From a candidate division WOR-1 bacterium RIFCSPHIGHO2_01_FULL_53_15 (GTDB lineage Bacteria; Margulisbacteria; WOR-1; O2-12-FULL-45-9; XYB2-FULL-48-7): 64,000 bases of DNA. Of the stretch, positions 1 through 64,000 are shown one piece after another; positions within the stretch are counted from its first letter, which is position 1; each line of letters starts with the position of its first letter. A program made the translations under genes and the position numbers. The notes under the pieces are model-generated. The model was not told the DNA's origin. It worked only from the letters and a program-made list of their open reading frames with translations, and searched no databases. The stretch is from positions 57,130 through 121,129 of the forward strand of contig METM01000021.1 in NCBI GenBank assembly GCA_001772335.1. The letters are read 5' to 3'.

Positions 1-1
1 C

Positions 2-592
2 TTTGTCGAGATCTCCGACCGCTACACGACCGGCTCGTCCATCATGCCGCAGAAAAAGAACCCCGATATCGCCGAACTCTGCCGGGGCAAAACGGGCCGG
101 GTCTTCGGCAACCTGACGCGCCTGCTGACCATCTTAAAGGGCCTGCCGCTCGCCTATAACCGCGACCTGCAGGAAGATAAGGAAGCGCTCTTTGATACCG
201 TCGACACGGTCAAGAGCGTCCTCGCCATCTATTCGGAAATGCTGGCCGCGACAAAGTTCAACGCCGAGGTGATGACGGCGGCCGCCCGCAAGGGATATCT
301 CACCGCCACCGACGTGGCCTATTATCTCGTCGGGCGCGGCATCCCTTTTCGCGAGGCCCACGCGATCGTCGGCAAAATCGTGGCCTACTGCGAAGAATCG
401 AACATGCAGATCGAGTATCTCTCGCTCAACCAGTTAAAACAGTTCTCCGACGTCTTCACTTATGACGTGACGCGGGTGCTCTCCGCCGAGAGCTCTATCG
501 CGAACCGCGACATTCCCGGCGGGACGGCGGCCAGCCGGGTGAAAGAGGCGATCAAGCGTGCGAGAAAAGACCTGCTTCATGATAAAGCCTGA
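2..592 (+). CDS. argH: argininosuccinate lyase, C-terminal part (5' end lies outside the window)
   Basis: The frame is open from base 2. The translation FVEISDRYTTGSSIMPQKKNPD carries the fumarate-lyase signature GSSxMPxKxN. The downstream LPLAYNRDLQEDKE and the C-terminal helical region are typical of ArgH. Confidence 0.9.
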   Translation, partial: FVEISDRYTTGSSIMPQKKNPDIAELCRGKTGRVFGNLTRLLTILKGLPLAYNRDLQEDKEALFDTVDTVKSVLAIYSEMLAATKFNAEVMTAAARKGYLTATDVAYYLVGRGIPFREAHAIVGKIVAYCEESNMQIEYLSLNQLKQFSDVFTYDVTRVLSAESSIANRDIPGGTAASRVKEAIKRARKDLLHDKA

Positions 593-980
593 CGGAGTAG
601 CCCGCGGGTTAGAGAATGAGATATTTAAAAGAGTTGAAAACGCCGGCCTCAATGTCGAAGTCAGGCAAAAGATGAGTTTGACCGCCGAACAGGCGGCCGA
701 GCTCTACAAACCGCATCTGGACAAGCCGTTCTATCCCGGCTTGATCAAATTCATCACTTCCGGCGCGGTTGTCGCCTGCGTTGTTTCCGGCGAAAGCGCG
801 ATCGGCCGCCTGCGCGCCCTCATGGGGGCGACCGATCCGATGAAGGCCGAAGCCGGAACGATCAGGGGCGACCTGCGCGAAGAAATTGTCCTGAGCGAAT
901 ACGGCACGATCAAGAACCTTGTCCACGGCTCCGACTCGCCGGAGTCGGCCGAGCGCGAGATCGCCATCTTTTTTAAATGA
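558..980 (+). CDS. ndk: nucleoside-diphosphate kinase
   Basis: 140 aa with a GTG start. Contains FMIKPDGV, GATDP..A..GTIRGD and the active-site NLVHGSDS motif. Overlaps the argH 3' end by 35 nt. Confidence 0.9.
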   Translation: MREKTCFMIKPDGVARGLENEIFKRVENAGLNVEVRQKMSLTAEQAAELYKPHLDKPFYPGLIKFITSGAVVACVVSGESAIGRLRALMGATDPMKAEAGTIRGDLREEIVLSEYGTIKNLVHGSDSPESAEREIAIFFK

Positions 981-1708
981 AGCGGTTGCGGGTCGGTTTG
1001 TTAGTTAGTTTGTTGGTTGGTTTGTTGGTTGGCGGGGCGGCGGCGCAAAAATTTGAGCTGGTCGAGCCCAAAGACGCGCTCTCCGATTACGCCAATGTCG
1101 TGACGCCGGCCGCGGCGGAGAAAGTGAAAACCCTCTCCGATGACCTGCGCCGGATCACCTCGGTCAATTTTAAGGTCCTCGTCATCCGCCAGCTTGAGGG
1201 TGGGATCGAGGCTAAAACCTATGCCGAGCAGATCTACAAGCGCTGGGATGTCGGCCGCTCCGAAGGGGGCCTTGAGCACGGCGTCCTTTTGTTCATATCG
1301 GTGCTGGACCGCCGGGTCAAACTTGTCGTCGGCCGCCAGGTTTTATACGTCCTGCCGGCCAAGGCGCAGGAAGAGATCGAGTGGAGCGTCCTGGCCGAAT
1401 TGTCGAGGGGGAGATTTTCACAGGGGGTCGAGATCGGCTCGGCGGCGGTCGCCGACACCGTGCTGGCCGGCTGGGAAACCTACCGGCGGCCGGGGAGAGG
1501 GCGGCTTGATTGGCAGAAGATATCTGTCCCCGTCTTCAGCCTGTTCCTTGTTTCGGCGCTCCTGCCGATCGTTTTTGGCGGTTCGTTCATCATGGGCTTC
1601 AGCATCTTTATCGGCGGGCTCTTCGGCCTCGTCCTGCTTGATTATATTGGCATGGTGCTGGCCGCGGCGTTCGGATTCTTCCTAAATTGGAGGAGGGAAG
1701 GGAAATGA
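977..1708 (+). CDS. TPM-domain (YgcG-like) membrane protein
   Basis: N-terminal signal/TM segment (VGLLVSLLVGLLVGGAAA), a TPM-type core (GVLLFISVLDRRVKLVVG) and C-terminal hydrophobic segments. The start overlaps the ndk stop (ATGA). Confidence 0.7.
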   Translation: MKRLRVGLLVSLLVGLLVGGAAAQKFELVEPKDALSDYANVVTPAAAEKVKTLSDDLRRITSVNFKVLVIRQLEGGIEAKTYAEQIYKRWDVGRSEGGLEHGVLLFISVLDRRVKLVVGRQVLYVLPAKAQEEIEWSVLAELSRGRFSQGVEIGSAAVADTVLAGWETYRRPGRGRLDWQKISVPVFSLFLVSALLPIVFGGSFIMGFSIFIGGLFGLVLLDYIGMVLAAAFGFFLNWRREGK

Positions 1709-2568
1709 AAGTCGGTTTGTTGGTTTGTTGGTTAGTTGGTTTGTCGGTTTGTTGGTTTGTTGGTACGGCGGTGGCGGCGGAGCCAAAGTTCCCCGCTTAT
1801 TCGGGCTTTGTTAACGACTATGCTGGAATTCTTGACGGAACGACTAAAGACAAGCTTGAAGCGCTCTGCAAAGAGCTTGAAGCCAAAACCTCGGCCGAGT
1901 TGGCGGTAGCGATCGTGAAAAGTGTCGAGCCGCTTGATCCCAAAACCTACGCCGTCAAACTTTTTGAAAAATGGAAGATCGGGAAAAAGGGAAAAGACAA
2001 CGGTCTCCTGATCCTCCTGGCCATGGATGAGCGGCGGGTTGAGATCGAGGTCGGCTACGGCCTCGAGGGTGTCATCAACGACGCGAAAGCCGGCGAAATT
2101 TTGGATAAATTTGTCGTGCCGTTCTTCAAAGAAGGAAAGTTTGGCGACGGGCTTTACAATGGCGCCGCGGCTGTTGCTGCCGAGATCGCGCAGTCGGCGG
2201 GGCAGGAGATGGGCGAGGGTTTTAAGCCGGTTTATTCCGAAGAAGGATCGCCCTGGCTGATCGGTTTTGCTTCGGTCGCGCTCATTGTCTTCATCTGGCT
2301 GATCGTCTATGCCTCCGGTTTTGTCCCCGGCTTATTCGGCGCATTTTTCGGCGCGCTGGTCGGTCTGGCGTTCGCCGGCATCATCGGCGCCGTCCTTGGC
2401 GCGATCGCCGGTTTTGTGTTATCATATTTCAAATTGCCGGGCGGCTTTAGCGGCGCCGGCGGCAGTTGGGGCAGAGGAAGTTTTGGCGGTGGTTTCGGCG
2501 GCGGCGGCGGGGGCGGCGGGTTTGGCGGCGGGAGCAGCGGCGGCGGGGGATCCGGGCGAAGTTGGTAA
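1705..2568 (+). CDS. TPM-domain (YgcG-like) membrane protein with Gly-rich tail
   Basis: ATG 1705 follows GGAGG and overlaps the upstream stop (ATGA). Contains the TPM core NGLLILLAMDERRVEIEVGYGLEG, TM helices and a tail GGGFGGGGGGGGFGGGSSGGGGSG. The TTG at 1687 listed in the ORF track seems less likely. Confidence 0.75.
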   Translation: MKVGLLVCWLVGLSVCWFVGTAVAAEPKFPAYSGFVNDYAGILDGTTKDKLEALCKELEAKTSAELAVAIVKSVEPLDPKTYAVKLFEKWKIGKKGKDNGLLILLAMDERRVEIEVGYGLEGVINDAKAGEILDKFVVPFFKEGKFGDGLYNGAAAVAAEIAQSAGQEMGEGFKPVYSEEGSPWLIGFASVALIVFIWLIVYASGFVPGLFGAFFGALVGLAFAGIIGAVLGAIAGFVLSYFKLPGGFSGAGGSWGRGSFGGGFGGGGGGGGFGGGSSGGGGSGRSW

Positions 2569-2584
2569 AGAAGGAGGGCTTCAT

Positions 2585-3142
2585 ATGTGGCGATGGTTGG
2601 TCGGAATTTTAGTTGTTGTCTTATTGATCGGTTTCTGGACGGTGGGAATTTACAACGGGCTCGTTGGGAAAGACCAGAATGTGAAGCAGAATTGGGCGCA
2701 GATCGAAAATCAACTGCAGAGACGGTATGACCTGATTCCTAACCTGGTCGAAACGGTCAAGGGTTACGCCAAACACGAGAAGGAGTTGTTCGAGAACGTG
2801 GCCGCGGCTCGCTCAGCCTGGGCGGGGGCGAAAACAACCGGCCAAAGAGTCGCCGCCGCCAACCAGATCGAGGGTTTCCTCGGCCGGCTGATCGCGGTGG
2901 CCGAGAACTATCCTGTTTTGCGGGCGTCGGAAAATTTCCGCGGCCTGCAGGACGAGCTGGCGGGGACCGAGAACCGCGTGGCCGTCGCGCGCATGCGCTA
3001 TAACGACGCGGTCCAGGCCTACAACACGACAGCCAAGACCATCCCCACGGTCTTCTTTGTCAATCTCTTCGGTTTTGACAGAGACAAGGCATTCTTTGAA
3101 TCGGCCAAAGAGGCCAAAGAGGCGCCCAAGGTTAAATTCTAG
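2585..3142 (+). CDS. lemA: LemA family protein
   Basis: ATG 2585 follows AAGGAGG. One N-terminal TM segment is followed by NWAQIENQLQRRYDLIPNLVETVKGYAKHE and RMRYNDAVQAYN, both typical of LemA. The ORF-track start at 2309 lies inside the upstream gene in another frame. Confidence 0.85.
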   Translation: MWRWLVGILVVVLLIGFWTVGIYNGLVGKDQNVKQNWAQIENQLQRRYDLIPNLVETVKGYAKHEKELFENVAAARSAWAGAKTTGQRVAAANQIEGFLGRLIAVAENYPVLRASENFRGLQDELAGTENRVAVARMRYNDAVQAYNTTAKTIPTVFFVNLFGFDRDKAFFESAKEAKEAPKVKF

Positions 3143-3167
3143 CCTCACCCGCTGACGCAAACCGTCC

Positions 3168-3194
3168 CCCCTCTCCATCTTCGATGGAGAGGGG
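3168..3194 (+). promoter_or_regulatory. perfect 12-bp stem hairpin containing the pepA Shine-Dalgarno
   Basis: cccctctccatc / ttc / gatggagagggg. The right arm (GGAGAGGGG) is the only SD-like sequence before ATG 3200. No T-run follows, so it is not a canonical terminator. Confidence 0.35.
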
Positions 3195-3199
3195 AAAAA

Positions 3200-4699
3200 A
3201 TGATGGGAGTCGAGATGAAAATAAGAGTTGAACACAAATCTTTAGTTGATTTTAAATGCGATCTTTTGGCCGTTAATGTTTTTGAGGGCGAAAAGAAATT
3301 AGACGGCGCGGCGGCGGCCGCAGATAGGGCGCTGGGCGGCCTCGTTTCGCGCCTCGTCCGTTCGGGCGAGATCACCGGCAAGTTAGGTGAAACGACGCTT
3401 TTTCATTTGGGCGCCGGGCGGGCGAAAAAGGTCGTTATTGTTGGCCTCGGCAAAAGAGATAAATTTGATCTTGAAGCGGTCAGAACGGCTGCCTCCGCGG
3501 TCATCAAGAAAGCCCGTGAAGTCAGGGCAAAGATCGTTGCTTCGATCGTCCACGGCGCCTCTTGCGGCTGTCTTGACCAGCGCGATTCGGCCAAAGCCCT
3601 GGTCGAGGGTTCGGTCCTCGGCGTCTATAAATTTCCCGGTTACGCCAAAGAGAAAGAGACCCCTGATTTTCAGATCAGGGAACTTGTCCTCATCGATAGC
3701 GACGCGAAAAAGATCAAGCCGTTTTCCGCCGGCGCCAAACTCGGCCTCATCATTGCCGAAGCCGAGAATCACGCCCGCGACCTCGTTAACGAACCGTCGA
3801 ATAAGATGACGCCGACGGCTTTTGCTAAACTTGCACAGCATATCGCAAAGATCAACGGACTCAAATTCGTCTCGCTTGATCCGAAGAGAGAGGGGATGGA
3901 GGCGCTCTGGGCGGTGGCAAAGGGCTCGAGTGAGCCGCCGCGCCTGGTCGCCCTCGAATACCGGGGCAACCCGCGCTCAAAAGAAAAGATCGCTCTCATC
4001 GGCAAGGGGATCACGTTCGATTCGGGCGGCATCTCGCTCAAGTCGCCAAAGAGGATGGATGAGATGAAATCCGACATGGCGGGGGCGGCGGCGGTGCTGG
4101 GGACGATGAGTTTGCTGGCTGACCTTAAACCGAAAAAGAATGTCATCGGCGTCATTCCGTTAACGGAAAATATGCCCTCCGGCCACGCGACCAAGCCGGG
4201 CGATGTCGTGGGGTCGCTCTCCGGCTACACGATCGAGGTGACCAATACCGACGCGGAAGGCCGCATGATCCTGGCCGATGCCATTACTTACGCCAAGAAA
4301 CGCGGCGCGACGAAACTGATCGATGTGGCGACGCTGACCGGCGGCTGTATCACGGCGTTGGGGGATGCGGCGACGGGGATCATGGGCAACGATCAGGCGC
4401 TCCTCGACAGGATAATTGAGGTCGGCAACCGCTGCGGCCAGCGACTGTGGCAGCTGCCGATCTACGACGAGTATAAGAACGCGCTCAAGAGCGCCATTGC
4501 CGATATCAAGAACACTTCCGGCACCGGCAAGGCCTCGCCCTCAAGCGGCGCCTCGTTCCTGGCGAAATTTGTGGGCGAAACTCCCTGGGCGCACCTTGAT
4601 ATTGCCGGGACGGCGTTCCTCGACAAGGCGAGGGGTTATTTGCCCGAAGGCGCGACGGGGGTGCCGGTGCGCACGCTGATCGAGTTTCTTGTTTCCTGA
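3200..4699 (+). CDS. pepA: leucyl aminopeptidase (peptidase M17)
   Basis: 499 aa. Contains GKGITFDSGGISLK and the M17 signature NTDAEGRMILADAITYA. The start could also be ATG 3215. Confidence 0.9.
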   Translation: MMGVEMKIRVEHKSLVDFKCDLLAVNVFEGEKKLDGAAAAADRALGGLVSRLVRSGEITGKLGETTLFHLGAGRAKKVVIVGLGKRDKFDLEAVRTAASAVIKKAREVRAKIVASIVHGASCGCLDQRDSAKALVEGSVLGVYKFPGYAKEKETPDFQIRELVLIDSDAKKIKPFSAGAKLGLIIAEAENHARDLVNEPSNKMTPTAFAKLAQHIAKINGLKFVSLDPKREGMEALWAVAKGSSEPPRLVALEYRGNPRSKEKIALIGKGITFDSGGISLKSPKRMDEMKSDMAGAAAVLGTMSLLADLKPKKNVIGVIPLTENMPSGHATKPGDVVGSLSGYTIEVTNTDAEGRMILADAITYAKKRGATKLIDVATLTGGCITALGDAATGIMGNDQALLDRIIEVGNRCGQRLWQLPIYDEYKNALKSAIADIKNTSGTGKASPSSGASFLAKFVGETPWAHLDIAGTAFLDKARGYLPEGATGVPVRTLIEFLVS

Positions 4700-5817
4700 T
4701 GCGTAAAGTATTTCTATTTTCTATTTTTTGCTTTCTACTCTCTACTTTCTGTTTTGCCGAAGCCTCCATTAAATTCGAAGAACAATTCCGCATCAAGGTC
4801 TGGAACGAGGCGGGCGGGACAATAGAAGTCAGCGCCGACAAGGGAAAGAATTGGGAAACGGTCGGACATGTTGTCTATCCGACGGCGAGGGTGAATCCCG
4901 AGGGCTACACGGCTTCGCGCTGGGTGGCGGACGGCACGGTGGCGGCGACGGCGGTCAACGCGATCCATCTCAAAGTCACGACCGAAGCGACGACCGGCGG
5001 CGGCGTCATTTTTAGTTTACTGCCGAAGGAGTTTATCCAGCCGCCGAAGTTTTACAGGTCTTATTTGAGTCCCGACTCGTCGATCTACACCGATATCCCG
5101 GCGGGGACGAGCATCTTCGGTGACGGCTACTCTCCATATGTCGGCAATCCGGTCCTGCTCTCGCGCGGCGCCTACAAGCTCGTGCCGATGAGCGGCTACG
5201 CCCCGGCGGTCGGCGACAGGATCTATATCATTGTCGAAAAACCGCTCGATTATCCCAGGGAGATCGTCTTTGAGAACGCGGTCGGCGGCGATGTCACGAT
5301 AACTTATTTTTCCGGGATCGATAAAGTGATCGGGAAGGTCCTGCGGCCGGTCATCGGCGTCGGGCGCTTCGAAGGGACAAAGTACGCATCTGTGGGCCGT
5401 ATCCGTGCCGATCATGCCGGTGTCATCGATGTATCGACTTCGCGGCTGAGGCGGATCGGCGGCTTCCAGATCGTTCCATCAAAGCACGGCGCCGGCATGA
5501 AATATGTCCAAACCGCGACGCAGTGGCTGGTGGTTGGCCCGGTCGATGAGACAGCCGCGCTCGAAGGCCAGCCGCCGCTCTTTAAGTATTTCATCAAGCC
5601 GGTTTTTGGTGAAAATGACGCTTTAAGCGAAGAGTGGCGCGCCAAACTGCTGGACCGTTTCCTGGTCGAAGTCAAGCTTGACGGGCAGGAAAAATGGCAG
5701 ACGATGCCGGTCTTTGAATTTAACGAATTCGATCTCTCCGGCCGGGTGCCGGCCTGGGCCGACTCGGCGCTCGCCGACGTCGCCGCGCTCAGGATCTTGT
5801 TCCCGATCAAAGAATGA
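4699..5817 (+). CDS. hypothetical secreted protein
   Basis: 372 aa with a clear signal peptide (MRKVFLFSIFCFLLSTFCFAEA). I recognised no motif. The start overlaps the pepA stop (TGATG). Its last ~19 codons are duplicated as a relic at 11401-11457. Confidence 0.5.
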   Translation: MRKVFLFSIFCFLLSTFCFAEASIKFEEQFRIKVWNEAGGTIEVSADKGKNWETVGHVVYPTARVNPEGYTASRWVADGTVAATAVNAIHLKVTTEATTGGGVIFSLLPKEFIQPPKFYRSYLSPDSSIYTDIPAGTSIFGDGYSPYVGNPVLLSRGAYKLVPMSGYAPAVGDRIYIIVEKPLDYPREIVFENAVGGDVTITYFSGIDKVIGKVLRPVIGVGRFEGTKYASVGRIRADHAGVIDVSTSRLRRIGGFQIVPSKHGAGMKYVQTATQWLVVGPVDETAALEGQPPLFKYFIKPVFGENDALSEEWRAKLLDRFLVEVKLDGQEKWQTMPVFEFNEFDLSGRVPAWADSALADVAALRILFPIKE

Positions 5818-5978
5818 TCCGAAGCTTATGAGCCAGAAAACCCCGGACGCCCCGCGGAAAAGATCGCGCTCTTCCACTCACTCAAAAATGTACCTGGACA
5901 ACTGCTCTTTGGCGAATCTTGTCCGATACAGGATATCCGCCAGTTCGGCCCGGGTCAAACTGGCGTTGGGGAGGAAAG
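5761..5978. repeat. segment pair T (5761-5870) + S (5878-5978); a permuted copy lies at 11303-11510
   Basis: T aligns without gaps to 11401-11510 (about 82% identity, offset 5640). S aligns without gaps to 11303-11403 (about 78% identity, offset 5425). T covers the tail of the 4699 gene plus a relic of the AbiEi tail. S is the tail of the SLH outer-membrane gene. Confidence 0.85.
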
Positions 5979-7386
5979 CGTTGCCGCGGACAAATTCAAG
6001 GATGGCTTCCTTGCGCGCGGCCAGAACCGTCCGCAGTGACCAATGCCGCGTGGGGAGATCGCTGTACGGCGACTTTGACAAATCGCCCGCTTCACCGGTT
6101 GAGATGCCGGTAAAGCGGGCGAGGAAGGCGACCCCTTCGGCGCGGGTGGTGGAATTTCGCGGCTTGAAAGTGCCGTCCGGATAGCCGAGCGTTAATTTCT
6201 GTTCGGAGGCAATCTGGACATAATCGGCCGCCCAGAAGTTGAGCGGGACGTCGGAAAAAACCGCCCTCTTCTCAATTGGCGAGGGAAAAGCTTTCCCTCT
6301 GACCAAAAGCATAATGATTTCGGCGCGGCTGATCGGCCGGTCAGGGCGGAAAGTGCCGTCAGGGTAATAGCTAAGCTGGCCGGCAGTCGTTAACTGCTCG
6401 ATTTGTTTGCTGGCCCAGTGGCCGGCCGGCACATCGGGAAATTTCAACAGTTTAACTTTCTGGATGGCGACCGCTTCATAAGTCGCCCGGCGGGAAGGAC
6501 GGGGAGAAGCGTAGCCGAGGGAAAAGTAGTGAGAGATATTGGCAAAGGCGTTTCCCGGGCGGACGAGGGCGTAGTCGAAAGTGACGCCGGCGACATTGAG
6601 GCCGATCCCGCCGGAGAGGTCAGTGTAAGTTTCGCTGGCGCTTTTGACCGATTGTTTGGCGCCCAGGCGCAGGGCCAGGAATTCGACCGGCCACCATTCA
6701 AACCCGGCGTGAAGGAGGGATGGTTTACCGGCCAGCTTGCTGACATCAAGATTGAAGAGCGCTTCATTCCAGGGGAATTTAAAAGTGTTGCCAAGGAGAT
6801 AATTCCGTTTGATGGTTTGGGCGGTAGAGTCGGCGTACGCGATCTGACCGCCGAGGTCTTGTAGCGCCAAGCCGACACTCCACCAGCGATTGACCTGGTA
6901 GCGGGCGCCAAGGTCAAAAACGAACCCCTGACCTTTAGCGTTGGCGCCGCTTGATACATCAGGCGAAAAGCCTTCCGCCAGATACTTAAGATTGCCGCCG
7001 AGATCGAGTTGCGGCGTAATTTTTCGGGTGTAATTGACGATCCTCTGATGCTGGAGATGATCGGCGACCTCGGCGGAAATAATAACTCCGGATACGACAC
7101 TGGCATAATAACCGAAACCGACCGTACCGCCAAAATAGTCAGGCAGGATCAGGGCAAAAGAGGTGGAAGAGGCATTGGCGAGCGGCTGGGCATAGATACT
7201 GGTGAGCGAGAGCTTTGTCAGGCGGGCCAGACCGGCCGGGTTGATGAAAAGGGAAGCGGCATCTTCCCCCATACCGGCATAGGCGTCACCGAGGGCGAGG
7301 GGGCGGGCGCTGGTCAAGGTAAAGCCGTTAACAGATTGACAGAGGAGCGCCCCGAGCAGGGCGAAGAGAATAAGGTGGAATCTCAT
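5878..7386 (-). CDS. outer-membrane beta-barrel-like protein with three C-terminal SLH domains
   Basis: 502 aa with a signal peptide. The N-terminal LGDAYAGMGEDAASLFINPAGLARL motif resembles the PorV/PorQ/UPF0164 barrel families, followed by alternating-pattern strands. The C-terminus carries 3 SLH repeats (FPDVPAGHWASKQIEQL.., FSDVPLNFWAADYVQ.., YSDLPTRHWSLRTV..). Confidence 0.7.
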   Translation of the reverse strand: MRFHLILFALLGALLCQSVNGFTLTSARPLALGDAYAGMGEDAASLFINPAGLARLTKLSLTSIYAQPLANASSTSFALILPDYFGGTVGFGYYASVVSGVIISAEVADHLQHQRIVNYTRKITPQLDLGGNLKYLAEGFSPDVSSGANAKGQGFVFDLGARYQVNRWWSVGLALQDLGGQIAYADSTAQTIKRNYLLGNTFKFPWNEALFNLDVSKLAGKPSLLHAGFEWWPVEFLALRLGAKQSVKSASETYTDLSGGIGLNVAGVTFDYALVRPGNAFANISHYFSLGYASPRPSRRATYEAVAIQKVKLLKFPDVPAGHWASKQIEQLTTAGQLSYYPDGTFRPDRPISRAEIIMLLVRGKAFPSPIEKRAVFSDVPLNFWAADYVQIASEQKLTLGYPDGTFKPRNSTTRAEGVAFLARFTGISTGEAGDLSKSPYSDLPTRHWSLRTVLAARKEAILEFVRGNAFLPNASLTRAELADILYRTRFAKEQLSRYIFE

Positions 7387-10300
7387 CTCTCTTTGTATAT
7401 GCCCTGGACTTTTCGGGAGACCTCCGCCCCTTTATCGTTAACAAAAACCGATTCGAGGATATAGACCTTTTTTGCTTCAAGCTCTCTGCCGCTCGAGTCA
7501 GTCAGGGCCAGGGAATAGACGTTCCCGCCGGCGCTGGCCGGATATTCAGCAGTCATGAGCGACCTCGTCCCTTCCCGTTCATAGACAACCAGAATGATTT
7601 TCCCTGCAATTGGCGCTTCAAAATTGAGGTTGATCACCGCCGGGGCGCCCGGAGTCGTGGAGTAAGTGATGGTCGGAGGAGCGGCGGTAAAAGTTTCCGG
7701 CAGAGTAGTGGTGGTGGTGGTGGTCGTCGTCGTCGTCGTCGTCGTAGTAGTAGTAGTAGTAGGCACAATGGTGGCAATCTCGAACGTGAAGGAAGCGCTG
7801 TAACTCCCCCAGTTCCCCGCTTCATCTCTAGCTCTCACTTCCCAGGTGTGTATCCCTTCGGCCAAAATCCCGGTTGTGTAGCTGGTCGCGGCCCCCAGAG
7901 TCGCGGCGGTTATTCCGTCGATCCTTATTTCATAACTCGCCACATTCGTCAGATTATCTGTTGCCGCTTCCCAGGTCAGCTCCGGCGTGGAGTTGCTGGT
8001 CAAACTGCCGTTGGCAGGAGAGACTAAATTCGGGGCTGCTGGCCCGCCAGTATCCAATATGATTGACCCTTCAACCGTCGCTGATTCATTCAAGCCGGCG
8101 TCCCTTAATTTGTAATAGACCTCTTTCGTTCCATCCCCGCCGCTCAACTCAAATGTTGTCGGATTCTGATAACTTAGCCAGCTCGCTCCGGTAAAACTTG
8201 AACTTTCAGAAATCAGCATTTGAGATGGGTTGCCGGAGATCGCGGCCGCTTCAAGGGAAACAAGCCGGTCATCGCTATAACTGCCGCCGCTTGTCGCGTC
8301 TCTTAGACTAACCCCTGTCACGTTTGGCCCCACTGTGTCAACTTCAAAAGTAAAAGAGCCGCTGTAACTCCCCCAGTTCCCCGCTTCATCTCTAGCTCTC
8401 ACTTCCCAGGTGCGTATCCCTTCGGCCAATATTCCGGTTGGGTAGCTGGTCGCGGCCCCCAGAGTCGCGGCGGTTGTTCCGTCGATCCTTATCTCATAAC
8501 TCGCCACATTCGTCAGATTATCTGTTGCCGCTTCCCAGGTCAGCTCCGGCGTGGCATCGGCGATCAACGAGGCATTGCCTGGCGTTATCAGATTCGGCGC
8601 AGAAGGGCCGGTTGAATCGATTGTAAATTTAACATTGCTTTCATCCGTCCCCGGATTATTATTGATTGAATTGTCCAGAACGGTCACTTGAACTCTGGCT
8701 TCTGTGGTGTTAAGCGGCGGCAGTGTCCAGCTGTAGGGCGAGTTGACCGCGGTCTCCTGGGTCACTATCTCCGTGTAACTCCCGCCGTCATTTACTGAAT
8801 ACTTAATGAGCAGCGAATTGGCTTTGATCCCGCTTTCGTCGGCAGCCGAAAAGGCGACGTTCCGCGCCGCCCCTCCCGGCCACTTCTCCCCGCCGTTGGG
8901 CGTTTCGACCGTTACCGCCGGCGCTGTCACATCCGCCGTTGTCACCGAGGCATTAAGAGCAAATTCCGAGGTGTCCCCAGGACTGCTGTATTTGGTCGCC
9001 GTTGCGGTCGCCTTGTCCCCTGTGGTTAATCCGCTGACCGTGATCGTCCAGCTGCCGGAAGCCGCCGAAGCGGTTCCCAGATAATCTTTCCCTTCTCCCT
9101 GATTATCGCTGTCTACCGGCGACTCGCTCTTAAAGACCTCGATCGATACGACCCCGCTGGCTTCACACGTCCCCTGGATTACCGTCTGACCGGTCAAAGA
9201 ATTGTATTGAGCTGAAGTGACGGAGGGGTAGATCAAGCTTGAGTTGCCGCCGTTGATCAGCTTAATTCCTTTGCCGCTGTTGCCGTAGCTTGAGTTCCGG
9301 GTGACCCGGTTATACAGGGTGCCGCTCCAATCCACCCGCACCCCGTCGCTGTCATTGCCGGCGATGATATTATTCGGCCCGACGAAGTTGGATCGCGACC
9401 CTAAATAAATATAAACGCCGTAAAGCGTATTGCCCAGATCGGCCGTGCCGTTGGCGTCGGTCCCGATATAATTTCCCGTCACTTCGTTGCTGTCGGTGTT
9501 TGTGCCGTAAATAAAAATACCGGAAGAATTGTTCCCGGAAATGATATTCCTTTCTCCGGCGGTCGCGCCGCCGATGAGATTGTATTTCCCGCCGGTGATG
9601 AGAACGCCATAAGCCGTATTGCCCAGATCGGCCGTGCCGTTGACATCGGTCCCGATATAATTTCCCGCCACTTCGTTGCTGTGGGTGTTTGCGCCGGAAA
9701 TAAAAATACCGGAAGAGTCATTCCCGGAAATGATATTTCTCTCTCCGGCGGTTGCGCCGCCGATGAGATTGTATTTTGCGCCGCTATAGATATAAACGCC
9801 GTGAAGCGTATTGCCCAGATCGGCCGTGCCGTTGGCGTCGGTCCCGATATAATTTCCCGCCACTTCGTTGCTGTTGGTGTTTGCGCTGGAAATAAAAATA
9901 CCGGAAGAGTTATTCCCGGAAATGATATTTCTCTCCCCGGCGGTCGCGCCGCCGATGAGATTGTATTTTGCGGCGCTATAGATATAAACGCCGTAAAGCG
10001 TATTGCCCAGATCGGCCGTGCCGTTGACATCGGTCCCGATATAATTTCCCGCCACCTCGTTGCTGTCGGTGTTTGTGCCGGAAATAAAAATACCGGAAGA
10101 GTCATTCCCGGAGATGATGTTCCTTTCTCCGGCGGTCGCGCCGCCGATGAGATTGTATTTTGCGGCGTTAGAAATATAAACGCCGTAAAGCGTATTGCCC
10201 AGATCGGCCGTGCCGTTGACATCGGTCCCGATATAATTTCCCGTCACTTCGTTGCTGTTTGTGTTGGAAATATAAATACCGGAAGAGTCATTCCCGGAAA

Positions 10301-11351
10301 TGATATTTCTTTCTCCGGCGGTCGCGCCGCCGATGACGTTAAATAGCGCCCCGGCGGCGATATAAATTCCATTAGTTGTGTTCCCCAGATCGGCCGTGCC
10401 GTTGACATCGGTCCCGATATAATTCCCTTTCACCTCGTTGCTGTCGGTGTTTGTGTTGGCAATACAAACACCGAAATTGTTATTCCCGGAAATGATATTC
10501 CTTTCTCCGGCGGCCGCGCCGCCGATGAGGTTGTATTTCCCGCCGATGATATAAACGCCGGGAAGCGTATTGCCCAGATCGGCCGTGCCGTTGGCGTCGG
10601 TCCCGATATAATTCCCTTTCACTTCGTTGCTGTCGGTGTTTGTGCCGTAAAGATAAACACCGGAAGAATTGTTCCCGGAAATGATATTTCTTTCTCCGGC
10701 GGTCGCGCCGCCGATGAGATTGTATTTCCCGCCGGTGATATAAACGCCGTAAAGCGTATTGCCCAGATCGGCCGTGCCGTTGGCGTCGGTCCCGATATAA
10801 TTCCCTTTCACCTCGTTGCTGGCGGCGCTGGAGCCGGAAATGGTGACGCCGCTGCCGGTGACCGAGTTTATTGCCAGGCCTTTAATGGCGCAGTTTGAAA
10901 CATTATTTATATATAGGCCTCGACCCCGCAACTCAACTTCCGGTCCGTTGGCATTAGTGTTTCCCCGATTAGCTGTTTGGGTGGCGGCGTCAATTGTCGT
11001 CCCGCCATTAGTTAGCTGGGGCAGATCGGAAGTCGGCGAAATCCGCCAAAAGCTGACACTGGACTCGGTCGTATAACCTCCGTCAGTGTTTGGGACATTA
11101 AACTCAATCGTGTCTCCTCCGGCATGGGCGTTGGCGTCAGTGATCGCCTGGCGCAGCGAGCCGGCGCCGGAGTCGTTGCAGTTGATGACGGTGTAGGTGG
11201 CGGCGGAAGAGGGGAGGGCAAAAACTAAAAGGCAAAAGGCAACAATGGCGCATCTCGGGGTGAGGTGTGAGGTTTGTTTTTTTTCTTTTGAGTTTTGCGT
11301 TTTATTCAAAGATATGCCTGTACAGCCGCTCCTTGGTGAATCTCGTCCCAT
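7383..11351 (-). CDS. giant secreted right-handed beta-helix (PbH1-repeat) adhesin-like protein
   Basis: 1322 aa. It has a signal-like segment AIVAFCLLVFALPSSAA and a CSLREA-type N-terminal motif (GSLRQAITDANAHAGGDTIEF). Eight ~63-aa units follow (NEVxGNYIGTDxNGTADLGNT..GGATAGERNIISGN.SSG). Then come Ig/Fn3-like domains, including a duplicated one, a Thr17 linker and a ~105-aa C-terminal domain. The stop overlaps the downstream OMP start (ATGA). The true start is uncertain; TTG 11309 is possible. Confidence 0.8.
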   Translation of the reverse strand: MGRDSPRSGCTGISLNKTQNSKEKKQTSHLTPRCAIVAFCLLVFALPSSAATYTVINCNDSGAGSLRQAITDANAHAGGDTIEFNVPNTDGGYTTESSVSFWRISPTSDLPQLTNGGTTIDAATQTANRGNTNANGPEVELRGRGLYINNVSNCAIKGLAINSVTGSGVTISGSSAASNEVKGNYIGTDANGTADLGNTLYGVYITGGKYNLIGGATAGERNIISGNNSSGVYLYGTNTDSNEVKGNYIGTDANGTADLGNTLPGVYIIGGKYNLIGGAAAGERNIISGNNNFGVCIANTNTDSNEVKGNYIGTDVNGTADLGNTTNGIYIAAGALFNVIGGATAGERNIISGNDSSGIYISNTNSNEVTGNYIGTDVNGTADLGNTLYGVYISNAAKYNLIGGATAGERNIISGNDSSGIFISGTNTDSNEVAGNYIGTDVNGTADLGNTLYGVYIYSAAKYNLIGGATAGERNIISGNNSSGIFISSANTNSNEVAGNYIGTDANGTADLGNTLHGVYIYSGAKYNLIGGATAGERNIISGNDSSGIFISGANTHSNEVAGNYIGTDVNGTADLGNTAYGVLITGGKYNLIGGATAGERNIISGNNSSGIFIYGTNTDSNEVTGNYIGTDANGTADLGNTLYGVYIYLGSRSNFVGPNNIIAGNDSDGVRVDWSGTLYNRVTRNSSYGNSGKGIKLINGGNSSLIYPSVTSAQYNSLTGQTVIQGTCEASGVVSIEVFKSESPVDSDNQGEGKDYLGTASAASGSWTITVSGLTTGDKATATATKYSSPGDTSEFALNASVTTADVTAPAVTVETPNGGEKWPGGAARNVAFSAADESGIKANSLLIKYSVNDGGSYTEIVTQETAVNSPYSWTLPPLNTTEARVQVTVLDNSINNNPGTDESNVKFTIDSTGPSAPNLITPGNASLIADATPELTWEAATDNLTNVASYEIRIDGTTAATLGAATSYPTGILAEGIRTWEVRARDEAGNWGSYSGSFTFEVDTVGPNVTGVSLRDATSGGSYSDDRLVSLEAAAISGNPSQMLISESSSFTGASWLSYQNPTTFELSGGDGTKEVYYKLRDAGLNESATVEGSIILDTGGPAAPNLVSPANGSLTSNSTPELTWEAATDNLTNVASYEIRIDGITAATLGAATSYTTGILAEGIHTWEVRARDEAGNWGSYSASFTFEIATIVPTTTTTTTTTTTTTTTTTTTLPETFTAAPPTITYSTTPGAPAVINLNFEAPIAGKIILVVYEREGTRSLMTAEYPASAGGNVYSLALTDSSGRELEAKKVYILESVFVNDKGAEVSRKVQGIYKER
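7706..7762 (-). repeat. poly-Thr linker encoded by successive blocks of synonymous trinucleotide repeats
   Basis: The plus strand reads (agt)n (ggt)5 (cgt)7 (agt)5. This encodes T17 as blocks of ACT, ACG and ACC codons. Confidence 0.9.
7797..8554 (-). repeat. near-identical internal duplication of an Fn3-like domain (7797-7990 and 8361-8554)
   Basis: Two ~195-bp cores lie 564 bp apart. Both encode PELTWEAATDNLTNVASYEIRIDG.TAATLGAATSY.TGILAEGI.TWEVRARDEAGNWGSYS.SFTFE. Confidence 0.9.
9340..10820 (-). repeat. eight tandem 186-192-bp coding repeats (beta-helix units)
   Basis: The word tcccgatata recurs at about 9461, 9649, 9842, 10034, 10226, 10412, 10601 and 10790. Confidence 0.9.
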
Positions 11352-11510
11352 AAAGAATATCAGCCAGTTCGGCCCGAGTCAAGCCGGCGTTGAGGATGAA
11401 AAGTTGGCGCTCTCGGGGCTCGCCGCGGTCAGGCTATTATTCCCGATCAAAGAATAACGCGAAGCTTGTGAGCCAGAAAATCCTGGACGCCGCGCGGAAA
11501 AGATCGCGCG
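11303..11510. repeat. segment pair S' (11303-11403) + T' (11401-11510); permuted copy of 5761-5978
   Basis: S' read on the minus strand gives ..LTRAELADILYGTRFTKERLYRHIFE*, a relic of an SLH-protein tail. T' read on the plus strand gives ..LSGLAAVRLLFPIKE*, a relic of the tail of the 4699-type gene. T' also contains the functional AbiEi 3' end. Confidence 0.85.
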
Positions 11511-12055
11511 ACCTTTTTAATCATTTTTTTGTCCAGCCCTGCCAGATCAAATTCGTCCAGCGCGGGGACGCGGCGGCGATTCTTTAAATTGACGTATAAA
11601 TAATCGAGCAGGGCCTTCTCCGGGCCCGCGCGCAGTATCCCCCGGTCATTTTCAAAATTATTGAATAAGCCGGGACGCAGATGGTGAAAAACAATCTCGC
11701 CCAGCGGCGTCTTCAGGTTTTTCAGCTTCCGCGTGGTCGCGCAGGTCAGCACCTGCGGCGCCTGCGAGATCACGCCGCGCGCTTCCAGCGCGCTCTCAAA
11801 AGAAATATAACAGGGCTTGCCGTAAAACATGGCTGTTTCTTCGAGTGAAGGCGGGGAAAATTTGTTGGCGTACGTATTTTTATAGAGCTTGATCAGGTAT
11901 CCGTTCCGACTCAGGCGCTGGACGGCTTTTAATGTCGCCGCGCGGCTCAAGCCGCTGGCGCTCTGCAATGTCCGCGGGGAGAGGATCTTCTCTCTTTCTT
12001 TACCCAGTTTTTGCAAAAGCGCCAGCCAGACGGGGAAGGTGAAATATTTTTTCAT
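11447..12055 (-). CDS. AbiEi-family (type IV TA antitoxin-like) transcriptional regulator
   Basis: 202 aa. It has an N-terminal wHTH-like region (LQSASGLSRAATLKAVQRLSRNGYLIKLYKNTYA) and a C-terminal AbiEi-type domain. It overlaps the upstream AbiEii gene by 4 nt. Confidence 0.7.
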   Translation of the reverse strand: MKKYFTFPVWLALLQKLGKEREKILSPRTLQSASGLSRAATLKAVQRLSRNGYLIKLYKNTYANKFSPPSLEETAMFYGKPCYISFESALEARGVISQAPQVLTCATTRKLKNLKTPLGEIVFHHLRPGLFNNFENDRGILRAGPEKALLDYLYVNLKNRRRVPALDEFDLAGLDKKMIKKVARSFPRGVQDFLAHKLRVIL

Positions 12056-12921
12056 AACGCGCGCAGGCCTGCTTCGATCAGCGCCCGGGCTTCTTTCAGC
12101 AGGCCGGCATAGCCGTCGGCCTCGAACAGCCGCCGATATTTTTGGGGCAAAAATCTTTCCATTTCATTTTTGATGTCTGCCGCGGAGGCGAGCGCCAGGC
12201 CGCGGGCCAGATCGCCAGGCGGGGTGGCATAATCCTTGAGCTTTTTTCTCAAAAGATCGGCGTCGAGCTTGATCCCCTGTTGTTTTAACAGCCAGAGATC
12301 GAAATAGTCGCGTCCCTTGCAGAACGGGCGGCCGGCCACGGCGCCTAATTTGTCGGCCAGAATTTCTTCTAACTTTTCCGCCCGGACCAGGGTCAGCGGC
12401 AGGCCGGGGAGCTCTTTTTGCGGCCGCAGCGGCGCGATGTTGAGAGTATAAGCGGGATAGCGGGCAAATTCCAGGCTGACAAAGAACGAGTCGTGATAAT
12501 TGGCTTTTTCATTATGAATTCGATAGCGGATGAAAGTTGGCGTGGCCTTTTGTTTCTTGACGATGAATTTTCCGCCAAAGAGCGACTCCAGCCGCGCCAG
12601 GCCTTTAGAGAGAGCATTGACGATCCGGTCAATTTGACCGTCGCCGGCGGTGGTCACAAAATCAAGGTCTTCCGAGTAGCGCGCCCCGCCATAGATCAGC
12701 CGCAAACACGTCCCGCCCTGGAATGTCAGCAGATTTGAATCCGGCAGAGAGAACAGTTCGCTTAAAATATAGATTTGCAGGGCCTCTTTTTCGAGGATCT
12801 TAACTGGAAGCCCCTCTGCTTGAGCTTTTAAGGTCAGGTCGTCGTTAAGCAAGATTTTCGTCCCCCAAACAAGACAATATTGTCCTTCTTGTAAGATGAA
12901 TAATAGCGATTGCGCTAACAA
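12052..12921 (-). CDS. nucleotidyltransferase AbiEii/AbiGii toxin family protein
   Basis: Contains the hallmark TFQGGTCLRLIYGGARYSEDLDF and the later KGRDYFDLW motif. The TTG start is uncertain. Confidence 0.8.
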   Translation of the reverse strand: MLAQSLLFILQEGQYCLVWGTKILLNDDLTLKAQAEGLPVKILEKEALQIYILSELFSLPDSNLLTFQGGTCLRLIYGGARYSEDLDFVTTAGDGQIDRIVNALSKGLARLESLFGGKFIVKKQKATPTFIRYRIHNEKANYHDSFFVSLEFARYPAYTLNIAPLRPQKELPGLPLTLVRAEKLEEILADKLGAVAGRPFCKGRDYFDLWLLKQQGIKLDADLLRKKLKDYATPPGDLARGLALASAADIKNEMERFLPQKYRRLFEADGYAGLLKEARALIEAGLRAL

Positions 12922-12953
12922 AAGTCAAGAGGTATTTCATTTTCACGCTATTT

Positions 12954-12962
12954 TGCTATAAT
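12954..12962 (+). promoter_or_regulatory. extended -10 element TGcTATAAT, 6 nt before the metG ATG (leaderless configuration)
   Basis: tgctataat gcgcgt ATG. There is no SD-like sequence. Confidence 0.5.
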
Positions 12963-12968
12963 GCGCGT

Positions 12969-14471
12969 ATGGCCGAAAAATTTTACCTGACCACGCCCCT
13001 CTACTATGTCAACGATATCCCGCATATCGGCCATGCCTACACGACGATCGCGGCCGATGTTTTGGCCCGTTATAAAAGGGCGAAAGGTTTTGACGTGCGT
13101 TTTCTGACTGGTACCGACGAGCACGGGCAGAAGGTCTGGCAGGCGGCCGAGGGGCAGAACAAGCCGGCCCAGCAGTTTGTCGACGAGATCGTTGGGCGCT
13201 TTACGGCGGCCTGGGATAAACTGAATATCAGCTACGACGATTTTATCCGCACGACAGAAAAGCGGCACGAAATTACCGTTCAGAAGATATTCAGCCAATT
13301 ATTGAAGCAGGGCGACATCTATAAGGGCGAGTATGAGGGCTGGTACTGCGTCCACTGCGAGACCTACTGGGCGGCGGGGGAGACGAACGAGGATATGGAG
13401 GGTCGAAAACTCTGCCCCACCTGCGGCCGCCCGACCGATCTATTAAAAGAGGAGACCTATTTCTTTAAACAATCCAAGTTTCATGATCGGCTGTTGAAGC
13501 ACATCGAAGCGAACCCTGATTTTATCAAGCCCGACTCCCGGCGCAACGAAATCGTTCAATTCATTAAAAAAGGACTAAAAGATCTCTCGATCACGCGCAC
13601 GGCTTTTCCCTGGGGGATCATCGTCCCCGAAGACCCCAGGCATGTCATCTATGTCTGGTTTGACGCGCTCATCAACTATATTTCGGCGCTTGGCTATTTA
13701 AGCGCCGATGACGACATGTTCAAGAAATACTGGCCGGCTGACGTCCACCTGATGGGGAAGGAGATCGTCCGTTTCCATGCCGTCACCTGGCCCTGCCTCT
13801 TGATGGCGCTGGGCCTGCCGCTGCCGAAAAAGATCTTCGGCCACGGCTGGTGGACGGTTGAAGGCAAGAAGATGAGCAAGAGCAAGGGGAATGTTGTAGA
13901 CCCGTTGGCTTTGAGTTCGGAGTACGGAGTGGATGCCGTGCGCTATTTCATCCTGCGCGAAGTGCCGTTCGGGGTTGACGGCGATTTTTCAATAAACTCG
14001 TTCATTAACCGCTACAATGCCGACCTGGCCAATGATCTGGGGAATCTGTTGAGCCGGACGCTGACGATGGTGGAGAAGTATTTTCAGGGGCAAGCGCCCA
14101 GGGTCAAGGGTCAGGCAGAGGATGGTTTAAGTAAAGAGTTGGTCAGTTTATTAGCAGAGACGCCTAAAGTGTTTGATCGGGCTATGGATGAACTCGCTTT
14201 TTCGGAGGCGCTCTCGGCGGTCTGGCACCTGATTAGCCAGGCCAATATTTATATTGAAAAGCAGGCGCCGTGGTCGCTGGCCAAGAAAGGCGAGATGGAA
14301 CGATTGGCGATCGTCATGAACACTCTATATAATGTATTGAAGCTGACCGCCGACCTGATCGCTCCCTTCATGCCCGAGACCTCGCTCCGGCTGCTGGCCC
14401 AGTTGAACACCGGCGGGGATAAGGTAGCTAAGGGCGAGGCCCTTTTCCCCCGACTGGCGAAAACCGCTTAA
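12969..14471 (+). CDS. metG: methionine--tRNA ligase
   Basis: Contains a HIGH-type motif (PHIGHAYTT), a KMSKS motif (KMSKSKGN) and a Cys-rich knuckle (CVHCETYW...CPTCGRP). Confidence 0.95.
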   Translation: MAEKFYLTTPLYYVNDIPHIGHAYTTIAADVLARYKRAKGFDVRFLTGTDEHGQKVWQAAEGQNKPAQQFVDEIVGRFTAAWDKLNISYDDFIRTTEKRHEITVQKIFSQLLKQGDIYKGEYEGWYCVHCETYWAAGETNEDMEGRKLCPTCGRPTDLLKEETYFFKQSKFHDRLLKHIEANPDFIKPDSRRNEIVQFIKKGLKDLSITRTAFPWGIIVPEDPRHVIYVWFDALINYISALGYLSADDDMFKKYWPADVHLMGKEIVRFHAVTWPCLLMALGLPLPKKIFGHGWWTVEGKKMSKSKGNVVDPLALSSEYGVDAVRYFILREVPFGVDGDFSINSFINRYNADLANDLGNLLSRTLTMVEKYFQGQAPRVKGQAEDGLSKELVSLLAETPKVFDRAMDELAFSEALSAVWHLISQANIYIEKQAPWSLAKKGEMERLAIVMNTLYNVLKLTADLIAPFMPETSLRLLAQLNTGGDKVAKGEALFPRLAKTA

Positions 14472-14540
14472 TAACTGACGAAATTTCGCCACTTTTACCC
14501 ATTTCCTCCTTTTCCAAGCGTGGTAAAAGAATTGCTGTGT

Positions 14541-14561
14541 GGTATCACAGATTGTGATACC
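14541..14561. promoter_or_regulatory. perfect 9-bp-arm palindrome upstream of the ORF6N gene
   Basis: ggtatcaca gat tgtgatacc. It is followed at 14574-14590 by ggtcgcaa t ttgcggcc. Confidence 0.4.
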
Positions 14562-14615
14562 AAGAAAGGAGATGGTCGCAATTTGCGGCCACCTTTTTAT
14601 CTAAAGGAGGGGGAA

Positions 14616-15158
14616 ATGAGTAATTTGGTAAGTGTTTCAGAAATCAAGGGGATGATCATCGAATTGAGGGGACGGAGAGTGATACTTGATAGTGATTTGG
14701 CGATTCTTTATCAGGCGCCCACTAAAAGATTAATGGAACAGGTAAAAAGAAATATTAAAAGATTTCCACCCGATTTCCTGTTTCAATTAACAAGAGAAGA
14801 ATGGCTTTTTCTGAAGTCGCAAATTGCGACTTCTGGAAGAATTCATGTTTCAAAGAAAAAGATACCATTTGTTTTTACCCGTAATGGCGCAAATATGGTT
14901 TCCGCAGTATTAAAATCTCCAATTGCGGTTGCCCGTTCTATTCAGATCATGCGAGCCTTTACGGTTTTGGAAGAGATAATGGGCAAAAATAATAAAATGA
15001 TGTTTGAAAGTCCAGTCGTCTTAAATAAGCTTTCGACTCATTCCCGCGCGATTATGCATCTATTCCAAAGAGACAAAATAAACACAAAAGAGGTCGCAAA
15101 AGTTAAAGAAATCGTTTCTGAAATGATCGAAGTACTCCAGCGAATGGTGTTGAAGTGA
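14616..15158 (+). CDS. ORF6N-domain (KilA-N-related) protein
   Basis: ATG 14616 follows AAGGAGGGGG. IELRGRRVILDSDLAILYQAPTKRLMEQVKRNIKRFPPDFLFQLTREE is the typical ORF6N pattern. Confidence 0.65.
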   Translation: MSNLVSVSEIKGMIIELRGRRVILDSDLAILYQAPTKRLMEQVKRNIKRFPPDFLFQLTREEWLFLKSQIATSGRIHVSKKKIPFVFTRNGANMVSAVLKSPIAVARSIQIMRAFTVLEEIMGKNNKMMFESPVVLNKLSTHSRAIMHLFQRDKINTKEVAKVKEIVSEMIEVLQRMVLK

Positions 15159-15159
15159 G

Positions 15160-16179
15160 ATGTTAAATAAGCGCCAAACTGCCGTCTTTTGTTCCCAACT
15201 TAAGTCATTGTTGAGCTCTGGGATGCCATTATTGGAAGCCCTTAACATTATTAAAGACCTGCCACAAAACAAAAAAAACATTGCCCAAATTGCCGGCCTG
15301 ATCGATCAAATTATTGAAGGGCAACCTCTTAGCGAAGCCGCGGCCGGTTTCCTGCCGCCGATGGCTGTTGGCTCAATCAGCGCCGCGGAGAGGGCGGGGA
15401 ACCTCGAAGAGAATCTGGGCCGGCTGGCTGAATATTATAATAGCAAGGCCGAACTCGATGAAAAACTGATCAGCGCGCTGATCTATCCGGTTTTTGTCAT
15501 GATCTTGAGCTTCGTTTCCGTTCTCGTCTTAATCGTCTTCGTTATCCCGGGCCTCAAAGGGCTCTTCAGCGATATGGACAGCTCTCTGCCGCCGATCACC
15601 GGTTTTATTCTGGGAGCGAGCGACGCTGTTTCGCGCTTCTGGTTCGTGCCGGTTGCCCTGGTGGGGTTGGGCGGATTGATTTTAAAGCGGATAAAGAAAA
15701 ATGATCCGGCCAGATTGGAAAAGATGTTATTCAAAGTTCCCTTTGCCGGCAAGCTCTACAAGCAAGAGCTCGTCATTGCGGGCTTCGGGACTCTTGGCTC
15801 GCTGCTCAAGGGCGGCACGCCCATAGTTGAAGCGCTAAATATCACGGCCAGTGCTGCCAAAAGCATGATCTTCAAAACGATCGTTCTTCACTCGAAAGAA
15901 GAGATCGAAAACGGCAATAGATTAAGTTCGGCCTTAGAAACGAAGAACTTTTTCCCTCCCGACGCGATCCAGATGCTCAAAATCGGCGAGAGTACTGGGC
16001 AGCTTGACGAGATGCTGATAAATATCGCCGATTTCCAGGCGAAGGAGCGGGAACTGTTTCTCAAACGAGTCACGACATTGATCGAGCCGGCCATGACGCT
16101 CGGCGTCGGGCTTGTGGTCGGAATAGTCGTCCTGGCGATGTTCCTGCCGCTCGTGAATATGATTTCAAGTTTGCAATAG
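15160..16179 (+). CDS. type II secretion / type IV pilus platform protein (GspF/PilC family)
   Basis: 339 aa with two T2SSF-type repeats (..GMPLLEALNII.. and ..GGTPIVEALNIT..IQMLKIGESTGQLDEML) and 3 TM segments. No cognate GspE-type ATPase is nearby. Confidence 0.8.
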   Translation: MLNKRQTAVFCSQLKSLLSSGMPLLEALNIIKDLPQNKKNIAQIAGLIDQIIEGQPLSEAAAGFLPPMAVGSISAAERAGNLEENLGRLAEYYNSKAELDEKLISALIYPVFVMILSFVSVLVLIVFVIPGLKGLFSDMDSSLPPITGFILGASDAVSRFWFVPVALVGLGGLILKRIKKNDPARLEKMLFKVPFAGKLYKQELVIAGFGTLGSLLKGGTPIVEALNITASAAKSMIFKTIVLHSKEEIENGNRLSSALETKNFFPPDAIQMLKIGESTGQLDEMLINIADFQAKERELFLKRVTTLIEPAMTLGVGLVVGIVVLAMFLPLVNMISSLQ

Positions 16180-16209
16180 TTTGGAGTATAATCAGAGGAG
16201 GTGAGAAAT

Positions 16210-16617
16210 ATGAGAAAAGGTTTTACATTAGTCGAGATTCTGGTCGTGATCGGGATCATCGGGCTCCTGGCAGTATTCCTGGTCCCCAACCTGCTCGGGG
16301 CGCGCGATCGGGCGAAAGAAACGGCGGTCAAGGGGGTCATGCACTCGGTCCAGCTTGCGATCGAGGCCTACCAGATGGAGAACAACATCTACCCGGTCGG
16401 CTCAAACATCCCGCTCGAGTCGCTCTGCAAAAATTACCTGATGGCCGGCGGCTATATCGCGGGCGTGCCCAAGAACCCGTTCACCGGCAAAGAATATGTC
16501 GACGGTGATGCGACGGGCAAGGTCATTTACGATTACAATGACGCGACCGGGGCGTATGTGCTGACGGGATACAAGAGAAATGGAATGTCGAAAGTTCTCG
16601 AGCTTACTAATTTGTAG
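16210..16617 (+). CDS. prepilin-type N-terminal cleavage/methylation domain protein (pseudopilin)
   Basis: MRKGFTLVEILVVIGIIGLLAVFLVPNL is the classic G/FTLxE class III signal peptide. Confidence 0.8.
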   Translation: MRKGFTLVEILVVIGIIGLLAVFLVPNLLGARDRAKETAVKGVMHSVQLAIEAYQMENNIYPVGSNIPLESLCKNYLMAGGYIAGVPKNPFTGKEYVDGDATGKVIYDYNDATGAYVLTGYKRNGMSKVLELTNL

Positions 16618-18118
16618 TCTGCTCTTTTCGGCAACGGTCCTTGCCGCGGGAGTCGATTCCGAGGGAGTTCTCCGCTTCAGTTTAGGCGGCGAAGTCTCGG
16701 TCTTGAACCCGATCCTCTCAACCGACAGCGTCTCCTCGGCGGTGGAGGGCTCGATCTTCAGCGGCTTAGTCACGGTCAACGAGAAGCTCGAGATGGCGCC
16801 CGATCTCGCCGAGCGCTGGGATGTTTCCCGCGACGGCAAGGTCTGGACGTTTCACCTGCGCAAGAATGTTAAATGGCATGACGGGGCGCCTTTTACAGCC
16901 GACGACGTCAAGTTCACATTCGATTCGATCTTGAACCCGAAGGTCAATTCCGTCCGCCGCAGTGATTTTATTATTGACGGCCTGCCTATCAAGTTCAGGA
17001 TCGTCGGCAAATATACACTGCAGGCGATCCTGCCCAAACCTTTCGCGCCGTTCCTTGTTAACGCGGGGATCGGCATTATCCCGAAACACCTGCTGGCCGG
17101 TAAAGATATCAACACGGCCGATTTCAATCGCCAGCCGGTCGGCACCGGGCCTTTCATCTTCAAAGAATGGCGCGCGGGCGATCATGTCACGGTTGAGCGC
17201 AATCCCGACTATTATCTGGGCAAACCTCTGCTGTCAAAGATCGTCTATAAGGAGATCCCCGACGCTAACTCGCGTCTGGTCGCCCTCGAAGCCGACGAGA
17301 TCGACGAGACCGACATCCCGCCCAAGGACTATACGAGAATGAAATCGGTTAAAGGGGTCAATATTTATGAGTATGACGTCCTGCTCTATACATATCTCGG
17401 GTTTAACTTGGCTAACCCCAAGTTCGCCGACCGCCGCGTCCGGCAGGCGCTGGCCTACGCGACCGATAAAAAGCAATTGGTCAATTTAATTTACAGGGGA
17501 CTGGCTTCGCCGGCTTTTGCGCCGTCGGCGCCGGTCTCCTGGGCTTATTCCGACGCTGTGCCGAAGTTCGATTACGATCCTGAAAAGGCAAGGCAATTGC
17601 TCAAGGAAGCGGGCAAGGAAGATCTTGAGTTCACGATTCTGATCAATCAGGGGAACAAAGAGCGGGAAAAGGCGGCGGTCATTCTTCAACAGCAATACAA
17701 AAAGATCGGCGTCAAGGTCAACATTCGTGTTTTAGAGTGGTCGGCGCTCCTCAAGATCGTCAATGCCCCCAAGGCCCCCAAGGAATTTGAGGCGGTCATT
17801 ATGGGTTGGTCGCTGGGACTCGATCCCGACGCTTACTCGATCTGGCACTCCAGCCAATATCCGCGCGGCTTCAATTTTATCAATTACAATAATCCGAAAG
17901 TCGACAAACTGCTTGAGCGGGGGAGAGAAACGATCGGCCGGAGCGAACGGAAAAAGATCTACGCAAAACTCTGGCAGGCGATCGCCGCCGACCAGCCGTA
18001 TATCTTTCTCTGGTATCCCAAAGCGGTCGTCGGCATCCGGGACCGGGTGGGGGGGCTGTCGAAGCCCGGGCCGGCCGGCATGTTCCTGCGCCTCGAAAAG
18101 GTCTTCATCAAAAAATAG
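16580..18118 (+). CDS. ABC transporter substrate-binding protein, peptide/nickel family 5
   Basis: 512 aa with a signal peptide. Typical SBP_bac_5 blocks are present (WHDGAPFTADDVKFTF, GTGPFIFKEWRAGDHV, RQALAYATDK). Confidence 0.85.
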   Translation: MECRKFSSLLICSLLFSATVLAAGVDSEGVLRFSLGGEVSVLNPILSTDSVSSAVEGSIFSGLVTVNEKLEMAPDLAERWDVSRDGKVWTFHLRKNVKWHDGAPFTADDVKFTFDSILNPKVNSVRRSDFIIDGLPIKFRIVGKYTLQAILPKPFAPFLVNAGIGIIPKHLLAGKDINTADFNRQPVGTGPFIFKEWRAGDHVTVERNPDYYLGKPLLSKIVYKEIPDANSRLVALEADEIDETDIPPKDYTRMKSVKGVNIYEYDVLLYTYLGFNLANPKFADRRVRQALAYATDKKQLVNLIYRGLASPAFAPSAPVSWAYSDAVPKFDYDPEKARQLLKEAGKEDLEFTILINQGNKEREKAAVILQQQYKKIGVKVNIRVLEWSALLKIVNAPKAPKEFEAVIMGWSLGLDPDAYSIWHSSQYPRGFNFINYNNPKVDKLLERGRETIGRSERKKIYAKLWQAIAADQPYIFLWYPKAVVGIRDRVGGLSKPGPAGMFLRLEKVFIKK

Positions 18119-19033
18119 ATGCGTAAATATTTATTCAGGCGGCTGCTGCAGCTGGTCCCGCTTTTGATCGGCATCTCGCTCATCTCTTTCTTTGTCATGC
18201 ATCTGGCGCCGGGCGACCCGACGGCGCTCTTCATCGATCCCAACGTCAAGCCGGAGGAACTGGCGCGCGTGCGGGCGAACTGGGGGCTCGACCAGCCGAT
18301 CTATGTCCAGTATTTCCTCTGGTTGAAGAATGCTTGTCTTCTTGATTTTGGCCGGAGCTACACCACCGGCCAGCCGGTGATCAATGAAATCGGCCAGCGC
18401 CTGCCCGTCACGCTTCTCCTCATGGCGCCGTCATTTCTTTTGACACTCTTGATCACGATCCCGTTAGGCGTCATCTCCGCCGTCAGAAAGGGGAGCTGGT
18501 TCGACAACGCCGTCACTTTTCTTTCTTTTGCCGGCATGGCTATTCCCACATTCTGGCTGGGATTGATGCTGATGCTCCTATTCTCCGTCAAACTCCACTG
18601 GTTCCCGGCGGTCGGCAACATTATTTTGCCTCTGATCACGATGACGATCGGCAGCTTGGCCGGCCTGACGCGCTATCAGCGTGCTTCAATGCTTGAGGTC
18701 CTTAACCAGGATTTTATCCGGACTGCCCGGGCCAAGGGGTTGCCCGAACGGGTCGTCATCTTCAAGCACGCACTGCGTAACGCGCTCATCCCGACCGTCA
18801 CGATCCTTGGCCTGACGCTCCCCGACCTCTTCGGCGGCGCGTTCATCATTGAGACGATCTTTGCCTGGCCCGGGATGGGGCGGTTGGGGGTCCAGTCGAT
18901 CTTCCAGCGCGACTATCCCATTATCATGGGGATCGTCATGATCTCCGCGCTTTTGATCATAATCGGGAATTTGCTGGCCGATATAGGCTATGCTTTAGTG
19001 GATCCAAGGATAAGATATGAGAAGAGTAAATAG
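18119..19033 (+). CDS. ABC transporter permease (OppB/DppB type)
   Basis: 304 aa with multiple TM segments and the EAA-loop region FIRTARAKGLPERVVIFKHALRNA. Confidence 0.85.
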   Translation: MRKYLFRRLLQLVPLLIGISLISFFVMHLAPGDPTALFIDPNVKPEELARVRANWGLDQPIYVQYFLWLKNACLLDFGRSYTTGQPVINEIGQRLPVTLLLMAPSFLLTLLITIPLGVISAVRKGSWFDNAVTFLSFAGMAIPTFWLGLMLMLLFSVKLHWFPAVGNIILPLITMTIGSLAGLTRYQRASMLEVLNQDFIRTARAKGLPERVVIFKHALRNALIPTVTILGLTLPDLFGGAFIIETIFAWPGMGRLGVQSIFQRDYPIIMGIVMISALLIIIGNLLADIGYALVDPRIRYEKSK

Positions 19034-19820
19034 GCAGGCGTTATTTGGCGCCGCTTTGCTCGGTTTCTTTGTCATTCTTGCGATTATTGCTCCGCTTATC
19101 GCTCCCTACAATCCAGATGAAATCGTGGAATCGCAGACGCTTGCCCCGTCATTGAGCCATCTTTTCGGCACGGATGACCTGGGGCGCGATCTCTTCAGCC
19201 GCGCGCTCCACGGGGCGCGGATCTCGCTCACCGTCGGCTTCGTAGCCGTGCTCATTTCGGTCCTCATCGGCACGCTTTTCGGCGCAGTTTCCGGTTATTA
19301 CGGCGGCTTCCTGGATTCGGTCATCATGCGCTTCGTTGATGTTATGCTGGCTTTCCCTTCAATCTTTCTCATCCTTGCCATTCAATCTATGCTCACGCCC
19401 AATATATATAATGTAATGGCGGTGATCGGGCTGACCTCCTGGATGGGGGTGGCCCGCCTGGTGAGGGGGGAGTTCCTGCGCATCCGCGAGCTCCAGTATG
19501 TCGAGGCGGCGCGCGCCATCGGCTGTTCCGATCCGCGCATCATCTTCCGCCATATTCTGCCCAACGCGCAGTCGCCGATCATCGTGGCGGCTACTCTGGG
19601 CATGGCGGGCGCGATCCTGACCGAATCAGCCCTCTCATTTTTGGGGCTCGGCGTCCAGCCGCCGATGGCCTCCTGGGGCAATATGCTGATGGATTCGCAG
19701 GCCTATCTCTTTGACGCCCCCTGGATGTCGATCATTCCGGGCCTGCTCATACTGCTGACGGTGCTGTCGCTCTATTTTGTCGGTGAAGGGCTGAGGGAAA
19801 AACTTAATGTTAGAGGTTAG
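19017..19820 (+). CDS. ABC transporter permease (OppC/DppC type)
   Basis: 267 aa. Contains HLFGTDDLGRDLFSR at the N-terminus and the EAA loop YVEAARAIGCSDPRIIFRHILPNA. Confidence 0.85.
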   Translation: MRRVNRQALFGAALLGFFVILAIIAPLIAPYNPDEIVESQTLAPSLSHLFGTDDLGRDLFSRALHGARISLTVGFVAVLISVLIGTLFGAVSGYYGGFLDSVIMRFVDVMLAFPSIFLILAIQSMLTPNIYNVMAVIGLTSWMGVARLVRGEFLRIRELQYVEAARAIGCSDPRIIFRHILPNAQSPIIVAATLGMAGAILTESALSFLGLGVQPPMASWGNMLMDSQAYLFDAPWMSIIPGLLILLTVLSLYFVGEGLREKLNVRG

Positions 19821-20583
19821 AAACCTATCGGTCGTTTACCCTGATGTCACCGCTGTTGAGGGGGTGGGTTTGACGGTTGCGTCGGGGGAATCGTTAGGCG
19901 TTGTAGGGGAATCGGGATCCGGAAAGTCAACTCTCGCGCTCGCGATCATGCGCTTGATTCAGCCGCCCGGTAGGGTCGTCTCCGGCGAGGTCATTTTTGA
20001 CGGCCGCGATCTCCTGAAACTCCCGGAGCCGGAGATGGTCAAAGTCCGCGGCGCCCGCATCTCGATGATCTTCCAGGACCCGTTCACTTCGCTCAACCCG
20101 GTCTTTACGGTCGGGGAACAGATCGCCGAAACGATCCGCCTGCATCAGGGAATGAATAGAGTCGATGCCTGGGCGGGGGCGGTCAGGATGCTTGAGACGG
20201 TACATATAAAAGAAGCCGCCAAACGGGCGCATGATTATCCTCATCAATTCTCCGGCGGAATGCGCCAGCGGGTGATGATCGCCATGGCGCTTGCCTGCCG
20301 GCCGGAGATCCTGATCGCCGATGAGCCGACGACCGCGCTTGACGCGACGATCCAGGCGGAAGTGGTGCGCCTCCTGCGCGAAGTCCAGGCCGAATTTAAT
20401 TTGGGCATCATTTATATCACGCACAGCTTTGACATCATCAAAGCCCTCTGCCGGCGCGTGATCGTCATCAATAAGGGGAGAGTCGTGGAAGCGGGCGAAA
20501 CGGAAAAGATCTTGAGCGAGCCGGCGCAGAATTACACAAAGAAACTGATCAACAGTTTGAGGGAGCTGCATGCCGCTCATTGA
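19807..20583 (+). CDS. ABC transporter ATP-binding protein (OppD/DppD type)
   Basis: Walker [10 protein letters not shown], signature FSGGMRQR and Walker [13 protein letters not shown]. Confidence 0.9.
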
Positions 20584-21271
20584 AATAAAAGATCTGAAGA
20601 AATATTTTGGCGCCGTTAAAGCGGTTGATGGGGTGAGTTTGTCGGTCGCGTCGGGAGAAACGTTGGGCGTCGTGGGCGAGTCAGGGTCCGGGAAATCCAC
20701 GCTCGCCCGCCTGATCCTCAAGCTGATCGAGCCGACCTCCGGTTCAATTGATTATGACGGCATCACCGATATCCGCCGGCAGTGCCAGATCGTCTTCCAG
20801 GACCCGCAGACGTCGCTTAACCCGAGGATAAGGATAGGCGAAGCGATTGCCGAACCGATGCTGATACACAAAATCGAAAATAGGGTTGGGGAGCTTTTGG
20901 AAATGGTCAAGCTTCCGGCCGGCTACGCAAAGCGATACCCCCACGAACTCTCGGGCGGGGAGAGGCAGAGGGTGGGGATCGCGCGGGCCTTAGCGCTTAA
21001 TCCTCAATTCTTAATTCTTGACGAGCCGGTCTCGGCGCTGGATGTCACGGTGCAGGTCGAAATCCTCAAACTGCTCAAGCAGATCAAGGCCGAGCTTGGC
21101 CTGACCTACCTCTTCATCGCGCATGACCTGACGGTGATCGGCTACATGTGCGACCGGATCGCAGTGATGAGGGAAGGGAGAATAATTGAGCTTGGCTCAA
21201 AAAAAGAAATTATGTCAGCCCCCAGAGAGGCCTTTACGCGCCAGCTCATAGAATCATCTTTCATAATTTAG
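20570..21271 (+). CDS. ABC transporter ATP-binding protein (OppF/DppF type)
   Basis: Walker [10 protein letters not shown], signature LSGGERQR and Walker B FLILDEPVSALD. Confidence 0.9.
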   Translation: MPLIEIKDLKKYFGAVKAVDGVSLSVASGETLGVVGESGSGKSTLARLILKLIEPTSGSIDYDGITDIRRQCQIVFQDPQTSLNPRIRIGEAIAEPMLIHKIENRVGELLEMVKLPAGYAKRYPHELSGGERQRVGIARALALNPQFLILDEPVSALDVTVQVEILKLLKQIKAELGLTYLFIAHDLTVIGYMCDRIAVMREGRIIELGSKKEIMSAPREAFTRQLIESSFII

Positions 21272-21366
21272 TGTTTTCTTTGTGTCTTTGCGGCGAATTC
21301 CTTTTTAACCGCCGCTTCGAGAGACAGCCCGCGAGTTTCCCCAAACCCCCTATTTCAAAAATAGAG

Positions 21367-21394
21367 TGAAATTTTTTCAAACAGCTTCCGATAA
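21367..21394 (+). promoter_or_regulatory. promoter-like motif copy 1: TGAAAT-N16-CGATAA
   Basis: tgaaat tttttcaaacagcttc cgataa, 74 nt upstream of the OFOR operon ATG (21468). It shares an extended GAGTGAAATTTTT..GATA.GAAA pattern with copy 2. Confidence 0.45.
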
Positions 21395-21467
21395 GAAACT
21401 TGGAAGACGAAACTCAAATATTAAAAGACTCGGCGAAGTCTTATTCTTGAGAAAGGGGAAAAAATTC

Positions 21468-22688
21468 ATGAGAACTGGGGCCGCGCCGAAAATAGATCTA
21501 AGAATTGTCTCTCCAGTGCATCAGGCACTTCGGACTGGCGTCATCACTCAGGGCAGAAGATTAATCCTCTCCGGCAATGATGCGATCGTCAGAGGGGCGA
21601 TAGATGTCGGCGCGAGAGGTTATTTCGGCTATCCAATAACACCTTCAACCGAAATCGAGGAAGGCGCGGCGCGGTACTTGCTCGGCATGGGCGGTGTTTT
21701 CCTGCAAACGGAAGATGAGATCGCTGCCATTGGGGCAGCGATCGGCGCTTCGCTTGCCGGCTTGAAAGTGTTTACCGCGAGTTCCGGCCCGGGTATCTCT
21801 CTCAAACAAGAGCTTATTGGTTTTGCCGCTATCACCGAAGTTCCACTCGTGATCATTAACGTCCAAAGAGCGGGACCGTCAACGGGCGGACCGACCGATG
21901 TGGGTCAATCAGATGTCATGCAGGCGCGCTGGGGAACCCACGGCGATCATCCCATTATTGTGATCGCGCCTAATTCACCGCAAGAATGCTACGAAGAGAC
22001 TATCCGCGCCTTCAATCTCTCCGAAAGATATCGCATGCCGGTGATCATTCTCTCTGATGCCAAAGTCGGCCAGATGAAAGAACCAGCGATCCTCCCTCCT
22101 TTGGCAAGTATTCCGATCGTCAATCGACGTAAACCCGTCGGTTCTCCGCGCGACTATGAACCTTTCGGGCTGACGGAAGACGGCGTCCCGCCGCTGGCGG
22201 GCTTCGGCGATGGTTTTCGGGCGCATTTTACCGGCCTGTATCATGGGCGAAATGGCTTGCCGACCAAGGATCCAGCGATGGTTGACGAGCAGTTGCGCCG
22301 TATCCATGCCAAGTTAGAAACTGCCGAAGCTAAGGCGGATATCTTAAAAACTGAAGAATTTGTCACTGATGACGCTGATGTGGTCGTGGTCGCGTTCGGC
22401 ATTACCTCGCGCGCCGCTAAAGATGCGGTAATTCTGGCCAGGCAAGCGGGTATCAGAGCCGGCCTTTTACGGCCGATAACGCTCTGGCCTTCGGATGAAG
22501 TGACTATTCTCCGGGTGCTTGGCCGGGCGAAGAAAGTCATCGTCCCGGAACTTAATCTCGGCCAATACGGGCTGGAGATCGATCGATTGGCCGGTCATTT
22601 ATCGCCAAAACCGCAAGTAGTGGGAATCAACAAAGTGGACACAGCGTTGATCTCACCGGCAGATATATTGAGGGAGATAAAGATATGA
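21468..22688 (+). CDS. 2-oxoacid:ferredoxin oxidoreductase, alpha subunit
   Basis: ATG 21468 follows GAAAGGGG. Contains GNDAIVRGAIDVGARGYFGYPITPSTEI and a Kor/Por alpha-type core. The ORF-track GTG at 21366 would put the promoter-like motif inside the gene. Confidence 0.85.
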   Translation: MRTGAAPKIDLRIVSPVHQALRTGVITQGRRLILSGNDAIVRGAIDVGARGYFGYPITPSTEIEEGAARYLLGMGGVFLQTEDEIAAIGAAIGASLAGLKVFTASSGPGISLKQELIGFAAITEVPLVIINVQRAGPSTGGPTDVGQSDVMQARWGTHGDHPIIVIAPNSPQECYEETIRAFNLSERYRMPVIILSDAKVGQMKEPAILPPLASIPIVNRRKPVGSPRDYEPFGLTEDGVPPLAGFGDGFRAHFTGLYHGRNGLPTKDPAMVDEQLRRIHAKLETAEAKADILKTEEFVTDDADVVVVAFGITSRAAKDAVILARQAGIRAGLLRPITLWPSDEVTILRVLGRAKKVIVPELNLGQYGLEIDRLAGHLSPKPQVVGINKVDTALISPADILREIKI

Positions 22689-24181
22689 GGATCAGAATTG
22701 GTCCATTTATGCGGCCAGCCATGAAAAAAAGCATCTGGTGCGAAGGGTGCGGGTTAGGGAACATGTCAAGTATTATCACCAGCGCATTAGTCAGCACCGT
22801 TTCCAAACGCTTGGAAGTTGATCCTAATACCAGAGAAGGGTTAGAACGAATCAAGAACAATATCGCTTTTGTCAGCGGCATTGGCTGTACATCGCGCATG
22901 CCCGGTCAATTGGATTTTAATACTTTGCACACCGCCCATGGCCGCTCGCTGGCCTTTGCCACCGGGATAAAGCTGGCGCGGCCGGAGCTGACCGTCGCGT
23001 TGGCGGCCGGCGACGGAGATATTTTTGCGATCGGCGGCAACCATTTTATTCACACTGCCCGCCGCAACATCGACATGACTCTGATCGTTTATAATAACAA
23101 ATCGTACGGCATGACCGGGGCCCAGCATTCGCCCACTTCTCCGCTGGGGGAGATAGGGACTTCCGCTCCCTACGGCGTGTTTGAGCCGCCCTTCAATGTG
23201 GTCAATTTGGCATTGGGGGCGGGCGCGACTTTTGTCGCCCAGGGAGCGCTGACAACTTCGCAGGAGCATCTGGATCAAGCCGAAGCTTTGATCGTCGCCG
23301 CCCTGGGACACAAGGGCTTTTCCCTGGTCAACCTGATCGGGACCTGCCACACCGGCTGGGGAGCCCGTAACCGCCGCGCCGAAGCTTTTCGCTATCGCAG
23401 GTATCTTGAAGAAAAAGTTATGAAGTTAGAAAGCTGGAAAGCGTTGCCGCCTGACGAACAGGGGAAATATTTTCCGCTCGGGATCATTCACCAGGATGAC
23501 AGCCGGCCGGATTTTCAGAGCAGCAAGCCATATCTTGACGCGATCGAAAGAGCCAAAAAGGCCGTTGCCGGCACACAGGAGCTGTTGGAAGATATTACCC
23601 TTGTGGAACAAGATCCGCTGGCGGTCTATCCCCGCACCAGCGTGCGTTTTGCCGGTTCGGGCGGGCAGGGCGTGCTCACCGCCGGAGAAACGGACCTCTA
23701 CGCGGCTTTCCTTTCGGGGAAAAGCGGGGTTTTTATTAAAAACTATGGGCCGGAGGCGAGGGGTGGCGGGGCTTATTCTCAAGTGACGATCAGCGATGGC
23801 GAGATCCATTTTCCGCAGGCGGAAAATCTGGAGGTCCTTGTTGCCCTGACCCAGGAAGCTTATGACAAATATCGCGGTGAGGTCTCTGCGCAAGGCAAAA
23901 TAATTGTGAACTCAACCGCGGTCAAAGAATTTTACGGCGACGCGAGGGTGATCGCTTCTCCCATCGGCGACCTGCTGGCCCGTGAAGTCCGCCCGCCGAA
24001 GAAAGAGCAGGGGATAAATGTTCTTGCTTTGGCTCTGACGATGGGGCTTTTCAACCTGGCTCCCAGGGGATCGGTTGAAACGGCGGTCAAGAAATATTTC
24101 AGCGATAAAAATCTTAAGATGAATCTTAGGGCTCTGGATGTCGGCTATAAAGAGGCGGAGCGTCAGAGGGGGTTAATCTAA
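22685..24181 (+). CDS. 2-oxoacid:ferredoxin oxidoreductase, beta subunit fused to a gamma domain
   Basis: The N-terminal half has WCEGCGLG and the TPP motif GDGDIFAIGGNHFIHTARRNIDMTLIVYNNKSYGMTGAQ. The C-terminal half has the gamma-type VRFAGSGGQGVLTAG...YGPEARGGGAYSQVTIS. Confidence 0.85.
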   Translation: MRIRIGPFMRPAMKKSIWCEGCGLGNMSSIITSALVSTVSKRLEVDPNTREGLERIKNNIAFVSGIGCTSRMPGQLDFNTLHTAHGRSLAFATGIKLARPELTVALAAGDGDIFAIGGNHFIHTARRNIDMTLIVYNNKSYGMTGAQHSPTSPLGEIGTSAPYGVFEPPFNVVNLALGAGATFVAQGALTTSQEHLDQAEALIVAALGHKGFSLVNLIGTCHTGWGARNRRAEAFRYRRYLEEKVMKLESWKALPPDEQGKYFPLGIIHQDDSRPDFQSSKPYLDAIERAKKAVAGTQELLEDITLVEQDPLAVYPRTSVRFAGSGGQGVLTAGETDLYAAFLSGKSGVFIKNYGPEARGGGAYSQVTISDGEIHFPQAENLEVLVALTQEAYDKYRGEVSAQGKIIVNSTAVKEFYGDARVIASPIGDLLAREVRPPKKEQGINVLALALTMGLFNLAPRGSVETAVKKYFSDKNLKMNLRALDVGYKEAERQRGLI

Positions 24182-25608
24182 TGTCTGTCCAGAATTTGTC
24201 ACGATCGGTAATTGCCCGGGGCCGTCTGTTGCAGCCATCCGAAGCGTTAGTTGGGAGATTGCACAACCTGGTCAAGCTGGCGCAAAACAGCGGTTTTCGG
24301 GTTGATGGCCTTCACCTGGCCAAGGCCTTTCTGAATGAGGTTACTCTGGCGCGGATGGAACAGCTGGTCTTCAATCCCAGGGCGCTGGAGATCTTTAGAG
24401 CCCGGGCCGGCCGGATCGAGTTCATTGTTGAAGGGCCAGTGCCGGCAGAGCTTTTGCGCGAATCGCCGCTCAAACAAGAAGCGATCTTTCGCCAGGCCGT
24501 TGCTTACGATCTTTGCAAGTCCTGCAGTCTGTGCATCAATGTTTGTCCAAAGGATGTTTATGTTGACGACAGGTTTGGGAAGCCGGACAAGGATCAGCGC
24601 CGGGATGAGGAGTGCACGGGAACGAATCAATGCGGCAAGTGCGTTGATGTCTGCCCGGAAAACGCCATTGAAATTACCCTGGCCGACCCCGCCTTTGCTT
24701 CAACCCTGTTTTTACTCCTGGATAATCCCTTTGCCACTGCGCTCTTGGAAGCGGAAGCCGGCGGAGATTTCTATCTGGCTAATCCGCTGGAAACCGGTAG
24801 ACCGCTGAATATCCGAGGGGAAGTCAGTCCCAATGATCTTCTCTTGAGCAATCGAGTCCTGGATGAATCGAATTTTCACCCGGTTTTTGAAATCAATGGC
24901 GCCCACCGGCATTTCGTTGATTCGCCGCGGCCGGCGGAAGACCTAAAAACCTGGGCGCGGGAAAATCATCGTGAGCCGGAATTAGTTTTGGCCGCGATCA
25001 AAGCGCTTTATGCGCATCTGCCGCGCCTCTCCGGCTTAAAAGAGGGGAAATACGCGCTGGGTGAAATGCTCCACCGGATCGCTGATGAGATCATCCTGGC
25101 GGAAGTTGACCTGGCGGCCGATGCCGGTCTCGAGCTACTGAAAAAGATCATTGATGAGAGTTATGTGGCCGAGGCCTTCTTTGGCGCCAAGCGCCGCCCG
25201 ATTGGCGGGCTGCTCCCGCCGGGAACGTCGCCCGCCTGGAAAACCCCTTACGGGAATATGGTCCCGGCTTATGTCCATGCGGAAAAGTGTCTTGGCCCCG
25301 AATGCGCGCTCTGTGTGACCAATTGTCCGGAGGGCAGCGGGGGAGAAACCGCCGCCATCAGAATGGTGCCCCAGGTGCCGCTCGGCACCATTCCTTCACT
25401 GGTGAGAGGGCTGGAAGTTTTTGTCTTGAAATTAGACGGCTCTCATTCCCGGCCGGAAGAAATGGAGAATTTGACCGGTCAGACACCCTTTAAATTTGCC
25501 GTGAATCCCGACTATTGTAAATCATGCGGCACCTGCCTGACCTGCTGTCCGCACGGAGTGATCGAGCCAACAGTGAGGCAGTTTAATTTAGGGGGGACGC
25601 AACAATGA
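24181..25608 (+). CDS. 475-aa iron-sulfur protein with two 2x[4Fe-4S] ferredoxin-like modules (oversized delta-like subunit)
   Basis: Cys motifs CKSCSLCINVCP, CTGTNQCGKCVDVCP, CLGPECALCVTNCP and CKSCGTCLTCCP. The start and stop overlap the flanking OFOR genes. Confidence 0.7.
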   Translation: MSVQNLSRSVIARGRLLQPSEALVGRLHNLVKLAQNSGFRVDGLHLAKAFLNEVTLARMEQLVFNPRALEIFRARAGRIEFIVEGPVPAELLRESPLKQEAIFRQAVAYDLCKSCSLCINVCPKDVYVDDRFGKPDKDQRRDEECTGTNQCGKCVDVCPENAIEITLADPAFASTLFLLLDNPFATALLEAEAGGDFYLANPLETGRPLNIRGEVSPNDLLLSNRVLDESNFHPVFEINGAHRHFVDSPRPAEDLKTWARENHREPELVLAAIKALYAHLPRLSGLKEGKYALGEMLHRIADEIILAEVDLAADAGLELLKKIIDESYVAEAFFGAKRRPIGGLLPPGTSPAWKTPYGNMVPAYVHAEKCLGPECALCVTNCPEGSGGETAAIRMVPQVPLGTIPSLVRGLEVFVLKLDGSHSRPEEMENLTGQTPFKFAVNPDYCKSCGTCLTCCPHGVIEPTVRQFNLGGTQQ

Positions 25609-27875
25609 GCGCTAGAACATTATCTTTGGGAGGTCATCCATTGATCTTGACCGGACGTTCGGGCGACCCGCTTCTCCTGGCGCGGCAAATTCAGCGGGCC
25701 AGTCATGGTCGAGTCGCGGTAACTGCCCAAGGAATACGTCTGGGCGACCTAAACGCAGAAAGATTCAGGGGTTTGGGGATGGATGCCGCGCGGGTGGAGG
25801 GGGTCCTTTCCCAGGTCATTGAGGTTTCATTGAGGCCGGGGGACTACCCGATTGAAACTTTGTTGGATTTGACCAGTCGGGGCTTGGTGATCAGGGATGC
25901 TTTGAATGAACTTTATCGGACCCATCTGCCTTTCATTGTTCAAGATATTGTTCCCGGAATCGAAGCCCGCCAGTTAAAAGTCTTGCTTGAGGGCGGCGCG
26001 GGGTCGGGCGTGGTTTCGGCGGTGCAGGATATAGTAACCGCGTTTTGCAGCGCCGGCTATTATGGCCGCGCCTTCCCGCTGTTCGATCCTTCCAAGAAGG
26101 GCGCGCCGGTCGAGGGCTACGGGATCGTCAGCCGGGAGCCGATCTTAAGCCACGCTCCATTTGAGACGCCGGACATGGTCCTGCTTTTTGACCCTAAACT
26201 CTTTCCGCGCCTGCGGAACCAACTCGGCCGCTATGCCAACGCTGATCCGCGGGGGATGGTCATCCTGGTCAATACGCCGATGACACCGGAGGAATTTCGG
26301 GCGGCGGCCGGCTTTGACGATCCTTTTCTGCTTCATACGCTCAGTGCCGCGGCGATCCTGAAAGGCAAGCGTATCCCGCCCAACTATGCCATGATCGGCG
26401 GCATGCTCGGGATATTAGGGAGAGAGGCGGTCGATCCCGCGGCCTTTGCCGAAGTTGTGCGTGTTTCGTTGACGGAGAAGTTCGGCGGTGGAGAAAATGT
26501 TGAGGCCAATCTCCGAGCCCTAGAAGAAGCGCAGGGCCGGATCATGGGAGAAAGTCCTCATCCTTACGCCCGCGGGTTAAGCGCTCTGGGTAAGGTTTCC
26601 GCTCCGGCGGTGCCCGAGGGGCAGGTAATATTATGCGAGGACGGCAACCGCGCGATCGCGCGGGCGATCGCGATGGTGCTGAATTTATTTCCCTCGGTGG
26701 TGGCCGCTTATCCTATCACGCCCCAGACCCAGATCGTCGAATGGCTCGCCAAGATGATCGCCGATGGAATATTATCGGCCGAAGGGGTAACGCCGGAATC
26801 GGAGCATGGGGCGGGCGCCGCGGTCATGGGGGCGGCTCGCGATCGGGTGCTGGCTTTTACCGCCACCAGCTCGCAAGGTTTAGCGCTGATGTCGGAAAAT
26901 CTTCATTCCTTAGCTGGTATGCGGATGGGTAACGTAGTGCTTTCTAACGTGGTCCGTTCGCTCAATTCGCCGCTGGATGTGGAAAACGATCACGGCGACC
27001 TCTATAAGGTTTTGCTGGATGCGGGCTTCATTATAATGATGAGCCGGGATGTCCAGCAGGCGGCGGATTTCCATCTGATGTCTTACCTGATCGGCATGTA
27101 CGCTGAATATCGGAAAAAAAATGGCCAGCTGGAAATGATCCCGGACAAATCGGTCATGCTGCCCACGGTCGTCGCTTCGGAAGGTTTTGAGGTCAGCCAC
27201 GCTCCGGAGCGCTATGTCGCGTTGACCGATGCGGTGGTAAAACGGTTTTACGATGATTCTTTCTTCAGTTACGTGAAAACATTTGTTGACACGCCCAATC
27301 TTAGCATTACCGGAGCGCTCCAGTTGAGCAACTCCCGCCAGGATACCGATTACCAGCGGCACCTGGCCATGCAGGTAGCTTACCGTGTATTAAAGGAAAT
27401 ATTCGCCAGGTTCGAGCGATACACGGGCAGAAAATACGATTTTATCAGTTCCTACAACGTGCAGGAATCGGATGTTGTTTTTGTGGTCGCGGGCGCCGCC
27501 AACGGGACATTCGAAGAAGTGGCCCGGGAATTCAAGCGGCATGGGATAAACGTCGGCGTAGCGCACCCCAATGTCATTCGGCCTTTTCCTGCCGAGGAAT
27601 GGGCACAGCTCCTGAAGGGAAAAAAGGTCATAGTTTACGACCGCGATGACGCCTATGGCGCCGTCGGCGGTCGGCTTTACACCGAACTGGCGGGCGTGGT
27701 CAATGAACATAAATTAGCGGAGACCGGCACCGACCTCTTTTCCCGGATCTATGGTCTGGGCGGGAGAACGCCGTCGCTTCCCTTTGTTCGAGATGAGATG
27801 CATCAGGCGCTGGCATCACTGGACGGCACCCGGGAGCTCTCAAGATCAAAACAATATAGCGGGGTGAAAATCTAA
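25605..27875 (+). CDS. OFOR gamma-alpha fusion subunit
   Basis: 756 aa. A gamma-like segment (LLEGGAGSGVVSAV...KKGAPVEGYGIVS) is followed by a PorA-like core (GNRAIARAIAMV..VVAAYPITPQTQIVEWL...ESEHGAGAAVMGAA...TATSSQGLALM). Confidence 0.75.
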   Translation: MSARTLSLGGHPLILTGRSGDPLLLARQIQRASHGRVAVTAQGIRLGDLNAERFRGLGMDAARVEGVLSQVIEVSLRPGDYPIETLLDLTSRGLVIRDALNELYRTHLPFIVQDIVPGIEARQLKVLLEGGAGSGVVSAVQDIVTAFCSAGYYGRAFPLFDPSKKGAPVEGYGIVSREPILSHAPFETPDMVLLFDPKLFPRLRNQLGRYANADPRGMVILVNTPMTPEEFRAAAGFDDPFLLHTLSAAAILKGKRIPPNYAMIGGMLGILGREAVDPAAFAEVVRVSLTEKFGGGENVEANLRALEEAQGRIMGESPHPYARGLSALGKVSAPAVPEGQVILCEDGNRAIARAIAMVLNLFPSVVAAYPITPQTQIVEWLAKMIADGILSAEGVTPESEHGAGAAVMGAARDRVLAFTATSSQGLALMSENLHSLAGMRMGNVVLSNVVRSLNSPLDVENDHGDLYKVLLDAGFIIMMSRDVQQAADFHLMSYLIGMYAEYRKKNGQLEMIPDKSVMLPTVVASEGFEVSHAPERYVALTDAVVKRFYDDSFFSYVKTFVDTPNLSITGALQLSNSRQDTDYQRHLAMQVAYRVLKEIFARFERYTGRKYDFISSYNVQESDVVFVVAGAANGTFEEVAREFKRHGINVGVAHPNVIRPFPAEEWAQLLKGKKVIVYDRDDAYGAVGGRLYTELAGVVNEHKLAETGTDLFSRIYGLGGRTPSLPFVRDEMHQALASLDGTRELSRSKQYSGVKI

Positions 27876-30652
27876 TGGCTGTTCAGGCGATAAATAGATC
27901 AAGCTTCTTTACTCCGCGCGTGACGAACCGGTCCGCAGCTCTGCCCGTAGCCGAAAAGTTGATCAAAAGCGCTCGAGCCGTTCAACCGGGGGCCACCCTG
28001 CTTCTTTCTGAAGGATCACTGGCTGTCAATGCCGCCCGGCTCGAACCGGATCGCCTGCTTAACCTGATCGCGCCGGAAAACATGAACCTGGCGGCGGAAG
28101 TCGCGGCATTCGCTTCGCTTTTGGGAACGGAAGTGAGGGATGGAGAATATCAGCTTCAGGGCCTGATGGATGCGGTGAGCAAAAGCCCTTCATTCTCCCA
28201 GCCCACCCGCGGTCAGTTCAACGAATTGAACGATCTCCGGCAGAAGGGGGTCAATTTTACCGATCTGCCCGAGTCGATCGACGAGGCCATGACGGCTCTC
28301 GGGGATTTCTCGCGAGATCTGAACATTTCTATTGAATACCTCACCGGCAACCTGGAGAAAGTCCTGCGGTTGATGAAACTGCTGGGCGTAAGGAACAAAA
28401 CGACAAATTTAAACGCCATCTTCCATAATTTTCAAAACGGATTTTATGAGCTAAGTTTGGCGGAAACCAATGAGCTCGCCTCGTTGGAAATGATCGAAAG
28501 AGCCGGGAAATTGGTGTCCCGGGGCGTGAACTTAGAAATATATGCCACAGGAGCGTTTAACCGGCCGCTGACGTCGTTGAGCGCGGAGCAACTCGACGCC
28601 GCGATCTCGTCGCTGGCGCTTAATTACCAGACGACCGAGGCGGCAGTACGGAAGTTTGTCGGCGCGTTGATCGCCAGCGAGGAAAAACGCATGTCAGCCT
28701 CGCCCGCCCTTTCCTTAAGAGAGCTGCTCGCGGCTTTTAGATTTTCCGATCAGGATGAGAGCGCGGTCGCCATCCCGCCCATGGCCCAGATAGAAGACCC
28801 GACCAGATGGCAGGAAACCGAGCTTGGTCAAGCTCTCCGGGCCCTGCGCCCAAATCTTAACTGGCTGGCAATTTCGGCCGGGGTCAGGGCGGCCGGCGAC
28901 CTGGCTGATTTGAAGGAGAACCCGCGCATCAAGGCCAGACTGCTTAAAATAAAAGAGATGTTGGCCGGCCACTCGATAAATATTTCTTCCGGCCGCAGCG
29001 GCCGGGCGGAAAGCAAATCGATCGGTGAATTGAGCGAAGCGGAGCTTCTATTTGACCTCTACTGCCTGGCCGTGATCAATAAACGGACACTGGCTGAAAC
29101 GATCAAAGCGGCTTTTGAGGCGCTGCATTTTATTGTCAAGCTCGGCAACAGCGATCCGATCGTTTATCTTGACGAACTGATCGAGGGGCGGCTGAAGGGG
29201 GAATCGTTCGCGACCTTGCTTGGCACGCAGGGTTTGATACTGCGCGACTCGCCTATCGGCGCCGCGCTCGAAAAATTGCGATCAGTGGCCGATAAAGTCG
29301 AACTGACCGTTGCAGACAGCCGCGGCAATCCGGTTTCACTCAAAGATACCGGCATTGATGAGTTCCGGCGAGCGATCATCCTGATGGGGCGCGGCTTCCG
29401 GGAGCCGCATTCGCCGGAAAGAGTGCTATCAGCCATCGGCGACAGGGTTGTGCCGGAGATCACCAGACTGCCGCAGGCGGTGGTCGCTCCCGGCGCTCAC
29501 GATCTGGCTCGGTTGGTGGAATTGGCGATCGCGGGAATACCGGCGCGCTATCCTCTGCGCCGCCCGTGGGACAGAGTGAACCTTGACGGCATGGCTTTTA
29601 TGGGGAGCGGGCTGGAACCCGGCATCCGCAACTGCCTGGGCTGTCCGGTTAACGTCCTTTACGGCACTGTGATCAAAGCGGCGCTGGCCAGCGGGTTTTC
29701 TGACATAACGACTTATGAGGCGACGGGCTGTTTTGAGGTCTACGGCGGGATCTGGCCCTATACCGGAAAAAAAATCCCTACACTGCATGGGGTTTTTGGC
29801 GGCGTCGCGTCTGAAATGCTCGGGGGACTCGCGGCCAAGCGCGCGCGTCTCAAGTACGCATTGAAGACCGCCGGGGAGATCGCGCAAACCCTGAAAATAC
29901 TGCATCTGGGTTGGGGTGGTGATGGCGCCACGTTTGATATCGGTTTCGGAAATTTATCCGGTCTGTTCTCCCGCCTGCAGAAGCTCGTGGGTGATGAGCT
30001 AACGCGATATCTGGTCCAGAGAGCCCTGTATGTCTGTGTTGATAACGAGGGTTATCAGAATACCGGCAATCAATGGTCAGCGGCTACGCCGCCGGGGGGA
30101 AATACCACAACTTATCCCGAGGGAAAAGAACGGCCAATGGGCAGTGATATCCGCAAAAAGCCGATCGTTGAGATCATCGCCAATCACGGAGTTGGGTTTG
30201 CCGCCCGGACGGGGATCCACCGCCCCGAGCATATCAGCCGGATCGTGGCGCGCGCCCTGGAGGACGGAGAAAGGGGCGCCTTTCTCCATTTTCTTCAACC
30301 CTGCACGACCGGCTGGAAGTTCAAAGCCGATAATATTGCCTATGACCTGGCCTTCTTGGCGGAGGCGGGCGGGCTTTTCCCGCCGCTGACCATCGAGCAT
30401 GGCATTCCCTATCTGGAGGTTTATCCTACGCCGCGCAATCCGGGGGAAGCGTTTTTGGGGATGCAGGCGCGCTTTAAACATTTAATGGGCGCCGGCGCCG
30501 CTACCAGAGAGAATGTTAATACAGTAATGGAATATTATCGCTCGGAATGGATAAGGAACGTTCAACTTGCCGGTTATGACGGGGAAATTTCCGAGTCAGA
30601 TCGTTTTCGTTACCTTGGGGAAGAACACCGTCTGCCCAGGATCAACGTTTAG
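27875..30652 (+). CDS. OFOR beta (TPP-binding) subunit with ~570-aa N-terminal extension of unknown function
   Basis: 925 aa. From about nt 29600 it is PorB-like: NCLGCPVN, ATGCFEV, and the TPP motif GWGGDGATFDIGFGNL...YVCVDNEGYQNTGNQWSAATPPG. The N-terminal ~570 aa is helical-looking with no motif I recognise. Confidence 0.75.
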   Translation: MAVQAINRSSFFTPRVTNRSAALPVAEKLIKSARAVQPGATLLLSEGSLAVNAARLEPDRLLNLIAPENMNLAAEVAAFASLLGTEVRDGEYQLQGLMDAVSKSPSFSQPTRGQFNELNDLRQKGVNFTDLPESIDEAMTALGDFSRDLNISIEYLTGNLEKVLRLMKLLGVRNKTTNLNAIFHNFQNGFYELSLAETNELASLEMIERAGKLVSRGVNLEIYATGAFNRPLTSLSAEQLDAAISSLALNYQTTEAAVRKFVGALIASEEKRMSASPALSLRELLAAFRFSDQDESAVAIPPMAQIEDPTRWQETELGQALRALRPNLNWLAISAGVRAAGDLADLKENPRIKARLLKIKEMLAGHSINISSGRSGRAESKSIGELSEAELLFDLYCLAVINKRTLAETIKAAFEALHFIVKLGNSDPIVYLDELIEGRLKGESFATLLGTQGLILRDSPIGAALEKLRSVADKVELTVADSRGNPVSLKDTGIDEFRRAIILMGRGFREPHSPERVLSAIGDRVVPEITRLPQAVVAPGAHDLARLVELAIAGIPARYPLRRPWDRVNLDGMAFMGSGLEPGIRNCLGCPVNVLYGTVIKAALASGFSDITTYEATGCFEVYGGIWPYTGKKIPTLHGVFGGVASEMLGGLAAKRARLKYALKTAGEIAQTLKILHLGWGGDGATFDIGFGNLSGLFSRLQKLVGDELTRYLVQRALYVCVDNEGYQNTGNQWSAATPPGGNTTTYPEGKERPMGSDIRKKPIVEIIANHGVGFAARTGIHRPEHISRIVARALEDGERGAFLHFLQPCTTGWKFKADNIAYDLAFLAEAGGLFPPLTIEHGIPYLEVYPTPRNPGEAFLGMQARFKHLMGAGAATRENVNTVMEYYRSEWIRNVQLAGYDGEISESDRFRYLGEEHRLPRINV

Positions 30653-30681
30653 GATTAAACCCGGCCAGGCCGATGTATTTG
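30646..30681 (-). pseudogene. 36-bp relic of the enolase 3' end (duplicate of 32232-32267)
   Basis: On the minus strand it reads SKYIGLAGFNPK, against the real eno tail [13 protein letters not shown]. About 30 of 36 nt are identical. It overlaps the stop codon of the 27875 gene. Confidence 0.75.
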
Positions 30682-30732
30682 CTTGACCGCTTACCGCGTG
30701 GCCATATTCCTATGTGGCGCCATTTTCCCCCA

Positions 30733-30761
30733 TTGACATCGAAAAACACTCGTAGTATATT
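30733..30761 (+). promoter_or_regulatory. sigma-70-like promoter TTGACA-N17-TATATT for the AbiE-2 module
   Basis: ttgaca tcgaaaaacactcgtag tatatt. It is followed at 30770-30790 by the inverted repeat aaagcaaca taaa tgttgtttt, a possible AbiEi autoregulation site. Confidence 0.5.
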
Positions 30762-30810
30762 GTTTCTCTAAAGCAACATAAATGTTGTTTTGCGGAAATA
30801 GGAGTTAACA

Positions 30811-31435
30811 ATGCGCTACGAAGAATTCAGGCAAAAAGTCAAAGGCCTGCCGCTCATCACCAGCCAGTTCATGGCCCTCTTGGCCGGCGCCGATAGAAGC
30901 GTTTTGGTCCAGTTCCGCCGTTGGGTCAAAGCCGGTAAGATCATTAAACTAAGAAAAGGACTGTACCTGTTGAACCAGAGTGACCGGCGGATCAATCCCT
31001 CACGGCTGTTTATCGCCAATGAGATCTATTCGCCTTCTTACGTCAGCCTGGAATATGCCCTGTCATTTTACGGGCTGATCCCCGAAAAAGCCGTCGATGT
31101 GACCTGCGTTACTTCAAAAAAAACAGCCAACTACAAAAACAGCCTGGGGCAATTTATCTACCAGCATATTAAGGAGCGCTGTTTTACCGGTTTCGAAGAA
31201 TTTAAAGATGAGGCGGGGTTAGTATATTTCATGGCCACGCCGGAAAAAGCAGCGGTCGATTTTCTTTACCTCAATCAGGATCGATTTAAGTCAGATTATG
31301 ATAAGCTGTTGGCCGGTTCTTTTCGTTTCCAGGACAAGGGATCTCTAAATGCAAAGAAATTGATGAGTTACGCGAAATTATTCAATTCCCGAAAATTGGA
31401 ACGCATTGTGAAAGCGCTGTCACGAGATTATAAAA

Positions 31436-31443
<8 letters not shown>
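30811..31443 (+). CDS. AbiEi-family (type IV TA antitoxin-like) regulator
   Basis: 210 aa. The N-terminus VLVQFRRWVKAGKIIKLRKGLYLL and the later SYVSLEYALSFYGLIPE are typical AbiEi_4 patterns. An AGGAG SD is present. Confidence 0.7.
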
Positions 31444-33645
<2,202 letters not shown>

Positions 33646-33659
33646 TTAACTAACGACTA

Positions 33660-33713
33660 ACGACACGCTCGTCCCGCCTCCGGCGGAACTCGCTACAACT
33701 AACAACTAACGAC
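33660..33713. repeat. 54-bp direct repeat, left copy (partner 34120-34173)
   Basis: acgacacgctcgtcccgcctccggcggaactcgctacaactaacaactaacgac. It matches its partner at 47 of 54 positions with no gaps and contains a small GC hairpin. Confidence 0.85.
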
Positions 33714-34065
33714 TTTTTAGGGCTTGCCGAAAAGCGGACAACTGTTTAACGATGCTCTCGGCTTGCGATATTATTATAGCGCAATTTACTTGATCGATAA
33801 AGCTCCTTTCGAGGGCGATATCGAAGATCGCGACCGTTTCGTTCACCGAGCCGATGGACATCTGGATGAAGCGTTTAAAATCCGCATCCGACCCGCGATC
33901 CGACCCTTCGGCCAAATTCAAGGCGATTGAGGTAGCGGCTCGACGGAGTTGGTTGGTCAGCCCGAATTGCTCATCTTTGGGGAATTTAGAGGAAAGCGAA
34001 TAAATGTTCCCGATATATTTTTTTATATCTTTGTAAACCGGGAAATTTAGGAATCTAAATGACAA
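33706..34065 (-). CDS. four-helix-bundle protein (family of 23S rRNA intervening-sequence proteins)
   Basis: 119 aa with a TTG start. FPKDEQFGLTNQLRRAATSIALNLAEGSDRGSDADFKRFIQMSIGSVNE matches the family pattern as I recall it. Confidence 0.7.
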   Translation of the reverse strand: MSFRFLNFPVYKDIKKYIGNIYSLSSKFPKDEQFGLTNQLRRAATSIALNLAEGSDRGSDADFKRFIQMSIGSVNETVAIFDIALERSFIDQVNCAIIISQAESIVKQLSAFRQALKSR

Positions 34066-34119
34066 TTTAACACGCTCACTTTGTTCGCTACAGCTAACAA
34101 CTAATCGGGGCTACAACTT

Positions 34120-34193
34120 ACGACACACTCGTCCCGCCGGAGGCGGGACTCGCTACAACTGACAACTTACGACTGGCAAGTTGTTAGTCGTAG
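34120..34193. repeat. 54-bp direct repeat, right copy (34120-34173), running into a 16-bp-stem palindrome (34153-34193)
   Basis: acgacacactcgtcccgccggaggcgggactcgctacaactgacaacttacgac. The palindrome is ctacaactgacaactt / acgactggc / aagttgttagtcgtag. A degenerate inverted copy with the gtcccg..cgggac hairpin follows up to about 34245. Confidence 0.8.
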
Positions 34194-34260
34194 GTCGACG
34201 AAGTCGGCCGAGTCGTAGTCCCGCTCCGGGACGTGTTGTCAGTCATTTTACCAAATTGAG

Positions 34261-34288
34261 TGAAATTTTTCAAATGGCGGTTCGATAG
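34261..34288 (+). promoter_or_regulatory. promoter-like motif copy 2: TGAAAT-N16-CGATAG
   Basis: tgaaat ttttcaaatggcggtt cgatag, upstream of the TIM-like/PPDK genes. Confidence 0.45.
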
Positions 34289-34323
34289 AGAAATGGCGGC
34301 TCAAGAGATCGAACGAGATTCAG

Positions 34324-34354
34324 AAGCCCCGGAAAATTGTTCGGGGCTTTTTTT
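34324..34354 (+). terminator. intrinsic terminator-like hairpin in the leader of the TIM-like gene
   Basis: aagccccg / gaaaattgtt / cggggctt, followed by a run of T (7 T in total). There is no plus-strand gene upstream, so this is either an attenuator or the 3' end of a small RNA. Confidence 0.65.
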
Positions 34355-34420
34355 GTAAAAGTTTCTCGACTGAGTTCGAGACAATTTCTCGACAAGCTCG
34401 AAATAAAGGGGGAAAAGAAA

Positions 34421-35182
34421 ATGGCGATCGGCAGAACAAATATCATCGCGGCTAATTTAAAACTTACTTCTGGTTTGGGCAGGAAGGATGTGCGCGGCTA
34501 TCTTGGCCAATTGGGGACGCATCCGGCCCTTCAGTCTTCGAGTACGAGGGTTCGCGTTTATGCCTCTTTCGGAGTTTTACAAGGGCTGAAAAATGACGCG
34601 GCGGGGAGGGTCGCTCTGGGGGTTAAGAATTTTCATCTTGATAATACCCACCCATCGGTCGAAGATCTGCGGCAAATGAAGATCTGGCACGCACTGATCG
34701 GCCGGTCCGGTACGGAGCACGGAGTAACCGATGCGGCTGTGGCCCAAAAGCTGAAGGCCGCACTGGCCATGGACATCTTTGCCACGGTCTGCGTGGGCGC
34801 CAAAACTCATGATGATCTGGCCGAGCAGGTCCGCGAGGGGATAATCCCGGCTTTAAACACCCAAAGCCGCAAGCTTAGCGGGAAAGGGCCCGACCATCGA
34901 TTTGATATCGCTTATCTGCCGGGCCGGCAGCCGTTCCAAATGACCGACATAGAAGCCGCCTTCGCGGTTATCAAAGAAATTCTTTGGGAAGGGGGACACC
35001 AAAGTATAGTTGACCATGGGGATTTTCTATTTGGATTAGGCGGAAGCGTGAAGCCCGAAAATGCCCCGGAACTGCTTCGTCAGCCCTTCATCCACGGCCT
35101 TCTGGTTCGCACAGCTTCCCGAAGTGCGAATAATTTGATCGAAATGATCGATCTGGCGGAGAGGATCGGGAGTAGCGCGTAA
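34421..35182 (+). CDS. triosephosphate-isomerase-fold protein lacking the catalytic His and Glu (TIM-like, probable non-TIM function)
   Basis: ATG 34421 follows AAGGGGG. By-eye alignment to TpiA gives IIAANLKL~GNWKMN (Asn/Lys kept), ALIGRSGTEHG~IIGHSERR (His to Arg), TVCVGAK~LCIGE, IAYLPGRQPF~IAYEPVWAIG (Glu to Leu, loop 6 replaced) and GLGGSVKPENAPELLRQPFIHGLLVRTAS~YGGSVKPENAAEL..DIDGALVGGAS. Confidence 0.6.
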   Translation: MAIGRTNIIAANLKLTSGLGRKDVRGYLGQLGTHPALQSSSTRVRVYASFGVLQGLKNDAAGRVALGVKNFHLDNTHPSVEDLRQMKIWHALIGRSGTEHGVTDAAVAQKLKAALAMDIFATVCVGAKTHDDLAEQVREGIIPALNTQSRKLSGKGPDHRFDIAYLPGRQPFQMTDIEAAFAVIKEILWEGGHQSIVDHGDFLFGLGGSVKPENAPELLRQPFIHGLLVRTASRSANNLIEMIDLAERIGSSA

Positions 35183-35206
35183 GTATTTTTCAAGGAGGAA
35201 AGGAAA

Positions 35207-38200
35207 ATGGTTTACAGAGTAAAGGCCAGAACGGTGGAAGGAAGACGGGTGGCGGGCTTATTGAGTACAGACAAATTCACAACGGCTAGGTTGATGGAGG
35301 CGAGGGCGGCAGAGAGAATCGGGTTCGGCGCTGGGGCTTTAAGTGTGGCGGCTTCGCTCCAGGTGCAACGGCTGGAAACGGCGGCGAAAAGGTCTTTTGA
35401 TGTCCTGCCGGCCTATTTTTTCGGCGACGGCAGATCGGAATTCAGGCCGGATGGCGGTTTTAAGCCGGATAAAGATACTTTAGGCGGCAAAGGCGCAAAT
35501 CTGCACAGCATGACCGAAGCGGGCATCTCGGTACCCCCTGGTTTTACCATTCCGACGACCGAAACCAACAGATACTTTGTTCAGGATAACGGCCAATTAC
35601 CGGATGGCTTAATGGATGTTGTTATGCAAAAAGTGGAAATGGTCGAGGCGGCCACGGGCAATAAGTTCGGCGATGAAGACCGGCCGCAGCTCTTCTCTGT
35701 CCGTTCCGGAGCTAAATTCTCCATGCCGGGGATGATGGACACTATTTTAAATCTTGGCCTGAATAATAAGACTGTCCTGGGCCTGGCCAAAGCGGCAAAT
35801 AATGAACGCTTTGCCTGGGACAGCTACCGGAGATTCATCCAGATGTTCAGCAACGTTGTCCTCGGCGTCAAAAAAGATGTGTTAGAGGAAATATTGAGCG
35901 AGAAGAAGGTCAGCCGTGGCGTGAAGAACGACACTGAATTAACTGTTGATGACTTGAAAGAGCTGGTGGCCGAATATAAGGCGAAATTGAAAGAATTGGG
36001 AGCCGAGGTCCCCCAGGACGAGCGGCGTCAATTGGAACTGGCCATTGAAGCGGTCATGAAATCTTCCAATAATGAGCGGGCCATCGTTTACAAGAGGGAC
36101 TTTAACATTCCCAAGGAGATCGTTTCAGCGGTCAATGTCCAGGCCATGGTCTTCGGCAATATGGGAGAGGACAGCGCGACCGGCGTGGGCTTTACGCGCA
36201 ATCCGGAGACCGGCGCCAATGAATTTTATGGCGAGTTCCTGTCGAACGCGCAGGGCGAAGACGTGGTGGCCGGCGTCCGGACCCCGCTCAAGCTCAAACG
36301 TCTGGCCGAGGTGATGCCCGAGGCCTATGCCCAGCTCAGGGAGGTCACCACGCGGCTCGAAAAATTCTTTCGCAATGTTCAGGATTTTGAGTTCACCATT
36401 GAAAGAGGCAAGCTGTATATGCTGCAGACCCGGGATGGAAAACGGTCCGCCCAGGCGGCCGTAAACATCGCGGTCGATCTGGTTGAGGAGGGGGCGATCA
36501 CAATTGAAGAAGCCCTCATGATGATCGAGCCGGAGCAGATGTCGCACCTGCTTCACCCGGTGTTTGATCCGGAGGAAAAGAAAGTGGCGATCAAGGCGGG
36601 GAGATTGCTGGGCCAGGGGATCAATGCTTCTCCGGGGGCGGCGGTCGGCCGCATAGAATTTACCGCGGAGGCGGTCGTTTTGGCAACCGCCAATGACACA
36701 AAAGACAAAAAAACAAAAGTTATTCTGGTGAGAAAAGAGACGAACCCGGACGATATCTCCGGGATGAAAGCCGCGCAGGGCATTTTGACGGCGACGGGCG
36801 GGGCAACCTCGCACGCCGCCCTGGTTGGCCGGCAGATGGGAAAGCCGGCGGTGGTTGGTTTTAGCGCCGCGGAAGTCGATGAGAAGGCAAGAACGATACG
36901 GATCGGGGATCGGGTCTTCAAAGAAGGGGATATTTTATCAATTGACGGCACGACGGGCGAAGTGTTCGCGGGGGAGATCATGACGCTCCCTTCCGAGATC
37001 AAGCGGGTCGTCGAAGGCCAGCTGAAGGCCGAGGACTCGCCGGTTTATCAACGCTACATGAAAGTCCTGGGCTGGGCGAAAGAGGCGGCTGAGCTGGAAG
37101 TTTGGGCGAACGCGGATACCGCCAAAGATGTCAAAATTGCCGATGCTTTTGAAGCGCAGGGGGTCGGGTTGGCCAGGACAGAGCACATGTTTTTCGGCGA
37201 CGACCGCATTCCTTACATGGTGGCGATGATCCTGTCGGAAACCCCGGCGGAGAAACAGCCGTTCCTTGACAAAATATTGGCAATGCAGAGGTCTGATTTT
37301 ATCTCTCTGTTTGAGGTGATGAAGGGGCGGCCGGTGACCATCCGAACGATCGACCCGCCTCTGCATGAGTTCCTGCCCAAAACCGACGCTGATATCGACA
37401 AACTGCTCTCTTCTATCCATTCGGTTGCCCTGGTGGAACAACTCGAGCGCAAGCTGGGGATTTCAAAAGAGGGGGTTACACGAGATGAATTGGGTGAAGA
37501 GCTCTGGCTGGCGCTCAGGGAAAAAGTGAAGCGGCGTTCCGCCGAATTGCATGAGGCCAACCCCATGATGGGGCATCGCGGCACCCGCCTCGGCATCACC
37601 AATCCGGAAATTACCGCCATGCAGGCGCGCGCGATCTTTGAAGCGGCGTTCGCGGTTGCCCGCAAAGGGATCCCCGTTAAACCAAAGATCATGATCCCGC
37701 TGGTCGGTTTTGCGGCCGAATTGAAAGACCAGGCCACGATAGTGAGGGAAGTCCATGCTGAATTGGAAAAAGAGCACGGCCCGATCGCTTTCCAGCTTGG
37801 CACGATGATCGAGGTGCCCCGGGGCGGTTTAACCGCGGACGAGATCGCCCTCCTGGCGGAATTCTTCTCTTTCGGGACCAATGACCTGCATCAATATACG
37901 CTGGGCTTCAGTCGTGACGACGCCGGCAAGTTTATCGCTCCCTACATTGACAAGGGGATCATTCCCGCGGACCCGACCCAGAAGATCGATCAGCCCGGCA
38001 CCGGCAAGCTGATGTGGCTGGCGGTCCAGCTGGGGAGAGAAACCCGGCCGGATCTGGAGATCGGAATTTGCGGCGAACATGGCGGGGAGCCGACTTCAGT
38101 GGAATTCTGCCACGCGCTTGGCCTGAACTATGTCAGCGCATCTCCTTACCGCATCCCGGTGGCGCGAATGGCCGCGGCGCAAGCCTGGATAAAAGAGAGG

Positions 38201-38257
38201 AGAATAGAAGACGAATTGAGAAAGTCGGCGAAGGTTCTGCAGGAAGCAAGCAAATAG
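35207..38257 (+). CDS. ppdK: pyruvate, phosphate dikinase (with ~65-aa N-terminal extension)
   Basis: 1016 aa with all three domains. ATP-grasp: LGGKGANLHSMTEAGISVPPGFTI and FSVRSGAKFSMPGMMDTILNLGLN. Swivel: GGATSHAALVGRQMGKPAVVG, with the His codon at 36812. PEP/pyruvate barrel: GLARTEHMFF, FSFGTNDL and GICGEHGGEP. Confidence 0.9.
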   Translation: MVYRVKARTVEGRRVAGLLSTDKFTTARLMEARAAERIGFGAGALSVAASLQVQRLETAAKRSFDVLPAYFFGDGRSEFRPDGGFKPDKDTLGGKGANLHSMTEAGISVPPGFTIPTTETNRYFVQDNGQLPDGLMDVVMQKVEMVEAATGNKFGDEDRPQLFSVRSGAKFSMPGMMDTILNLGLNNKTVLGLAKAANNERFAWDSYRRFIQMFSNVVLGVKKDVLEEILSEKKVSRGVKNDTELTVDDLKELVAEYKAKLKELGAEVPQDERRQLELAIEAVMKSSNNERAIVYKRDFNIPKEIVSAVNVQAMVFGNMGEDSATGVGFTRNPETGANEFYGEFLSNAQGEDVVAGVRTPLKLKRLAEVMPEAYAQLREVTTRLEKFFRNVQDFEFTIERGKLYMLQTRDGKRSAQAAVNIAVDLVEEGAITIEEALMMIEPEQMSHLLHPVFDPEEKKVAIKAGRLLGQGINASPGAAVGRIEFTAEAVVLATANDTKDKKTKVILVRKETNPDDISGMKAAQGILTATGGATSHAALVGRQMGKPAVVGFSAAEVDEKARTIRIGDRVFKEGDILSIDGTTGEVFAGEIMTLPSEIKRVVEGQLKAEDSPVYQRYMKVLGWAKEAAELEVWANADTAKDVKIADAFEAQGVGLARTEHMFFGDDRIPYMVAMILSETPAEKQPFLDKILAMQRSDFISLFEVMKGRPVTIRTIDPPLHEFLPKTDADIDKLLSSIHSVALVEQLERKLGISKEGVTRDELGEELWLALREKVKRRSAELHEANPMMGHRGTRLGITNPEITAMQARAIFEAAFAVARKGIPVKPKIMIPLVGFAAELKDQATIVREVHAELEKEHGPIAFQLGTMIEVPRGGLTADEIALLAEFFSFGTNDLHQYTLGFSRDDAGKFIAPYIDKGIIPADPTQKIDQPGTGKLMWLAVQLGRETRPDLEIGICGEHGGEPTSVEFCHALGLNYVSASPYRIPVARMAAAQAWIKERRIEDELRKSAKVLQEASK

Positions 38258-38286
38258 GCCAGGGCGGTCAGGTCTCTGTGAAGAAA

Positions 38287-40965
38287 TCAGCGTTCAGGGA
38301 AGGGGACTCCGTTTCTTTCGCAAAGTTCTATTAGGCGTTGTACATCCCAGTTGGCGTAAAAATCGTAGAACTTGGTGTAAGGCTGGGCCAGCAGACCAAG
38401 AACTTCAGCGACATACCGATCGCTCTTCGGGGGAATGGCCTTTTTCACATCGGCCAGACTGATTCCGGTCAATTTTAATGTCATGAATTCGCGGACATTG
38501 CCGGTGTGCAGGAAAAGTGAATTGTCTTTCAGCCCCGTCTTTTCGATCTCCTTGCGCGCCCGATTAACCTCTCGCTCGCCGACCATCTCCAGCAAGCCGC
38601 GATATTTTTGGCACAAGACCCATTCATTAATGAGCTGAGCGATTTCCTTCGGGGAAAATACCCGCCAGAAAGCGACCGGCATTTCACCCGCCAGAAAGCG
38701 GCCGAGCATGAACGAGCCGGCGCTGTAGCCGGAGCGTTTTTCTTTTTCACAGCGGGCAAGGGCGATCTTATAAAATTTGAGCTTTTTATCCAAAGTTAAA
38801 TAATCAAAGATCACGAACTGGCTGTGGTGGTCCCCCAGGCCGGCGGCCAGGACGCCGTCAACATATGCCTCGGGATTGGCTTCGAACCAGGCGTTGGCCA
38901 ACGCGGCTTTTTTCTCCTCTTTTTTTTCGTTTCTCATCTCGACCAGGATCAGCCGGATCAGCGAGCCGAGATCAAGAATATTGGAGGCCTCTGACGCGCC
39001 GCCGGCCAGTTTTTGATATTTTCTGTAGGCGGCGGCGAGCGACTTAAAGAGCGATTCTTCGGCCGCTGTCAGATCAATTTTTTCACCCTCGAGATAGCGC
39101 ATGAAGCGGGCGGGGGTGAATTTGGCTTGCCCGAGCAGCAACACGGCGTGTTTGCTGGAGAGGGTGACCCAGTCACCCTCGTTGATCATTTGGCCGTCGG
39201 CTGACTTTAGCTTCTTGTTTCTGGCGTCCAGTGAAACGCCGCTCTCTTCAAGATTGAGGAGCGCTGGTATTCCGTGACCCCGCGAGGTTTGAACGACGTG
39301 GATCGCCGCCGGCGTCAGGCTGACGAGGCCGTCGACCCGGCTAAGAACAGGGGTGTCGGTCGGCGCAAATGTTTCTTTAGCCAGAATGACCTTTTCGCCA
39401 TTTTCTTTGGCGGTCACGGCGGCCGAGGCGGAGAAATAGACGCGTCCGCTGACGGCGCTCCTGGGCAGGACCGAAGCCCCTCGCGCGAAGAACGGCAGTT
39501 TGGCCAGCGATCCCGGATCGATCGCTTCCGACTCGACCTGCCTGATGTGATATGGTTTGATCAGTTCTCTGATCCGCGCCTCGGCGATCGTTCCCTGCCG
39601 GAACAACTCCATGACCGAGAGCAGGGTCCCGATACCGGTCAGTTCGGCCGGGTTGAGCTGGAGGAGGGCAAAGAGGTCGCTTTCGGCGGCGAACTCGACC
39701 GTGACCGGCGCCCGCAGGTATTTCTCAAGCGCGATGAGCTGCGGAGCGAAATGATAGACGGCGGGGAATTTTTCCCTGATCTCGGCCCGGCCAAGAAAAT
39801 CGGTCGTCTCGGGAGTGAGCACGCCTCCCGTCATGATCTCCTCGCCAAAGACGGAGCGGGCGCTCTCAAGCGACATGCCGGTCCCGGTCCGGGCGTGGCG
39901 GCTGAGCAGAACCCCGGCGTAGGAGCGCCGGCTGAGCGCGCTGCAGACCATCTTCTGGAAGATCATCGTCGGATACTGCTCCTCGCCGCGCATAAAGGTG
40001 CGCAGGAGGTCCAGGTTGTCGCCATAATCTTCGTAGGCCCTGGCCAGGAAGAAGACGACCTGATAATAAGGATCGGTGATGAGCCGCGGGTCCTTCCGCC
40101 TGATCATCGTCATCAGCTCATCAACCAGGGTCTGGTTGTCTTTGTGGCCGAGATCGGGCCTGACTTTGTGGCGGATCTTCTCGTATCCGGCCGGATCAAG
40201 CGCCCGCAGGATATTGCGGAGATTGTTCAGGATGATCCGGACGGCCGCTTCGTTGCCGTACCGCCGGGTCAGCGCGTCATAAGCGCTTTCGACGACGCCG
40301 GCGTTAAGATAAGTCGGCATGACGCCGGGGATGTAGGCCGGCATGGCGCAGCGCATCGCCGCCAGGAGAGGGTCTTCGGAGTGGCCGAATTGCTGGCCGG
40401 TCAGCTGTTCCAGGTTATACACCGCGTCGTGGATGTGCTTTTCGCGCTCTTTCAGGGTGAGCCGATATGCCCTGGCCGTCAGGAAACTAAAATCAGGAAC
40501 AGGATAGCCCTGCTTGATGAGGGCAAGGAGGACGGCGCCCTTGTTGCTGATCAGCTCTTCAGGATAGGCGGCGTCGGTCGTCGACGGGATGACGAATTCG
40601 TTCTCAGTGAAACGTACGCCGGAGAAATGAGGCGAGATCGCCGCCAGGGCGGTCTCTGCCTTGCTCCGGAGCTCTTTGTGCGCGCCAGTGTCGCCCTCTT
40701 TGGCTTTCAGTATCAGATCGAGATGGTCAAGCGCTCCCTGCGCTTGGTCGAATTCGGCGGAATCAAAATAGCGCAAAAAAGGGATGTCGGTGTCGCGGAC
40801 GCTGACGGCGGCCGGTCGGCCGGCATTATTAATGTAATCGACCTCGGCCGGCAGGTGGCCCGGCAGGGCGGCCGGTATCCGCCCGGCTGATCTCGTCGCT
40901 AATCTGTCATATAATGTACGGCGATTGACATAGCCGCCGCGCACCTGCAGGATCTGCCTGATCAT
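38287..40965 (-). CDS. PPDK-derived protein: ATP-grasp + phosphohistidine-swivel-like domains, with the PEP/pyruvate barrel replaced by an unrelated C-terminal region
   Basis: 892 aa. NKGAVLLALIKQGYPVPDF~GGKGANL..G.PVPPGF. PLLAAMRCAMPAYIPGVMPTYLNAGV~FSVRSGA..MPGMMDT.LNLGL. FGEEIMTGGVLTPET~GEDVVAGVRTP. SLTPAAIHVVQTSRGHGIPALL~GGATSHAALVGRQMGKPAVV, with the His codon at 39300-39298. None of the RTEHMF, GTNDL or CGE motifs is present. Confidence 0.65.
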   Translation of the reverse strand: MIRQILQVRGGYVNRRTLYDRLATRSAGRIPAALPGHLPAEVDYINNAGRPAAVSVRDTDIPFLRYFDSAEFDQAQGALDHLDLILKAKEGDTGAHKELRSKAETALAAISPHFSGVRFTENEFVIPSTTDAAYPEELISNKGAVLLALIKQGYPVPDFSFLTARAYRLTLKEREKHIHDAVYNLEQLTGQQFGHSEDPLLAAMRCAMPAYIPGVMPTYLNAGVVESAYDALTRRYGNEAAVRIILNNLRNILRALDPAGYEKIRHKVRPDLGHKDNQTLVDELMTMIRRKDPRLITDPYYQVVFFLARAYEDYGDNLDLLRTFMRGEEQYPTMIFQKMVCSALSRRSYAGVLLSRHARTGTGMSLESARSVFGEEIMTGGVLTPETTDFLGRAEIREKFPAVYHFAPQLIALEKYLRAPVTVEFAAESDLFALLQLNPAELTGIGTLLSVMELFRQGTIAEARIRELIKPYHIRQVESEAIDPGSLAKLPFFARGASVLPRSAVSGRVYFSASAAVTAKENGEKVILAKETFAPTDTPVLSRVDGLVSLTPAAIHVVQTSRGHGIPALLNLEESGVSLDARNKKLKSADGQMINEGDWVTLSSKHAVLLLGQAKFTPARFMRYLEGEKIDLTAAEESLFKSLAAAYRKYQKLAGGASEASNILDLGSLIRLILVEMRNEKKEEKKAALANAWFEANPEAYVDGVLAAGLGDHHSQFVIFDYLTLDKKLKFYKIALARCEKEKRSGYSAGSFMLGRFLAGEMPVAFWRVFSPKEIAQLINEWVLCQKYRGLLEMVGEREVNRARKEIEKTGLKDNSLFLHTGNVREFMTLKLTGISLADVKKAIPPKSDRYVAEVLGLLAQPYTKFYDFYANWDVQRLIELCERNGVPFPER

Positions 40966-40974
40966 AGCACTTTC

Positions 40975-41002
40975 TTATCGGCCAAACCGGCGGGAAATTT
41001 CA
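40975..41002 (-). promoter_or_regulatory. promoter-like motif copy 5 (minus strand): TGAAAT-N16-CGATAA
   Basis: The minus strand reads tgaaat ttcccgccggtttggc cgataa gaaagtgct ATG. The -10-like element ends 9 nt before the start codon at 40965, so the transcript would be nearly leaderless. Confidence 0.45.
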
Positions 41003-41035
41003 TTCAGAAGCGCTCGAGAAACGCCGAACTTTACT

Positions 41036-41063
41036 TGAAATTTTGTTTTATGGCCGCAGATAT
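41036..41063 (+). promoter_or_regulatory. promoter-like motif copy 4: (T)TGAAAT-N16-AGATAT
   Basis: cttgaaat tttgttttatggccgc agatat, 15 nt before ATG 41079. Confidence 0.4.
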
Positions 41064-41078
41064 ATAGCTGGGAGAAAC

Positions 41079-43589
41079 ATGATAAAGATCATTGAGCAGT
41101 CCCGGCCATATTTTTCGCGGAGCGCCATGTTGCGCGGCCTCAGCGAGCGGCTGGCGGGGAGAAAGACACCGGCAGCGAGCTTCGCGTTCTCGGTGCGCTT
41201 TGAGGGCGGCCGGGCTGGCGCTGCTGAGGTTAACCTGCGGGCTTACGACGCGCTCTATTTCAGCAACCCATATTCTCCCGAGGCGGCCGAACACCTCGAC
41301 CTTATCCTGCAGGCGCGGCGGGGCAATAACCGGGCTCAAGCGGCCCTGCGCAAAATGGACCAAGAGGCGCTTGACCGGCTGGGCCAGGCGAAGCCGGAGA
41401 GATCCCGGCCGAATAGGTTTGACGAATTTCTGCTTTCTTCCGGCGCTCCTCACGAGAGCAGCCGTCAGGAGGCGGGGAACAAGGGTTATAACCTCCTGGC
41501 TCTCAGCGCGCAGGGCTTTCCGGTCCCGTCTTTTTGCATTATCAAGGCCGGCTACCGGAAGGCGTTTATTGGGATCAACTGGTCAAAAAGAAACGCCGTC
41601 AGGCAATCAGCCCTGACGAAGCTGGAAGCCCTGACCGGCAAAAAATATGATAATGACGCCAGGCCGCTGCTGTTTGCCATTCGCTCCTGCTTGCCGGAAA
41701 GCTTGCCCGGGATCTTGCCGACCTATCTGGCGGTCGGCGCGACGCAAAGATCGCTCCCCGGCCTGGTCCGGCTTTACGGCGAGCGGACTGCCTATGAGCT
41801 GCGCGCCAATCATTTAATGAGTTTGCTGCTGGCGGCCGAGCCCATCCGCTATCAGCCGTTGCTTGACGGGCTGGGACAGGAAAGGAGCGGCATTCGGGCG
41901 CTGGTTTTTCGGCTCGAAAGGCTGGCCGAAGCGGACGAGCGGAGCCGTTTTTTTACCCCGGAGAGATGCGTAAATTTCTTGATCGACAGGATCGAACTGT
42001 TCTGCGGCGATAATCAGGAGATGCTGCGCTCACTGATGGACGGGGCGCAAACCGAACCGGCGATCATCCTGCAAGAGATGGTCGTGGGGAAAATAGCCGT
42101 CAATTCTTTTGCCGGTGTTTTTAACACGCGGGAGCCGGGCGGCGGGGAAAGGCGCCAGCTGCAGGTCCGCCCCGACGCTTTTGGCGAGGAGATCATGACC
42201 GGCGGCGCCGAGGTTGAAGAGATAACTTTTGCCGAGAGAGCCGTACTGCGGAAAAGGCACAGGGAGATCTACGAGATCATTGACTGTCTGATCGCTCTGG
42301 AGGCGGCCGAGGGCGCGCCGCTGACTTTTGAACTGACTTCCGAGCGCGGCATGATTGCCGTACTCCAGATGGATAAGACCTCATTGTCCGGTGTCGCCGC
42401 GCTCAGGTCGGCGGTCCGTCTCCTGCGGGAGGGCAAGATCAAGCGGAGCGGCCTGCTGGAGATCGTCAAGCCGTTCCATTTGCGCCAGCTCTTCTCCGAC
42501 ACGGTCGAAGGCAAGGACTCGCTGCGGCCTTTTGCCGGCGGCCTGAGCATTTTACCGCGCGGCGAGGTCTGCGCCCGGGCGTATTTTTCCGCGGCCAGCG
42601 CCCTGGCGGCGCGTGAGCGGGGAGAGAAAGCGATCATGATCCGGGAGATTTTTCAGCCAGCGGATGTCGAGGCGATGGTCGAGATGAGCGGGCTGGTGAG
42701 CGTCTCCAGGTCGCCGGTGCACGTGGCGCAGATCGCCAGGAAATACGGTATCATTGCCCTGGTCGGGCTCTCTGACAGCGGAGCGGTCCCGGTGATCAGG
42801 GAAAATGAACTTGTTTTGCCGGATGGCCGCCGGATCGGCGAAGGCAACTTTGTTGTCATCTCGAGCGAAGAGCAGAGGTTGTACCTTGGCGAAGCGAAAA
42901 CCGTCCCTTCAGGCATGACGGAGAGCAAAGAGCTCTGGCCGGAGCTTGTTTACTTCAAGGATGAGCTTACGCGTTTTGCGGCGGCGGAGGTCGCTGACGG
43001 CCAGGCGCTGGACAATCTGGTTGATCTGCTCTTGATATTCGGCGAAACGGAAGCGGCGCGGCAGCTGGTTAACCGCTGGTTCAGGGAAAGGACGGAAAGT
43101 TTCCTGTCGTATTTTGCGGCCACTCGGATCGGCCGCCACCGCAGCCGCCTCCAGCTTTTCAGCCTGCTTGATTTTCCCTTCAACCAGGCGGAGCTGATCA
43201 GGCGGTTGTCCGGGCGGCCAAAGAATGCGGACGCCGAAGGCATGTTCATCATCGGCCGGGCGATGGTCTGGGTCGAAGAAAAGCTTGGTGAGTCCGCCCT
43301 CAACCGGCTCTGCAGCGGTTTTTCCGGCGAGTTGACCCGGGCTATTCGGGCTGAGATGAAGCGGGCCAGGGAATATCTCGGCGTCGCGCGCGCCGAAAAG
43401 CCGGCGACCGATGGCCGGGCTTTAGGTAATTCGATGGAAAGAATTCTTCGGGCGGTTTTGGAAAGAAAAGAATCGGGCCTTTCAGAGGAAGAGGCGGACC
43501 AGGTGATCTGGCTCGCCATGCAGGACATCGATCCATTGCACAAGCCGCACAAGACGATCGCGCGCGCTCTCGGCGAATTAAAAAAATAA
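41079..43589 (+). CDS. PPDK-derived protein, paralogue of 38287-40965 (ATP-grasp + swivel-like, no PEP/pyruvate barrel)
   Basis: ATG 41079 follows GGGAG. Contains NKGYNLLALSAQGFPVPSF, PLLFAIRSCLPESLPGILPTYLAVGA, FGEEIMTGGAEVEE and VSVSRSPVHVAQIARKYGIIALVG (His codon at 42720). Its N-terminal extension shares HLDLIL.A..G with its paralogue. The C-terminal ~290 aa is unrecognised. Confidence 0.65.
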   Translation: MIKIIEQSRPYFSRSAMLRGLSERLAGRKTPAASFAFSVRFEGGRAGAAEVNLRAYDALYFSNPYSPEAAEHLDLILQARRGNNRAQAALRKMDQEALDRLGQAKPERSRPNRFDEFLLSSGAPHESSRQEAGNKGYNLLALSAQGFPVPSFCIIKAGYRKAFIGINWSKRNAVRQSALTKLEALTGKKYDNDARPLLFAIRSCLPESLPGILPTYLAVGATQRSLPGLVRLYGERTAYELRANHLMSLLLAAEPIRYQPLLDGLGQERSGIRALVFRLERLAEADERSRFFTPERCVNFLIDRIELFCGDNQEMLRSLMDGAQTEPAIILQEMVVGKIAVNSFAGVFNTREPGGGERRQLQVRPDAFGEEIMTGGAEVEEITFAERAVLRKRHREIYEIIDCLIALEAAEGAPLTFELTSERGMIAVLQMDKTSLSGVAALRSAVRLLREGKIKRSGLLEIVKPFHLRQLFSDTVEGKDSLRPFAGGLSILPRGEVCARAYFSAASALAARERGEKAIMIREIFQPADVEAMVEMSGLVSVSRSPVHVAQIARKYGIIALVGLSDSGAVPVIRENELVLPDGRRIGEGNFVVISSEEQRLYLGEAKTVPSGMTESKELWPELVYFKDELTRFAAAEVADGQALDNLVDLLLIFGETEAARQLVNRWFRERTESFLSYFAATRIGRHRSRLQLFSLLDFPFNQAELIRRLSGRPKNADAEGMFIIGRAMVWVEEKLGESALNRLCSGFSGELTRAIRAEMKRAREYLGVARAEKPATDGRALGNSMERILRAVLERKESGLSEEEADQVIWLAMQDIDPLHKPHKTIARALGELKK

Positions 43590-43592
43590 CCT

Positions 43593-43620
43593 GAAATTTC
43601 TTAAACGGCCTATCGAAAGA
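43593..43620 (+). promoter_or_regulatory. promoter-like motif copy 3: TGAAAT-N16-CGAAAG
   Basis: tgaaat ttcttaaacggcctat cgaaag, immediately after the upstream stop codon and 27-42 nt before the next start. Confidence 0.4.
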
Positions 43621-43646
43621 AAAGAGGGACATAGAACAGGAATTGC

Positions 43647-46600
43647 ATGGGAGGAAAGACAATGATTAGAGTTGGAGAACGAGTTGACCGTCTGGCGACC
43701 AGGGTGATGACGCCTATCGTTTCTAAAATGGCGGGCAACCGCACGCTTGGCAATTTAGCAATGAGCGCCTCTTACCGGACAGCCCTGGCGGCTGATCTCG
43801 CTGGCTTCAGATCGTGGCAGATGGGGAGCGCCCTGCAAAGAGCGGCCGATCTGCAAGGGGTCGAAAACTATTCCGCCCTCATGAACCGTTATGCGCCTTT
43901 ATCATCGTCTTTCCTCCCGGGACCGCTGCAGCCTGCCAGCGGGTCGTACCTGGAAAGAGGCTGGGTCATAGCCAACCACAAATTAGTTTCTTTTCATGCC
44001 GCTTTTATTTCTTCGGTCTTGAGTTTGTCTGATGATGTCCAGGGGAAACTGGAAACCCTGAAATTCATGTTCCTCAGCACCGAAACGGTCGTTTCATCGG
44101 CCATGCTTTATCTTTCCTGGCACGCCGGCATTGCTATCCACGAAATGGGCCACTACCTGACCGCGGCTAAATTGACGGCGCTGAACAAGGCTTCTCAAGA
44201 AGCAGCTGATAGCATGAAAGACAAAGGGTTGTTGTCGAAAGTCGGCTGGTACTCGAAAATGTTCATGACCATCCCCTGGGGAAAATTTGAAGGCGTCAAA
44301 AATGACGGCGGCAATTATTCGCCGGATTCGCCTTACAACCTCGCGGTCTCCGCGGCGGGCCCGAGATGGAGTTCATACCTGGCGCTTGTCGCCCTGCCGG
44401 CCGCGACCGCGGCGATCTCGGCCGGGCTTATCTTTGGCAGTGAGACAGCCACATACATTGGCCGGTTCCTTCTGGGGCCTGGCGTGGTTGGCTTGCTCGA
44501 CCGGCTCCTGGCCGATCCCGGAAAATTGAAGGAATTTAACACCCGCGAGGAGCGGGCGAAGGTGGCGGCGGCAGAAGCAACGCGCCGAGCGGCCGAAATG
44601 GGCGACCTGGCCGAGGAACTAAGCAATATCAGGCAGACGCTGATAAATTCCCGCATGGTCACGATTACTCTGGCCGACGGATCGAAAGTTTCCGCCCCCT
44701 GGCAGTGGAGGAATTGCGCGATGGGCGGCCGCCACACCGAGAAGGAATATCCGGAGAGCAATATCAGCATGCAGGAAAGCATGTTCATCCCCCTCTCGGC
44801 CAAAACTTATGAGGATGCCCAGGAAATGACCCTAAAACTGCAAACCAGATTAAAAGAGATCATTGAAAAGTCGCCCGGCGGCAAGGTCATGGGGATCGGG
44901 TTGGAGGGCGGGATAGCGCCTTATCTTGAGAAAGAAGCGGGCGACAAGGTGCCGGAGCAAAGATTATGGAGGTTGATGAAGCAGGCGATCCTTGATTGCG
45001 GCTACATCCCGGGCAAAGATGTCGCCATCGCGCTTGACCCGGCCGCTTCGGAGCTGGAAAATGCCTATCGCAAACAGAACAAAATGCCCGATTCGGTCGG
45101 CAGGTATTATTTCTGGCGCGGCAAAGAGAATATCTCCATGTCGCGGGATGAAATGCTGGCGCTTTACAAAGAGGCGATCGAAAAAGACGGCGTGCCGATC
45201 ATTTCCATTGAAGACGGTTTTGGTGAAAGGGACCATGAGGGCTGGGGATTGTTGATGAAGGAAATGGGGGACCGGCTCTTTGTCATCGGCGACGACCTGG
45301 TGACGACCAATGACGCCATCATCGAAGAGGGAGCGCGCAAAGGCCTCATCAACGCGGTTCTGGTCAAACTCAACCAGATCGGCACGGTTTCCGAAGCGGT
45401 CCTGGCCATGCTGACCGGTATGGCTTACGGGGCGGAGATGATCATTTCTCACCGCTCCAAATCACCCAACGATCCGTTTGAAGCCGACGTCTCAACGGCC
45501 ATGAACGCAGTCGGCCAGAAAACCGGCGGCGGCGCCAACACGGAGCGTTTGCAAAAATACGGCCGGGTCGTCGAAATATTATCGTTTGCCGAAAACACCG
45601 GCCGGCCTTTGACCGGATCGGAAAAACAGGAATCCCTCAGATTGCTGCAGGAACTGGTCAATGAATTGACCGGTCGGACTGACGTCTCCGTTCTGCCTGA
45701 GATGGCCGATCGCGACATTTCTGAATTAATGTTCCGCTTGCTGGCGATCGAATCGGTGATCGGCACAGAAGAGCCGACTAACGCCGGCATCCCATCCGCC
45801 AAAGCCACGCTCTTATTGAGCCGCAGCGGGGGCGTCCGCTTTACCGGTTCAACTCCGCTCGGGACCTCGGCCGGTGAAACCGAAGCGATCCATCTGGTTG
45901 ACAGCATCATCGCGCCGGATGAGGTCACGGCTAAATATCCCGACCTGTTCAATGTCGTTCCCGAAGATAAGACGCTCCGCTTTAAGAAGGATGTCAGGCG
46001 GGGGTATGTTATCGCCAAAAATGACGCGGCTTTACTGGTCATGTTTGATCGGGCCAAACGCTATGACGGCAAGGGTTGTCTGACTGCCGCCGGCAACATT
46101 GAGACCATTTTGGCCAAAGCTTTCAAGGGCAAGCGGGTCTCCAGCCTGGGCAGCCTGGCCGAGATCGACGCCGAGCTTCTGCGGCTGGAGAAAGAACAAG
46201 CTGTGGCCAGGGGAATATTGGCTGCGGATGCGCCAGTTGACGATCAGATCCATGTCATGCAGCGGAAGGGAACGATCGGCATGAATGCCATCCTTTCCAT
46301 GTCGCTGGCTCTTGGCCGGGCATTAGCGGCCAGCCAGGGCAAGGAATTGTGGCAGTTGATCCGTGAAAGCGCAATGGATGTGATGGCCAAATTTGTAGCC
46401 GCCCATTCGGCCGACCCGGCCAAAAAAGATGTCCGGGCCCTGAAAGCGATGAATATTGACGATCTGCGAGTACTTTTCCGCGAAACTGCAAAGCGGTTAA
46501 TTGCCGAGGGCAAAGAAATCCATGGCGTCCTGCGCGAGCTCCTGCCCGTTTATGCCTTGCCGGAAGACGTCCGGGCGCGCGCCATTTTTACCGACCGGCT

Positions 46601-47180
46601 CGTCATTAGCCAGCTGGGCAAACTGAGCCAGCGGCGGATGGCAATTCTCAATAAGATTTTTGAGATCGAAGGTTCGCTCGTGTATAACGTTGAGTTGCGC
46701 AATCTGGGCGAAAAAGAGGTTCCCTATCTTCATGTCCGGCCCGGCTCAAAACAGGGCTTGGGTTCCGCCTATGTCTCACGGGCGGATGCGGGCTTTACTG
46801 CCGCCTCTACCCACAAGGCCGATACAATCATTCAATCCGGCATTTGGATCAGCAACCTGGGCCTTGATGGGCAAAGCGAAGCATTTGGCAATCGTCACTA
46901 CGTGGCCATTCCGCACAGAACGGGAGACAAAACCGGTGAGATCACCTTGTTATTTGGCCGCTTCAGGAAAAATGTGTCATTGGCGGAGCGGAAGGAATTG
47001 TTTGCCGATGAGATCGGGAGTGTTTTACGTTTTATCGGAGACGAGAAGATCGACATAACCGATCCGATCATGCGTGAAAAGATTGATGCGGCATTATTGC
47101 TGATCCCGCTCCACGAGTTTTTCGAGCGCGATAAAAAGGGCCTTTACGTTAAATATGTTAAGCCGGCGCTGACAAGCTAA
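43647..47180 (+). CDS. 1177-aa multidomain protein: hydrophobic HExxH N-terminal region + circularly permuted enolase + unknown C-terminal domain
   Basis: The N-terminal third has LSWHAGIAIHEMGHYLTA (HExxH in a hydrophobic stretch) and a later LLGPGVVGLLDRL, both reminiscent of M50. The enolase barrel comes first: AMGGRH (from 44715), MQESMF, GLEGGIAP, LDPAASE (D at 45036), SIEDG (E at 45210), IGDDL (45291), VKLNQIGT (K at 45366), SHRS (H at 45450) and QKTGGGANTER (K at 45519). The enolase N-domain follows: PLGTSAGETEAIHLVD (S at 45867), RYDGKG and GMNAILSMSLALGRA. The start may be ATG 43662, which follows GGAGG. Confidence 0.75.
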   Translation: MGGKTMIRVGERVDRLATRVMTPIVSKMAGNRTLGNLAMSASYRTALAADLAGFRSWQMGSALQRAADLQGVENYSALMNRYAPLSSSFLPGPLQPASGSYLERGWVIANHKLVSFHAAFISSVLSLSDDVQGKLETLKFMFLSTETVVSSAMLYLSWHAGIAIHEMGHYLTAAKLTALNKASQEAADSMKDKGLLSKVGWYSKMFMTIPWGKFEGVKNDGGNYSPDSPYNLAVSAAGPRWSSYLALVALPAATAAISAGLIFGSETATYIGRFLLGPGVVGLLDRLLADPGKLKEFNTREERAKVAAAEATRRAAEMGDLAEELSNIRQTLINSRMVTITLADGSKVSAPWQWRNCAMGGRHTEKEYPESNISMQESMFIPLSAKTYEDAQEMTLKLQTRLKEIIEKSPGGKVMGIGLEGGIAPYLEKEAGDKVPEQRLWRLMKQAILDCGYIPGKDVAIALDPAASELENAYRKQNKMPDSVGRYYFWRGKENISMSRDEMLALYKEAIEKDGVPIISIEDGFGERDHEGWGLLMKEMGDRLFVIGDDLVTTNDAIIEEGARKGLINAVLVKLNQIGTVSEAVLAMLTGMAYGAEMIISHRSKSPNDPFEADVSTAMNAVGQKTGGGANTERLQKYGRVVEILSFAENTGRPLTGSEKQESLRLLQELVNELTGRTDVSVLPEMADRDISELMFRLLAIESVIGTEEPTNAGIPSAKATLLLSRSGGVRFTGSTPLGTSAGETEAIHLVDSIIAPDEVTAKYPDLFNVVPEDKTLRFKKDVRRGYVIAKNDAALLVMFDRAKRYDGKGCLTAAGNIETILAKAFKGKRVSSLGSLAEIDAELLRLEKEQAVARGILAADAPVDDQIHVMQRKGTIGMNAILSMSLALGRALAASQGKELWQLIRESAMDVMAKFVAAHSADPAKKDVRALKAMNIDDLRVLFRETAKRLIAEGKEIHGVLRELLPVYALPEDVRARAIFTDRLVISQLGKLSQRRMAILNKIFEIEGSLVYNVELRNLGEKEVPYLHVRPGSKQGLGSAYVSRADAGFTAASTHKADTIIQSGIWISNLGLDGQSEAFGNRHYVAIPHRTGDKTGEITLLFGRFRKNVSLAERKELFADEIGSVLRFIGDEKIDITDPIMREKIDAALLLIPLHEFFERDKKGLYVKYVKPALTS

Positions 47181-47221
47181 ATTGTTTAGAAACTGTTCCA
47201 AATAACATGGGAGGGGAAAAA

Positions 47222-47428
47222 ATGCTAAAGGAATTCCGCTGCAAATTCTGCCACCGCCTGCTGGCCAAAGTCGGCGAGGGATCGAAAGTCGAGATCAAGT
47301 GCCCCAAATGCAAAACGCTGAGCCTCTATAATGAAGAAACGGTCGTCGTCTACGAAGTGCCCGAGAACAACGTCACCAAAAAGATCATCGAGCGCGGCTG
47401 GGTCAAGTACGACGTGATCCAGAACTGA
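47222..47428 (+). CDS. Com-family zinc-ribbon protein
   Basis: ATG 47222 follows GGGAGGGG. FRCKFCHRLLAKVGEGSKVEIKCPKCKTLSLY matches the Mu Com pattern RCxxCxKLL.....EI.CP.CK. Confidence 0.55.
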   Translation: MLKEFRCKFCHRLLAKVGEGSKVEIKCPKCKTLSLYNEETVVVYEVPENNVTKKIIERGWVKYDVIQN

Positions 47429-47446
47429 GTGGAAGAAAGATGAAAA

Positions 47447-48748
47447 ATGAGCATTAAGCTAAATCCGACCCATTTAAGGCATTTTCGACCGATAAACACC
47501 ATATCAATCGGTCGGGGAGCGACCGTTGCGTTAAAGGTTGATTTTAACGTGACGATAAAAGACGGGAAGATTCAGAACCCGGAGAAAATTAGAGCCGCTT
47601 TTAGGACTATTGACCATTTACTGGCGTCGGGCGCAAATATTGTAATTTATACTCATCTGGGCCAGCCCAAGAAGGGCTGTGAGGCAAAGACATCCCTGAA
47701 CCTCGTGGCTGATTTCTTGGCCGAAAAATACGGCAGGGACACGGTTATTAACGGGGAATCGTTAATTACGCCGGATGAAAACGGTTTTCTGCCGACGGAA
47801 CAATATATTAATAAGGCCGTGCGAGAAGCCGCGGTCGGCCTGGGCGGCAAGGCCAGGATATTGTTGATGCCGAACGTGAGATGGGCGGCTTATGAACAGG
47901 CCAAACCGACCGATCCCGGTCATCAAGCACTGGCTCAAGCCATGCTGGGACTCTCCGATGGCTTTGCAGTTTTTGACGCCGCGGCGGTCTGGAATAAGGA
48001 GCATGCTTCGATCACAACCATGCTCCGGCTGGCCGGCCTGAACAATATCGCCTGGGGTTTCCATGCTCATGAAATGGCTGAACTGCTGGTGAGAAGGTTT
48101 ACCGGCGACATACCGCGGCCGTATGTTCTGCACATTTCCGGCACAAAGGCGGATAAAATGGGTTATATCCTTGATTTTCTGGGTAACCCGCAAATTGACT
48201 CCATTTTAGTTTCGGGCAATATCGCCAACGGTTTGATGGAGGTTTTGGGCAGGTCTGTCGGCGCCGCGGCGGGAACCTACGGCGCGCCCGAGTTGGAAAA
48301 AGCGAGAAGAATCGTAAACCATCCGCGCTTCGGCGGTGCGGTTTCCCTGCCGGTTGATTTTATTATTGCCAGACCGGACGGGTCTGACCGCCGGTATTTG
48401 GCTCAAGGAGAAATTATCCCCGAAGGCTTCAGGCAGTTTGATATCGGCAGAGAGACCGCTTCTCTCTACGCGAAAATACTGGCTACGGCCGGCCTGGCTG
48501 TTAACTCCGGTGTCCCGGGCGCTTTTGACTTTGGCAACCCGCCGTTTGAAGAGGGGACAAAGGTTGTCCTGCCCGGCTTTGCAAGAGCCAAGCAGAGCAT
48601 TAATCTCGGCGGTGACGGCGGGATCGCCGCGGAAAAATACCTGACGCCGGAAGAGCTGGCGCGGACCGAAGTTTTAGTCGCGGGCGGTTCTTTCCTGCAC
48701 GCCATGGCGCACCAGACCTTCCCCGTGGCCGAAGTATTCTTAAATTAA
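47447..48748 (+). CDS. phosphoglycerate-kinase-fold protein, strongly divergent (PGK-like)
   Basis: 433 aa. ALKVDFNVTIKDGKIQNPEKIRAAFRTIDHLLASGANIVIYTHLGQPKKG~RVDFNVP..G.I..D.RI.A.LPTI..L...GA.V...SHLGRP. Also PNVRW~ENVRF, DAAAVWNKEHAS~DAFGTAHRAHAS, ISGTKADK~GGSKVSDK, NSGVPGAFDF~WNGPMGVFE, LGGDGG~GGGDT and VAGGSFLHAM~STGGGA.LE. Confidence 0.7.
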   Translation: MSIKLNPTHLRHFRPINTISIGRGATVALKVDFNVTIKDGKIQNPEKIRAAFRTIDHLLASGANIVIYTHLGQPKKGCEAKTSLNLVADFLAEKYGRDTVINGESLITPDENGFLPTEQYINKAVREAAVGLGGKARILLMPNVRWAAYEQAKPTDPGHQALAQAMLGLSDGFAVFDAAAVWNKEHASITTMLRLAGLNNIAWGFHAHEMAELLVRRFTGDIPRPYVLHISGTKADKMGYILDFLGNPQIDSILVSGNIANGLMEVLGRSVGAAAGTYGAPELEKARRIVNHPRFGGAVSLPVDFIIARPDGSDRRYLAQGEIIPEGFRQFDIGRETASLYAKILATAGLAVNSGVPGAFDFGNPPFEEGTKVVLPGFARAKQSINLGGDGGIAAEKYLTPEELARTEVLVAGGSFLHAMAHQTFPVAEVFLN

Positions 48749-48828
48749 AAAACTGACAAGTTAATCAAAAGTCGATTGGAATTACGGCTTTTATTTTTTG
48801 GGGAAAATAAAAAAAGGAGGAAAAGAAA

Positions 48829-49896
48829 ATGAGCGGAGTTGGAAAGGCAACGGTTAATTTGATGAGGTTGGGCAGGAACGGGCTGCACGCGCCGGGGCTA
48901 AGATCTGCGGTGATCAAGAATAATTTTAAGGCCGCGCTGGATAGATCGAGGGGCAACGCGACGACTTATCCGATCGATCATATCGAGGAGCACGGGCCGG
49001 CCCACTATTTTGTCCGGGGCATGCTGCGCAGTTTTGATCCGGGCGCGGTAGTCGAAGTCGCCCGCGAGGGGGGCGTTATGGCCATGGCGGTGTTGCCGGG
49101 GCTGGGCCAGCAGATCGGCCAGCTGACCAAAGGCGACATGCCGCTGATCTGGAAGCTTAACCGCGGTTCGGGCGCGAAGGTCAATGGCGATGCTACCACC
49201 GTCAGACTTTACAGTGACGTTGATAAAGCGATGAGCGTTGCCGTTGATAACGGCGCCAGGTTCTGGGGCGCGACTTTTTACAACGGCTCGGCCAATGTTC
49301 CCGACATGATCCAGCAGCTGGCTGAAATGGACGAAGCCGGCGCGCGCCACGGCCTGGGCGGCGTGGTTTGGAATTATCCGAGGGGGAGCGAGATTCCGAA
49401 AGGGCATGACGCGGATATCATGTATCAATTAGAGGGTTTTGAGCGGATAATCAACGCTTGTCCGGGCAGCCTGGTTCTGGTCAAGGAGAAGGTTTCCACC
49501 CTGCCCGGGACGGTCGCGGATTGGGAGGCGGGAGAGATAGAAAAGGTTGGCCGGGGCGAAGGCGCCTGGGGCAAACCCGGGACAAAAGGGGTTAAGGACG
49601 AGGTTGTCCGAACCTTTCTGGCCATGAATCGCGCCGTCCATATCGCCTTTATGGTCGAGCTTCAGCACAATCAGGGGATTGCCAGCTTGATGTCGGGCGG
49701 AGCGCCGCAGGAACGCGAAAAATTCGAAGCCGATCTAAATGACGGTATCGGCCCTGATCGGCATGTCGCGTTCATCGCCGGCCGTTCGACCACCAATGAA
49801 ATAAAGTACCAGGTTGACGAATATGATATTTCCGGCGCGGTCAGACACATGCACATGTTGAGGGACGCGGCGCCGAAAGTTGTCATAGAAGGATAA
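48829..49896 (+). CDS. class I aldolase-fold protein (FbaB/DhnA-like), divergent
   Basis: 355 aa with an AAGGAGG SD. TYPIDHIEEHGP~ILPVDQGVEHSA. GATFYNGSANVPDMIQQLAEMDEAGARHGLGGVVWNYPRG~[47 protein letters not shown]~ADIVKQK (Schiff-base Lys kept). SLMSGGAP and FIAGRS~ILGRK. The E. coli FbaB sequence was recalled from memory. Confidence 0.55.
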   Translation: MSGVGKATVNLMRLGRNGLHAPGLRSAVIKNNFKAALDRSRGNATTYPIDHIEEHGPAHYFVRGMLRSFDPGAVVEVAREGGVMAMAVLPGLGQQIGQLTKGDMPLIWKLNRGSGAKVNGDATTVRLYSDVDKAMSVAVDNGARFWGATFYNGSANVPDMIQQLAEMDEAGARHGLGGVVWNYPRGSEIPKGHDADIMYQLEGFERIINACPGSLVLVKEKVSTLPGTVADWEAGEIEKVGRGEGAWGKPGTKGVKDEVVRTFLAMNRAVHIAFMVELQHNQGIASLMSGGAPQEREKFEADLNDGIGPDRHVAFIAGRSTTNEIKYQVDEYDISGAVRHMHMLRDAAPKVVIEG

Positions 49897-49929
49897 GTTT
49901 GCGATAAGTCAGCAGGAGGGATTTTGGCC

Positions 49930-51420
49930 ATGGCGGGCATATTAGGAGCAAGGAGATTAAATATCGGTCCCGAGATCCGGGCTCGGGCCAGCGCGCTCAC
50001 GGCGCATAACAGGCAGGGGACAGTTCCCCTCCCGGCTTATATCGGACGACCCGGCATGGTCTTGATCTCCGATTCACACGGCGCAGTTGACACTTATCTT
50101 AAGCTTTACGAAGCGCTGCCTTCCACAGTAAGATTCGGCATTGATTTGGGCGACAAAGTTGACCGCGGACCAAGCCCCATTGAAATGAATTATGTCCTGC
50201 AAACTTTACGGGTGAGGCGCGTCCTCGGCAACCACGATGCCATGTGGGTCGCGGCCGGGCTGGGCGTGCCGGCGCAATCCATTGAATTGGTCCGTTGGTT
50301 AATGCGCTATAACGAAGTCGATTTTTTGACATCCGCGCTCGGGGTTGACTTGAAGCCATTGACGCAATTTGCCGGAAGCAGGTTTTCCGAAGGCGCGCAT
50401 CGTATCGATGTGAAATCGAAGCGGTTCAAGAGCGAAGAAGCTGCTGCGACATATTTAAAGATCATTGCTGAAGCAGGGGTTAGGTTCCCAGAACATCGCT
50501 CAACCGAACTTAGTCCTTCTGATCTAAGGATCAGGGAAGCCCTGTTCTTAAAAGGTTCAGCAGAGGCATTAGCGCCTTCTGAAAGGGACATTTTTAACAG
50601 GCTTACAGGCGATGCGCCGTTGAGCGGGGATGACCAATCCTATTTTTATCGTTTGATGGGAGGACTAAAAGTTCTTCAGCCCGAAGAACAAGCAGTTGTG
50701 AATCACTTTGCAAATGAATTCAGAAACAATTATGCGTTTTACCAATTTGTAAAATGGATGGCCGGGGAGGGAGATCTTTATCTTAATTTCCGGATCAGAC
50801 AGGGCTATTCTAGCGACATTCTGGCCTTGCACGCGACGGTTCCGCTCACCGCCGACGGTGAATTGGCTGAATTTGACGGCCGATACGGCAGGGAAGCGCT
50901 GCTGCATTTGAAAGACCGAATACAGCTGGGGCTCGAGGCCTGGAGGCAAATGTTGGAACACGATGATCAGGGACTGCTGGAAATGCATCAAAACGATATA
51001 AGTGTTTTAGGTTTGCTGCCCTGGGACAGGCGATCGCCTATTTACGCGAGGCAAATGCAGACTGCGGCCCGGGCCGTGCTCAATGAAAAGACCGGAACCT
51101 GGGAAGAGCCCAAAGAACCATTCTTTTCTGTTTTTGAGAAAGGGGAAGATCTTCAGGCGCTGGCAAACGCCCGCAGGAATATTGCCGCGTCATTTGGCTT
51201 TAGGAATCCCAATAATTTTGTCATTGTGCGCGGGCATGAGCCAAGCAAGGACGGCATGTTCCAGGTGTTCGCCGGTGGCACTGTCATTAACATAGATGGA
51301 GGCATGGCTGAAAAATACGGCGGCAAAGGCGGCGCACTTGTTATGGGGTCGGCCGGCGCGGCCTGGCTTGCCTACCCAAGCATGAATTACACAAGAGTTC
51401 CCTTGCCGGAATCGGTTTAA
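49930..51420 (+). CDS. metallophosphoesterase of the class 3 fructose-1,6-bisphosphatase type (FBPase-III-like), divergent and shorter
   Basis: ISDSHG, GDKVDRGPSP, LGNHDAMWVAAGLG...LMRYNEVDFL...GVDLKPLTQFA, VRGHEP and INIDGGMAEKYGGKGG follow the order of motifs in Bacillus-type Fbp. The start is ATG 49930, or TTG 49924 as in the ORF track. Confidence 0.55.
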   Translation: MAGILGARRLNIGPEIRARASALTAHNRQGTVPLPAYIGRPGMVLISDSHGAVDTYLKLYEALPSTVRFGIDLGDKVDRGPSPIEMNYVLQTLRVRRVLGNHDAMWVAAGLGVPAQSIELVRWLMRYNEVDFLTSALGVDLKPLTQFAGSRFSEGAHRIDVKSKRFKSEEAAATYLKIIAEAGVRFPEHRSTELSPSDLRIREALFLKGSAEALAPSERDIFNRLTGDAPLSGDDQSYFYRLMGGLKVLQPEEQAVVNHFANEFRNNYAFYQFVKWMAGEGDLYLNFRIRQGYSSDILALHATVPLTADGELAEFDGRYGREALLHLKDRIQLGLEAWRQMLEHDDQGLLEMHQNDISVLGLLPWDRRSPIYARQMQTAARAVLNEKTGTWEEPKEPFFSVFEKGEDLQALANARRNIAASFGFRNPNNFVIVRGHEPSKDGMFQVFAGGTVINIDGGMAEKYGGKGGALVMGSAGAAWLAYPSMNYTRVPLPESV

Positions 51421-51497
51421 CGCCCCGCCCCACCTCTGCCGCCTCGACGGCTTTGCCGTAGGCCATGCGGCCCGGCGGCCTCCCGATAGTTTCATGC

Positions 51498-51526
51498 TTG
51501 ACAAGTAGAGAATTATCGGATATTAT
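51498..51526 (+). promoter_or_regulatory. sigma-70-like promoter TTGACA-N17-TATTAT for the ATPase gene
   Basis: ttgaca agtagagaattatcgga tattat, 30 nt before GTG 51557. Confidence 0.45.
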
Positions 51527-51556
51527 TCTATTCGTCAATTCTAAAGAGGTAAAGCC

Positions 51557-52729
51557 GTGTTATTCCCGAGAGAATCGCTGGAAAAAATTAAAAGGGTCTT
51601 GCCGAGGGAAGAGTTTATCGTCTTAACGGGGGCAAGGCAAACAGGGAAAACTTCCCTGTTGATGCTGTTGAAGGATCATCTGGAAAAAACCGGCCAGACC
51701 GGCCATTATTTGAACCTGGAAAACGCGGAAACGCTTAAAGCCTTGAACGAGCACCCCCTTAATCTTTTTGAGCTGATCCCGGCCGGCAAAACAAAAATGA
51801 ACGTTTTTATCGATGAAATCCAGTATCTTGACAGCCCGACTAATTTTTTGAAACTGCTTTACGATGAAAACAGGGAGCGGGTGAAGATCATCGCCTCCGG
51901 CTCCTCGGCTTTTTACATTGATGAAAAATTTAAAGACAGCCTGGCCGGCCGCAAATTTCTGTTCGAGCTTTACCCATTGAATTTTCATGAATTCCTGGTT
52001 TTTAAGCAAGCCAGCGGATTACTTGGGCAAAAGCTTTCTGTTTATAGCAAAAAAAGAAAAATAAAGCTCTGGACGGAATATATAATTTACGGCGGATACC
52101 CAAAAATTGTTTTAACCGAAGAAGAAGAGCTTAAAAAAATCTTATTGGAGGAGATCGGATCCGCGTATGTAAAAAAAGATATTGTCGAGGCGGGCATAAA
52201 AAATACCGATAAGTATTTCGCTTTATTAAAAATACTGGCGGAACAAACCGGCTGTCTGGTCAATTCCCAGGAGCTGGCGAATACTCTTAATCTGGCGCAT
52301 AAGACCATTGAAGACTATTTGCATGTCATGAAAAAATCTTATCAAATAGCTTTCGTCCGGCCGTTTTATAAAAATCTGCGCAAGGAATTGACCAAGATGC
52401 CCAAGGCGTATTTTTATGATCTGGGATTGAGGAATTTCTTTATGAATGATTATTCAAAACCGGAGCGGCGCCCGGATAAGGGCGCCTATCTGGAAAATGT
52501 TGTTTTTCGCGAATTATTGGGGCGAACAACGGATCGCGATAATATCAAATATTGGCGGACGCAGGAAAAAAATGAGGTGGATTTTGTGGCCGGGAGTCAG
52601 GCCTTTGAGGTGAAATTTGATCTGAAGGGCCTCAAGCGGAAAAAATACAGCCAATTTCAAAAAGAATACCCGGCGATCGAGCTGACATTTTTGGCTTACG
52701 ATACATTGATGGAGTATTTTTACCCTTAA
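51557..52729 (+). CDS. AAA-family ATPase with DUF4143-type C-terminal domain
   Basis: 390 aa. Walker A GARQTGKTSLL and Walker B-like VFIDEIQY. The C-terminal region (KYWRTQEKNEVDFV) is typical of the ATP-binding protein / DUF4143 family. Confidence 0.7.
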   Translation: MLFPRESLEKIKRVLPREEFIVLTGARQTGKTSLLMLLKDHLEKTGQTGHYLNLENAETLKALNEHPLNLFELIPAGKTKMNVFIDEIQYLDSPTNFLKLLYDENRERVKIIASGSSAFYIDEKFKDSLAGRKFLFELYPLNFHEFLVFKQASGLLGQKLSVYSKKRKIKLWTEYIIYGGYPKIVLTEEEELKKILLEEIGSAYVKKDIVEAGIKNTDKYFALLKILAEQTGCLVNSQELANTLNLAHKTIEDYLHVMKKSYQIAFVRPFYKNLRKELTKMPKAYFYDLGLRNFFMNDYSKPERRPDKGAYLENVVFRELLGRTTDRDNIKYWRTQEKNEVDFVAGSQAFEVKFDLKGLKRKKYSQFQKEYPAIELTFLAYDTLMEYFYP

Positions 52730-54367
52730 ATGAACAATCGATTGGCGCCCGTCTATCTCTGCATCCTCGATGGCTTTGCGGTCGGAGAGAACGGCCCCAA
52801 AAACGCGATCTTCGATGCCATCAATTCCGGCAAAGCTCCTTTTATCGCCGATCTTTTTTCAAAACAGCCTTACGCGAAGCTTGAGTGTTCGGGTCTGGCT
52901 GTCGGTTTACCCGAAGGGACAATGGGCAACTCCGAGGTCAATCACCTCAATATGGGGGCGGGCCGGATCGTTTACCAATCGATCGAGCGGATCAACGCGG
53001 CGATCGAAGACGGCAGTTTTTTTACTAACGAAGCCTTAACGGCCGCCGTCAAAAACGCCAGGCAAAATGCTTCCTCCCTTCACTTAATGGGAATATTACA
53101 GGGGCACGGCGGCACCGTCCACGGCAGTATCAAACACCTTTTCGCCCTGTTAGAACTCGTCAAAAGAGCCGAACTCAACACGGTCTATATCCACCTCTTT
53201 ACCGACGGGCGCGATACGAATCCGAAAGCGGCCGGAGAGATCTATTTGAAGATGCTGGAAGATGAGATAGGAAGGCAGGGATTGCAGGGAGTAGCAAGGA
53301 TCAGCACGGTTATGGGCAGGGAAATAGCGATGGACCGCGATACGGCGTGGGATAAGACCCTGATCGGTATGAGGTGTGTGGTAAGGGGCGTGGGGGAATA
53401 TAAGGCCGCGACTGCCCGCGAGGCGATCGAAAATTCCTATGCGCGAGGCCAGACCGACGAATTTATCCGGCCAACCATTATCGGCGGCTACACCGGCATG
53501 GGGCCGGTCGATTCTGTCATTTACTTCAACTTCCGCCAGGACAGGACGATCCAGCTGACGACGGCGTTCTGCGAGACCGATAAACAATACTTTAACTATA
53601 AAAAGGGGACAAAGCCAATTGATGAAGATGTTTATAAACAGATACAAGGTATGAGGGAAGGGGTAAGGGGTATGACGTTTGTCGCCATGACAGAATATTA
53701 TCCGGGTCTGCACGGCCTGACCGCTTTCCCGGAAAAGGAGATCCCCGACACCGTCGGCGAGATCGTTTCGCTCTCCGGGCTCAAGCAGCTGCGCTTGGCG
53801 GGGCCGGAAAAGTTCGCCCACGTGACTGGCTGGTTCTCCGGCCGCCGGACGGAGCCGTTTGAAGGCGAGGACCGCCATTTGGCGCAGGATATTTCGCTCA
53901 AGGAAAAGACCGAAGGCGGCAAACACTACGATTGGGCGCCGGAGATGACCGCTTTTCTTGAAACCGATTTTTCGCTTGGCGCCATCGCCGGCGGCAAATA
54001 TTCGCTTATCGTCCACAACTTCCAGAACTGCGACATGGTCGGCCACACCGGCAATCTTAAAGCGGCGACCGAAGCAATCGTTGATATTTCGTCCTGCCTG
54101 GAAAAGCTCGTGCCGGCCTGGACTTCGAGCGGCGGCCTCTTTATCATCACCGCCGATCACGGCAACGCCGACGAAATGACGCTTGAGAGCGGCGGCAAGG
54201 AAGTCGTCAGCACACAGCACTCCCTCAATCCGGTGCCGTTCTGGGTTCTCGGTAAAGAGATTAAGTTATCAGCTGAGGGTAAAATTCCTGATGTTGGGGT
54301 TACTGTTTTGAAATTGATGGGATTGCCGGTTCCTAAGGCGATGACGGCCAAGTCGCTGATTGCTTAA
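52730..54367 (+). CDS. gpmI: 2,3-bisphosphoglycerate-independent phosphoglycerate mutase
   Basis: 545 aa. Contains ILDGFAVGE, GLPEGTMGNSEVNHLNMGAGRIVYQ, HLFTDGRDT, NFQNCDMVGHTGN and ITADHGNADEM. The ATG immediately follows the upstream TAA. Confidence 0.9.
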   Translation: MNNRLAPVYLCILDGFAVGENGPKNAIFDAINSGKAPFIADLFSKQPYAKLECSGLAVGLPEGTMGNSEVNHLNMGAGRIVYQSIERINAAIEDGSFFTNEALTAAVKNARQNASSLHLMGILQGHGGTVHGSIKHLFALLELVKRAELNTVYIHLFTDGRDTNPKAAGEIYLKMLEDEIGRQGLQGVARISTVMGREIAMDRDTAWDKTLIGMRCVVRGVGEYKAATAREAIENSYARGQTDEFIRPTIIGGYTGMGPVDSVIYFNFRQDRTIQLTTAFCETDKQYFNYKKGTKPIDEDVYKQIQGMREGVRGMTFVAMTEYYPGLHGLTAFPEKEIPDTVGEIVSLSGLKQLRLAGPEKFAHVTGWFSGRRTEPFEGEDRHLAQDISLKEKTEGGKHYDWAPEMTAFLETDFSLGAIAGGKYSLIVHNFQNCDMVGHTGNLKAATEAIVDISSCLEKLVPAWTSSGGLFIITADHGNADEMTLESGGKEVVSTQHSLNPVPFWVLGKEIKLSAEGKIPDVGVTVLKLMGLPVPKAMTAKSLIA

Positions 54368-54555
54368 TATTTTTCTCGAATTTTATCGCTAATCACTATC
54401 ACGAAACTTCTCGAAAGATTGTTCACGAATTGCTGCCCATATCTTACGAATGTTTCTCGAATAATTATAGTAATTCGTGAGAAATTAGTGAAGATTAGTG
54501 AAATGATACGGGATTAATATTTAGTGATAATTAGCGATCGTGATTGGTGATAAGA
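54368..54555. repeat. AT-rich 188-bp spacer built from degenerate words with dyad symmetry
   Basis: The left half has the words TTCTCGAA, TTCACGAA and CTTACGAA. Their complements (TTCGTGAGAA) and ATTAGTGA lie in the right half. The end segment 54383-54405 (ttatcgctaatcactatcacgaa) is an imperfect inverted match of 54521-54554. Confidence 0.6.
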
Positions 54556-55809
54556 TTAGTGTTCAAAAATATGCAAGCTTTTCTTTAGCGCGCTCAGCGC
54601 TGCCTCCTGCAGGCCTTCGGGATAACTGGGGTGCGCCTGGGTCGTGATCGCCAACTGATCGACGGTTAAGCTATTCCTGATGGCCAGAGCGGCCGAACCG
54701 ATGAGAGTATTGGCATCGGGCCCGATGATGTGGACGCCCAAAACCTTGCCTTTTTTGTCAGCCATGACTTTGATGAAGCCTTCAATCTCACCAGCGGCGG
54801 CGGCAATCCCCAGCGCGGCGAATGGGAATTTACCGACTTTTATGTTCGTGTGTTTCTCCCGCGCTTCTTTTTCTGTCAAACCGACGCCGGCGATCTCCGG
54901 CGAAGTGTAGATGGTGTAGGGGACGCAGTTGTAGTCAAACGTCCGATTGCCGCCCATGGCGTTCTCGGAAGCGACGATCCCTTGCTCGTAGGCGACGTGC
55001 GCGAACATCTTTTGGCTGATGAGGTCGCCGACGGCGTAGACGCCGGGAGTTTCGGTTTCCATTTTTTCATTTACTTTGATGTTCTTATCAGCCGGGGTGC
55101 GGCCGACGCAGACAAGAGTTTTGCCGGAGGACAGTGCCGGATCGAACCGGGTGCCGGTCAGAATCTTGATCTTGCGGCGGGAGAGTATCCTCTTAATAAG
55201 CACAATGACTTCTTCATCAATGCCAGGGAGTATTTCCGGCAGGGCTTCGTAGATCGTGACTTCGGTCCCCAGCGAGCTGAACATAAAGGCAAAGTGGAGG
55301 CCGATGACCCCGCCGCCAACCACGTCCAATTTCTTCGGTACTTCTACGCAGTTAAGTATATCGTCGCTTGAGAGAAACTTTTCGCCATCAAAGGAGACGC
55401 CGGGGATGCAGGCGGGGGTAGAACCTGTTGCGAGGATTGTCGCCCGCGCCGGGATGTCGCCGACTTTGCCGACACCATGAATAATTTCCACGCCGTTCTT
55501 CTCCAGGAGAAACTCGACCCCTTTGACGATCTTGGCGACAATCCTGTCTTTGCGTTCGACGACTTTGCCGAGGTCGATCGAAACATCCTTGGCGCTGATG
55601 CCGAAGGTCTCCGCCTTCTGGAATTTCTCAAAGAGAGAGGTGCAGGCCAGCAGCGCCTTGGTCGGGATACAGCCGCGATTGAGGCAGGCGCCGCCGACTT
55701 TGTCTTTTTCGATCAGGGCGACTTTGGCGCCGAGCTGGGCGGCGCGGATCGCCGCGACGTATCCCCCCGGGCCGCCGCCGATAACCGCGACATCAAATTT
55801 ATCTGACAT
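54556..55809 (-). CDS. lpdA: dihydrolipoyl dehydrogenase-like class I pyridine nucleotide-disulfide oxidoreductase
   Basis: 417 aa. FAD motif GGGPGGYVAA, redox disulfide GGACLNRGCIPTK, NAD motif VVGGGVIGL, and a dimerisation domain with HAHPSYPE. It is shorter than a typical Lpd. Confidence 0.8.
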   Translation of the reverse strand: MSDKFDVAVIGGGPGGYVAAIRAAQLGAKVALIEKDKVGGACLNRGCIPTKALLACTSLFEKFQKAETFGISAKDVSIDLGKVVERKDRIVAKIVKGVEFLLEKNGVEIIHGVGKVGDIPARATILATGSTPACIPGVSFDGEKFLSSDDILNCVEVPKKLDVVGGGVIGLHFAFMFSSLGTEVTIYEALPEILPGIDEEVIVLIKRILSRRKIKILTGTRFDPALSSGKTLVCVGRTPADKNIKVNEKMETETPGVYAVGDLISQKMFAHVAYEQGIVASENAMGGNRTFDYNCVPYTIYTSPEIAGVGLTEKEAREKHTNIKVGKFPFAALGIAAAAGEIEGFIKVMADKKGKVLGVHIIGPDANTLIGSAALAIRNSLTVDQLAITTQAHPSYPEGLQEAALSALKKSLHIFEH

Positions 55810-56431
55810 ATCTCTCCTCGTAGTAGGGCCTCACCCTGAATTTTACACCCAGATCGGCGGCAATACTTGCGCATTTTTCTTTGTCGACAGTGGGCATGTC
55901 AACGATCGAGGCTTCGACGTCGGGAATGTATTTCTTGGCCTCTTTAATGAATTCAACAACTGCCGGGTAGGCCTTTTGGCCATAAAAAGAATGGCAGATC
56001 TTGTCGTAGACTTCCGAGCTTTCGGCGTTCAGGCTGACAGAAACAAAATCGATCAGCCCCTTCAATTCCGGCAAGATGTTCCTGCCCCAGAAAAGATTTG
56101 CCAGTCCGTTTGTGTCAATTCTAATATTAATACATTGTTTGGATTTTGATATTTGGATTTTGGATTTCAATTCGGCGGCAATAGCTTTGACGACGTCAAG
56201 CCGAATTGTTGGTTCTCCATATCCGCAGAAAACGATCTCCTTATATTTAGACGGCTTCTCTCCGATCGCTGCCATCAGCTCTTCCACTGTTGGTTCCTGT
56301 TCCAGCCAGAGGAGATATTTCTGGTTGAATCCCCGGCTCTTGTAGCGAACGCAGAACGGGCACTGGTTGGAACATCGGTTGGTGATGTTGAGATAGAGAT
56401 TTTCGCCAACAGGGTAGGCGATAGCGTCCAT
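55799..56431 (-). CDS. small radical SAM protein (TatD-associated-type family)
   Basis: 210 aa. CSNQCPFC (CX3CX2C) lies near the N-terminus in LYLNITNRCSNQCPFCVR. It overlaps the lpdA-like start by 11 nt. Confidence 0.7.
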   Translation of the reverse strand: MDAIAYPVGENLYLNITNRCSNQCPFCVRYKSRGFNQKYLLWLEQEPTVEELMAAIGEKPSKYKEIVFCGYGEPTIRLDVVKAIAAELKSKIQISKSKQCINIRIDTNGLANLFWGRNILPELKGLIDFVSVSLNAESSEVYDKICHSFYGQKAYPAVVEFIKEAKKYIPDVEASIVDMPTVDKEKCASIAADLGVKFRVRPYYEERYVR

Positions 56432-56437
56432 ATTAAA

Positions 56438-56446
56438 ATTATATCA
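56438..56446 (-). promoter_or_regulatory. extended -10 TGaTATAAT, 6 nt before the radical-SAM ATG (leaderless configuration)
   Basis: The minus strand reads tgatataat tttaat ATG. Confidence 0.5.
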
Positions 56447-56458
56447 TGAGTTTCGTAA

Positions 56459-56518
56459 CCCCACACTAAAGTGTGGGGAATATATATTGAGGATAATTCC
56501 CCATACTTCAGTATGGGG
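56459..56518. repeat. two related 8-bp-stem hairpins 40 bp apart in a divergent promoter region
   Basis: ccccacac taaa gtgtgggg (56459-56478) and ccccatac ttca gtatgggg (56499-56518). Confidence 0.8.
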
Positions 56519-56535
56519 ATTCTCACCTTATCATC

Positions 56536-56563
56536 TGAAATTCTCTGCGGAAAGAGGCGAAGA
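56536..56563 (+). promoter_or_regulatory. promoter-like motif copy 6: TGAAAT-N16-CGAAGA
   Basis: tgaaat tctctgcggaaagagg cgaaga, 48 nt before GTG 56612. Confidence 0.4.
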
Positions 56564-56611
56564 ACATTCGTGGTAATAACAACGCCTTAAGTTCAGCGCG
56601 CGGTCAGCCGG

Positions 56612-58174
56612 GTGATTGAGCGGATCCGACACGGCCGGCCTCTGCGCGAGGTCATAACTCGTAAATCGCAGCTCAACCTGGAATTTGTTGCCTCTTTTCG
56701 ACCGACCGAAGCGCGGGCCTTCCTGAAAAATATTCTGCGCCTCGATCATCTGGCGATTCCGATCGAAAGAATAGCCATTCCTCAAAATCTTGGAAAGTTC
56801 GAAAATCTTGATGTGTTGCAAGAATTGGGCCGGACGAGATTCGTCGTCGCGCTGATGGATCGCGCGGGCGGGTTGGATGCGCGCCAGGCCGGTTTAAGGA
56901 ACAAGCCTGGGTACCGCGATCTGACGCCGAAATATCAATTTCATTCTCCGGCCGACCTAGAATTGATGCTGGCTGACGCGAGTGCCGCCGCGCGCCTCCT
57001 TGATGGACGGCTGGAGAAAGGATCAGGGACGAATAACTCGCCCTTGAAGCTTGAGCCGGCATCGGGCAGACCGGGAGCCTGGCAAATACGGCAGAAAGTT
57101 TATCGCAGGACGGCTTCCGGCGAGATCAGGGAAGAAATTGAGGGCCGCCGGGTGGCGACTGGCCGGATCACCGCTATGCTTCGGCACGAGATCGAGAGCA
57201 TCGAGGAAGAGATCGAAAAAAATATTGGATTTCTTTTGGCGCTTTCGAAAGCCGCCGCGGCGCCGGCCGAGGTCCACTGGGATGAGTTATTCGATCTCTA
57301 CCTCGAGTTCACTGGCTTCCTTGTTCCGCGCAAGAGGAAAGCGGCGATCGAGATCGAATGGGCGCTCCAGCTCCTGCCGGTCGGCACGGATGATGCACTG
57401 CGGCAGGCCGGGTATCTTTTGCGCCAGGCGGTTGAGGATATCGGCCTGCGCCAACGGGACCTCCTCGTCCAGAAAGACAGAATAACGTTCCTCAAGACAG
57501 AGGCCGGGCAGAGGATCAGCGGAGAGCTCCGGAAATTCGCCGAAGAGACCTGCTCGGCGCTCGCCAGCCATGATGTGCTGACCGAGCCTGAACGCCTGCG
57601 GAAAATATACAGAAATCTGGGGATTTTCCTGGGGACTTTTTTAAGAGGTGAGATGAGAGAGCCCTGGCTGCAGCGGGCAAAGAGCCGGGTTTACGGACTA
57701 AAGAAGATATTGCCGGCAATGATCGTTATCGTTAACGAAAGAAACGCGATGATCGATAATGTGAACAAACTCAGGATTCAATATCAGGCCTGGTGGCGAG
57801 AAGCCGCGGCAGGGCCTGGATCAGCCGCGGCAATAGAGGCCCGGATCGCTAAAAAAGAAGGAGAGGTTTTGAGCTCGGTCAAAGAGGCGCTGGAATTATT
57901 GCGTGAGTTGAGCGACCGGCTGATCGGGGGGTTGCGCAAGGGCGGGGAACATATTTTGCGTCTGGAAAATGATCTGACTTTTGGGGCTGAAGGAAAAAGG
58001 ATGTCAGCGGAGATCATGGACGTTGTTTTGCATGATAAGCTGGCCCGCTTTGACCGGTTGAAGGATTATGTCTCTGCCTGGGGTAAGAAAGGGGAACCGC
58101 TCGGCCGGGCGCTGCGTGTCGATGCCTTGAAGATGGGGCTGATCTTTAAGGCCTCCGGGGGCGGAAAAAGCTAA
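56612..58174 (+). CDS. hypothetical protein, largely helical
   Basis: 520-aa ORF with no recognisable motif. The start is uncertain (GTG 56612, or ATG 56855). A promoter-like motif lies upstream. Confidence 0.4.
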   Translation: MIERIRHGRPLREVITRKSQLNLEFVASFRPTEARAFLKNILRLDHLAIPIERIAIPQNLGKFENLDVLQELGRTRFVVALMDRAGGLDARQAGLRNKPGYRDLTPKYQFHSPADLELMLADASAAARLLDGRLEKGSGTNNSPLKLEPASGRPGAWQIRQKVYRRTASGEIREEIEGRRVATGRITAMLRHEIESIEEEIEKNIGFLLALSKAAAAPAEVHWDELFDLYLEFTGFLVPRKRKAAIEIEWALQLLPVGTDDALRQAGYLLRQAVEDIGLRQRDLLVQKDRITFLKTEAGQRISGELRKFAEETCSALASHDVLTEPERLRKIYRNLGIFLGTFLRGEMREPWLQRAKSRVYGLKKILPAMIVIVNERNAMIDNVNKLRIQYQAWWREAAAGPGSAAAIEARIAKKEGEVLSSVKEALELLRELSDRLIGGLRKGGEHILRLENDLTFGAEGKRMSAEIMDVVLHDKLARFDRLKDYVSAWGKKGEPLGRALRVDALKMGLIFKASGGGKS

Positions 58175-59637
58175 GAGGCGAGATTTTTCTTCAACAACTG
58201 ATTGGCCAGCGCCGGGTTGGCCCGGCCTTTTGAGAGTTTCATGACCTGGCCGACCAGGAACATCATGACCGTTTCTTTGCCCGCCTTGAACTGCTCGACC
58301 TGCTTCGGATTGTTCTTTATCACTTCCTGAATAATTTTATTTAATTCATTTTCATTGCTGATCTGGGTCAGGCCCGACTCGGCGATCACGTCCTTGACCT
58401 GTTTGCCGGTCTTTAAGACCTCAAGAAGCACGGTTTTTGCGATCTTGTTGCTTAGCGTCCCGTCTTCGATCAGCTTGAGGATCTCGGCCAACTGGGCCGG
58501 CGTCAGCTCGAGTTGCGAGAAGGACTTTTTGTTCTCATTCAGGAACGCGGCGATGTCGCCGACGAGCCAGTTGGCAATGGCCGTAGCTTTGGGATAGAGT
58601 TTGACCGTTTCTTCCAAGAAGTCGGCGGTCGATTTGCTCGCCACGAGCAAACCGGCGATCTCGGGCTGGAGGCCGAGATCGCCGACAAAGCGCTCCTTTC
58701 TTGCGGCGGGCAGTTCGCCCAAACTTTTCCTTATCTCTGCCACCCATTCCGACTCCGGCTCGAGCGGCACGAGGTCCGGCTCGGGGAAATATCTGTAGTC
58801 ATGGGCGTATTCTTTGCCGCGCATTCCCGTCGTCGTCTCCGTTATGTCATCAAAGAATCGCGTCTCCTGGATTATCCTGCCGCCTTCTTCAACCACTTCG
58901 ATGTGGCGCTTTTCTTCAGCGAGGAGCGCTTTGTCGACTGCTTTAAATGAATTCATGTTCTTGACTTCGGTTTTTACTCCGAACTCCTTGCTTCCAACCG
59001 GCCGTATCGAGATATTCGCGTCACAGCGCAGGGACCCTTCCTCCATTCTCGCATCACAAACCCCGATATACTGCAGGAGGTTGGCCAGGGTCTGCATATA
59101 AACCGCGGCTTCTTTCGGCGAGCGGAGGTCGGGCTCGGAGACGATCTCCATGAGAGGGGTGCCTGTCCGGTTGTAATCGACGAGTGATTCTTCGGAGCCC
59201 ATGATCCGGCCTGCCTGCCGGCCAGGCAGGGCGGCGCCGACGTGGACGAGCTTGCCGGCGTCTTCTTCAAGATGGACGCGCGTGATGCCGATCCGCTTTT
59301 TTTGGCCGTCGACTTCGATTTCGAGATGACCTTTGGTCGCCAGCGGCAATTCATACTGCGAGATCTGGTAATCCTTGGGCAGGTCAGGATAAAAATAGTG
59401 TTTGCGGGCAAAGATCGAGGAGGGCTCGATCTTGCAATTGAGCGCGATCGCCGTCTCGATCGCCAGCTCGACTGCCTTCTTGTTAGTCACGGGCAGGGAG
59501 CCGGGCTGTCCCGTGCAGATCGGGCAGATGTTGGTGTTGGGGGGCGCCCCGAACTTCGTCGGGCAGGCGCAGAACATCTTGCTCTGTGTCAGGAGTTGGG
59601 CGTGGGTTTCGAGCCCGATGACCGTTTCGTATTTCAT
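58171..59637 (-). CDS. gatB: Asp-tRNA(Asn)/Glu-tRNA(Gln) amidotransferase subunit B
   Basis: Contains YETVIGLETHAQL, ICPICTGQPGSLP, RKHYFYPDLPKDYQISQ, GITRVHLEEDAGK and a C-terminal YqeY-like tail. Confidence 0.95.
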   Translation of the reverse strand: MKYETVIGLETHAQLLTQSKMFCACPTKFGAPPNTNICPICTGQPGSLPVTNKKAVELAIETAIALNCKIEPSSIFARKHYFYPDLPKDYQISQYELPLATKGHLEIEVDGQKKRIGITRVHLEEDAGKLVHVGAALPGRQAGRIMGSEESLVDYNRTGTPLMEIVSEPDLRSPKEAAVYMQTLANLLQYIGVCDARMEEGSLRCDANISIRPVGSKEFGVKTEVKNMNSFKAVDKALLAEEKRHIEVVEEGGRIIQETRFFDDITETTTGMRGKEYAHDYRYFPEPDLVPLEPESEWVAEIRKSLGELPAARKERFVGDLGLQPEIAGLLVASKSTADFLEETVKLYPKATAIANWLVGDIAAFLNENKKSFSQLELTPAQLAEILKLIEDGTLSNKIAKTVLLEVLKTGKQVKDVIAESGLTQISNENELNKIIQEVIKNNPKQVEQFKAGKETVMMFLVGQVMKLSKGRANPALANQLLKKNLAS

Positions 59638-60773
59638 TTCTTCTTTTTCACTCCGACCGGCCGCTCGATCAATTCTTTGAGGTCTTCATCGGAGAGTCCC
59701 TTCAGGTTAAGCCACTGCTTTTCGACCGGGATATAGATCTCGGCCGAATATTTACCCTGTTTTTCCTTGACCGCCAGGAGCTTGCCCTCGCTGAATTCCC
59801 AGACATATAAATATTCAAAGGTGCGGGGGCCCGGCATGGGGAGCTTCGCGATAGCTTCCTTGAGCGCTCTCTCCTTTTCCTCCGCCTCGGCCTTTTGCCT
59901 CTCCAATTCTTTTTCCTTGAGCGCTAACAGTTCTTCCTGCGCCGCCAACAGGCGCTCTTTCTCCTTGATCGCCGCCAGCCGCTCCCGCTCTTTCTCTTCC
60001 TTCGCTTTTTGTTTTGCTGACTCTCTTTCTTTTTCTCTGGCGGCCAACAATTCTTTCTGCGCCGCTAACAGATGCTCTTTCTCTTTGATCGCCGCCAGAC
60101 GCCGGCGTTCTTTCTCTTCCTTTTCTTTTTGCACCGCCAGCTCCCTGACTTTTTCCCGGGCCGCTGCTAATTCTTTCTCTTTTTGAATCGCTTCCTGTTT
60201 TGCTTTTTCCCGGGCCGCCAATAACCGTTCTTTCTCTCTTTGCGCGGCCAGTTGTCGTTCTTTTTCTTTCTGCGCGGCAAGTTGACGAGCTCTTTCCCTG
60301 GCTCTTAGCGTTTCCGGGCTGACGGCCGGTTTCTTCTTGCGGGCGGTGGTTTTCCGGGCGGCTTTGACCTCGGCGATCGATTTTTCTATCTTCTCCTTCG
60401 GCACGAAGACCTTAAAGACGTTGACCTCCGACTTGCGCACGATCAGATATTTCTTGATGACGCGCAGGCCCTCGTAGTTGATCGTCAGAGTCAGGTATTT
60501 TTCGCCGGCGGCCAGTTTGACCGGAGCGCGGAAGTTCCCGCCAGCGTCGAAAGCGACCGGCTTGCCGTTGACGGAGACCGAGCGCACGCCCGGCGCCGCC
60601 TGGCCGTAGATATCGCCGGAGACCGGAGGGTACTTCTTTATGTCCGCCTGGGTAGCCGCAAGAGCGGCCAGGCAAATGACAAATGACAAATGACAAATGA
60701 CAAATGCGATCAGGAAACCGGCGAATAAACTTCGCGGTTTCCTGATCGTCTCAGATTTCCAAAACTCAAACAT
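59634..60773 (-). CDS. membrane-anchored repetitive coiled-coil protein inserted between gatA and gatB
   Basis: It has an N-terminal TM/signal segment ([25 protein letters not shown]), a beta-rich region, then a Lys/Glu/Ala/Arg-rich repeat region ([17 protein letters not shown]) with a 120-bp DNA duplication (59939-60010 against 60059-60130). The start is ATG 60773, or the upstream ATG 60809. Both ends overlap the gat genes. Confidence 0.5.
60673..60706. repeat. tandem heptanucleotide repeat (CAAATGA) x 4.9 inside the 5' part of the coiled-coil CDS
   Basis: caaatga caaatga caaatga caaatga caaatg. On the coding strand it reads TCATTTG and encodes [12 protein letters not shown]. Confidence 0.9.
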
Positions 60774-62223
60774 TTGGTTTGGCCTTGTGCCAATCCGTGT
60801 TCTGCTCATAAGTAAAAGCCGCTCGGAGAATTATTTCTTCGGCGAAGGCCCGACCGATGATCTGCAGGCCGATAGGGAGTTTGTTCGAAAAGCCGCAGGG
60901 GAGCGAGATCGCCGGCAGACCGGCCAGGTTGACCGGAATCGTGGCAATATCCGAGAGATACATCGAGAGCGGGTCGGCCGTTTTTTCGCCGAGCTTAAAG
61001 GCGATGGTGGGCGCGGTTGGCGAGATAAGGATATCGCAGGCGCCGAGCGCTTTTTCAAAGTCCTGTTTGATCAGTGTCCTGACCTTGAGCGCCTTGAGAT
61101 AATACGCGTCGTAATAGCCGGCGGAGAGGGCGTAGGTGCCGAGCATTATTCTTCTCTTGACTTCCGGGCCGAAACCTTCGCGCCGCGTATTGTAATACAT
61201 CGTCAGAATATCTTTCGCCGCCTTGCTGCGGCGCCCGAACTTGACGCCGTCAAAGCGCGCCAGGTTTGAGCTGGCCTCGGCGGTGGCGATCAGATAATAG
61301 GTTGCCACGGCGTATTCAAAAGAGGGAAGGGAGACCTCGATCATTTCAGCTCCCAGGTTGGCAAAAGTATCGGCCGCTTTCTTGACCGCCGCTTTGACCT
61401 CCGGATCGATCCCTTGCCCCATCAGTTCCTTGATCAGGCCGACTCTCATTTTTTTGACGTTATTGACGAGCGCCTTGCGGTAGTCGGGGACCGGCAGGTC
61501 GACGGAAGTCGAATCGAGCTCATCGCGGCCTGCCATCACGTTCATCATGATGGCGGCATCGGTCATGTCTTTGGTGATCGGGCCGATCTGGTCAAGGGAA
61601 GAAGCAAAGGCGACGAGGCCGTAGCGCGAGACGCGGCCGTAGGTCGGTTTGAGCCCGACGACGCCGCAAAAAGCGGCCGGCTGGCGGATCGAGCCGCCGG
61701 TGTCGGAGCCGGTCGCGAGAATGGCTTCAGCGGCGGCAATAGCGGCGGCGGAACCGCCGGAGGAGCCGCCGGGAACGGCCTCTAAATTCCAAGGATTGCG
61801 CGTCACATGGTTGGCCGAATTTTCGGTTGAAGAGCCCATGGCAAACTCGTCAAGATTGGTCTTCCCGATGATCACGGCGCCGGCCTCTTTTAATTTTGTC
61901 ACGACGGTCGCGTCATAGGGCGGGATATAATTTGAGAGTATCTTTGACGAGCAGGTGGTCAGGATCCCCTTCGTGCACATATTGTCCTTGACCGCGACAG
62001 GGATGCCGGTGAGTTGGGATATTGGGATATCGGGGGATCGGGAGATTTGGCGATCCGCTGCGCGGGCCTGTTCGAGCGCTTCTTCCTTATTGAGCGTGAC
62101 GTAAGCCCTGATCTTGTCTTCGGCTTTTTCGATCCGGGCAAAGACCGCCTGCGTGATCTCGACGGAGCTTGTCTTTTTATTGATCAGGAGATTATGGAGT
62201 TCATGGGCCGTTTTCCCGTGCAT
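60766..62223 (-). CDS. gatA: Asp-tRNA(Asn)/Glu-tRNA(Gln) amidotransferase subunit A
   Basis: Carries the amidase signature [13 protein letters not shown] and surrounding blocks ([22 protein letters not shown]). Confidence 0.95.
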
Positions 62224-62501
62224 TATTCAATGATCCTCGGGACCCTGAACATGTGGTTGGCTTCTTCCGGCGCGTTGGCCATGATTGCCTCGATGTCGGA
62301 GCAGGGGATGACCTTGTCCTCCCGGTAGACATTCTTGAGGGCGATGGCGTGCGAAGTCGGCGGCACGCGTTCCGTGTCCAATTTTTTCAGGTTATCAGCA
62401 TAGTCGAGGATAGCGGAGAGCTGTTTTTCAAAAAGTGTTTTTTCTTCTTCACTCAAGCCAAGCCGGGCGAGCTTGGCCACGTGGTCAACATCAATCTTCA
62501 T
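62223..62501 (-). CDS. gatC: Asp-tRNA(Asn)/Glu-tRNA(Gln) amidotransferase subunit C
   Basis: 92 aa. [36 protein letters not shown] is typical of GatC. Its stop overlaps the gatA start. Confidence 0.9.
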
Positions 62502-62507
62502 GCGGCT

Positions 62508-62536
62508 ATTATATCAAGTCGAGAGGGGAAGGGCAA
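62508..62536 (-). promoter_or_regulatory. sigma-70-like promoter TTGCCC-N17-(TGa)TATAAT, with the -10 element 6 nt before the gatC ATG (leaderless configuration)
   Basis: The minus strand reads ttgccc ttcccctctcgacttga tataat agccgc ATG. Confidence 0.5.
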
Positions 62537-62562
62537 AGCCTCTCACGAGCCGGTCGTTAGCG

Positions 62563-64000
62563 TTAAAGCCAGCCGACCAGCCAGGAACGCAGCAGCGGGT
62601 CGCCGTAGCGAAGAGCCAAGTGCCGGTACGCCTCAATTTTTAAATGGAGATGAAAACCGGGGAAGCGCCGCTTGATTTCTTGGTTATGCAATAATTCGAC
62701 CAGCGCCGCATCGGTTAACTGACTCGGATCAAACCTATTTTTGCTATCAAGGTCAAAAACGAAATGGCGCCAGCGGGCCTCCCCAGCCGGGCGCGCTGTC
62801 AAAAAGGCGGTTTTCAGCGGCCGATCACCCCGCTCAAAAGCCGCCCGGTCAGGATAAAAATCGGCCAATTTAAACTTGCTGAGCGAGCCAATTTCCCGCG
62901 CGACGCAAAAAACTTCCGCCGGCAGAGGGGCAAGCGGCAAATGAGAAAGCATGACGCGCTGACCGCGAAGCGATTTTAAAAATTCCACCGTGGCTCCCTG
63001 GGAATGGCGTTTCGTCGCCGCCCAGGTTGAAAATAACAGCGCATCTCCCTGGTCGGCAAACAAAGCCGATCCATGCTGAACGGTCGCGGCATGTTTGCTC
63101 CGCAAGGCGGCATTTCGGGTTTTCACCAGTTGCCAGGCGCCGGCGCGGCGTTCAGCCACCAGCAGCCCTTCGGCTTTAAGCGGCGGCTTGTTTTCCTGGA
63201 AGGCCGCGCGGCTCTCATGCAGCCAGGCGAATTTTTGGTCCCCGCTTTGCTTCAATACGCCGAATATTTTTTGGCCGCGCCGCCGGGCGCCGACATACAG
63301 CACAAGGCTGCCGCCGTCAAAATAGATCTGCAAGCAGCCGTTTGAACTAACTTTCCACTCTGGCATTTCCAGACAAGCGTTCGGCGCCTGGTCAGTGAGC
63401 AAAAAATTTTTGAGCGCGGCTATGGGCGCCCGGTGCGCCGCCTGGCCACCGGCCCGACTAAGAACGACGAACGGCTCTAACAGCTGCCACTGCTTTAGAG
63501 CTTTGACGGCGACGCGGTAGGCGCCCAGCGGCTCTCCGGCCGTTTGATCTTCATCAGCGTACACGGACATGATTTTTTCCGGCCGCTTGGTTTTGGGATT
63601 AATCTGTTCGTGTATGATAACAAAGACCTGATCATAGGCGGCGTAACCGCTCAGCAACTGCGGCCGCGCGCTCCCGGGAACAAATAAATAGCCAGTGTGT
63701 AAACCGCGGCGCTGTTCGGTCCCCGGGTGATAAACTGTCCAGTATCGTTTGTGGGTGCGTTCGCCGGCATCCTGAAGCAAAAAGTCAATCATCCGCCGGT
63801 TGGCGCGCTTTTTTTCTTGCAGCGGGCTCTGGGAGGTCTGCGTTACCGGTTTATCGCACACGACCCAGGCCCCGCCAACTTTTCGTGCCACGATGTACTC
63901 GATCGCGGCATATTCAATTTCACCCCAATATCTTTTGTCGCTCCAGCCGTAAAGCTTTTTGACCAGGTGCCTGGTTGCGACGTCTGTTTCCTCGCGGATG
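62563..64000 (-). CDS. hypothetical protein (5' end probably outside the window)
   Basis: The ORF track starts it at GTG 63891. The same frame stays open to base 64000 (..HLVKKLYGWSDKRYWGEIEYAAIEYIV-ARKVGG..). I recognised no motif. Confidence 0.4.
   Translation of the reverse strand, partial: IREETDVATRHLVKKLYGWSDKRYWGEIEYAAIEYIVARKVGGAWVVCDKPVTQTSQSPLQEKKRANRRMIDFLLQDAGERTHKRYWTVYHPGTEQRRGLHTGYLFVPGSARPQLLSGYAAYDQVFVIIHEQINPKTKRPEKIMSVYADEDQTAGEPLGAYRVAVKALKQWQLLEPFVVLSRAGGQAAHRAPIAALKNFLLTDQAPNACLEMPEWKVSSNGCLQIYFDGGSLVLYVGARRRGQKIFGVLKQSGDQKFAWLHESRAAFQENKPPLKAEGLLVAERRAGAWQLVKTRNAALRSKHAATVQHGSALFADQGDALLFSTWAATKRHSQGATVEFLKSLRGQRVMLSHLPLAPLPAEVFCVAREIGSLSKFKLADFYPDRAAFERGDRPLKTAFLTARPAGEARWRHFVFDLDSKNRFDPSQLTDAALVELLHNQEIKRRFPGFHLHLKIEAYRHLALRYGDPLLRSWLVGWL

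Follow-up and report, generated by a model that had tools for sequence, protein, structure and literature searches.

Genes A and B, a divergently transcribed pair, encode PPDK-like proteins whose architecture is an N-terminal extension, a PPDK-type ATP-grasp domain, a phospho-histidine swivel domain and an all-alpha C-terminal domain (C-domain) that replaces the PEP/pyruvate TIM barrel. The pair lies in a window of 64,000 nucleotides (the whole stretch of DNA analysed, to which all coordinates refer) from a candidate division WOR-1 bacterium. We propose that A and B are swivel-His phosphotransferases which phosphorylate themselves at the expense of a nucleotide and act with a neighbouring enolase-like protein, EnoL, at the 2-phosphoglycerate (2-PG)/PEP node; the activity is inferred, and we hold this proposal only a little more firmly than its denial.

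A and B are paralogues related to the neighbouring PPDK

Gene A is an open reading frame on the minus strand (38287..40965) with an ATG start and a product of 892 aa, belonging to the common 'A-type' clade; gene B, on the plus strand (41079..43589), encodes an 836-aa protein of the rare 'B-type' sister clade. The reading frame of B opens at TTG 41043, and translation from ATG 41079 gives the 836-aa product with the N-terminus MIKIIEQSRPYF, which parallels that of A, MIRQILQVRGGY, and the family consensus. The placement and sizes of both reading frames, and the 113-bp spacer (40966..41078) that separates them, were as given in the first-pass annotation. It had also assigned one promoter-like motif to each gene in this spacer. 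That claim was not borne out, as a scan of the spacer with the sigma-70 consensus recovered no promoter-like site; other promoter types are not excluded. The two proteins are 32% identical over 820 columns (E=1e-103).

A genuine PPDK of 1016 aa with the three Pfam domains (35207..38257, plus strand) lies next to A and was taken as the reference paralogue. On TIGR01828, for which the cut-off is 843.45 bits, it reaches 1172.6; A and B reach 124.8 and 138 bits. In BLASTP, A matches this PPDK with 23% identity over 565 columns (E=1e-25) and B with 25% identity over 525 columns (E=1e-24), both alignments stopping just past the swivel domain. Profile-profile comparison with hhalign aligned A 136-622 to PPDK 89-599 (probability 100%, E=6.7e-39) and nothing further, in agreement with the earlier claim of a block-by-block alignment of A and B with PPDK through the nucleotide-binding and swivel domains. 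An hmmsearch against the PDB returned 1dik/2dik (E=4e-43, residues 16-516, with a residue-level alignment), and Foldseek with the model of A returned 1kbl (E=3e-30). The swivel domain of A resembled the PPDK phosphoryl carrier domain 2fm4 with a TM (target) of 0.84 and an rmsd of 2.2 Å. By hmmscan, PF01326 was matched by neither A nor B, but several homologues do have a precomputed PF01326 match; PF00391 was matched weakly by B (residues 528-595, 22.0 bits against a cut-off of 23.1) and not by A.

A helical domain stands in place of the PEP/pyruvate barrel

The AF2 model of A (pLDDT 89.9, pTM 0.81) together with the alignments allowed the protein to be divided into four parts. Residues 1-135 (40561..40965, minus strand) form a family-specific N-terminal extension of beta strands and helices, which falls outside the PPDK profile alignment and has no Pfam match but is modelled confidently. 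The HLDLIL motif reported for this extension is indeed there, at residue 81 of A and 72 of B, and R9, Y12, G36, G49, D60, A88, R89 and G91 are conserved in the family alignment. Next come the PPDK-type ATP-grasp nucleotide-binding domain (residues 136-500; 39466..40560, minus strand), the swivel domain (residues 501-615; 39121..39465, minus strand) with the codon of His556 at 39298-39300, and the all-alpha C-domain (residues 616-892; 38290..39120, minus strand). In B the ATP-grasp domain spans approximately residues 129-492, the swivel domain ~493-607 (His548, codon 42720-42722) and the helical C-domain ~608-836, which is shorter and more divergent than that of A.

The first-pass annotation had stated that the barrel motifs were gone and that a novel C-terminal domain stood in their place, and both statements held. 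The RTEH, GTND and CGE motifs, present in PPDK, are missing from A and B; PF02896 (PEP/pyruvate TIM barrel) had no Pfam match in either protein even at E<=10, and the AlphaFold model of A contains no beta strand past residue 612. No PEP-utilising barrel was thus detected in the C-termini by Pfam, by profile-profile comparison or in the AlphaFold model, and a cryptic TIM barrel was rejected on these grounds. Instead there is a domain of ~270 aa, helical throughout and without a known fold relative. When the C-domain of A was modelled alone by AF2, only helices were obtained, with a pLDDT of 91.4. A Foldseek search with this model gave no significant PDB match (best E=0.9, TM<=0.26), the weak, non-significant neighbours being helical-repeat scaffolds, TPR, HAT and 14-3-3. 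No fold match was found in BFVD by Foldseek, and there was neither a Pfam match nor a PDB sequence match. Among 1.84 billion representative proteins, phmmer with the C-domain retrieved only the same family, its fragments and one tandem fusion, so that other architectures offered no clue to function.

Within the C-domain, N691, H713, G755, E781 and Y788 (A numbering) are universal across clades. The A-type invariants include G750, F752, W767, K831 and P862, and the polar residues conserved among A-types are R620, R623, R648, N691, H713, C739, E774, E781, K787, K831 and D849; several of the A-type conserved residues are not kept in the B- and F-type clades. An HPt-like HxxKG motif around His713 was looked for and was not there on inspection.

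The swivel histidine is invariant and the nucleotide site is altered

Retention of the swivel His, as claimed earlier, was confirmed for both proteins: CAC at 39300-39298 encodes His556 of A (AAIHVV), and CAC at 42720 encodes His548 of B (SPVHVA). Both align with PPDK His455, and the residue was invariant in 66/66 aligned family proteins and throughout clades A, B and F. The equivalents of PPDK K22, R92, G101, E323 and Q335 are likewise invariant in the three clades, corresponding to K142, R205, G214, E424 and Q436 of A. In contrast, A has T422 for PPDK D321 and N438 for PPDK R337. The same positions are changed in all A, B and F members (D321 to T/M/L, R337 to N/D), whereas every PPDK compared keeps D and R. 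The motif flanking the swivel His, GG-x-T-S-H in PPDK, is also altered in the family.

PPDK needs R337 and D321 for its nucleotide partial reactions, and judging from C. symbiosum PPDK mutants a classical dikinase without them would be crippled; the PDB entry 2dik is the R337A mutant of PPDK. Both residues being replaced family-wide, true dikinase chemistry cannot be taken for granted, and the replacements suggest, on residue comparison alone, a nucleotide chemistry unlike the classical ATP + Pi dikinase reaction. The ATP-grasp site could be slow, could use another donor or could merely bind nucleotide.

Distribution and phylogeny of the family

The family is encoded in at least 374 species genomes from many phyla and is annotated as hypothetical only; no paper on it was found. 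A is 48% identical to a Saganbacteria homologue and has more than 238 homologues of ~890 aa. Identity among members across phyla is 42-48%; this and the number of genomes point to an activity maintained by selection, not to decay. Three clades can be distinguished, namely A, the rare B and the tandem-fused F, with 25-30% identity between them; besides B only three full-length B-type homologues were found. Both A and B belong to the PPDK branch. In the neighbour-joining (NJ) tree the B-type is sister to all A-types, an old clade, which rules out B as a recent duplicate. The truncated PPDK-like proteins P0245 and P0280 still have D321 and R337, and in this tree they fall outside the A+B clade.

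EnoL is the conserved neighbour

EnoL (43647..47180) is encoded on the same strand as B, 57 bp downstream, and is the likely functional partner. It consists of an M50/site-2-protease-like membrane domain with HEMGH at residues 165-169, an enolase TIM barrel at 348-644, a permuted enolase N-domain at ~720-905 and an extra C-terminal region of ~270 aa. Pfam matched Enolase_C (9e-51) and, after the barrel, Enolase_N. Identity to canonical enolase is 35%, and on TIGR01060 EnoL scores 218.4 bits against a cut-off of 300. In 59 members the equivalents of H159, Q167, E168, E211, D246, E295, D296, D320, K345, H373, R374, S375, K396 and S39 (Ser loop) are invariant. The catalytic, Mg2+-binding and Ser-loop residues are thus like those of canonical enolase, whereas the N-domain follows the barrel in EnoL, a circular permutation. 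Also invariant in the 59 members are motifs like those of M50 site-2 proteases (HExxH in a hydrophobic segment, a downstream AGP and the Asp ligand), so that the N-terminal domain is putatively M50-like; unlike such proteases, EnoL is fused to an enolase. PF02163 was matched by 23/24 EnoL N-terminal fragments (best E=2.4e-7); the EnoL of the window reached only 12.8 bits, below the gathering score of 27.2. The N-terminus had no PDB sequence match, and no paper on EnoL was found. A Rosetta-stone fusion of a PPDK-like protein with EnoL was sought without success: EnoL matches of 1666-1888 aa were tandem EnoL duplications, and P0326 was a PPDK-like tandem.

The first-pass annotation had suggested a link to the neighbouring enolase-like and PGK-like proteins. 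The enolase-like part stood, the neighbourhood being conserved in several phyla; the PGK-like part did not, since that gene is not conserved as a neighbour elsewhere. EnoL adjoins the A-type gene in 31/80 loci, from Terriglobia, Elusimicrobia, Saganbacteria and one Deltaproteobacteria MAG, the two genes being arranged convergently or divergently. It lies directly downstream of the B-type gene in the window and at locus L087, is split into separate genes beside the B-type gene at L088, and lies directly upstream of the tandem-fused F-type gene at L092. De novo clustering of 974 flanking ORFs left EnoL as the only conserved neighbour. However, most of the EnoL-linked loci are from Terriglobia, so part of this synteny comes from shared ancestry. 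No EnoL was found within 10 kb of a family gene in Aminicenantes, Cloacimonadota, Bacteroidales or Clostridia, and the planctomycete EnoL stands alone; the partnership is therefore not obligatorily syntenic.

Other neighbours were also recorded. In the window the genes are surrounded by a glycolysis/gluconeogenesis supercluster, where B seems to be the first gene of an operon that continues with EnoL, Zn-ribbon, PGK, aldolase and FBPase-like genes. The Zn-ribbon gene is an ORF for a small Com-like protein (47207..47428, plus strand) downstream of EnoL, annotated with PF10122 in L001 and L004, and it occurs again near EnoL in a Saganbacteria genome. Neither PPDK nor PGK, TIM, aldolase, FBPase or iPGM proved to be a conserved neighbour, the one exception being an FBPase-like gene in Saganbacteria. 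The 80 related loci yielded no full PPDK; all that the query picked up there was the ATP-grasp/swivel region of the A-type gene itself. In Cloacimonadota and Bacteroidales the immediate neighbours are sensor kinases and GGDEF proteins, with histidine-kinase-type genes immediately upstream. Histidine-kinase-type neighbours make up ~2% of all flanking ORFs, a background-like rate. An anti-phage defence system was considered and dismissed, as PADLOC gave no matches for A, B or EnoL.

Discussion

The PPDK/PEP-utilising dikinase scaffold is a textbook swivelling-domain enzyme, and A and B follow PPDK (Clostridium symbiosum 1DIK/1KBL) in the order of ATP-grasp and phospho-His swivel. They differ from it in having no barrel, in carrying the helical domain and a ~130-aa N-terminal extension, and in the replacement of D321/R337. 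We infer that nucleotide bound in the ATP-grasp domain would phosphorylate the swivel His (His556 in A, His548 in B). The carrier domain would then swing away, as in PPDK, and the phosphoryl group may be passed on at a site of the helical C-domain, in which His713 is conserved in every clade. If A and B work together with EnoL, they would act at the 2-PG/PEP node. The phosphorylation state of the swivel protein may be read by EnoL or passed to it, as in VadK, and such a coupling or control role is slightly favoured over that of a free-standing small-molecule kinase. A and B probably act as a dimer, as would the naturally fused tandem form; this too is inferred, and it fits P0326 (1550 aa), in which two PPDK-like units follow each other in one chain. 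There are no biochemical data for any member. Autophosphorylation and swivelling are inferences, as are dimerisation and the identity of the donor and of the acceptor, which may be a metabolite or EnoL itself. A more specific version, in which A/B and EnoL form a two-protein, membrane-anchored machine whose swivel shuttles between the ATP-grasp domain and the EnoL barrel, docked via the helical domain, seems to us rather unlikely.

It is quite possible, though we doubt it, that A and B are free-standing small-molecule (di)kinases, in which the helical C-domain binds the acceptor and catalyses while the swivel His~P phosphorylates a C3 metabolite. The candidate reactions are glycerate to 2-PG and pyruvate to PEP, the latter with the C-domain as a non-homologous substitute for the PEP barrel, and EnoL would share the product merely as a neighbour in the pathway. 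The setting in the glycolysis/gluconeogenesis supercluster and the apparent operon headed by B fit such a role, as do the very high conservation across phyla, the occurrence of the gene alone in many phyla and the many conserved polar C-domain residues of A-types. EnoL keeps every enolase catalytic residue, so PEP/2-PG could be the shared metabolite, and all other characterised swapped-domain offshoots (RPH, PMC4844700; HpeHI; MarK; HapC) phosphorylate small molecules. However, several of the A-type C-domain residues are unconserved in the B and F clades, no known small-molecule-binding fold was detected, and the neighbours in Cloacimonadota and Bacteroidales are signalling rather than metabolic genes. 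The loss of R337 and D321, crippling for a classical dikinase, also counts against this reading.

That same loss, found in every member along with loss of the T-S-H context, could also mean that A and B are pseudoenzymes or scaffolds without phosphotransfer, with an ATP-grasp domain that only senses adenine nucleotides and a role in allosteric control or anchoring of EnoL or of signalling proteins. The scaffold-like, non-significant fold neighbours of the C-domain and the signalling genes adjoining family genes in some phyla point the same way. Yet the swivel-domain fold is preserved, and neither the swivel His and the G101 loop nor K22, R92, E323 and Q335 vary at all in at least 66 sequences from many phyla and in three clades, an invariance across distant clades that is hard to explain without chemistry at the His; we regard a pseudoenzyme as very unlikely. 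An ordinary PPDK/PEP synthase paralogue with a barrel diverged past recognition might be argued from the overall length, near that of PPDK, and from the first two modules standing in the same order. It is already refuted, and we give it practically no credence: the C-domain model (pLDDT 91) is purely helical and incompatible with a TIM barrel, the profile alignment ends at 622, and both PF02896 (at E<=10) and the three barrel motifs are absent.

For the preferred reading, phosphotransferases acting with EnoL, the best functional precedent would by analogy be VadK (Rv1127c) of Mycobacterium tuberculosis, a barrel-less PPDK descendant which autophosphorylates on the swivel His in an ATP/Mg-dependent manner and regulates partner metabolic enzymes (PMC13400623). 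VadK is a simple truncation of ~490 aa without a replacement domain, whereas A and B have in addition a conserved domain at each end; NF004531 (PRK05878), the model for truncated PPDK, gives them only 101.1 and 122.8 bits, the cut-off being 456. The first-pass annotation had drawn an analogy with rifampin phosphotransferase (RPH), which combines ATP-grasp, swivel His and a non-barrel acceptor domain (PMC4844700). The principle stands, but domain order and branch do not agree. RPH has the order ATP-grasp, RIF-binding domain and C-terminal swivel, whereas the swivel is central in A and B; RPH belongs to the PEP-synthase-like branch and A/B to the PPDK branch; and its acceptor domain is unrelated to the C-domain of A/B. 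Foldseek of A against RPH 5HV1 was weak but significant (E=5e-7), and on the RPH model NF041857 B scored 15.9 bits against a cut-off of 999 and A had no match. HpeHI, MarK and PigC/HapC, small-molecule kinases of two-component or PEP-synthase-like type, are dikinase-superfamily offshoots of the PEP-synthase-like branch in which the swivel His phosphorylates new acceptors. They have other acceptor modules and lack the C-domain, the N-extension and the enolase-fusion partner of A/B; HpeI 9goj matched the ATP-grasp domain in Foldseek with E=1e-4.

Swapped-acceptor offshoots of the dikinase scaffold (RPH, PigC, GWD, VadK) have each revealed new chemistry or regulation. The A/B family is large and unannotated, with a fold-orphan domain and a diagnostic change in the nucleotide site, and it is genomically tied to EnoL, likewise undescribed and highly conserved, in which a site-2-protease-like domain is joined to a permuted, catalytically intact enolase. 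Were the membrane-anchored machine to be real, the enolase barrel could replace the PEP/pyruvate barrel of the dikinase and couple 2-PG/PEP to nucleotide phosphorylation; or the phosphorylation state could gate the M50 intramembrane protease, a PEP/adenylate-charge checkpoint on regulated proteolysis. Characterising the pair would either extend the reactions known at the PEP/2-PG node of central metabolism, in bacteria that abound in soil and sediment (Terriglobia, Aminicenantes, Cloacimonadota), or show a hitherto unknown way in which glycolytic state is connected to intramembrane proteolysis.

Domain organization of A and B

The divergent PPDK-like genes A (38287-40965, minus strand, an ORF of 892 aa) and B (plus strand) are separated by 113 bp. 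The ORF of B is opened by a TTG at 41043; the ATG at 41079 gives a protein of 836 aa, whose N-terminus parallels that of A and the family consensus. The first-pass annotation had placed one promoter-like motif for each gene in the 113-bp spacer, a detail that could not be reproduced, as no such site was found there by a sigma-70 consensus scan.

In a protein alignment of 820 columns, A and B share 32% identity (E=1e-103). Aligned with the protein encoded next door at 35207-38257, A gave 23% (E=1e-25) and B 25% identity (E=1e-24), both alignments being confined to the first two modules. This neighbour carries all three PPDK Pfam domains and scores 1172.6 bits against TIGR01828 (cut-off 843); judged from its sequence, it is a genuine PPDK. 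It is encoded on the plus strand and is unusually long (1016 aa), with a ~85-aa N-terminal extension preceding the start of the TIGR01828 match and an extended linker from the swivel to the barrel domain. When the family profile was compared with the PPDK profile by hhalign, A136-622 aligned with PPDK 89-599 (probability 100%, E=6.7e-39) and no further alignment was obtained. Against PDB sequences, the family profile matched residues 16-516 of C. symbiosum PPDK (E=4e-43). The relationship to PPDK through the nucleotide-binding and swivel domains, originally read from the DNA alone, is thus upheld. The swivel His codons are indeed CAC at 39300-39298 (His556 of A) and CAC at 42720 (His548 of B), and HLDLIL is common to both proteins (A81, B72), while a motif check found RTEH, GTND and CGE in PPDK and none of them in A or B. 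A PEP-utilising barrel in the C-terminus or an unconserved swivel His would have refuted the proposal; both were looked for, and neither was the case.

AlphaFold2, run with a 66-sequence alignment, gave a confident full-length model of A (pLDDT 89.9, pTM 0.81). In this model a mixed alpha/beta N-terminal extension (residues 1 to ~125) is seen, the ATP-grasp domain is followed by the swivel domain (residues ~500-612), and the C-terminal domain (residues 620-892) consists of helices only. Foldseek searches of the PDB with the full model returned PPDKs (1kbl, E=3e-30), RPH (5e-7) and HpeI (1e-4), and the swivel matched the isolated PPDK phosphoryl carrier domain 2fm4 (TM 0.84, rmsd 2.2 Å). The C-domain alone was modelled at pLDDT 91.4. 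Its fold had no significant Foldseek match in the PDB (best E=0.9, TM<=0.26) or in BFVD, and its sequence matched nothing among PDB sequences, nor in Pfam even at E<=10. A phmmer search of 1.84 billion representative proteins recovered only 81. All are members of this family, either ~890-aa proteins that carry the domain at ~610-900 or fragments; the sole exception in architecture was one protein of 1550 aa. Because no match was found in PDB, BFVD or Pfam and phmmer finds the family alone, the C-domain is new and restricted to this family. The earlier observation, that A and B have the ATP-grasp and swivel modules without the PEP barrel, is confirmed, and its structural interpretation as proteins with a novel C-domain is supported.

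Family members and active-site residues

More than 238 homologues of A (~890 aa, 42-48% identical), almost all labelled hypothetical, occur in Acidobacteriota (Terriglobia, Aminicenantes, Vicinamibacterales), Cloacimonadota, Elusimicrobiota, Bacteroidales, Saganbacteria and others. A scan with one genome per species counted at least 374 genomes encoding a relative. The B-type is rare, with three further full-length members. In a neighbour-joining tree it forms the sister clade to all A-types, by which the possibility that B is a recent copy of A was rejected, and A and B together stand apart from PPDKs, truncated VadK-like forms included. One B-type homologue (P0242, locus L089, GCA_048887365.1) lies on a 6-kb contig assigned to the MAG of a 'Candidatus Hodarchaeota archaeon'; either the contig was mis-binned or the gene was transferred laterally into an Asgard archaeon. 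The F-type is represented by P0326 (L092, 5408-10060; 1550 aa), in which two PPDK-like units are arranged in tandem, each with its His and the C-domain and without the N-extension. This fusion fits a dimeric working unit, and therefore A and B possibly form a heterodimer here.

The equivalents of PPDK residues K22, R92, G101, E323, Q335 and His455 are invariant in clades A, B and F. H473 and R502 are further invariant positions, new to the family. Within the C-domain, N691, H713, G755, E781 and Y788 are universal across the family, and the A-type adds G750, F752, W767, K831 and P862 along with numerous conserved polar residues. In every family member, however, D321 is replaced by T, M or L and R337 by N or D, whereas all PPDKs compared keep D and R. 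In C. symbiosum PPDK, D321 is part of the essential nucleotide/Mg site, and R337 of the site for the gamma-phosphate and Pi; 2dik, a PDB match to the family, is the structure of an R337A mutant. Given these roles, the family-wide loss of both residues points, by inference, to altered nucleotide chemistry, for example a reaction in which no step depends on Pi, or a donor that has no gamma-phosphate.

EnoL and the gene neighbourhood

EnoL (43647-47180, plus strand, 1177 aa) has an N-terminal hydrophobic domain with HEMGH, an M50/site-2-protease-like membrane domain; Peptidase_M50 was matched by 23 of 24 members of the EnoL family (best E=2.4e-7). Its enolase barrel (residues 348-644) is 35% identical to canonical enolase, and the enolase N-domain follows the barrel at ~720-905, a circular permutation; there is also an extra C-terminal region of ~270 aa. 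The enolase catalytic residues, the M50 HExxH and the M50 Asp are all invariant in 59 diverse members, and by its residue set the enolase is predicted to be catalytically intact. Homologues number more than 1000, with ~900 aa in Planctomycetes and Terriglobia, and some are tandem-duplicated (1666-1888 aa). No literature was found on EnoL, which is apparently undescribed.

When 974 flanking ORFs from 80 related loci were clustered de novo, EnoL emerged as the single conserved neighbour, present at 31 of the loci. It is directly convergent with the A-type gene in Terriglobia, 0-6 kb from it in Elusimicrobia, divergent in Saganbacteria, and beside it in one Deltaproteobacteria MAG. EnoL directly follows the B-type gene in the window (after a gap of 57 bp) and at one other locus (L087), and at L088 a B-type gene adjoins split EnoL genes; the F-type gene at L092 is directly downstream of a 975-aa EnoL. 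The association is seen in three clades, in no fewer than four phyla and in at least three gene arrangements, which makes a functional link between the family and EnoL very likely, even though the numerous loci from Terriglobia are not independent of one another. The link is not universal: in Aminicenantes, Cloacimonadota, Bacteroidales and Clostridia no EnoL occurs within 10 kb, and the genes immediately upstream often encode sensor kinases or GGDEF proteins. The closed chromosomes OY969762.1, OY969586.1, OY781097.1 and OZ245940.1 are among those in which the two genes are not adjacent. Planctomycete EnoL stands alone.

At four loci in Cloacimonadota and Bacteroidales that have no adjacent EnoL (L064, L065, L044, L006) a large sensor protein, either a dCache-PAS-HisKA_2 kinase, a PAS hybrid histidine kinase or a REC-PAS-GAF-GGDEF protein, is encoded on the same strand directly 5' of the A-type gene. 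Such upstream proteins hint at a signalling role.

The window comes from a Rifle groundwater genome of candidate division WOR-1 (Saganbacteria); its EnoL protein is identical to an NCBI entry of WOR-1 bacterium RIFCSPHIGHO2_01_FULL_53_15, and the locus also occurs on contigs of 20-99 kb. It amounts to a supercluster of glycolysis/gluconeogenesis genes, ordered as two 2-oxoacid:ferredoxin oxidoreductase sets, AbiE pair, canonical enolase, tRNA-Gly, TIM, PPDK, A, B, EnoL, Zn-ribbon gene, PGK, DeoC-type aldolase, FBPase_2/metallophosphoesterase, AAA protein and iPGM. At related loci, neither PGK nor any of the other glycolytic genes is a conserved partner. The oxidoreductase sets follow one another (21366-30652, plus); this region includes an unusual 925-aa protein (27875-30652) with a weak TPP_enzyme_C match only, and a 475-aa poly-ferredoxin. 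An AbiEi-like/AbiEii toxin-antitoxin pair (30811-32227, plus) is inserted between this cluster and the canonical enolase (32224-33627, minus), which has a strong Pfam match. The enolase ORF as mechanically listed (TTG 33627) is overlapped at its 5' end by tRNA-Gly(GCC) (33570-33642, minus); since Enolase_N is matched only from residue 43 of this ORF, the true start must lie downstream. Weak Pfam matches mark divergent versions of TIM (34337-35182, E=5e-15), PGK (47447-48748, E=6e-49), the DeoC/LacD-type aldolase (48829-49896, E=1e-9) and the FBPase_2/metallophosphoesterase (49924-51420, E=5e-32), all on the plus strand, while iPGM (52730-54367) is well over its Pfam cut-offs. Just 3' of EnoL, a 73-aa Com-like Zn-ribbon protein is encoded (47207-47428, plus); the same small gene is found near EnoL and the FBPase-like gene in a Saganbacteria MAG (L004).

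Discussion

Read parsimoniously, A and B are still swivel-His phosphotransferases. The invariant swivel His would be autophosphorylated in a nucleotide-dependent manner, the carrier domain would swivel, and the phosphoryl group would be delivered at the helical C-domain, with A and B acting together with EnoL at the 2-PG/PEP node. That they are pure pseudoenzymes seems unlikely, because six catalytic positions remain strictly invariant between clades merely 25-30% identical. The nearest functional precedent is VadK of M. tuberculosis, a PPDK without the barrel that autophosphorylates its swivel His and regulates partner enzymes (PMC13400623). Membership tests excluded A and B as PPDKs, VadK orthologues or RPHs.

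It is undecided whether the phosphoryl group passes to or through EnoL, in a coupling or control role, or from His~P to a small-molecule acceptor. A small-molecule acceptor is favoured by the extreme degree of conservation, by the operon of metabolic genes in the window and by RPH, PigC and HpeHI as precedents; we consider it possible but rather doubtful. Coupling or control through EnoL is slightly preferred: the partner is a protease fusion, signalling genes lie next to the family in other phyla, the ATP-grasp site is altered and the helical domain is scaffold-like. The function of A and B is in either case inferred, without biochemical data. Taken together, A and B represent a dikinase-superfamily variant that is both new and widespread, has a novel domain and is accompanied by a remarkable conserved partner, EnoL.

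Follow-up and report, generated by a model that had tools for sequence, protein, structure and literature searches.

A bacterial enolase of reversed domain order joined to a hydrophobic HExxH domain

Introduction

What kind of protein begins with a hydrophobic region carrying an HExxH motif and continues with the two domains of enolase in the opposite of their usual order? Such a protein is encoded in a 64,000-nucleotide stretch of DNA (the window) from a candidate division WOR-1 bacterium. A first-pass annotation, made from the letters alone, had described it as a circularly permuted enolase behind a module resembling a membrane metalloprotease and knew of no report of such a fusion; a full-text literature search likewise found no description of a permuted enolase fused to an HExxH membrane domain. 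What is new here is a large bacterial family of reverse-order enolases that is repeatedly linked to a partner resembling pyruvate, phosphate dikinase (PPDK).

Results and Discussion

Order and conservation of the enolase domains

The reading frame is divided as follows.

43647..47180, + strand: whole permuted-enolase ORF, 1177 aa; probable start ATG 43662
43647..43943, + strand: variable N-terminal extension (aa 1-99)
43944..44546, + strand: conserved hydrophobic HExxH domain, orphan fold (aa 100-300)
44139..44153, + strand: HEMGH (H165, E166, H169; aa 165-169) in the helix of aa 145-175
44499..44516, + strand: D285...D290 (LLDRLLAD), candidate third metal ligand
44547..44681, + strand: charged connecting helices, then a short beta strand into the barrel (aa 301-345)
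44682..45596, + strand: enolase TIM barrel (aa 346-650)
45597..45746, + strand: conserved helical linker from barrel C-terminus to cap N-terminus (aa 651-700)
45747..46367, + strand: complete enolase N-terminal capping domain, after the barrel (aa 701-907)
45855..45887, + strand: PLGTSAGETEA catalytic loop (aa 737-747)
45903..46055, + strand: family-specific insertion of ~48 aa between catalytic loop and RYDGKG (aa 753-803)
46368..46556, + strand: family-wide helical tail, where the ~900-aa forms end (aa 908-970)
46557..47177, + strand: lineage-specific alpha/beta extension (aa 971-1177)

The Pfam profile Enolase_C (PF00113) matches residues 355-644 (E 9e-51), and Enolase_N (PF03952) follows on the same polypeptide at residues 790-905, with 37.5 bits against a gathering score of 35 and 45.3 bits for the isolated cap segment. 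In relatives the Enolase_N match after the barrel spans profile positions 1-131 (E 2.4e-14 in P0133, 2.2e-21 in P0180). BLASTP aligns residues 701-907 with residues 4-136 of E. coli enolase, beta strands 1-3 included, and sets the catalytic loop PLGTSAGETEA against PSGASTGSREA. Ser741 in this loop is the equivalent of the ligand of the second Mg and is conserved in all 31 family cap segments. Both the assignment of the late segment to the enolase N-domain and the domain order given in the first-pass annotation are thus borne out.

In the query, as in every relative examined, the barrel precedes the cap, the opposite of the canonical cap-first order. This fixed order of barrel, linker and complete cap makes it an enolase that is circularly permuted at the domain boundary, with no residue required for enolase chemistry lost. 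The enolase equivalog model TIGR01060 (NCBIfam, cut-off 300 bits) matches the native order in two stretches with 218 bits (218.4) and an in-silico re-ordered cap plus barrel in one collinear stretch, profile positions 52-406, with 233 bits (233.4); in both orders the permuted enolase scores below the cut-off. A short stretch before the barrel, KVSAPWQWRNCAMGG, had been suggested to be the eroded remnant of an N-domain. That reading is not supported: in canonical enolase the stretch has its counterpart in the first strand of the barrel, residues 701-740 already supply all three strands of the cap, and Pfam gives no Enolase_N signal in the stretch preceding the barrel. It is possible that the permuted enolase arose by tandem duplication.

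The barrel keeps H363, Q376/E377, E420, D464, E522, D549, K574, H602-R603-S604 and K625. The motif coordinates reported earlier are all correct (D464 at 45036, E522 at 45210, D549 at 45291, K574 at 45366, H602 of HRS at 45450, K625 at 45519), and these residues, like E420 and E377, line up with the positions that bind Mg or act as acid and base in E. coli enolase and in the window's canonical enzyme. Among 40 diverse family barrels the equivalent of K625 is found in 37 and the H, Q/E, E, D, E, D, K and HRS positions in 38-39. Foldseek aligns the barrel with solved enolase structures across ~301 residues at an rmsd of 2.7-3.0 A.

Canonical enolase runs from cap to barrel, whereas the permuted form runs from barrel through a linker of ~50 aa to the cap; it carries in addition the 48-aa insertion, the fused N-terminal HExxH domain and a C-terminal tail. 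The two forms share both domains, the Mg ligands, the acid/base pair, the phosphate-binding HRS and the catalytic-loop serine, at 32-35% identity across the barrel, and the permuted form falls in the enolase family proper, outside the MR/MLE and other subgroups of the superfamily. After HRS it has SKSPNDPFEA where the canonical enzyme has SGETED. The insertion beside the catalytic loop could alter lid behaviour or specificity; in the predicted model the first strand of the cap and the catalytic loop have low pLDDT. The last ~250 residues had been left as unrecognised, which holds for residues 971-1177, found only in Saganbacteria/Margulisbacteria-type members (pLDDT 80-93) and without a match among protein families or in the PDB, but not for residues 908-970, which form the tail common to the family.

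Homologues of the same order, which the first-pass annotation had proposed to look for, are abundant. The protein has 1097 cluster matches, and more than 1000 clusters show the same domain order; across residues ~100-970 the query shares 61-65% identity with the ~900-aa forms. A query with the N-domain gave 127 clusters at 50% identity. The permuted enolase occurs in 113 GTDB species genomes, mostly of anaerobic Phycisphaerae/Sedimentisphaerales, WOR-1/Saganbacteria or Margulisbacteria. All share a fixed core in which the four-helix HExxH domain is followed by the enolase TIM barrel, the helical linker and the complete cap, in this order. Among representatives of at least 500 aa the barrel follows the N-domain in all except P0183 (916 aa), where the N-domain match extends to residue 901, too close to the C-terminus for a barrel to follow. 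Two contigs have the N-domain as an ORF of its own immediately upstream of the enolase gene. Giant multi-unit proteins of the family reach 6041 aa.

The hydrophobic HExxH domain

The first 99 residues are largely of low confidence (pLDDT <50 over aa 1-12, 49-60 and 81-108) and can be aligned in homologues of the Saganbacteria/Margulisbacteria type; in the ~900-aa forms from Planctomycetes the alignment begins only at about residue 90-100. The domain that follows, modelled with a pLDDT of 93.4, is built around four long hydrophobic helices (aa 104-126, 145-175, 232-263 and 266-289); a beta hairpin (aa 217-226) and some amphipathic helices separate the second from the third. HEMGH at residues 165-169 lies within a predicted helix, so that its placement in a hydrophobic segment with further hydrophobic helices was well judged. 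The family-mean best-19 Kyte-Doolittle hydropathy of the four helices is 1.4-2.2, two of them being only borderline hydrophobic. In an alignment of 25 diverse family members H165, E166, H169 and D290 are invariant and D285 is nearly so; D285 and D290 on helix 4 are at the same end as HExxH on helix 2. A four-helix topology would place this metal site where helices 2 and 4 reach the cytoplasm.

The earlier suggestion of an M50/site-2-protease-like N-terminus is sound as to the motif in its hydrophobic helix; kinship beyond the motif level is not established by HMM, profile-profile or fold comparisons. Peptidase_M50 (PF02163) reaches 12.5 bits against a gathering score of 27.2. An hhalign comparison with a verified alignment of bona fide M50 proteins gave 10% probability over 56 columns that cover the HExxH helix only, and a Foldseek search of the PDB with the domain model had no S2P in the top 50 (best E 0.24), helical membrane bundles being a weak spot of Foldseek. 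In a profile search of the PDB RseP was the sole match (E 2.2), with both motifs collinear. Here D290 (ADPG) and D285 (LLD), at the end of the helix of aa 266-289, align weakly to LDGG of RseP, and the N and P of NxxPxxxLDG are absent. Like RseP, SpoIVFB and MjS2P, the domain has HExGH inside a hydrophobic helix, a conserved Asp close to where a later such helix ends and, between them, a Gly-Pro helix plus loop or hairpin, and its core is fused to a cytoplasmic domain, as SpoIVFB is to its CBS domain. Unlike the M50 proteases, it has neither the NxxPxxxLDG motif nor a PDZ or CBS domain, its Pfam score is less than half of the threshold and the similarity is limited to the HExxH helix.

These data bear on a reading in which a diverged S2P core would form a metabolite-gated intramembrane metalloprotease, with the cytoplasmic enolase module acting as a sensor or regulator that responds to 2-PG or PEP. 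CBS and PDZ domains regulate SpoIVFB and RseP, respectively, in a comparable manner. The invariant HExxH, together with an invariant Asp close to where another hydrophobic helix ends, would fit such a protease, as would the order HExxH, IPxG..G(V)K, AAGP, LD/ADPG, which resembles that of M50. Besides the RseP match, Peptidase_M50 is the only recurrent Pfam match, with weak hits around the HExxH helix in 15 of the 25 diverse members (best E 1.4e-5), and fragments carry the label PF02163 or RseP in some source pipelines. The low Pfam score and the hhalign and Foldseek results argue against this, and a pure sensor would not need the acid/base residues, while K574, E420 and E377 are kept in 38-39 of 40 members. 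Moreover, nothing that might serve as substrate, an anti-sigma factor for example, is conserved nearby. We regard a gated protease as unlikely.

Neighbouring genes and the PPDK-like proteins

The permuted-enolase gene lies within a glycolysis/gluconeogenesis cluster, and its neighbours include other strongly divergent glycolytic paralogues. Three genes of the window are relevant here.

32224..33627, - strand: the genome's canonical enolase (663 bits with TIGR01060, cut-off 300)
38287..40965, - strand: PPDK-like paralogue 2, 892 aa, divergently oriented, 32% identity to paralogue 1
41043..43589, + strand: PPDK-like paralogue 1, 848 aa, with an ATP-grasp and a mobile His domain

The canonical enolase used as comparator in the first-pass annotation is present, with its span corrected from 32224-33563 to 32224-33627 on the minus strand. 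A canonical enolase coexists with the permuted form in all three cases visible, which are the window, L002 (5.6 kb downstream) and L027 (8 bp downstream). Since the same genome has a canonical enolase, the permuted form would be an additional paralogue and not the housekeeping enzyme.

A gap of 57 bp separates PPDK-like paralogue 1 from the permuted enolase downstream. Both PPDK-like proteins share with PPDK (TIGR01828) an ATP-grasp nucleotide domain and a mobile domain in which a His aligns to the catalytic His; these two domains show 25% identity to the true PPDK of the window. The proteins score 125-138 bits with TIGR01828, below the cut-off of 843, compared with 1173 for the true PPDK. Unlike PPDK, they lack the PEP/pyruvate TIM barrel (no PEP-utilizers_C by Pfam in either), have an unrecognised C-terminal region of ~250 aa and are fused to the permuted-enolase unit in some lineages. 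A PPDK-like gene is adjacent in four of four related Saganbacteria/Margulisbacteria loci (L003, L004, L005 and L071), and the module is fused to the permuted-enolase unit in P0133, P0170, P0180 and the L084 gene. The enolase gene of L083 is overlapped at its end by a separate PPDK_N/PEP-utilizers ORF, perhaps a continuation that has been frameshifted. The fusion is found in only 3 of 37 long cluster representatives, and no PPDK-like gene occurs within 10 kb of the ~900-aa Planctomycete forms, so the partnership is not universal. The PPDK-like protein is a candidate functional partner of the permuted enolase. Neither this link nor the coexistence with canonical enolase figured in the first-pass annotation.

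PPDK and enolase catalyze consecutive steps around PEP. The two modules could constitute a new PEP phosphotransfer enzyme, in which the PPDK-derived domains, having lost their own PEP/pyruvate barrel, use the permuted enolase barrel or an adjacent unrecognised domain as PEP site; the net reaction would then link 2-PG/PEP directly to nucleotide phosphorylation. The absence of PEP-utilizers_C, the retained candidate catalytic His in both paralogues, the end of the fused polypeptides in P0133 and the L084 gene ~40 aa past the His domain, and the recurrence of the association by adjacency as well as by fusion would be in agreement with this. However, nothing has changed in the enolase active site, which the cap loops normally close, and we know of no precedent for phosphoryl transfer from enolase-bound PEP. 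Channelling is a simpler account of fused consecutive pathway enzymes, and most family members have no PPDK-like partner nearby. A phosphotransfer enzyme of this kind is therefore quite doubtful.

Proposed function

On balance, the protein is probably a membrane-anchored, active enolase that works with the PPDK-derived partner. The permuted protein would be catalytically competent, interconverting 2-phosphoglycerate and PEP, and the N-terminal domain would hold it at the cytoplasmic face of the membrane. The conserved serine loop lends indirect support to a late cap that would close over the barrel and so complete the active site. The ATP-grasp/phospho-histidine protein may catalyze or couple the neighbouring PEP step, so that PEP would be made and consumed inside one membrane-associated assembly. 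The HExxH site could be a structural metal site, a protease or a sensor. The TIGR01060 scores of 218-233 bits against 300 speak against an active enolase.

Enolase is also membrane-associated in RNA degradosomes, via RNase E or RNase Y. A position at the cytoplasmic membrane, here predicted, is common to both systems, but the degradosome recruits a canonical soluble enolase non-covalently, whereas the permuted enolase shares one polypeptide with its membrane domain and has no linked RNase.

More far-reaching, and in our view rather unlikely, is that HExxH membrane domain, permuted enolase and PPDK-derived module form a previously unknown membrane-bound PEP machine. If so, this would be either an intramembrane metalloprotease gated by glycolytic flux through a live enolase or a phosphotransfer enzyme in which the enolase barrel replaces the PEP-binding barrel of the dikinase, of which the giant multi-unit proteins would represent elaborated versions.

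Alternatively, the protein could be an enolase-derived enzyme of changed substrate that dehydrates another 2-phospho- or 2-hydroxy-acid. The score under the equivalog cut-off would fit such an enzyme, as would the 48-aa insertion beside the catalytic loop, the SKSPNDPFEA segment, the coexisting canonical enolase and the location among divergent glycolytic paralogues. Against it, the equivalents of the phosphate- and carboxylate-binding residues (R603, S604, K625, Q376 and H363) and both Mg sites are conserved, and the protein belongs to the enolase family proper. We consider a changed substrate very unlikely, and active enolase the preferred reading.

Reading frame and start codon

An artefact, in which chimeric assembly, a frameshift or a merged gene call joined separate genes, might be suspected in a window derived from a metagenome-assembled genome and in view of the two contigs with a separate HExxH ORF, but it is almost certainly excluded by an uninterrupted frame at 43647-47180, by the repetition of order and boundaries in more than 1000 clusters at 44-65% identity from NCBI, JGI, ENA and Logan assemblies, complete chromosomes included, and by the conservation of linker and junction residues across the family.

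The single ORF on the plus strand is as first described, with no stop codon splitting it. Its length of 1177 aa applies to the frame from the first ATG; the protein itself is likely to start at ATG 43662 and to have 1172 aa. GGAGG sits 7 nt upstream of this ATG, and the 1172-aa form is also the call made in other assemblies. The NCBI annotation starts at residue 39 (OGB89693.1, 1139 aa).

Domain order of the permuted enolase

The permuted enolase is encoded by a single stop-free open reading frame of 1177 amino acids (43647-47180, forward strand). Downstream of its first ATG, from which residues are numbered here, lie a GGAGG motif and a second ATG at 43662. Because of these elements, and because the same protein cluster is called at 1172 residues in other assemblies, translation likely starts at 43662, which leaves the downstream features unaffected; the NCBI entry (OGB89693.1) has 1139 residues. 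The exact protein was found in candidate division WOR-1 (Saganbacteria) RIFCSPHIGHO2_01_FULL_53_15. The nucleotide positions listed for catalytic residues in the first-pass annotation all fall on the residues named there (D464, E522, D549, K574, H602, K625). A promoter and terminator scan of 40.8-47.6 kb gave nothing informative.

Pfam places Enolase_C at residues 355-644 (E 9e-51) and, behind it, Enolase_N at residues 790-905, with 37.5 bits against a gathering score of 35 and 45.3 bits when the segment is scanned in isolation. The NCBIfam model TIGR01060 matches the native protein in two separate stretches (218 bits) and matches an in silico rearrangement to the canonical order, cap followed by barrel, in one collinear stretch (profile positions 52-406, 233 bits). 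In BLASTP comparison with E. coli enolase, residues 347-644 align to the barrel and residues 701-907 align separately to residues 4-136, the whole cap, including beta strands 1-3 and the catalytic loop (PLGTSAGETEA versus PSGASTGSREA in E. coli); the same alignment reveals an insertion of about 48 residues in the cap (residues 753-803). The order is plainer in two relatives than in the query: Enolase_N profile positions 4-131 are located behind the barrel in P0133, as are positions 1-97 in P0180 (E 2.2e-21). All these comparisons agree on the barrel-then-cap order on one polypeptide that the first-pass annotation had proposed, and at sequence level the late segment is a significant N-domain match.

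The same annotation had read the stretch just before the barrel, KVSAPWQWRNCAMGG, as an eroded N-domain remnant. This was not borne out: KVSAPWQWRNCAMGG is the first barrel strand, no Enolase_N signal occurs there or upstream of it, and the counterpart of the segment in canonical enolase is the linker together with the first strand of the barrel.

The full-length AlphaFold model has a mean pLDDT of 72 and a pTM of 0.65. Its barrel superposes on about 50 solved enolases, with barrel-only alignments of about 301 residues at 2.7-3.0 Å. Foldseek with the full-length model returned barrel matches only, because a sequential alignment is blind to a permuted cap. The parts of the protein outside the HExxH domain, barrel and cap are as follows.

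Remaining segments of the 1177-residue protein
1-99: N-terminal extension, variable and largely modelled with low confidence
651-700: helical linker from barrel end to cap start, conserved
908-970: helical tail, conserved
971-1177: alpha/beta extension, confidently modelled, restricted to proteins of the Saganbacteria/Margulisbacteria type

The alpha/beta extension has no match in Pfam or NCBIfam, and in the PDB only a marginal one to an unrelated reductase (E 0.004).

The enolase superfamily is a textbook model of enzyme evolution, and to our knowledge its members as a rule have the cap before the barrel. We know of no earlier case of a circular permutant that is natural, widespread and intact in its active site, as this one would be. 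A full-text literature search found no permuted enolase and no enolase-protease fusion, and in the Saganbacteria genome paper the word enolase appears in a pathway legend only. Enolase as such is a known kind of enzyme; we found no earlier description of the permuted arrangement, of the orphan, putatively metal-binding membrane domain or of the link to a dikinase. The protein should surprise specialists in enzyme evolution, is tractable by experiment, and lends itself readily to studying what constraints the order of domains places on folding, dimerisation and lid dynamics.

The HExxH domain, a probable membrane domain

Residues from about 100 to 300 are conserved across the family, and the HExxH region alone, searched against 1.84 billion cluster representatives, matched 127 clusters. 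The barrel directly follows this domain in all representatives of at least 500 residues except P0183 (916 residues), where the N-domain match stops at residue 901 and leaves no space for a barrel. In two contigs the HExxH domain is an open reading frame of its own directly upstream of the enolase gene.

An isolated-domain model built with 25 diverse sequences reached a pLDDT of 93.4 and a pTM of 0.89. The model has four long helices (residues 104-126, 145-175, 232-263 and 266-289), with amphipathic helices and a beta hairpin between the second and third. Family-mean hydropathy in the best window is 1.5, 1.4, 2.2 and 1.7 for helices 1-4, which suggests a four-pass membrane domain in which the two catalytic-type helices would be polar. 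Invariant residues are H165, E166, H169, L179, G212, G216, N231, A236, P239, R273 and D290; D285 is almost invariant.

The hydrophobic N-terminal region had been described as resembling M50 or site-2 proteases. Its conserved hydrophobic HExxH domain is real, but the likeness to M50 is at motif level only. With Pfam, Peptidase_M50 reaches 12.5 bits where 27.2 are required; no other family recurs among the matches, and this one does so in 15 of 25 members (best E 1.4e-5). The sole match in a PDB profile search was an RseP orthologue (E 2.2) whose HExxH and LDG regions line up in the same order; in hhalign, a small verified M50 family (from eight related loci, Pfam E 2.3e-13) gave 10% probability over the HExxH helix only. 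Foldseek with the isolated-domain model did not find S2P and returned nothing below E 0.24. A profile search of 5.8 billion proteins retrieved fragments of the same family only and no wider relatives. We therefore regard the domain as an orphan that may be a very distant M50 relative, and do not class it as M50. The invariant HExxH residues would fit a flux-gated intramembrane protease, a reading that we consider unlikely in view of these comparisons.

A bona fide M50 gene of about 235 residues (HEAAH...PLPPLDGS; Pfam E 2.3e-13) does lie 4-9 kb upstream of the permuted enolase, on the opposite strand, in eight related loci (L020, L021, L030, L041, L042, L050, L055 and L062). Its recurrence is probably mere synteny among related Sedimentisphaerales. 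This gene supplied the M50 family for the hhalign comparison.

Distribution of the family

The query matches 1097 protein clusters. Saganbacteria and Margulisbacteria forms of about 1130-1200 residues align with it end to end, and hundreds of forms of about 870-950 residues, where named mostly from Phycisphaerae/Sedimentisphaerales, align to residues from about 100 to 970 with 61-65% identity. Among GTDB species, each scanned through a single genome, 113 carried the family, including complete chromosomes, Fermentibacteria and bins labelled Verrucomicrobiota.

Some proteins (1666-1888 residues) carry two tandem units. P0003, P0006, P0008 and P0009, and locus L002 (10001-15001), have two complete or nearly complete HExxH-barrel-cap units; by analogy with canonical enolase, the unit may work as a dimer. 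The 6041-residue P0139 has the unit at residues 1780-2561 and, spaced along the rest of the chain, 18 copies of ERG(A/T)(V/I), mostly GERGAV, resembling the LERGWV that is invariant at the start of the family's N-domain. These repeats could mark cleavage sites of a polyprotein or linkers, or stem from faulty gene calling; that they are a signal of this sort in general was rejected, as the repeat is confined to P0139 and absent from other relatives. At the C-terminal end of P0138 (2278 residues), residues 2213-2277 give a marginal match to cupin-type glucose-6-phosphate isomerase (20.1 bits, cut-off 20.7), a hint that further sugar-phosphate enzymes are possibly fused to the unit.

Candidate PPDK-like partners and the canonical enolase

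The region of about 21-54 kb in the window is a central-carbon locus.

Genes of the central-carbon locus
21366-30652: PFOR-like genes
32224-33627, reverse: canonical enolase
34337-35182: TIM-like
35207-38257: true PPDK
38287-40965, reverse: PPDK-like paralogue 2
41043-43589, forward: PPDK-like paralogue 1
43647-47180, forward: permuted enolase
47447-48748: PGK-like
48829-49896: class I aldolase-like
49924-51420: FBPase-like
52730-54367: iPGM

The two divergently oriented PPDK-like paralogues share 32% identity with one another and 25% with the true PPDK across their ATP-grasp and mobile His domains. Both keep the candidate catalytic His, lack the PEP-utilizers_C barrel, end in about 250 unrecognised residues, and score 125-138 bits against the TIGR01828 cut-off of 843. 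A homologue search with paralogue 1 turned up almost no relatives, with five matches.

Each of the four related Saganbacteria/Margulisbacteria loci has a PPDK-like gene as the immediate neighbour of the permuted enolase. Other lineages provide fusions, with a module of PPDK_N and mobile domain joined to the unit (P0133, P0170, P0180 and the gene of locus L084), and in L083 a separate PPDK_N/PEP-utilizers reading frame overlaps the end of the enolase gene. Enolase and PPDK catalyze consecutive steps around PEP; this, together with adjacency and fusion, argues for functional coupling of the permuted enolase and the PPDK-like proteins. The same fusions, with dikinase modules lacking the PEP barrel, could be taken to mean a new phosphotransfer enzyme in which the enolase barrel serves as the PEP site. 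We find this rather improbable; no PPDK-like gene occurs within 10 kb of the Planctomycete copies of about 900 residues.

In 37 of 82 related loci the Planctomycete permuted enolase is followed instead by a small protein of about 160 residues with a TM helix and a coiled coil (for example L006, 7735-8232), which weakly matches DivIC/FtsB (E 0.012). An eno-ftsB gene pair is common in other bacteria, and this arrangement echoes it.

A canonical enolase coexists in all three places examined: in the window, in L002 (5.6 kb away) and in the Phycisphaerae locus L027, where a canonical enolase gene (3814-5145), its product 60% identical to that of the window, begins 8 bp downstream of the permuted gene (999-3806) and is read in the same direction. 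This makes the permuted form a paralogue beside the ordinary enolase. Recent import of the window's canonical enolase was rejected, its GC (0.562) and GC3 (0.729) looking native. It is flanked by an AbiEi/AbiEii toxin-antitoxin pair (30811-32227) and a 23S rRNA intervening-sequence protein (33706-34065), whose genes, unlike it, are low in GC (0.45-0.46).

Possible role

The barrel catalytic and metal set (H159, Q167, E168, E209, D246, E290, D317, K342, H370-R371-S372 and K393 in E. coli numbering) is kept in 37-39 of 40 diverse family barrels, and the catalytic-loop Ser in all 31 family caps. The most likely reading, which we hold with moderate confidence, is an active enolase that the HExxH domain would tether to the cytoplasmic face of the membrane. 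In Saganbacteria it would act jointly with the PPDK-derived proteins, so that PEP may be made and used locally. An enolase-derived enzyme with an altered substrate would suit an extra paralogue, and seems to us quite improbable given the retained residues. An artefact can practically be dismissed, chimeric assembly being ruled out by independent recurrence of the same architecture.

That an enolase is fused to a conserved domain with a presumed metal site and membrane location suggests that PEP metabolism is organised in space, or regulated, in ways not yet recognised, as does the repeated tie to a dikinase that lost its PEP barrel. The hosts (Phycisphaerae, Saganbacteria and Margulisbacteria) are abundant anaerobes. 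Current labels are 'hypothetical protein' (NCBI) or 'Enolase' (automatic, UniRef/JGI), and enolases may consequently be miscounted in metabolic reconstructions.

Other genes of the central-carbon locus

The window's canonical enolase, PPDK and iPGM easily pass the NCBIfam equivalog cut-offs. The TIM-like, PGK-like and class I aldolase-like genes score far below theirs (41/293, 137/883 and 66/277), and the FBPase-like gene has no equivalog match; the four together possibly form a 'shadow' set of diverged paralogues of glycolytic genes. The PFOR-like stretch is a run of five pyruvate:ferredoxin-oxidoreductase-type genes, of which the one at 27875-30652 (925 residues) matches TPP_enzyme_C no more than weakly. 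A low-GC AAA_14/DUF4143 ATPase gene (51557-52729, GC 0.42) separates the FBPase-like gene from iPGM and has probably entered the glycolytic cluster as a mobile insertion.
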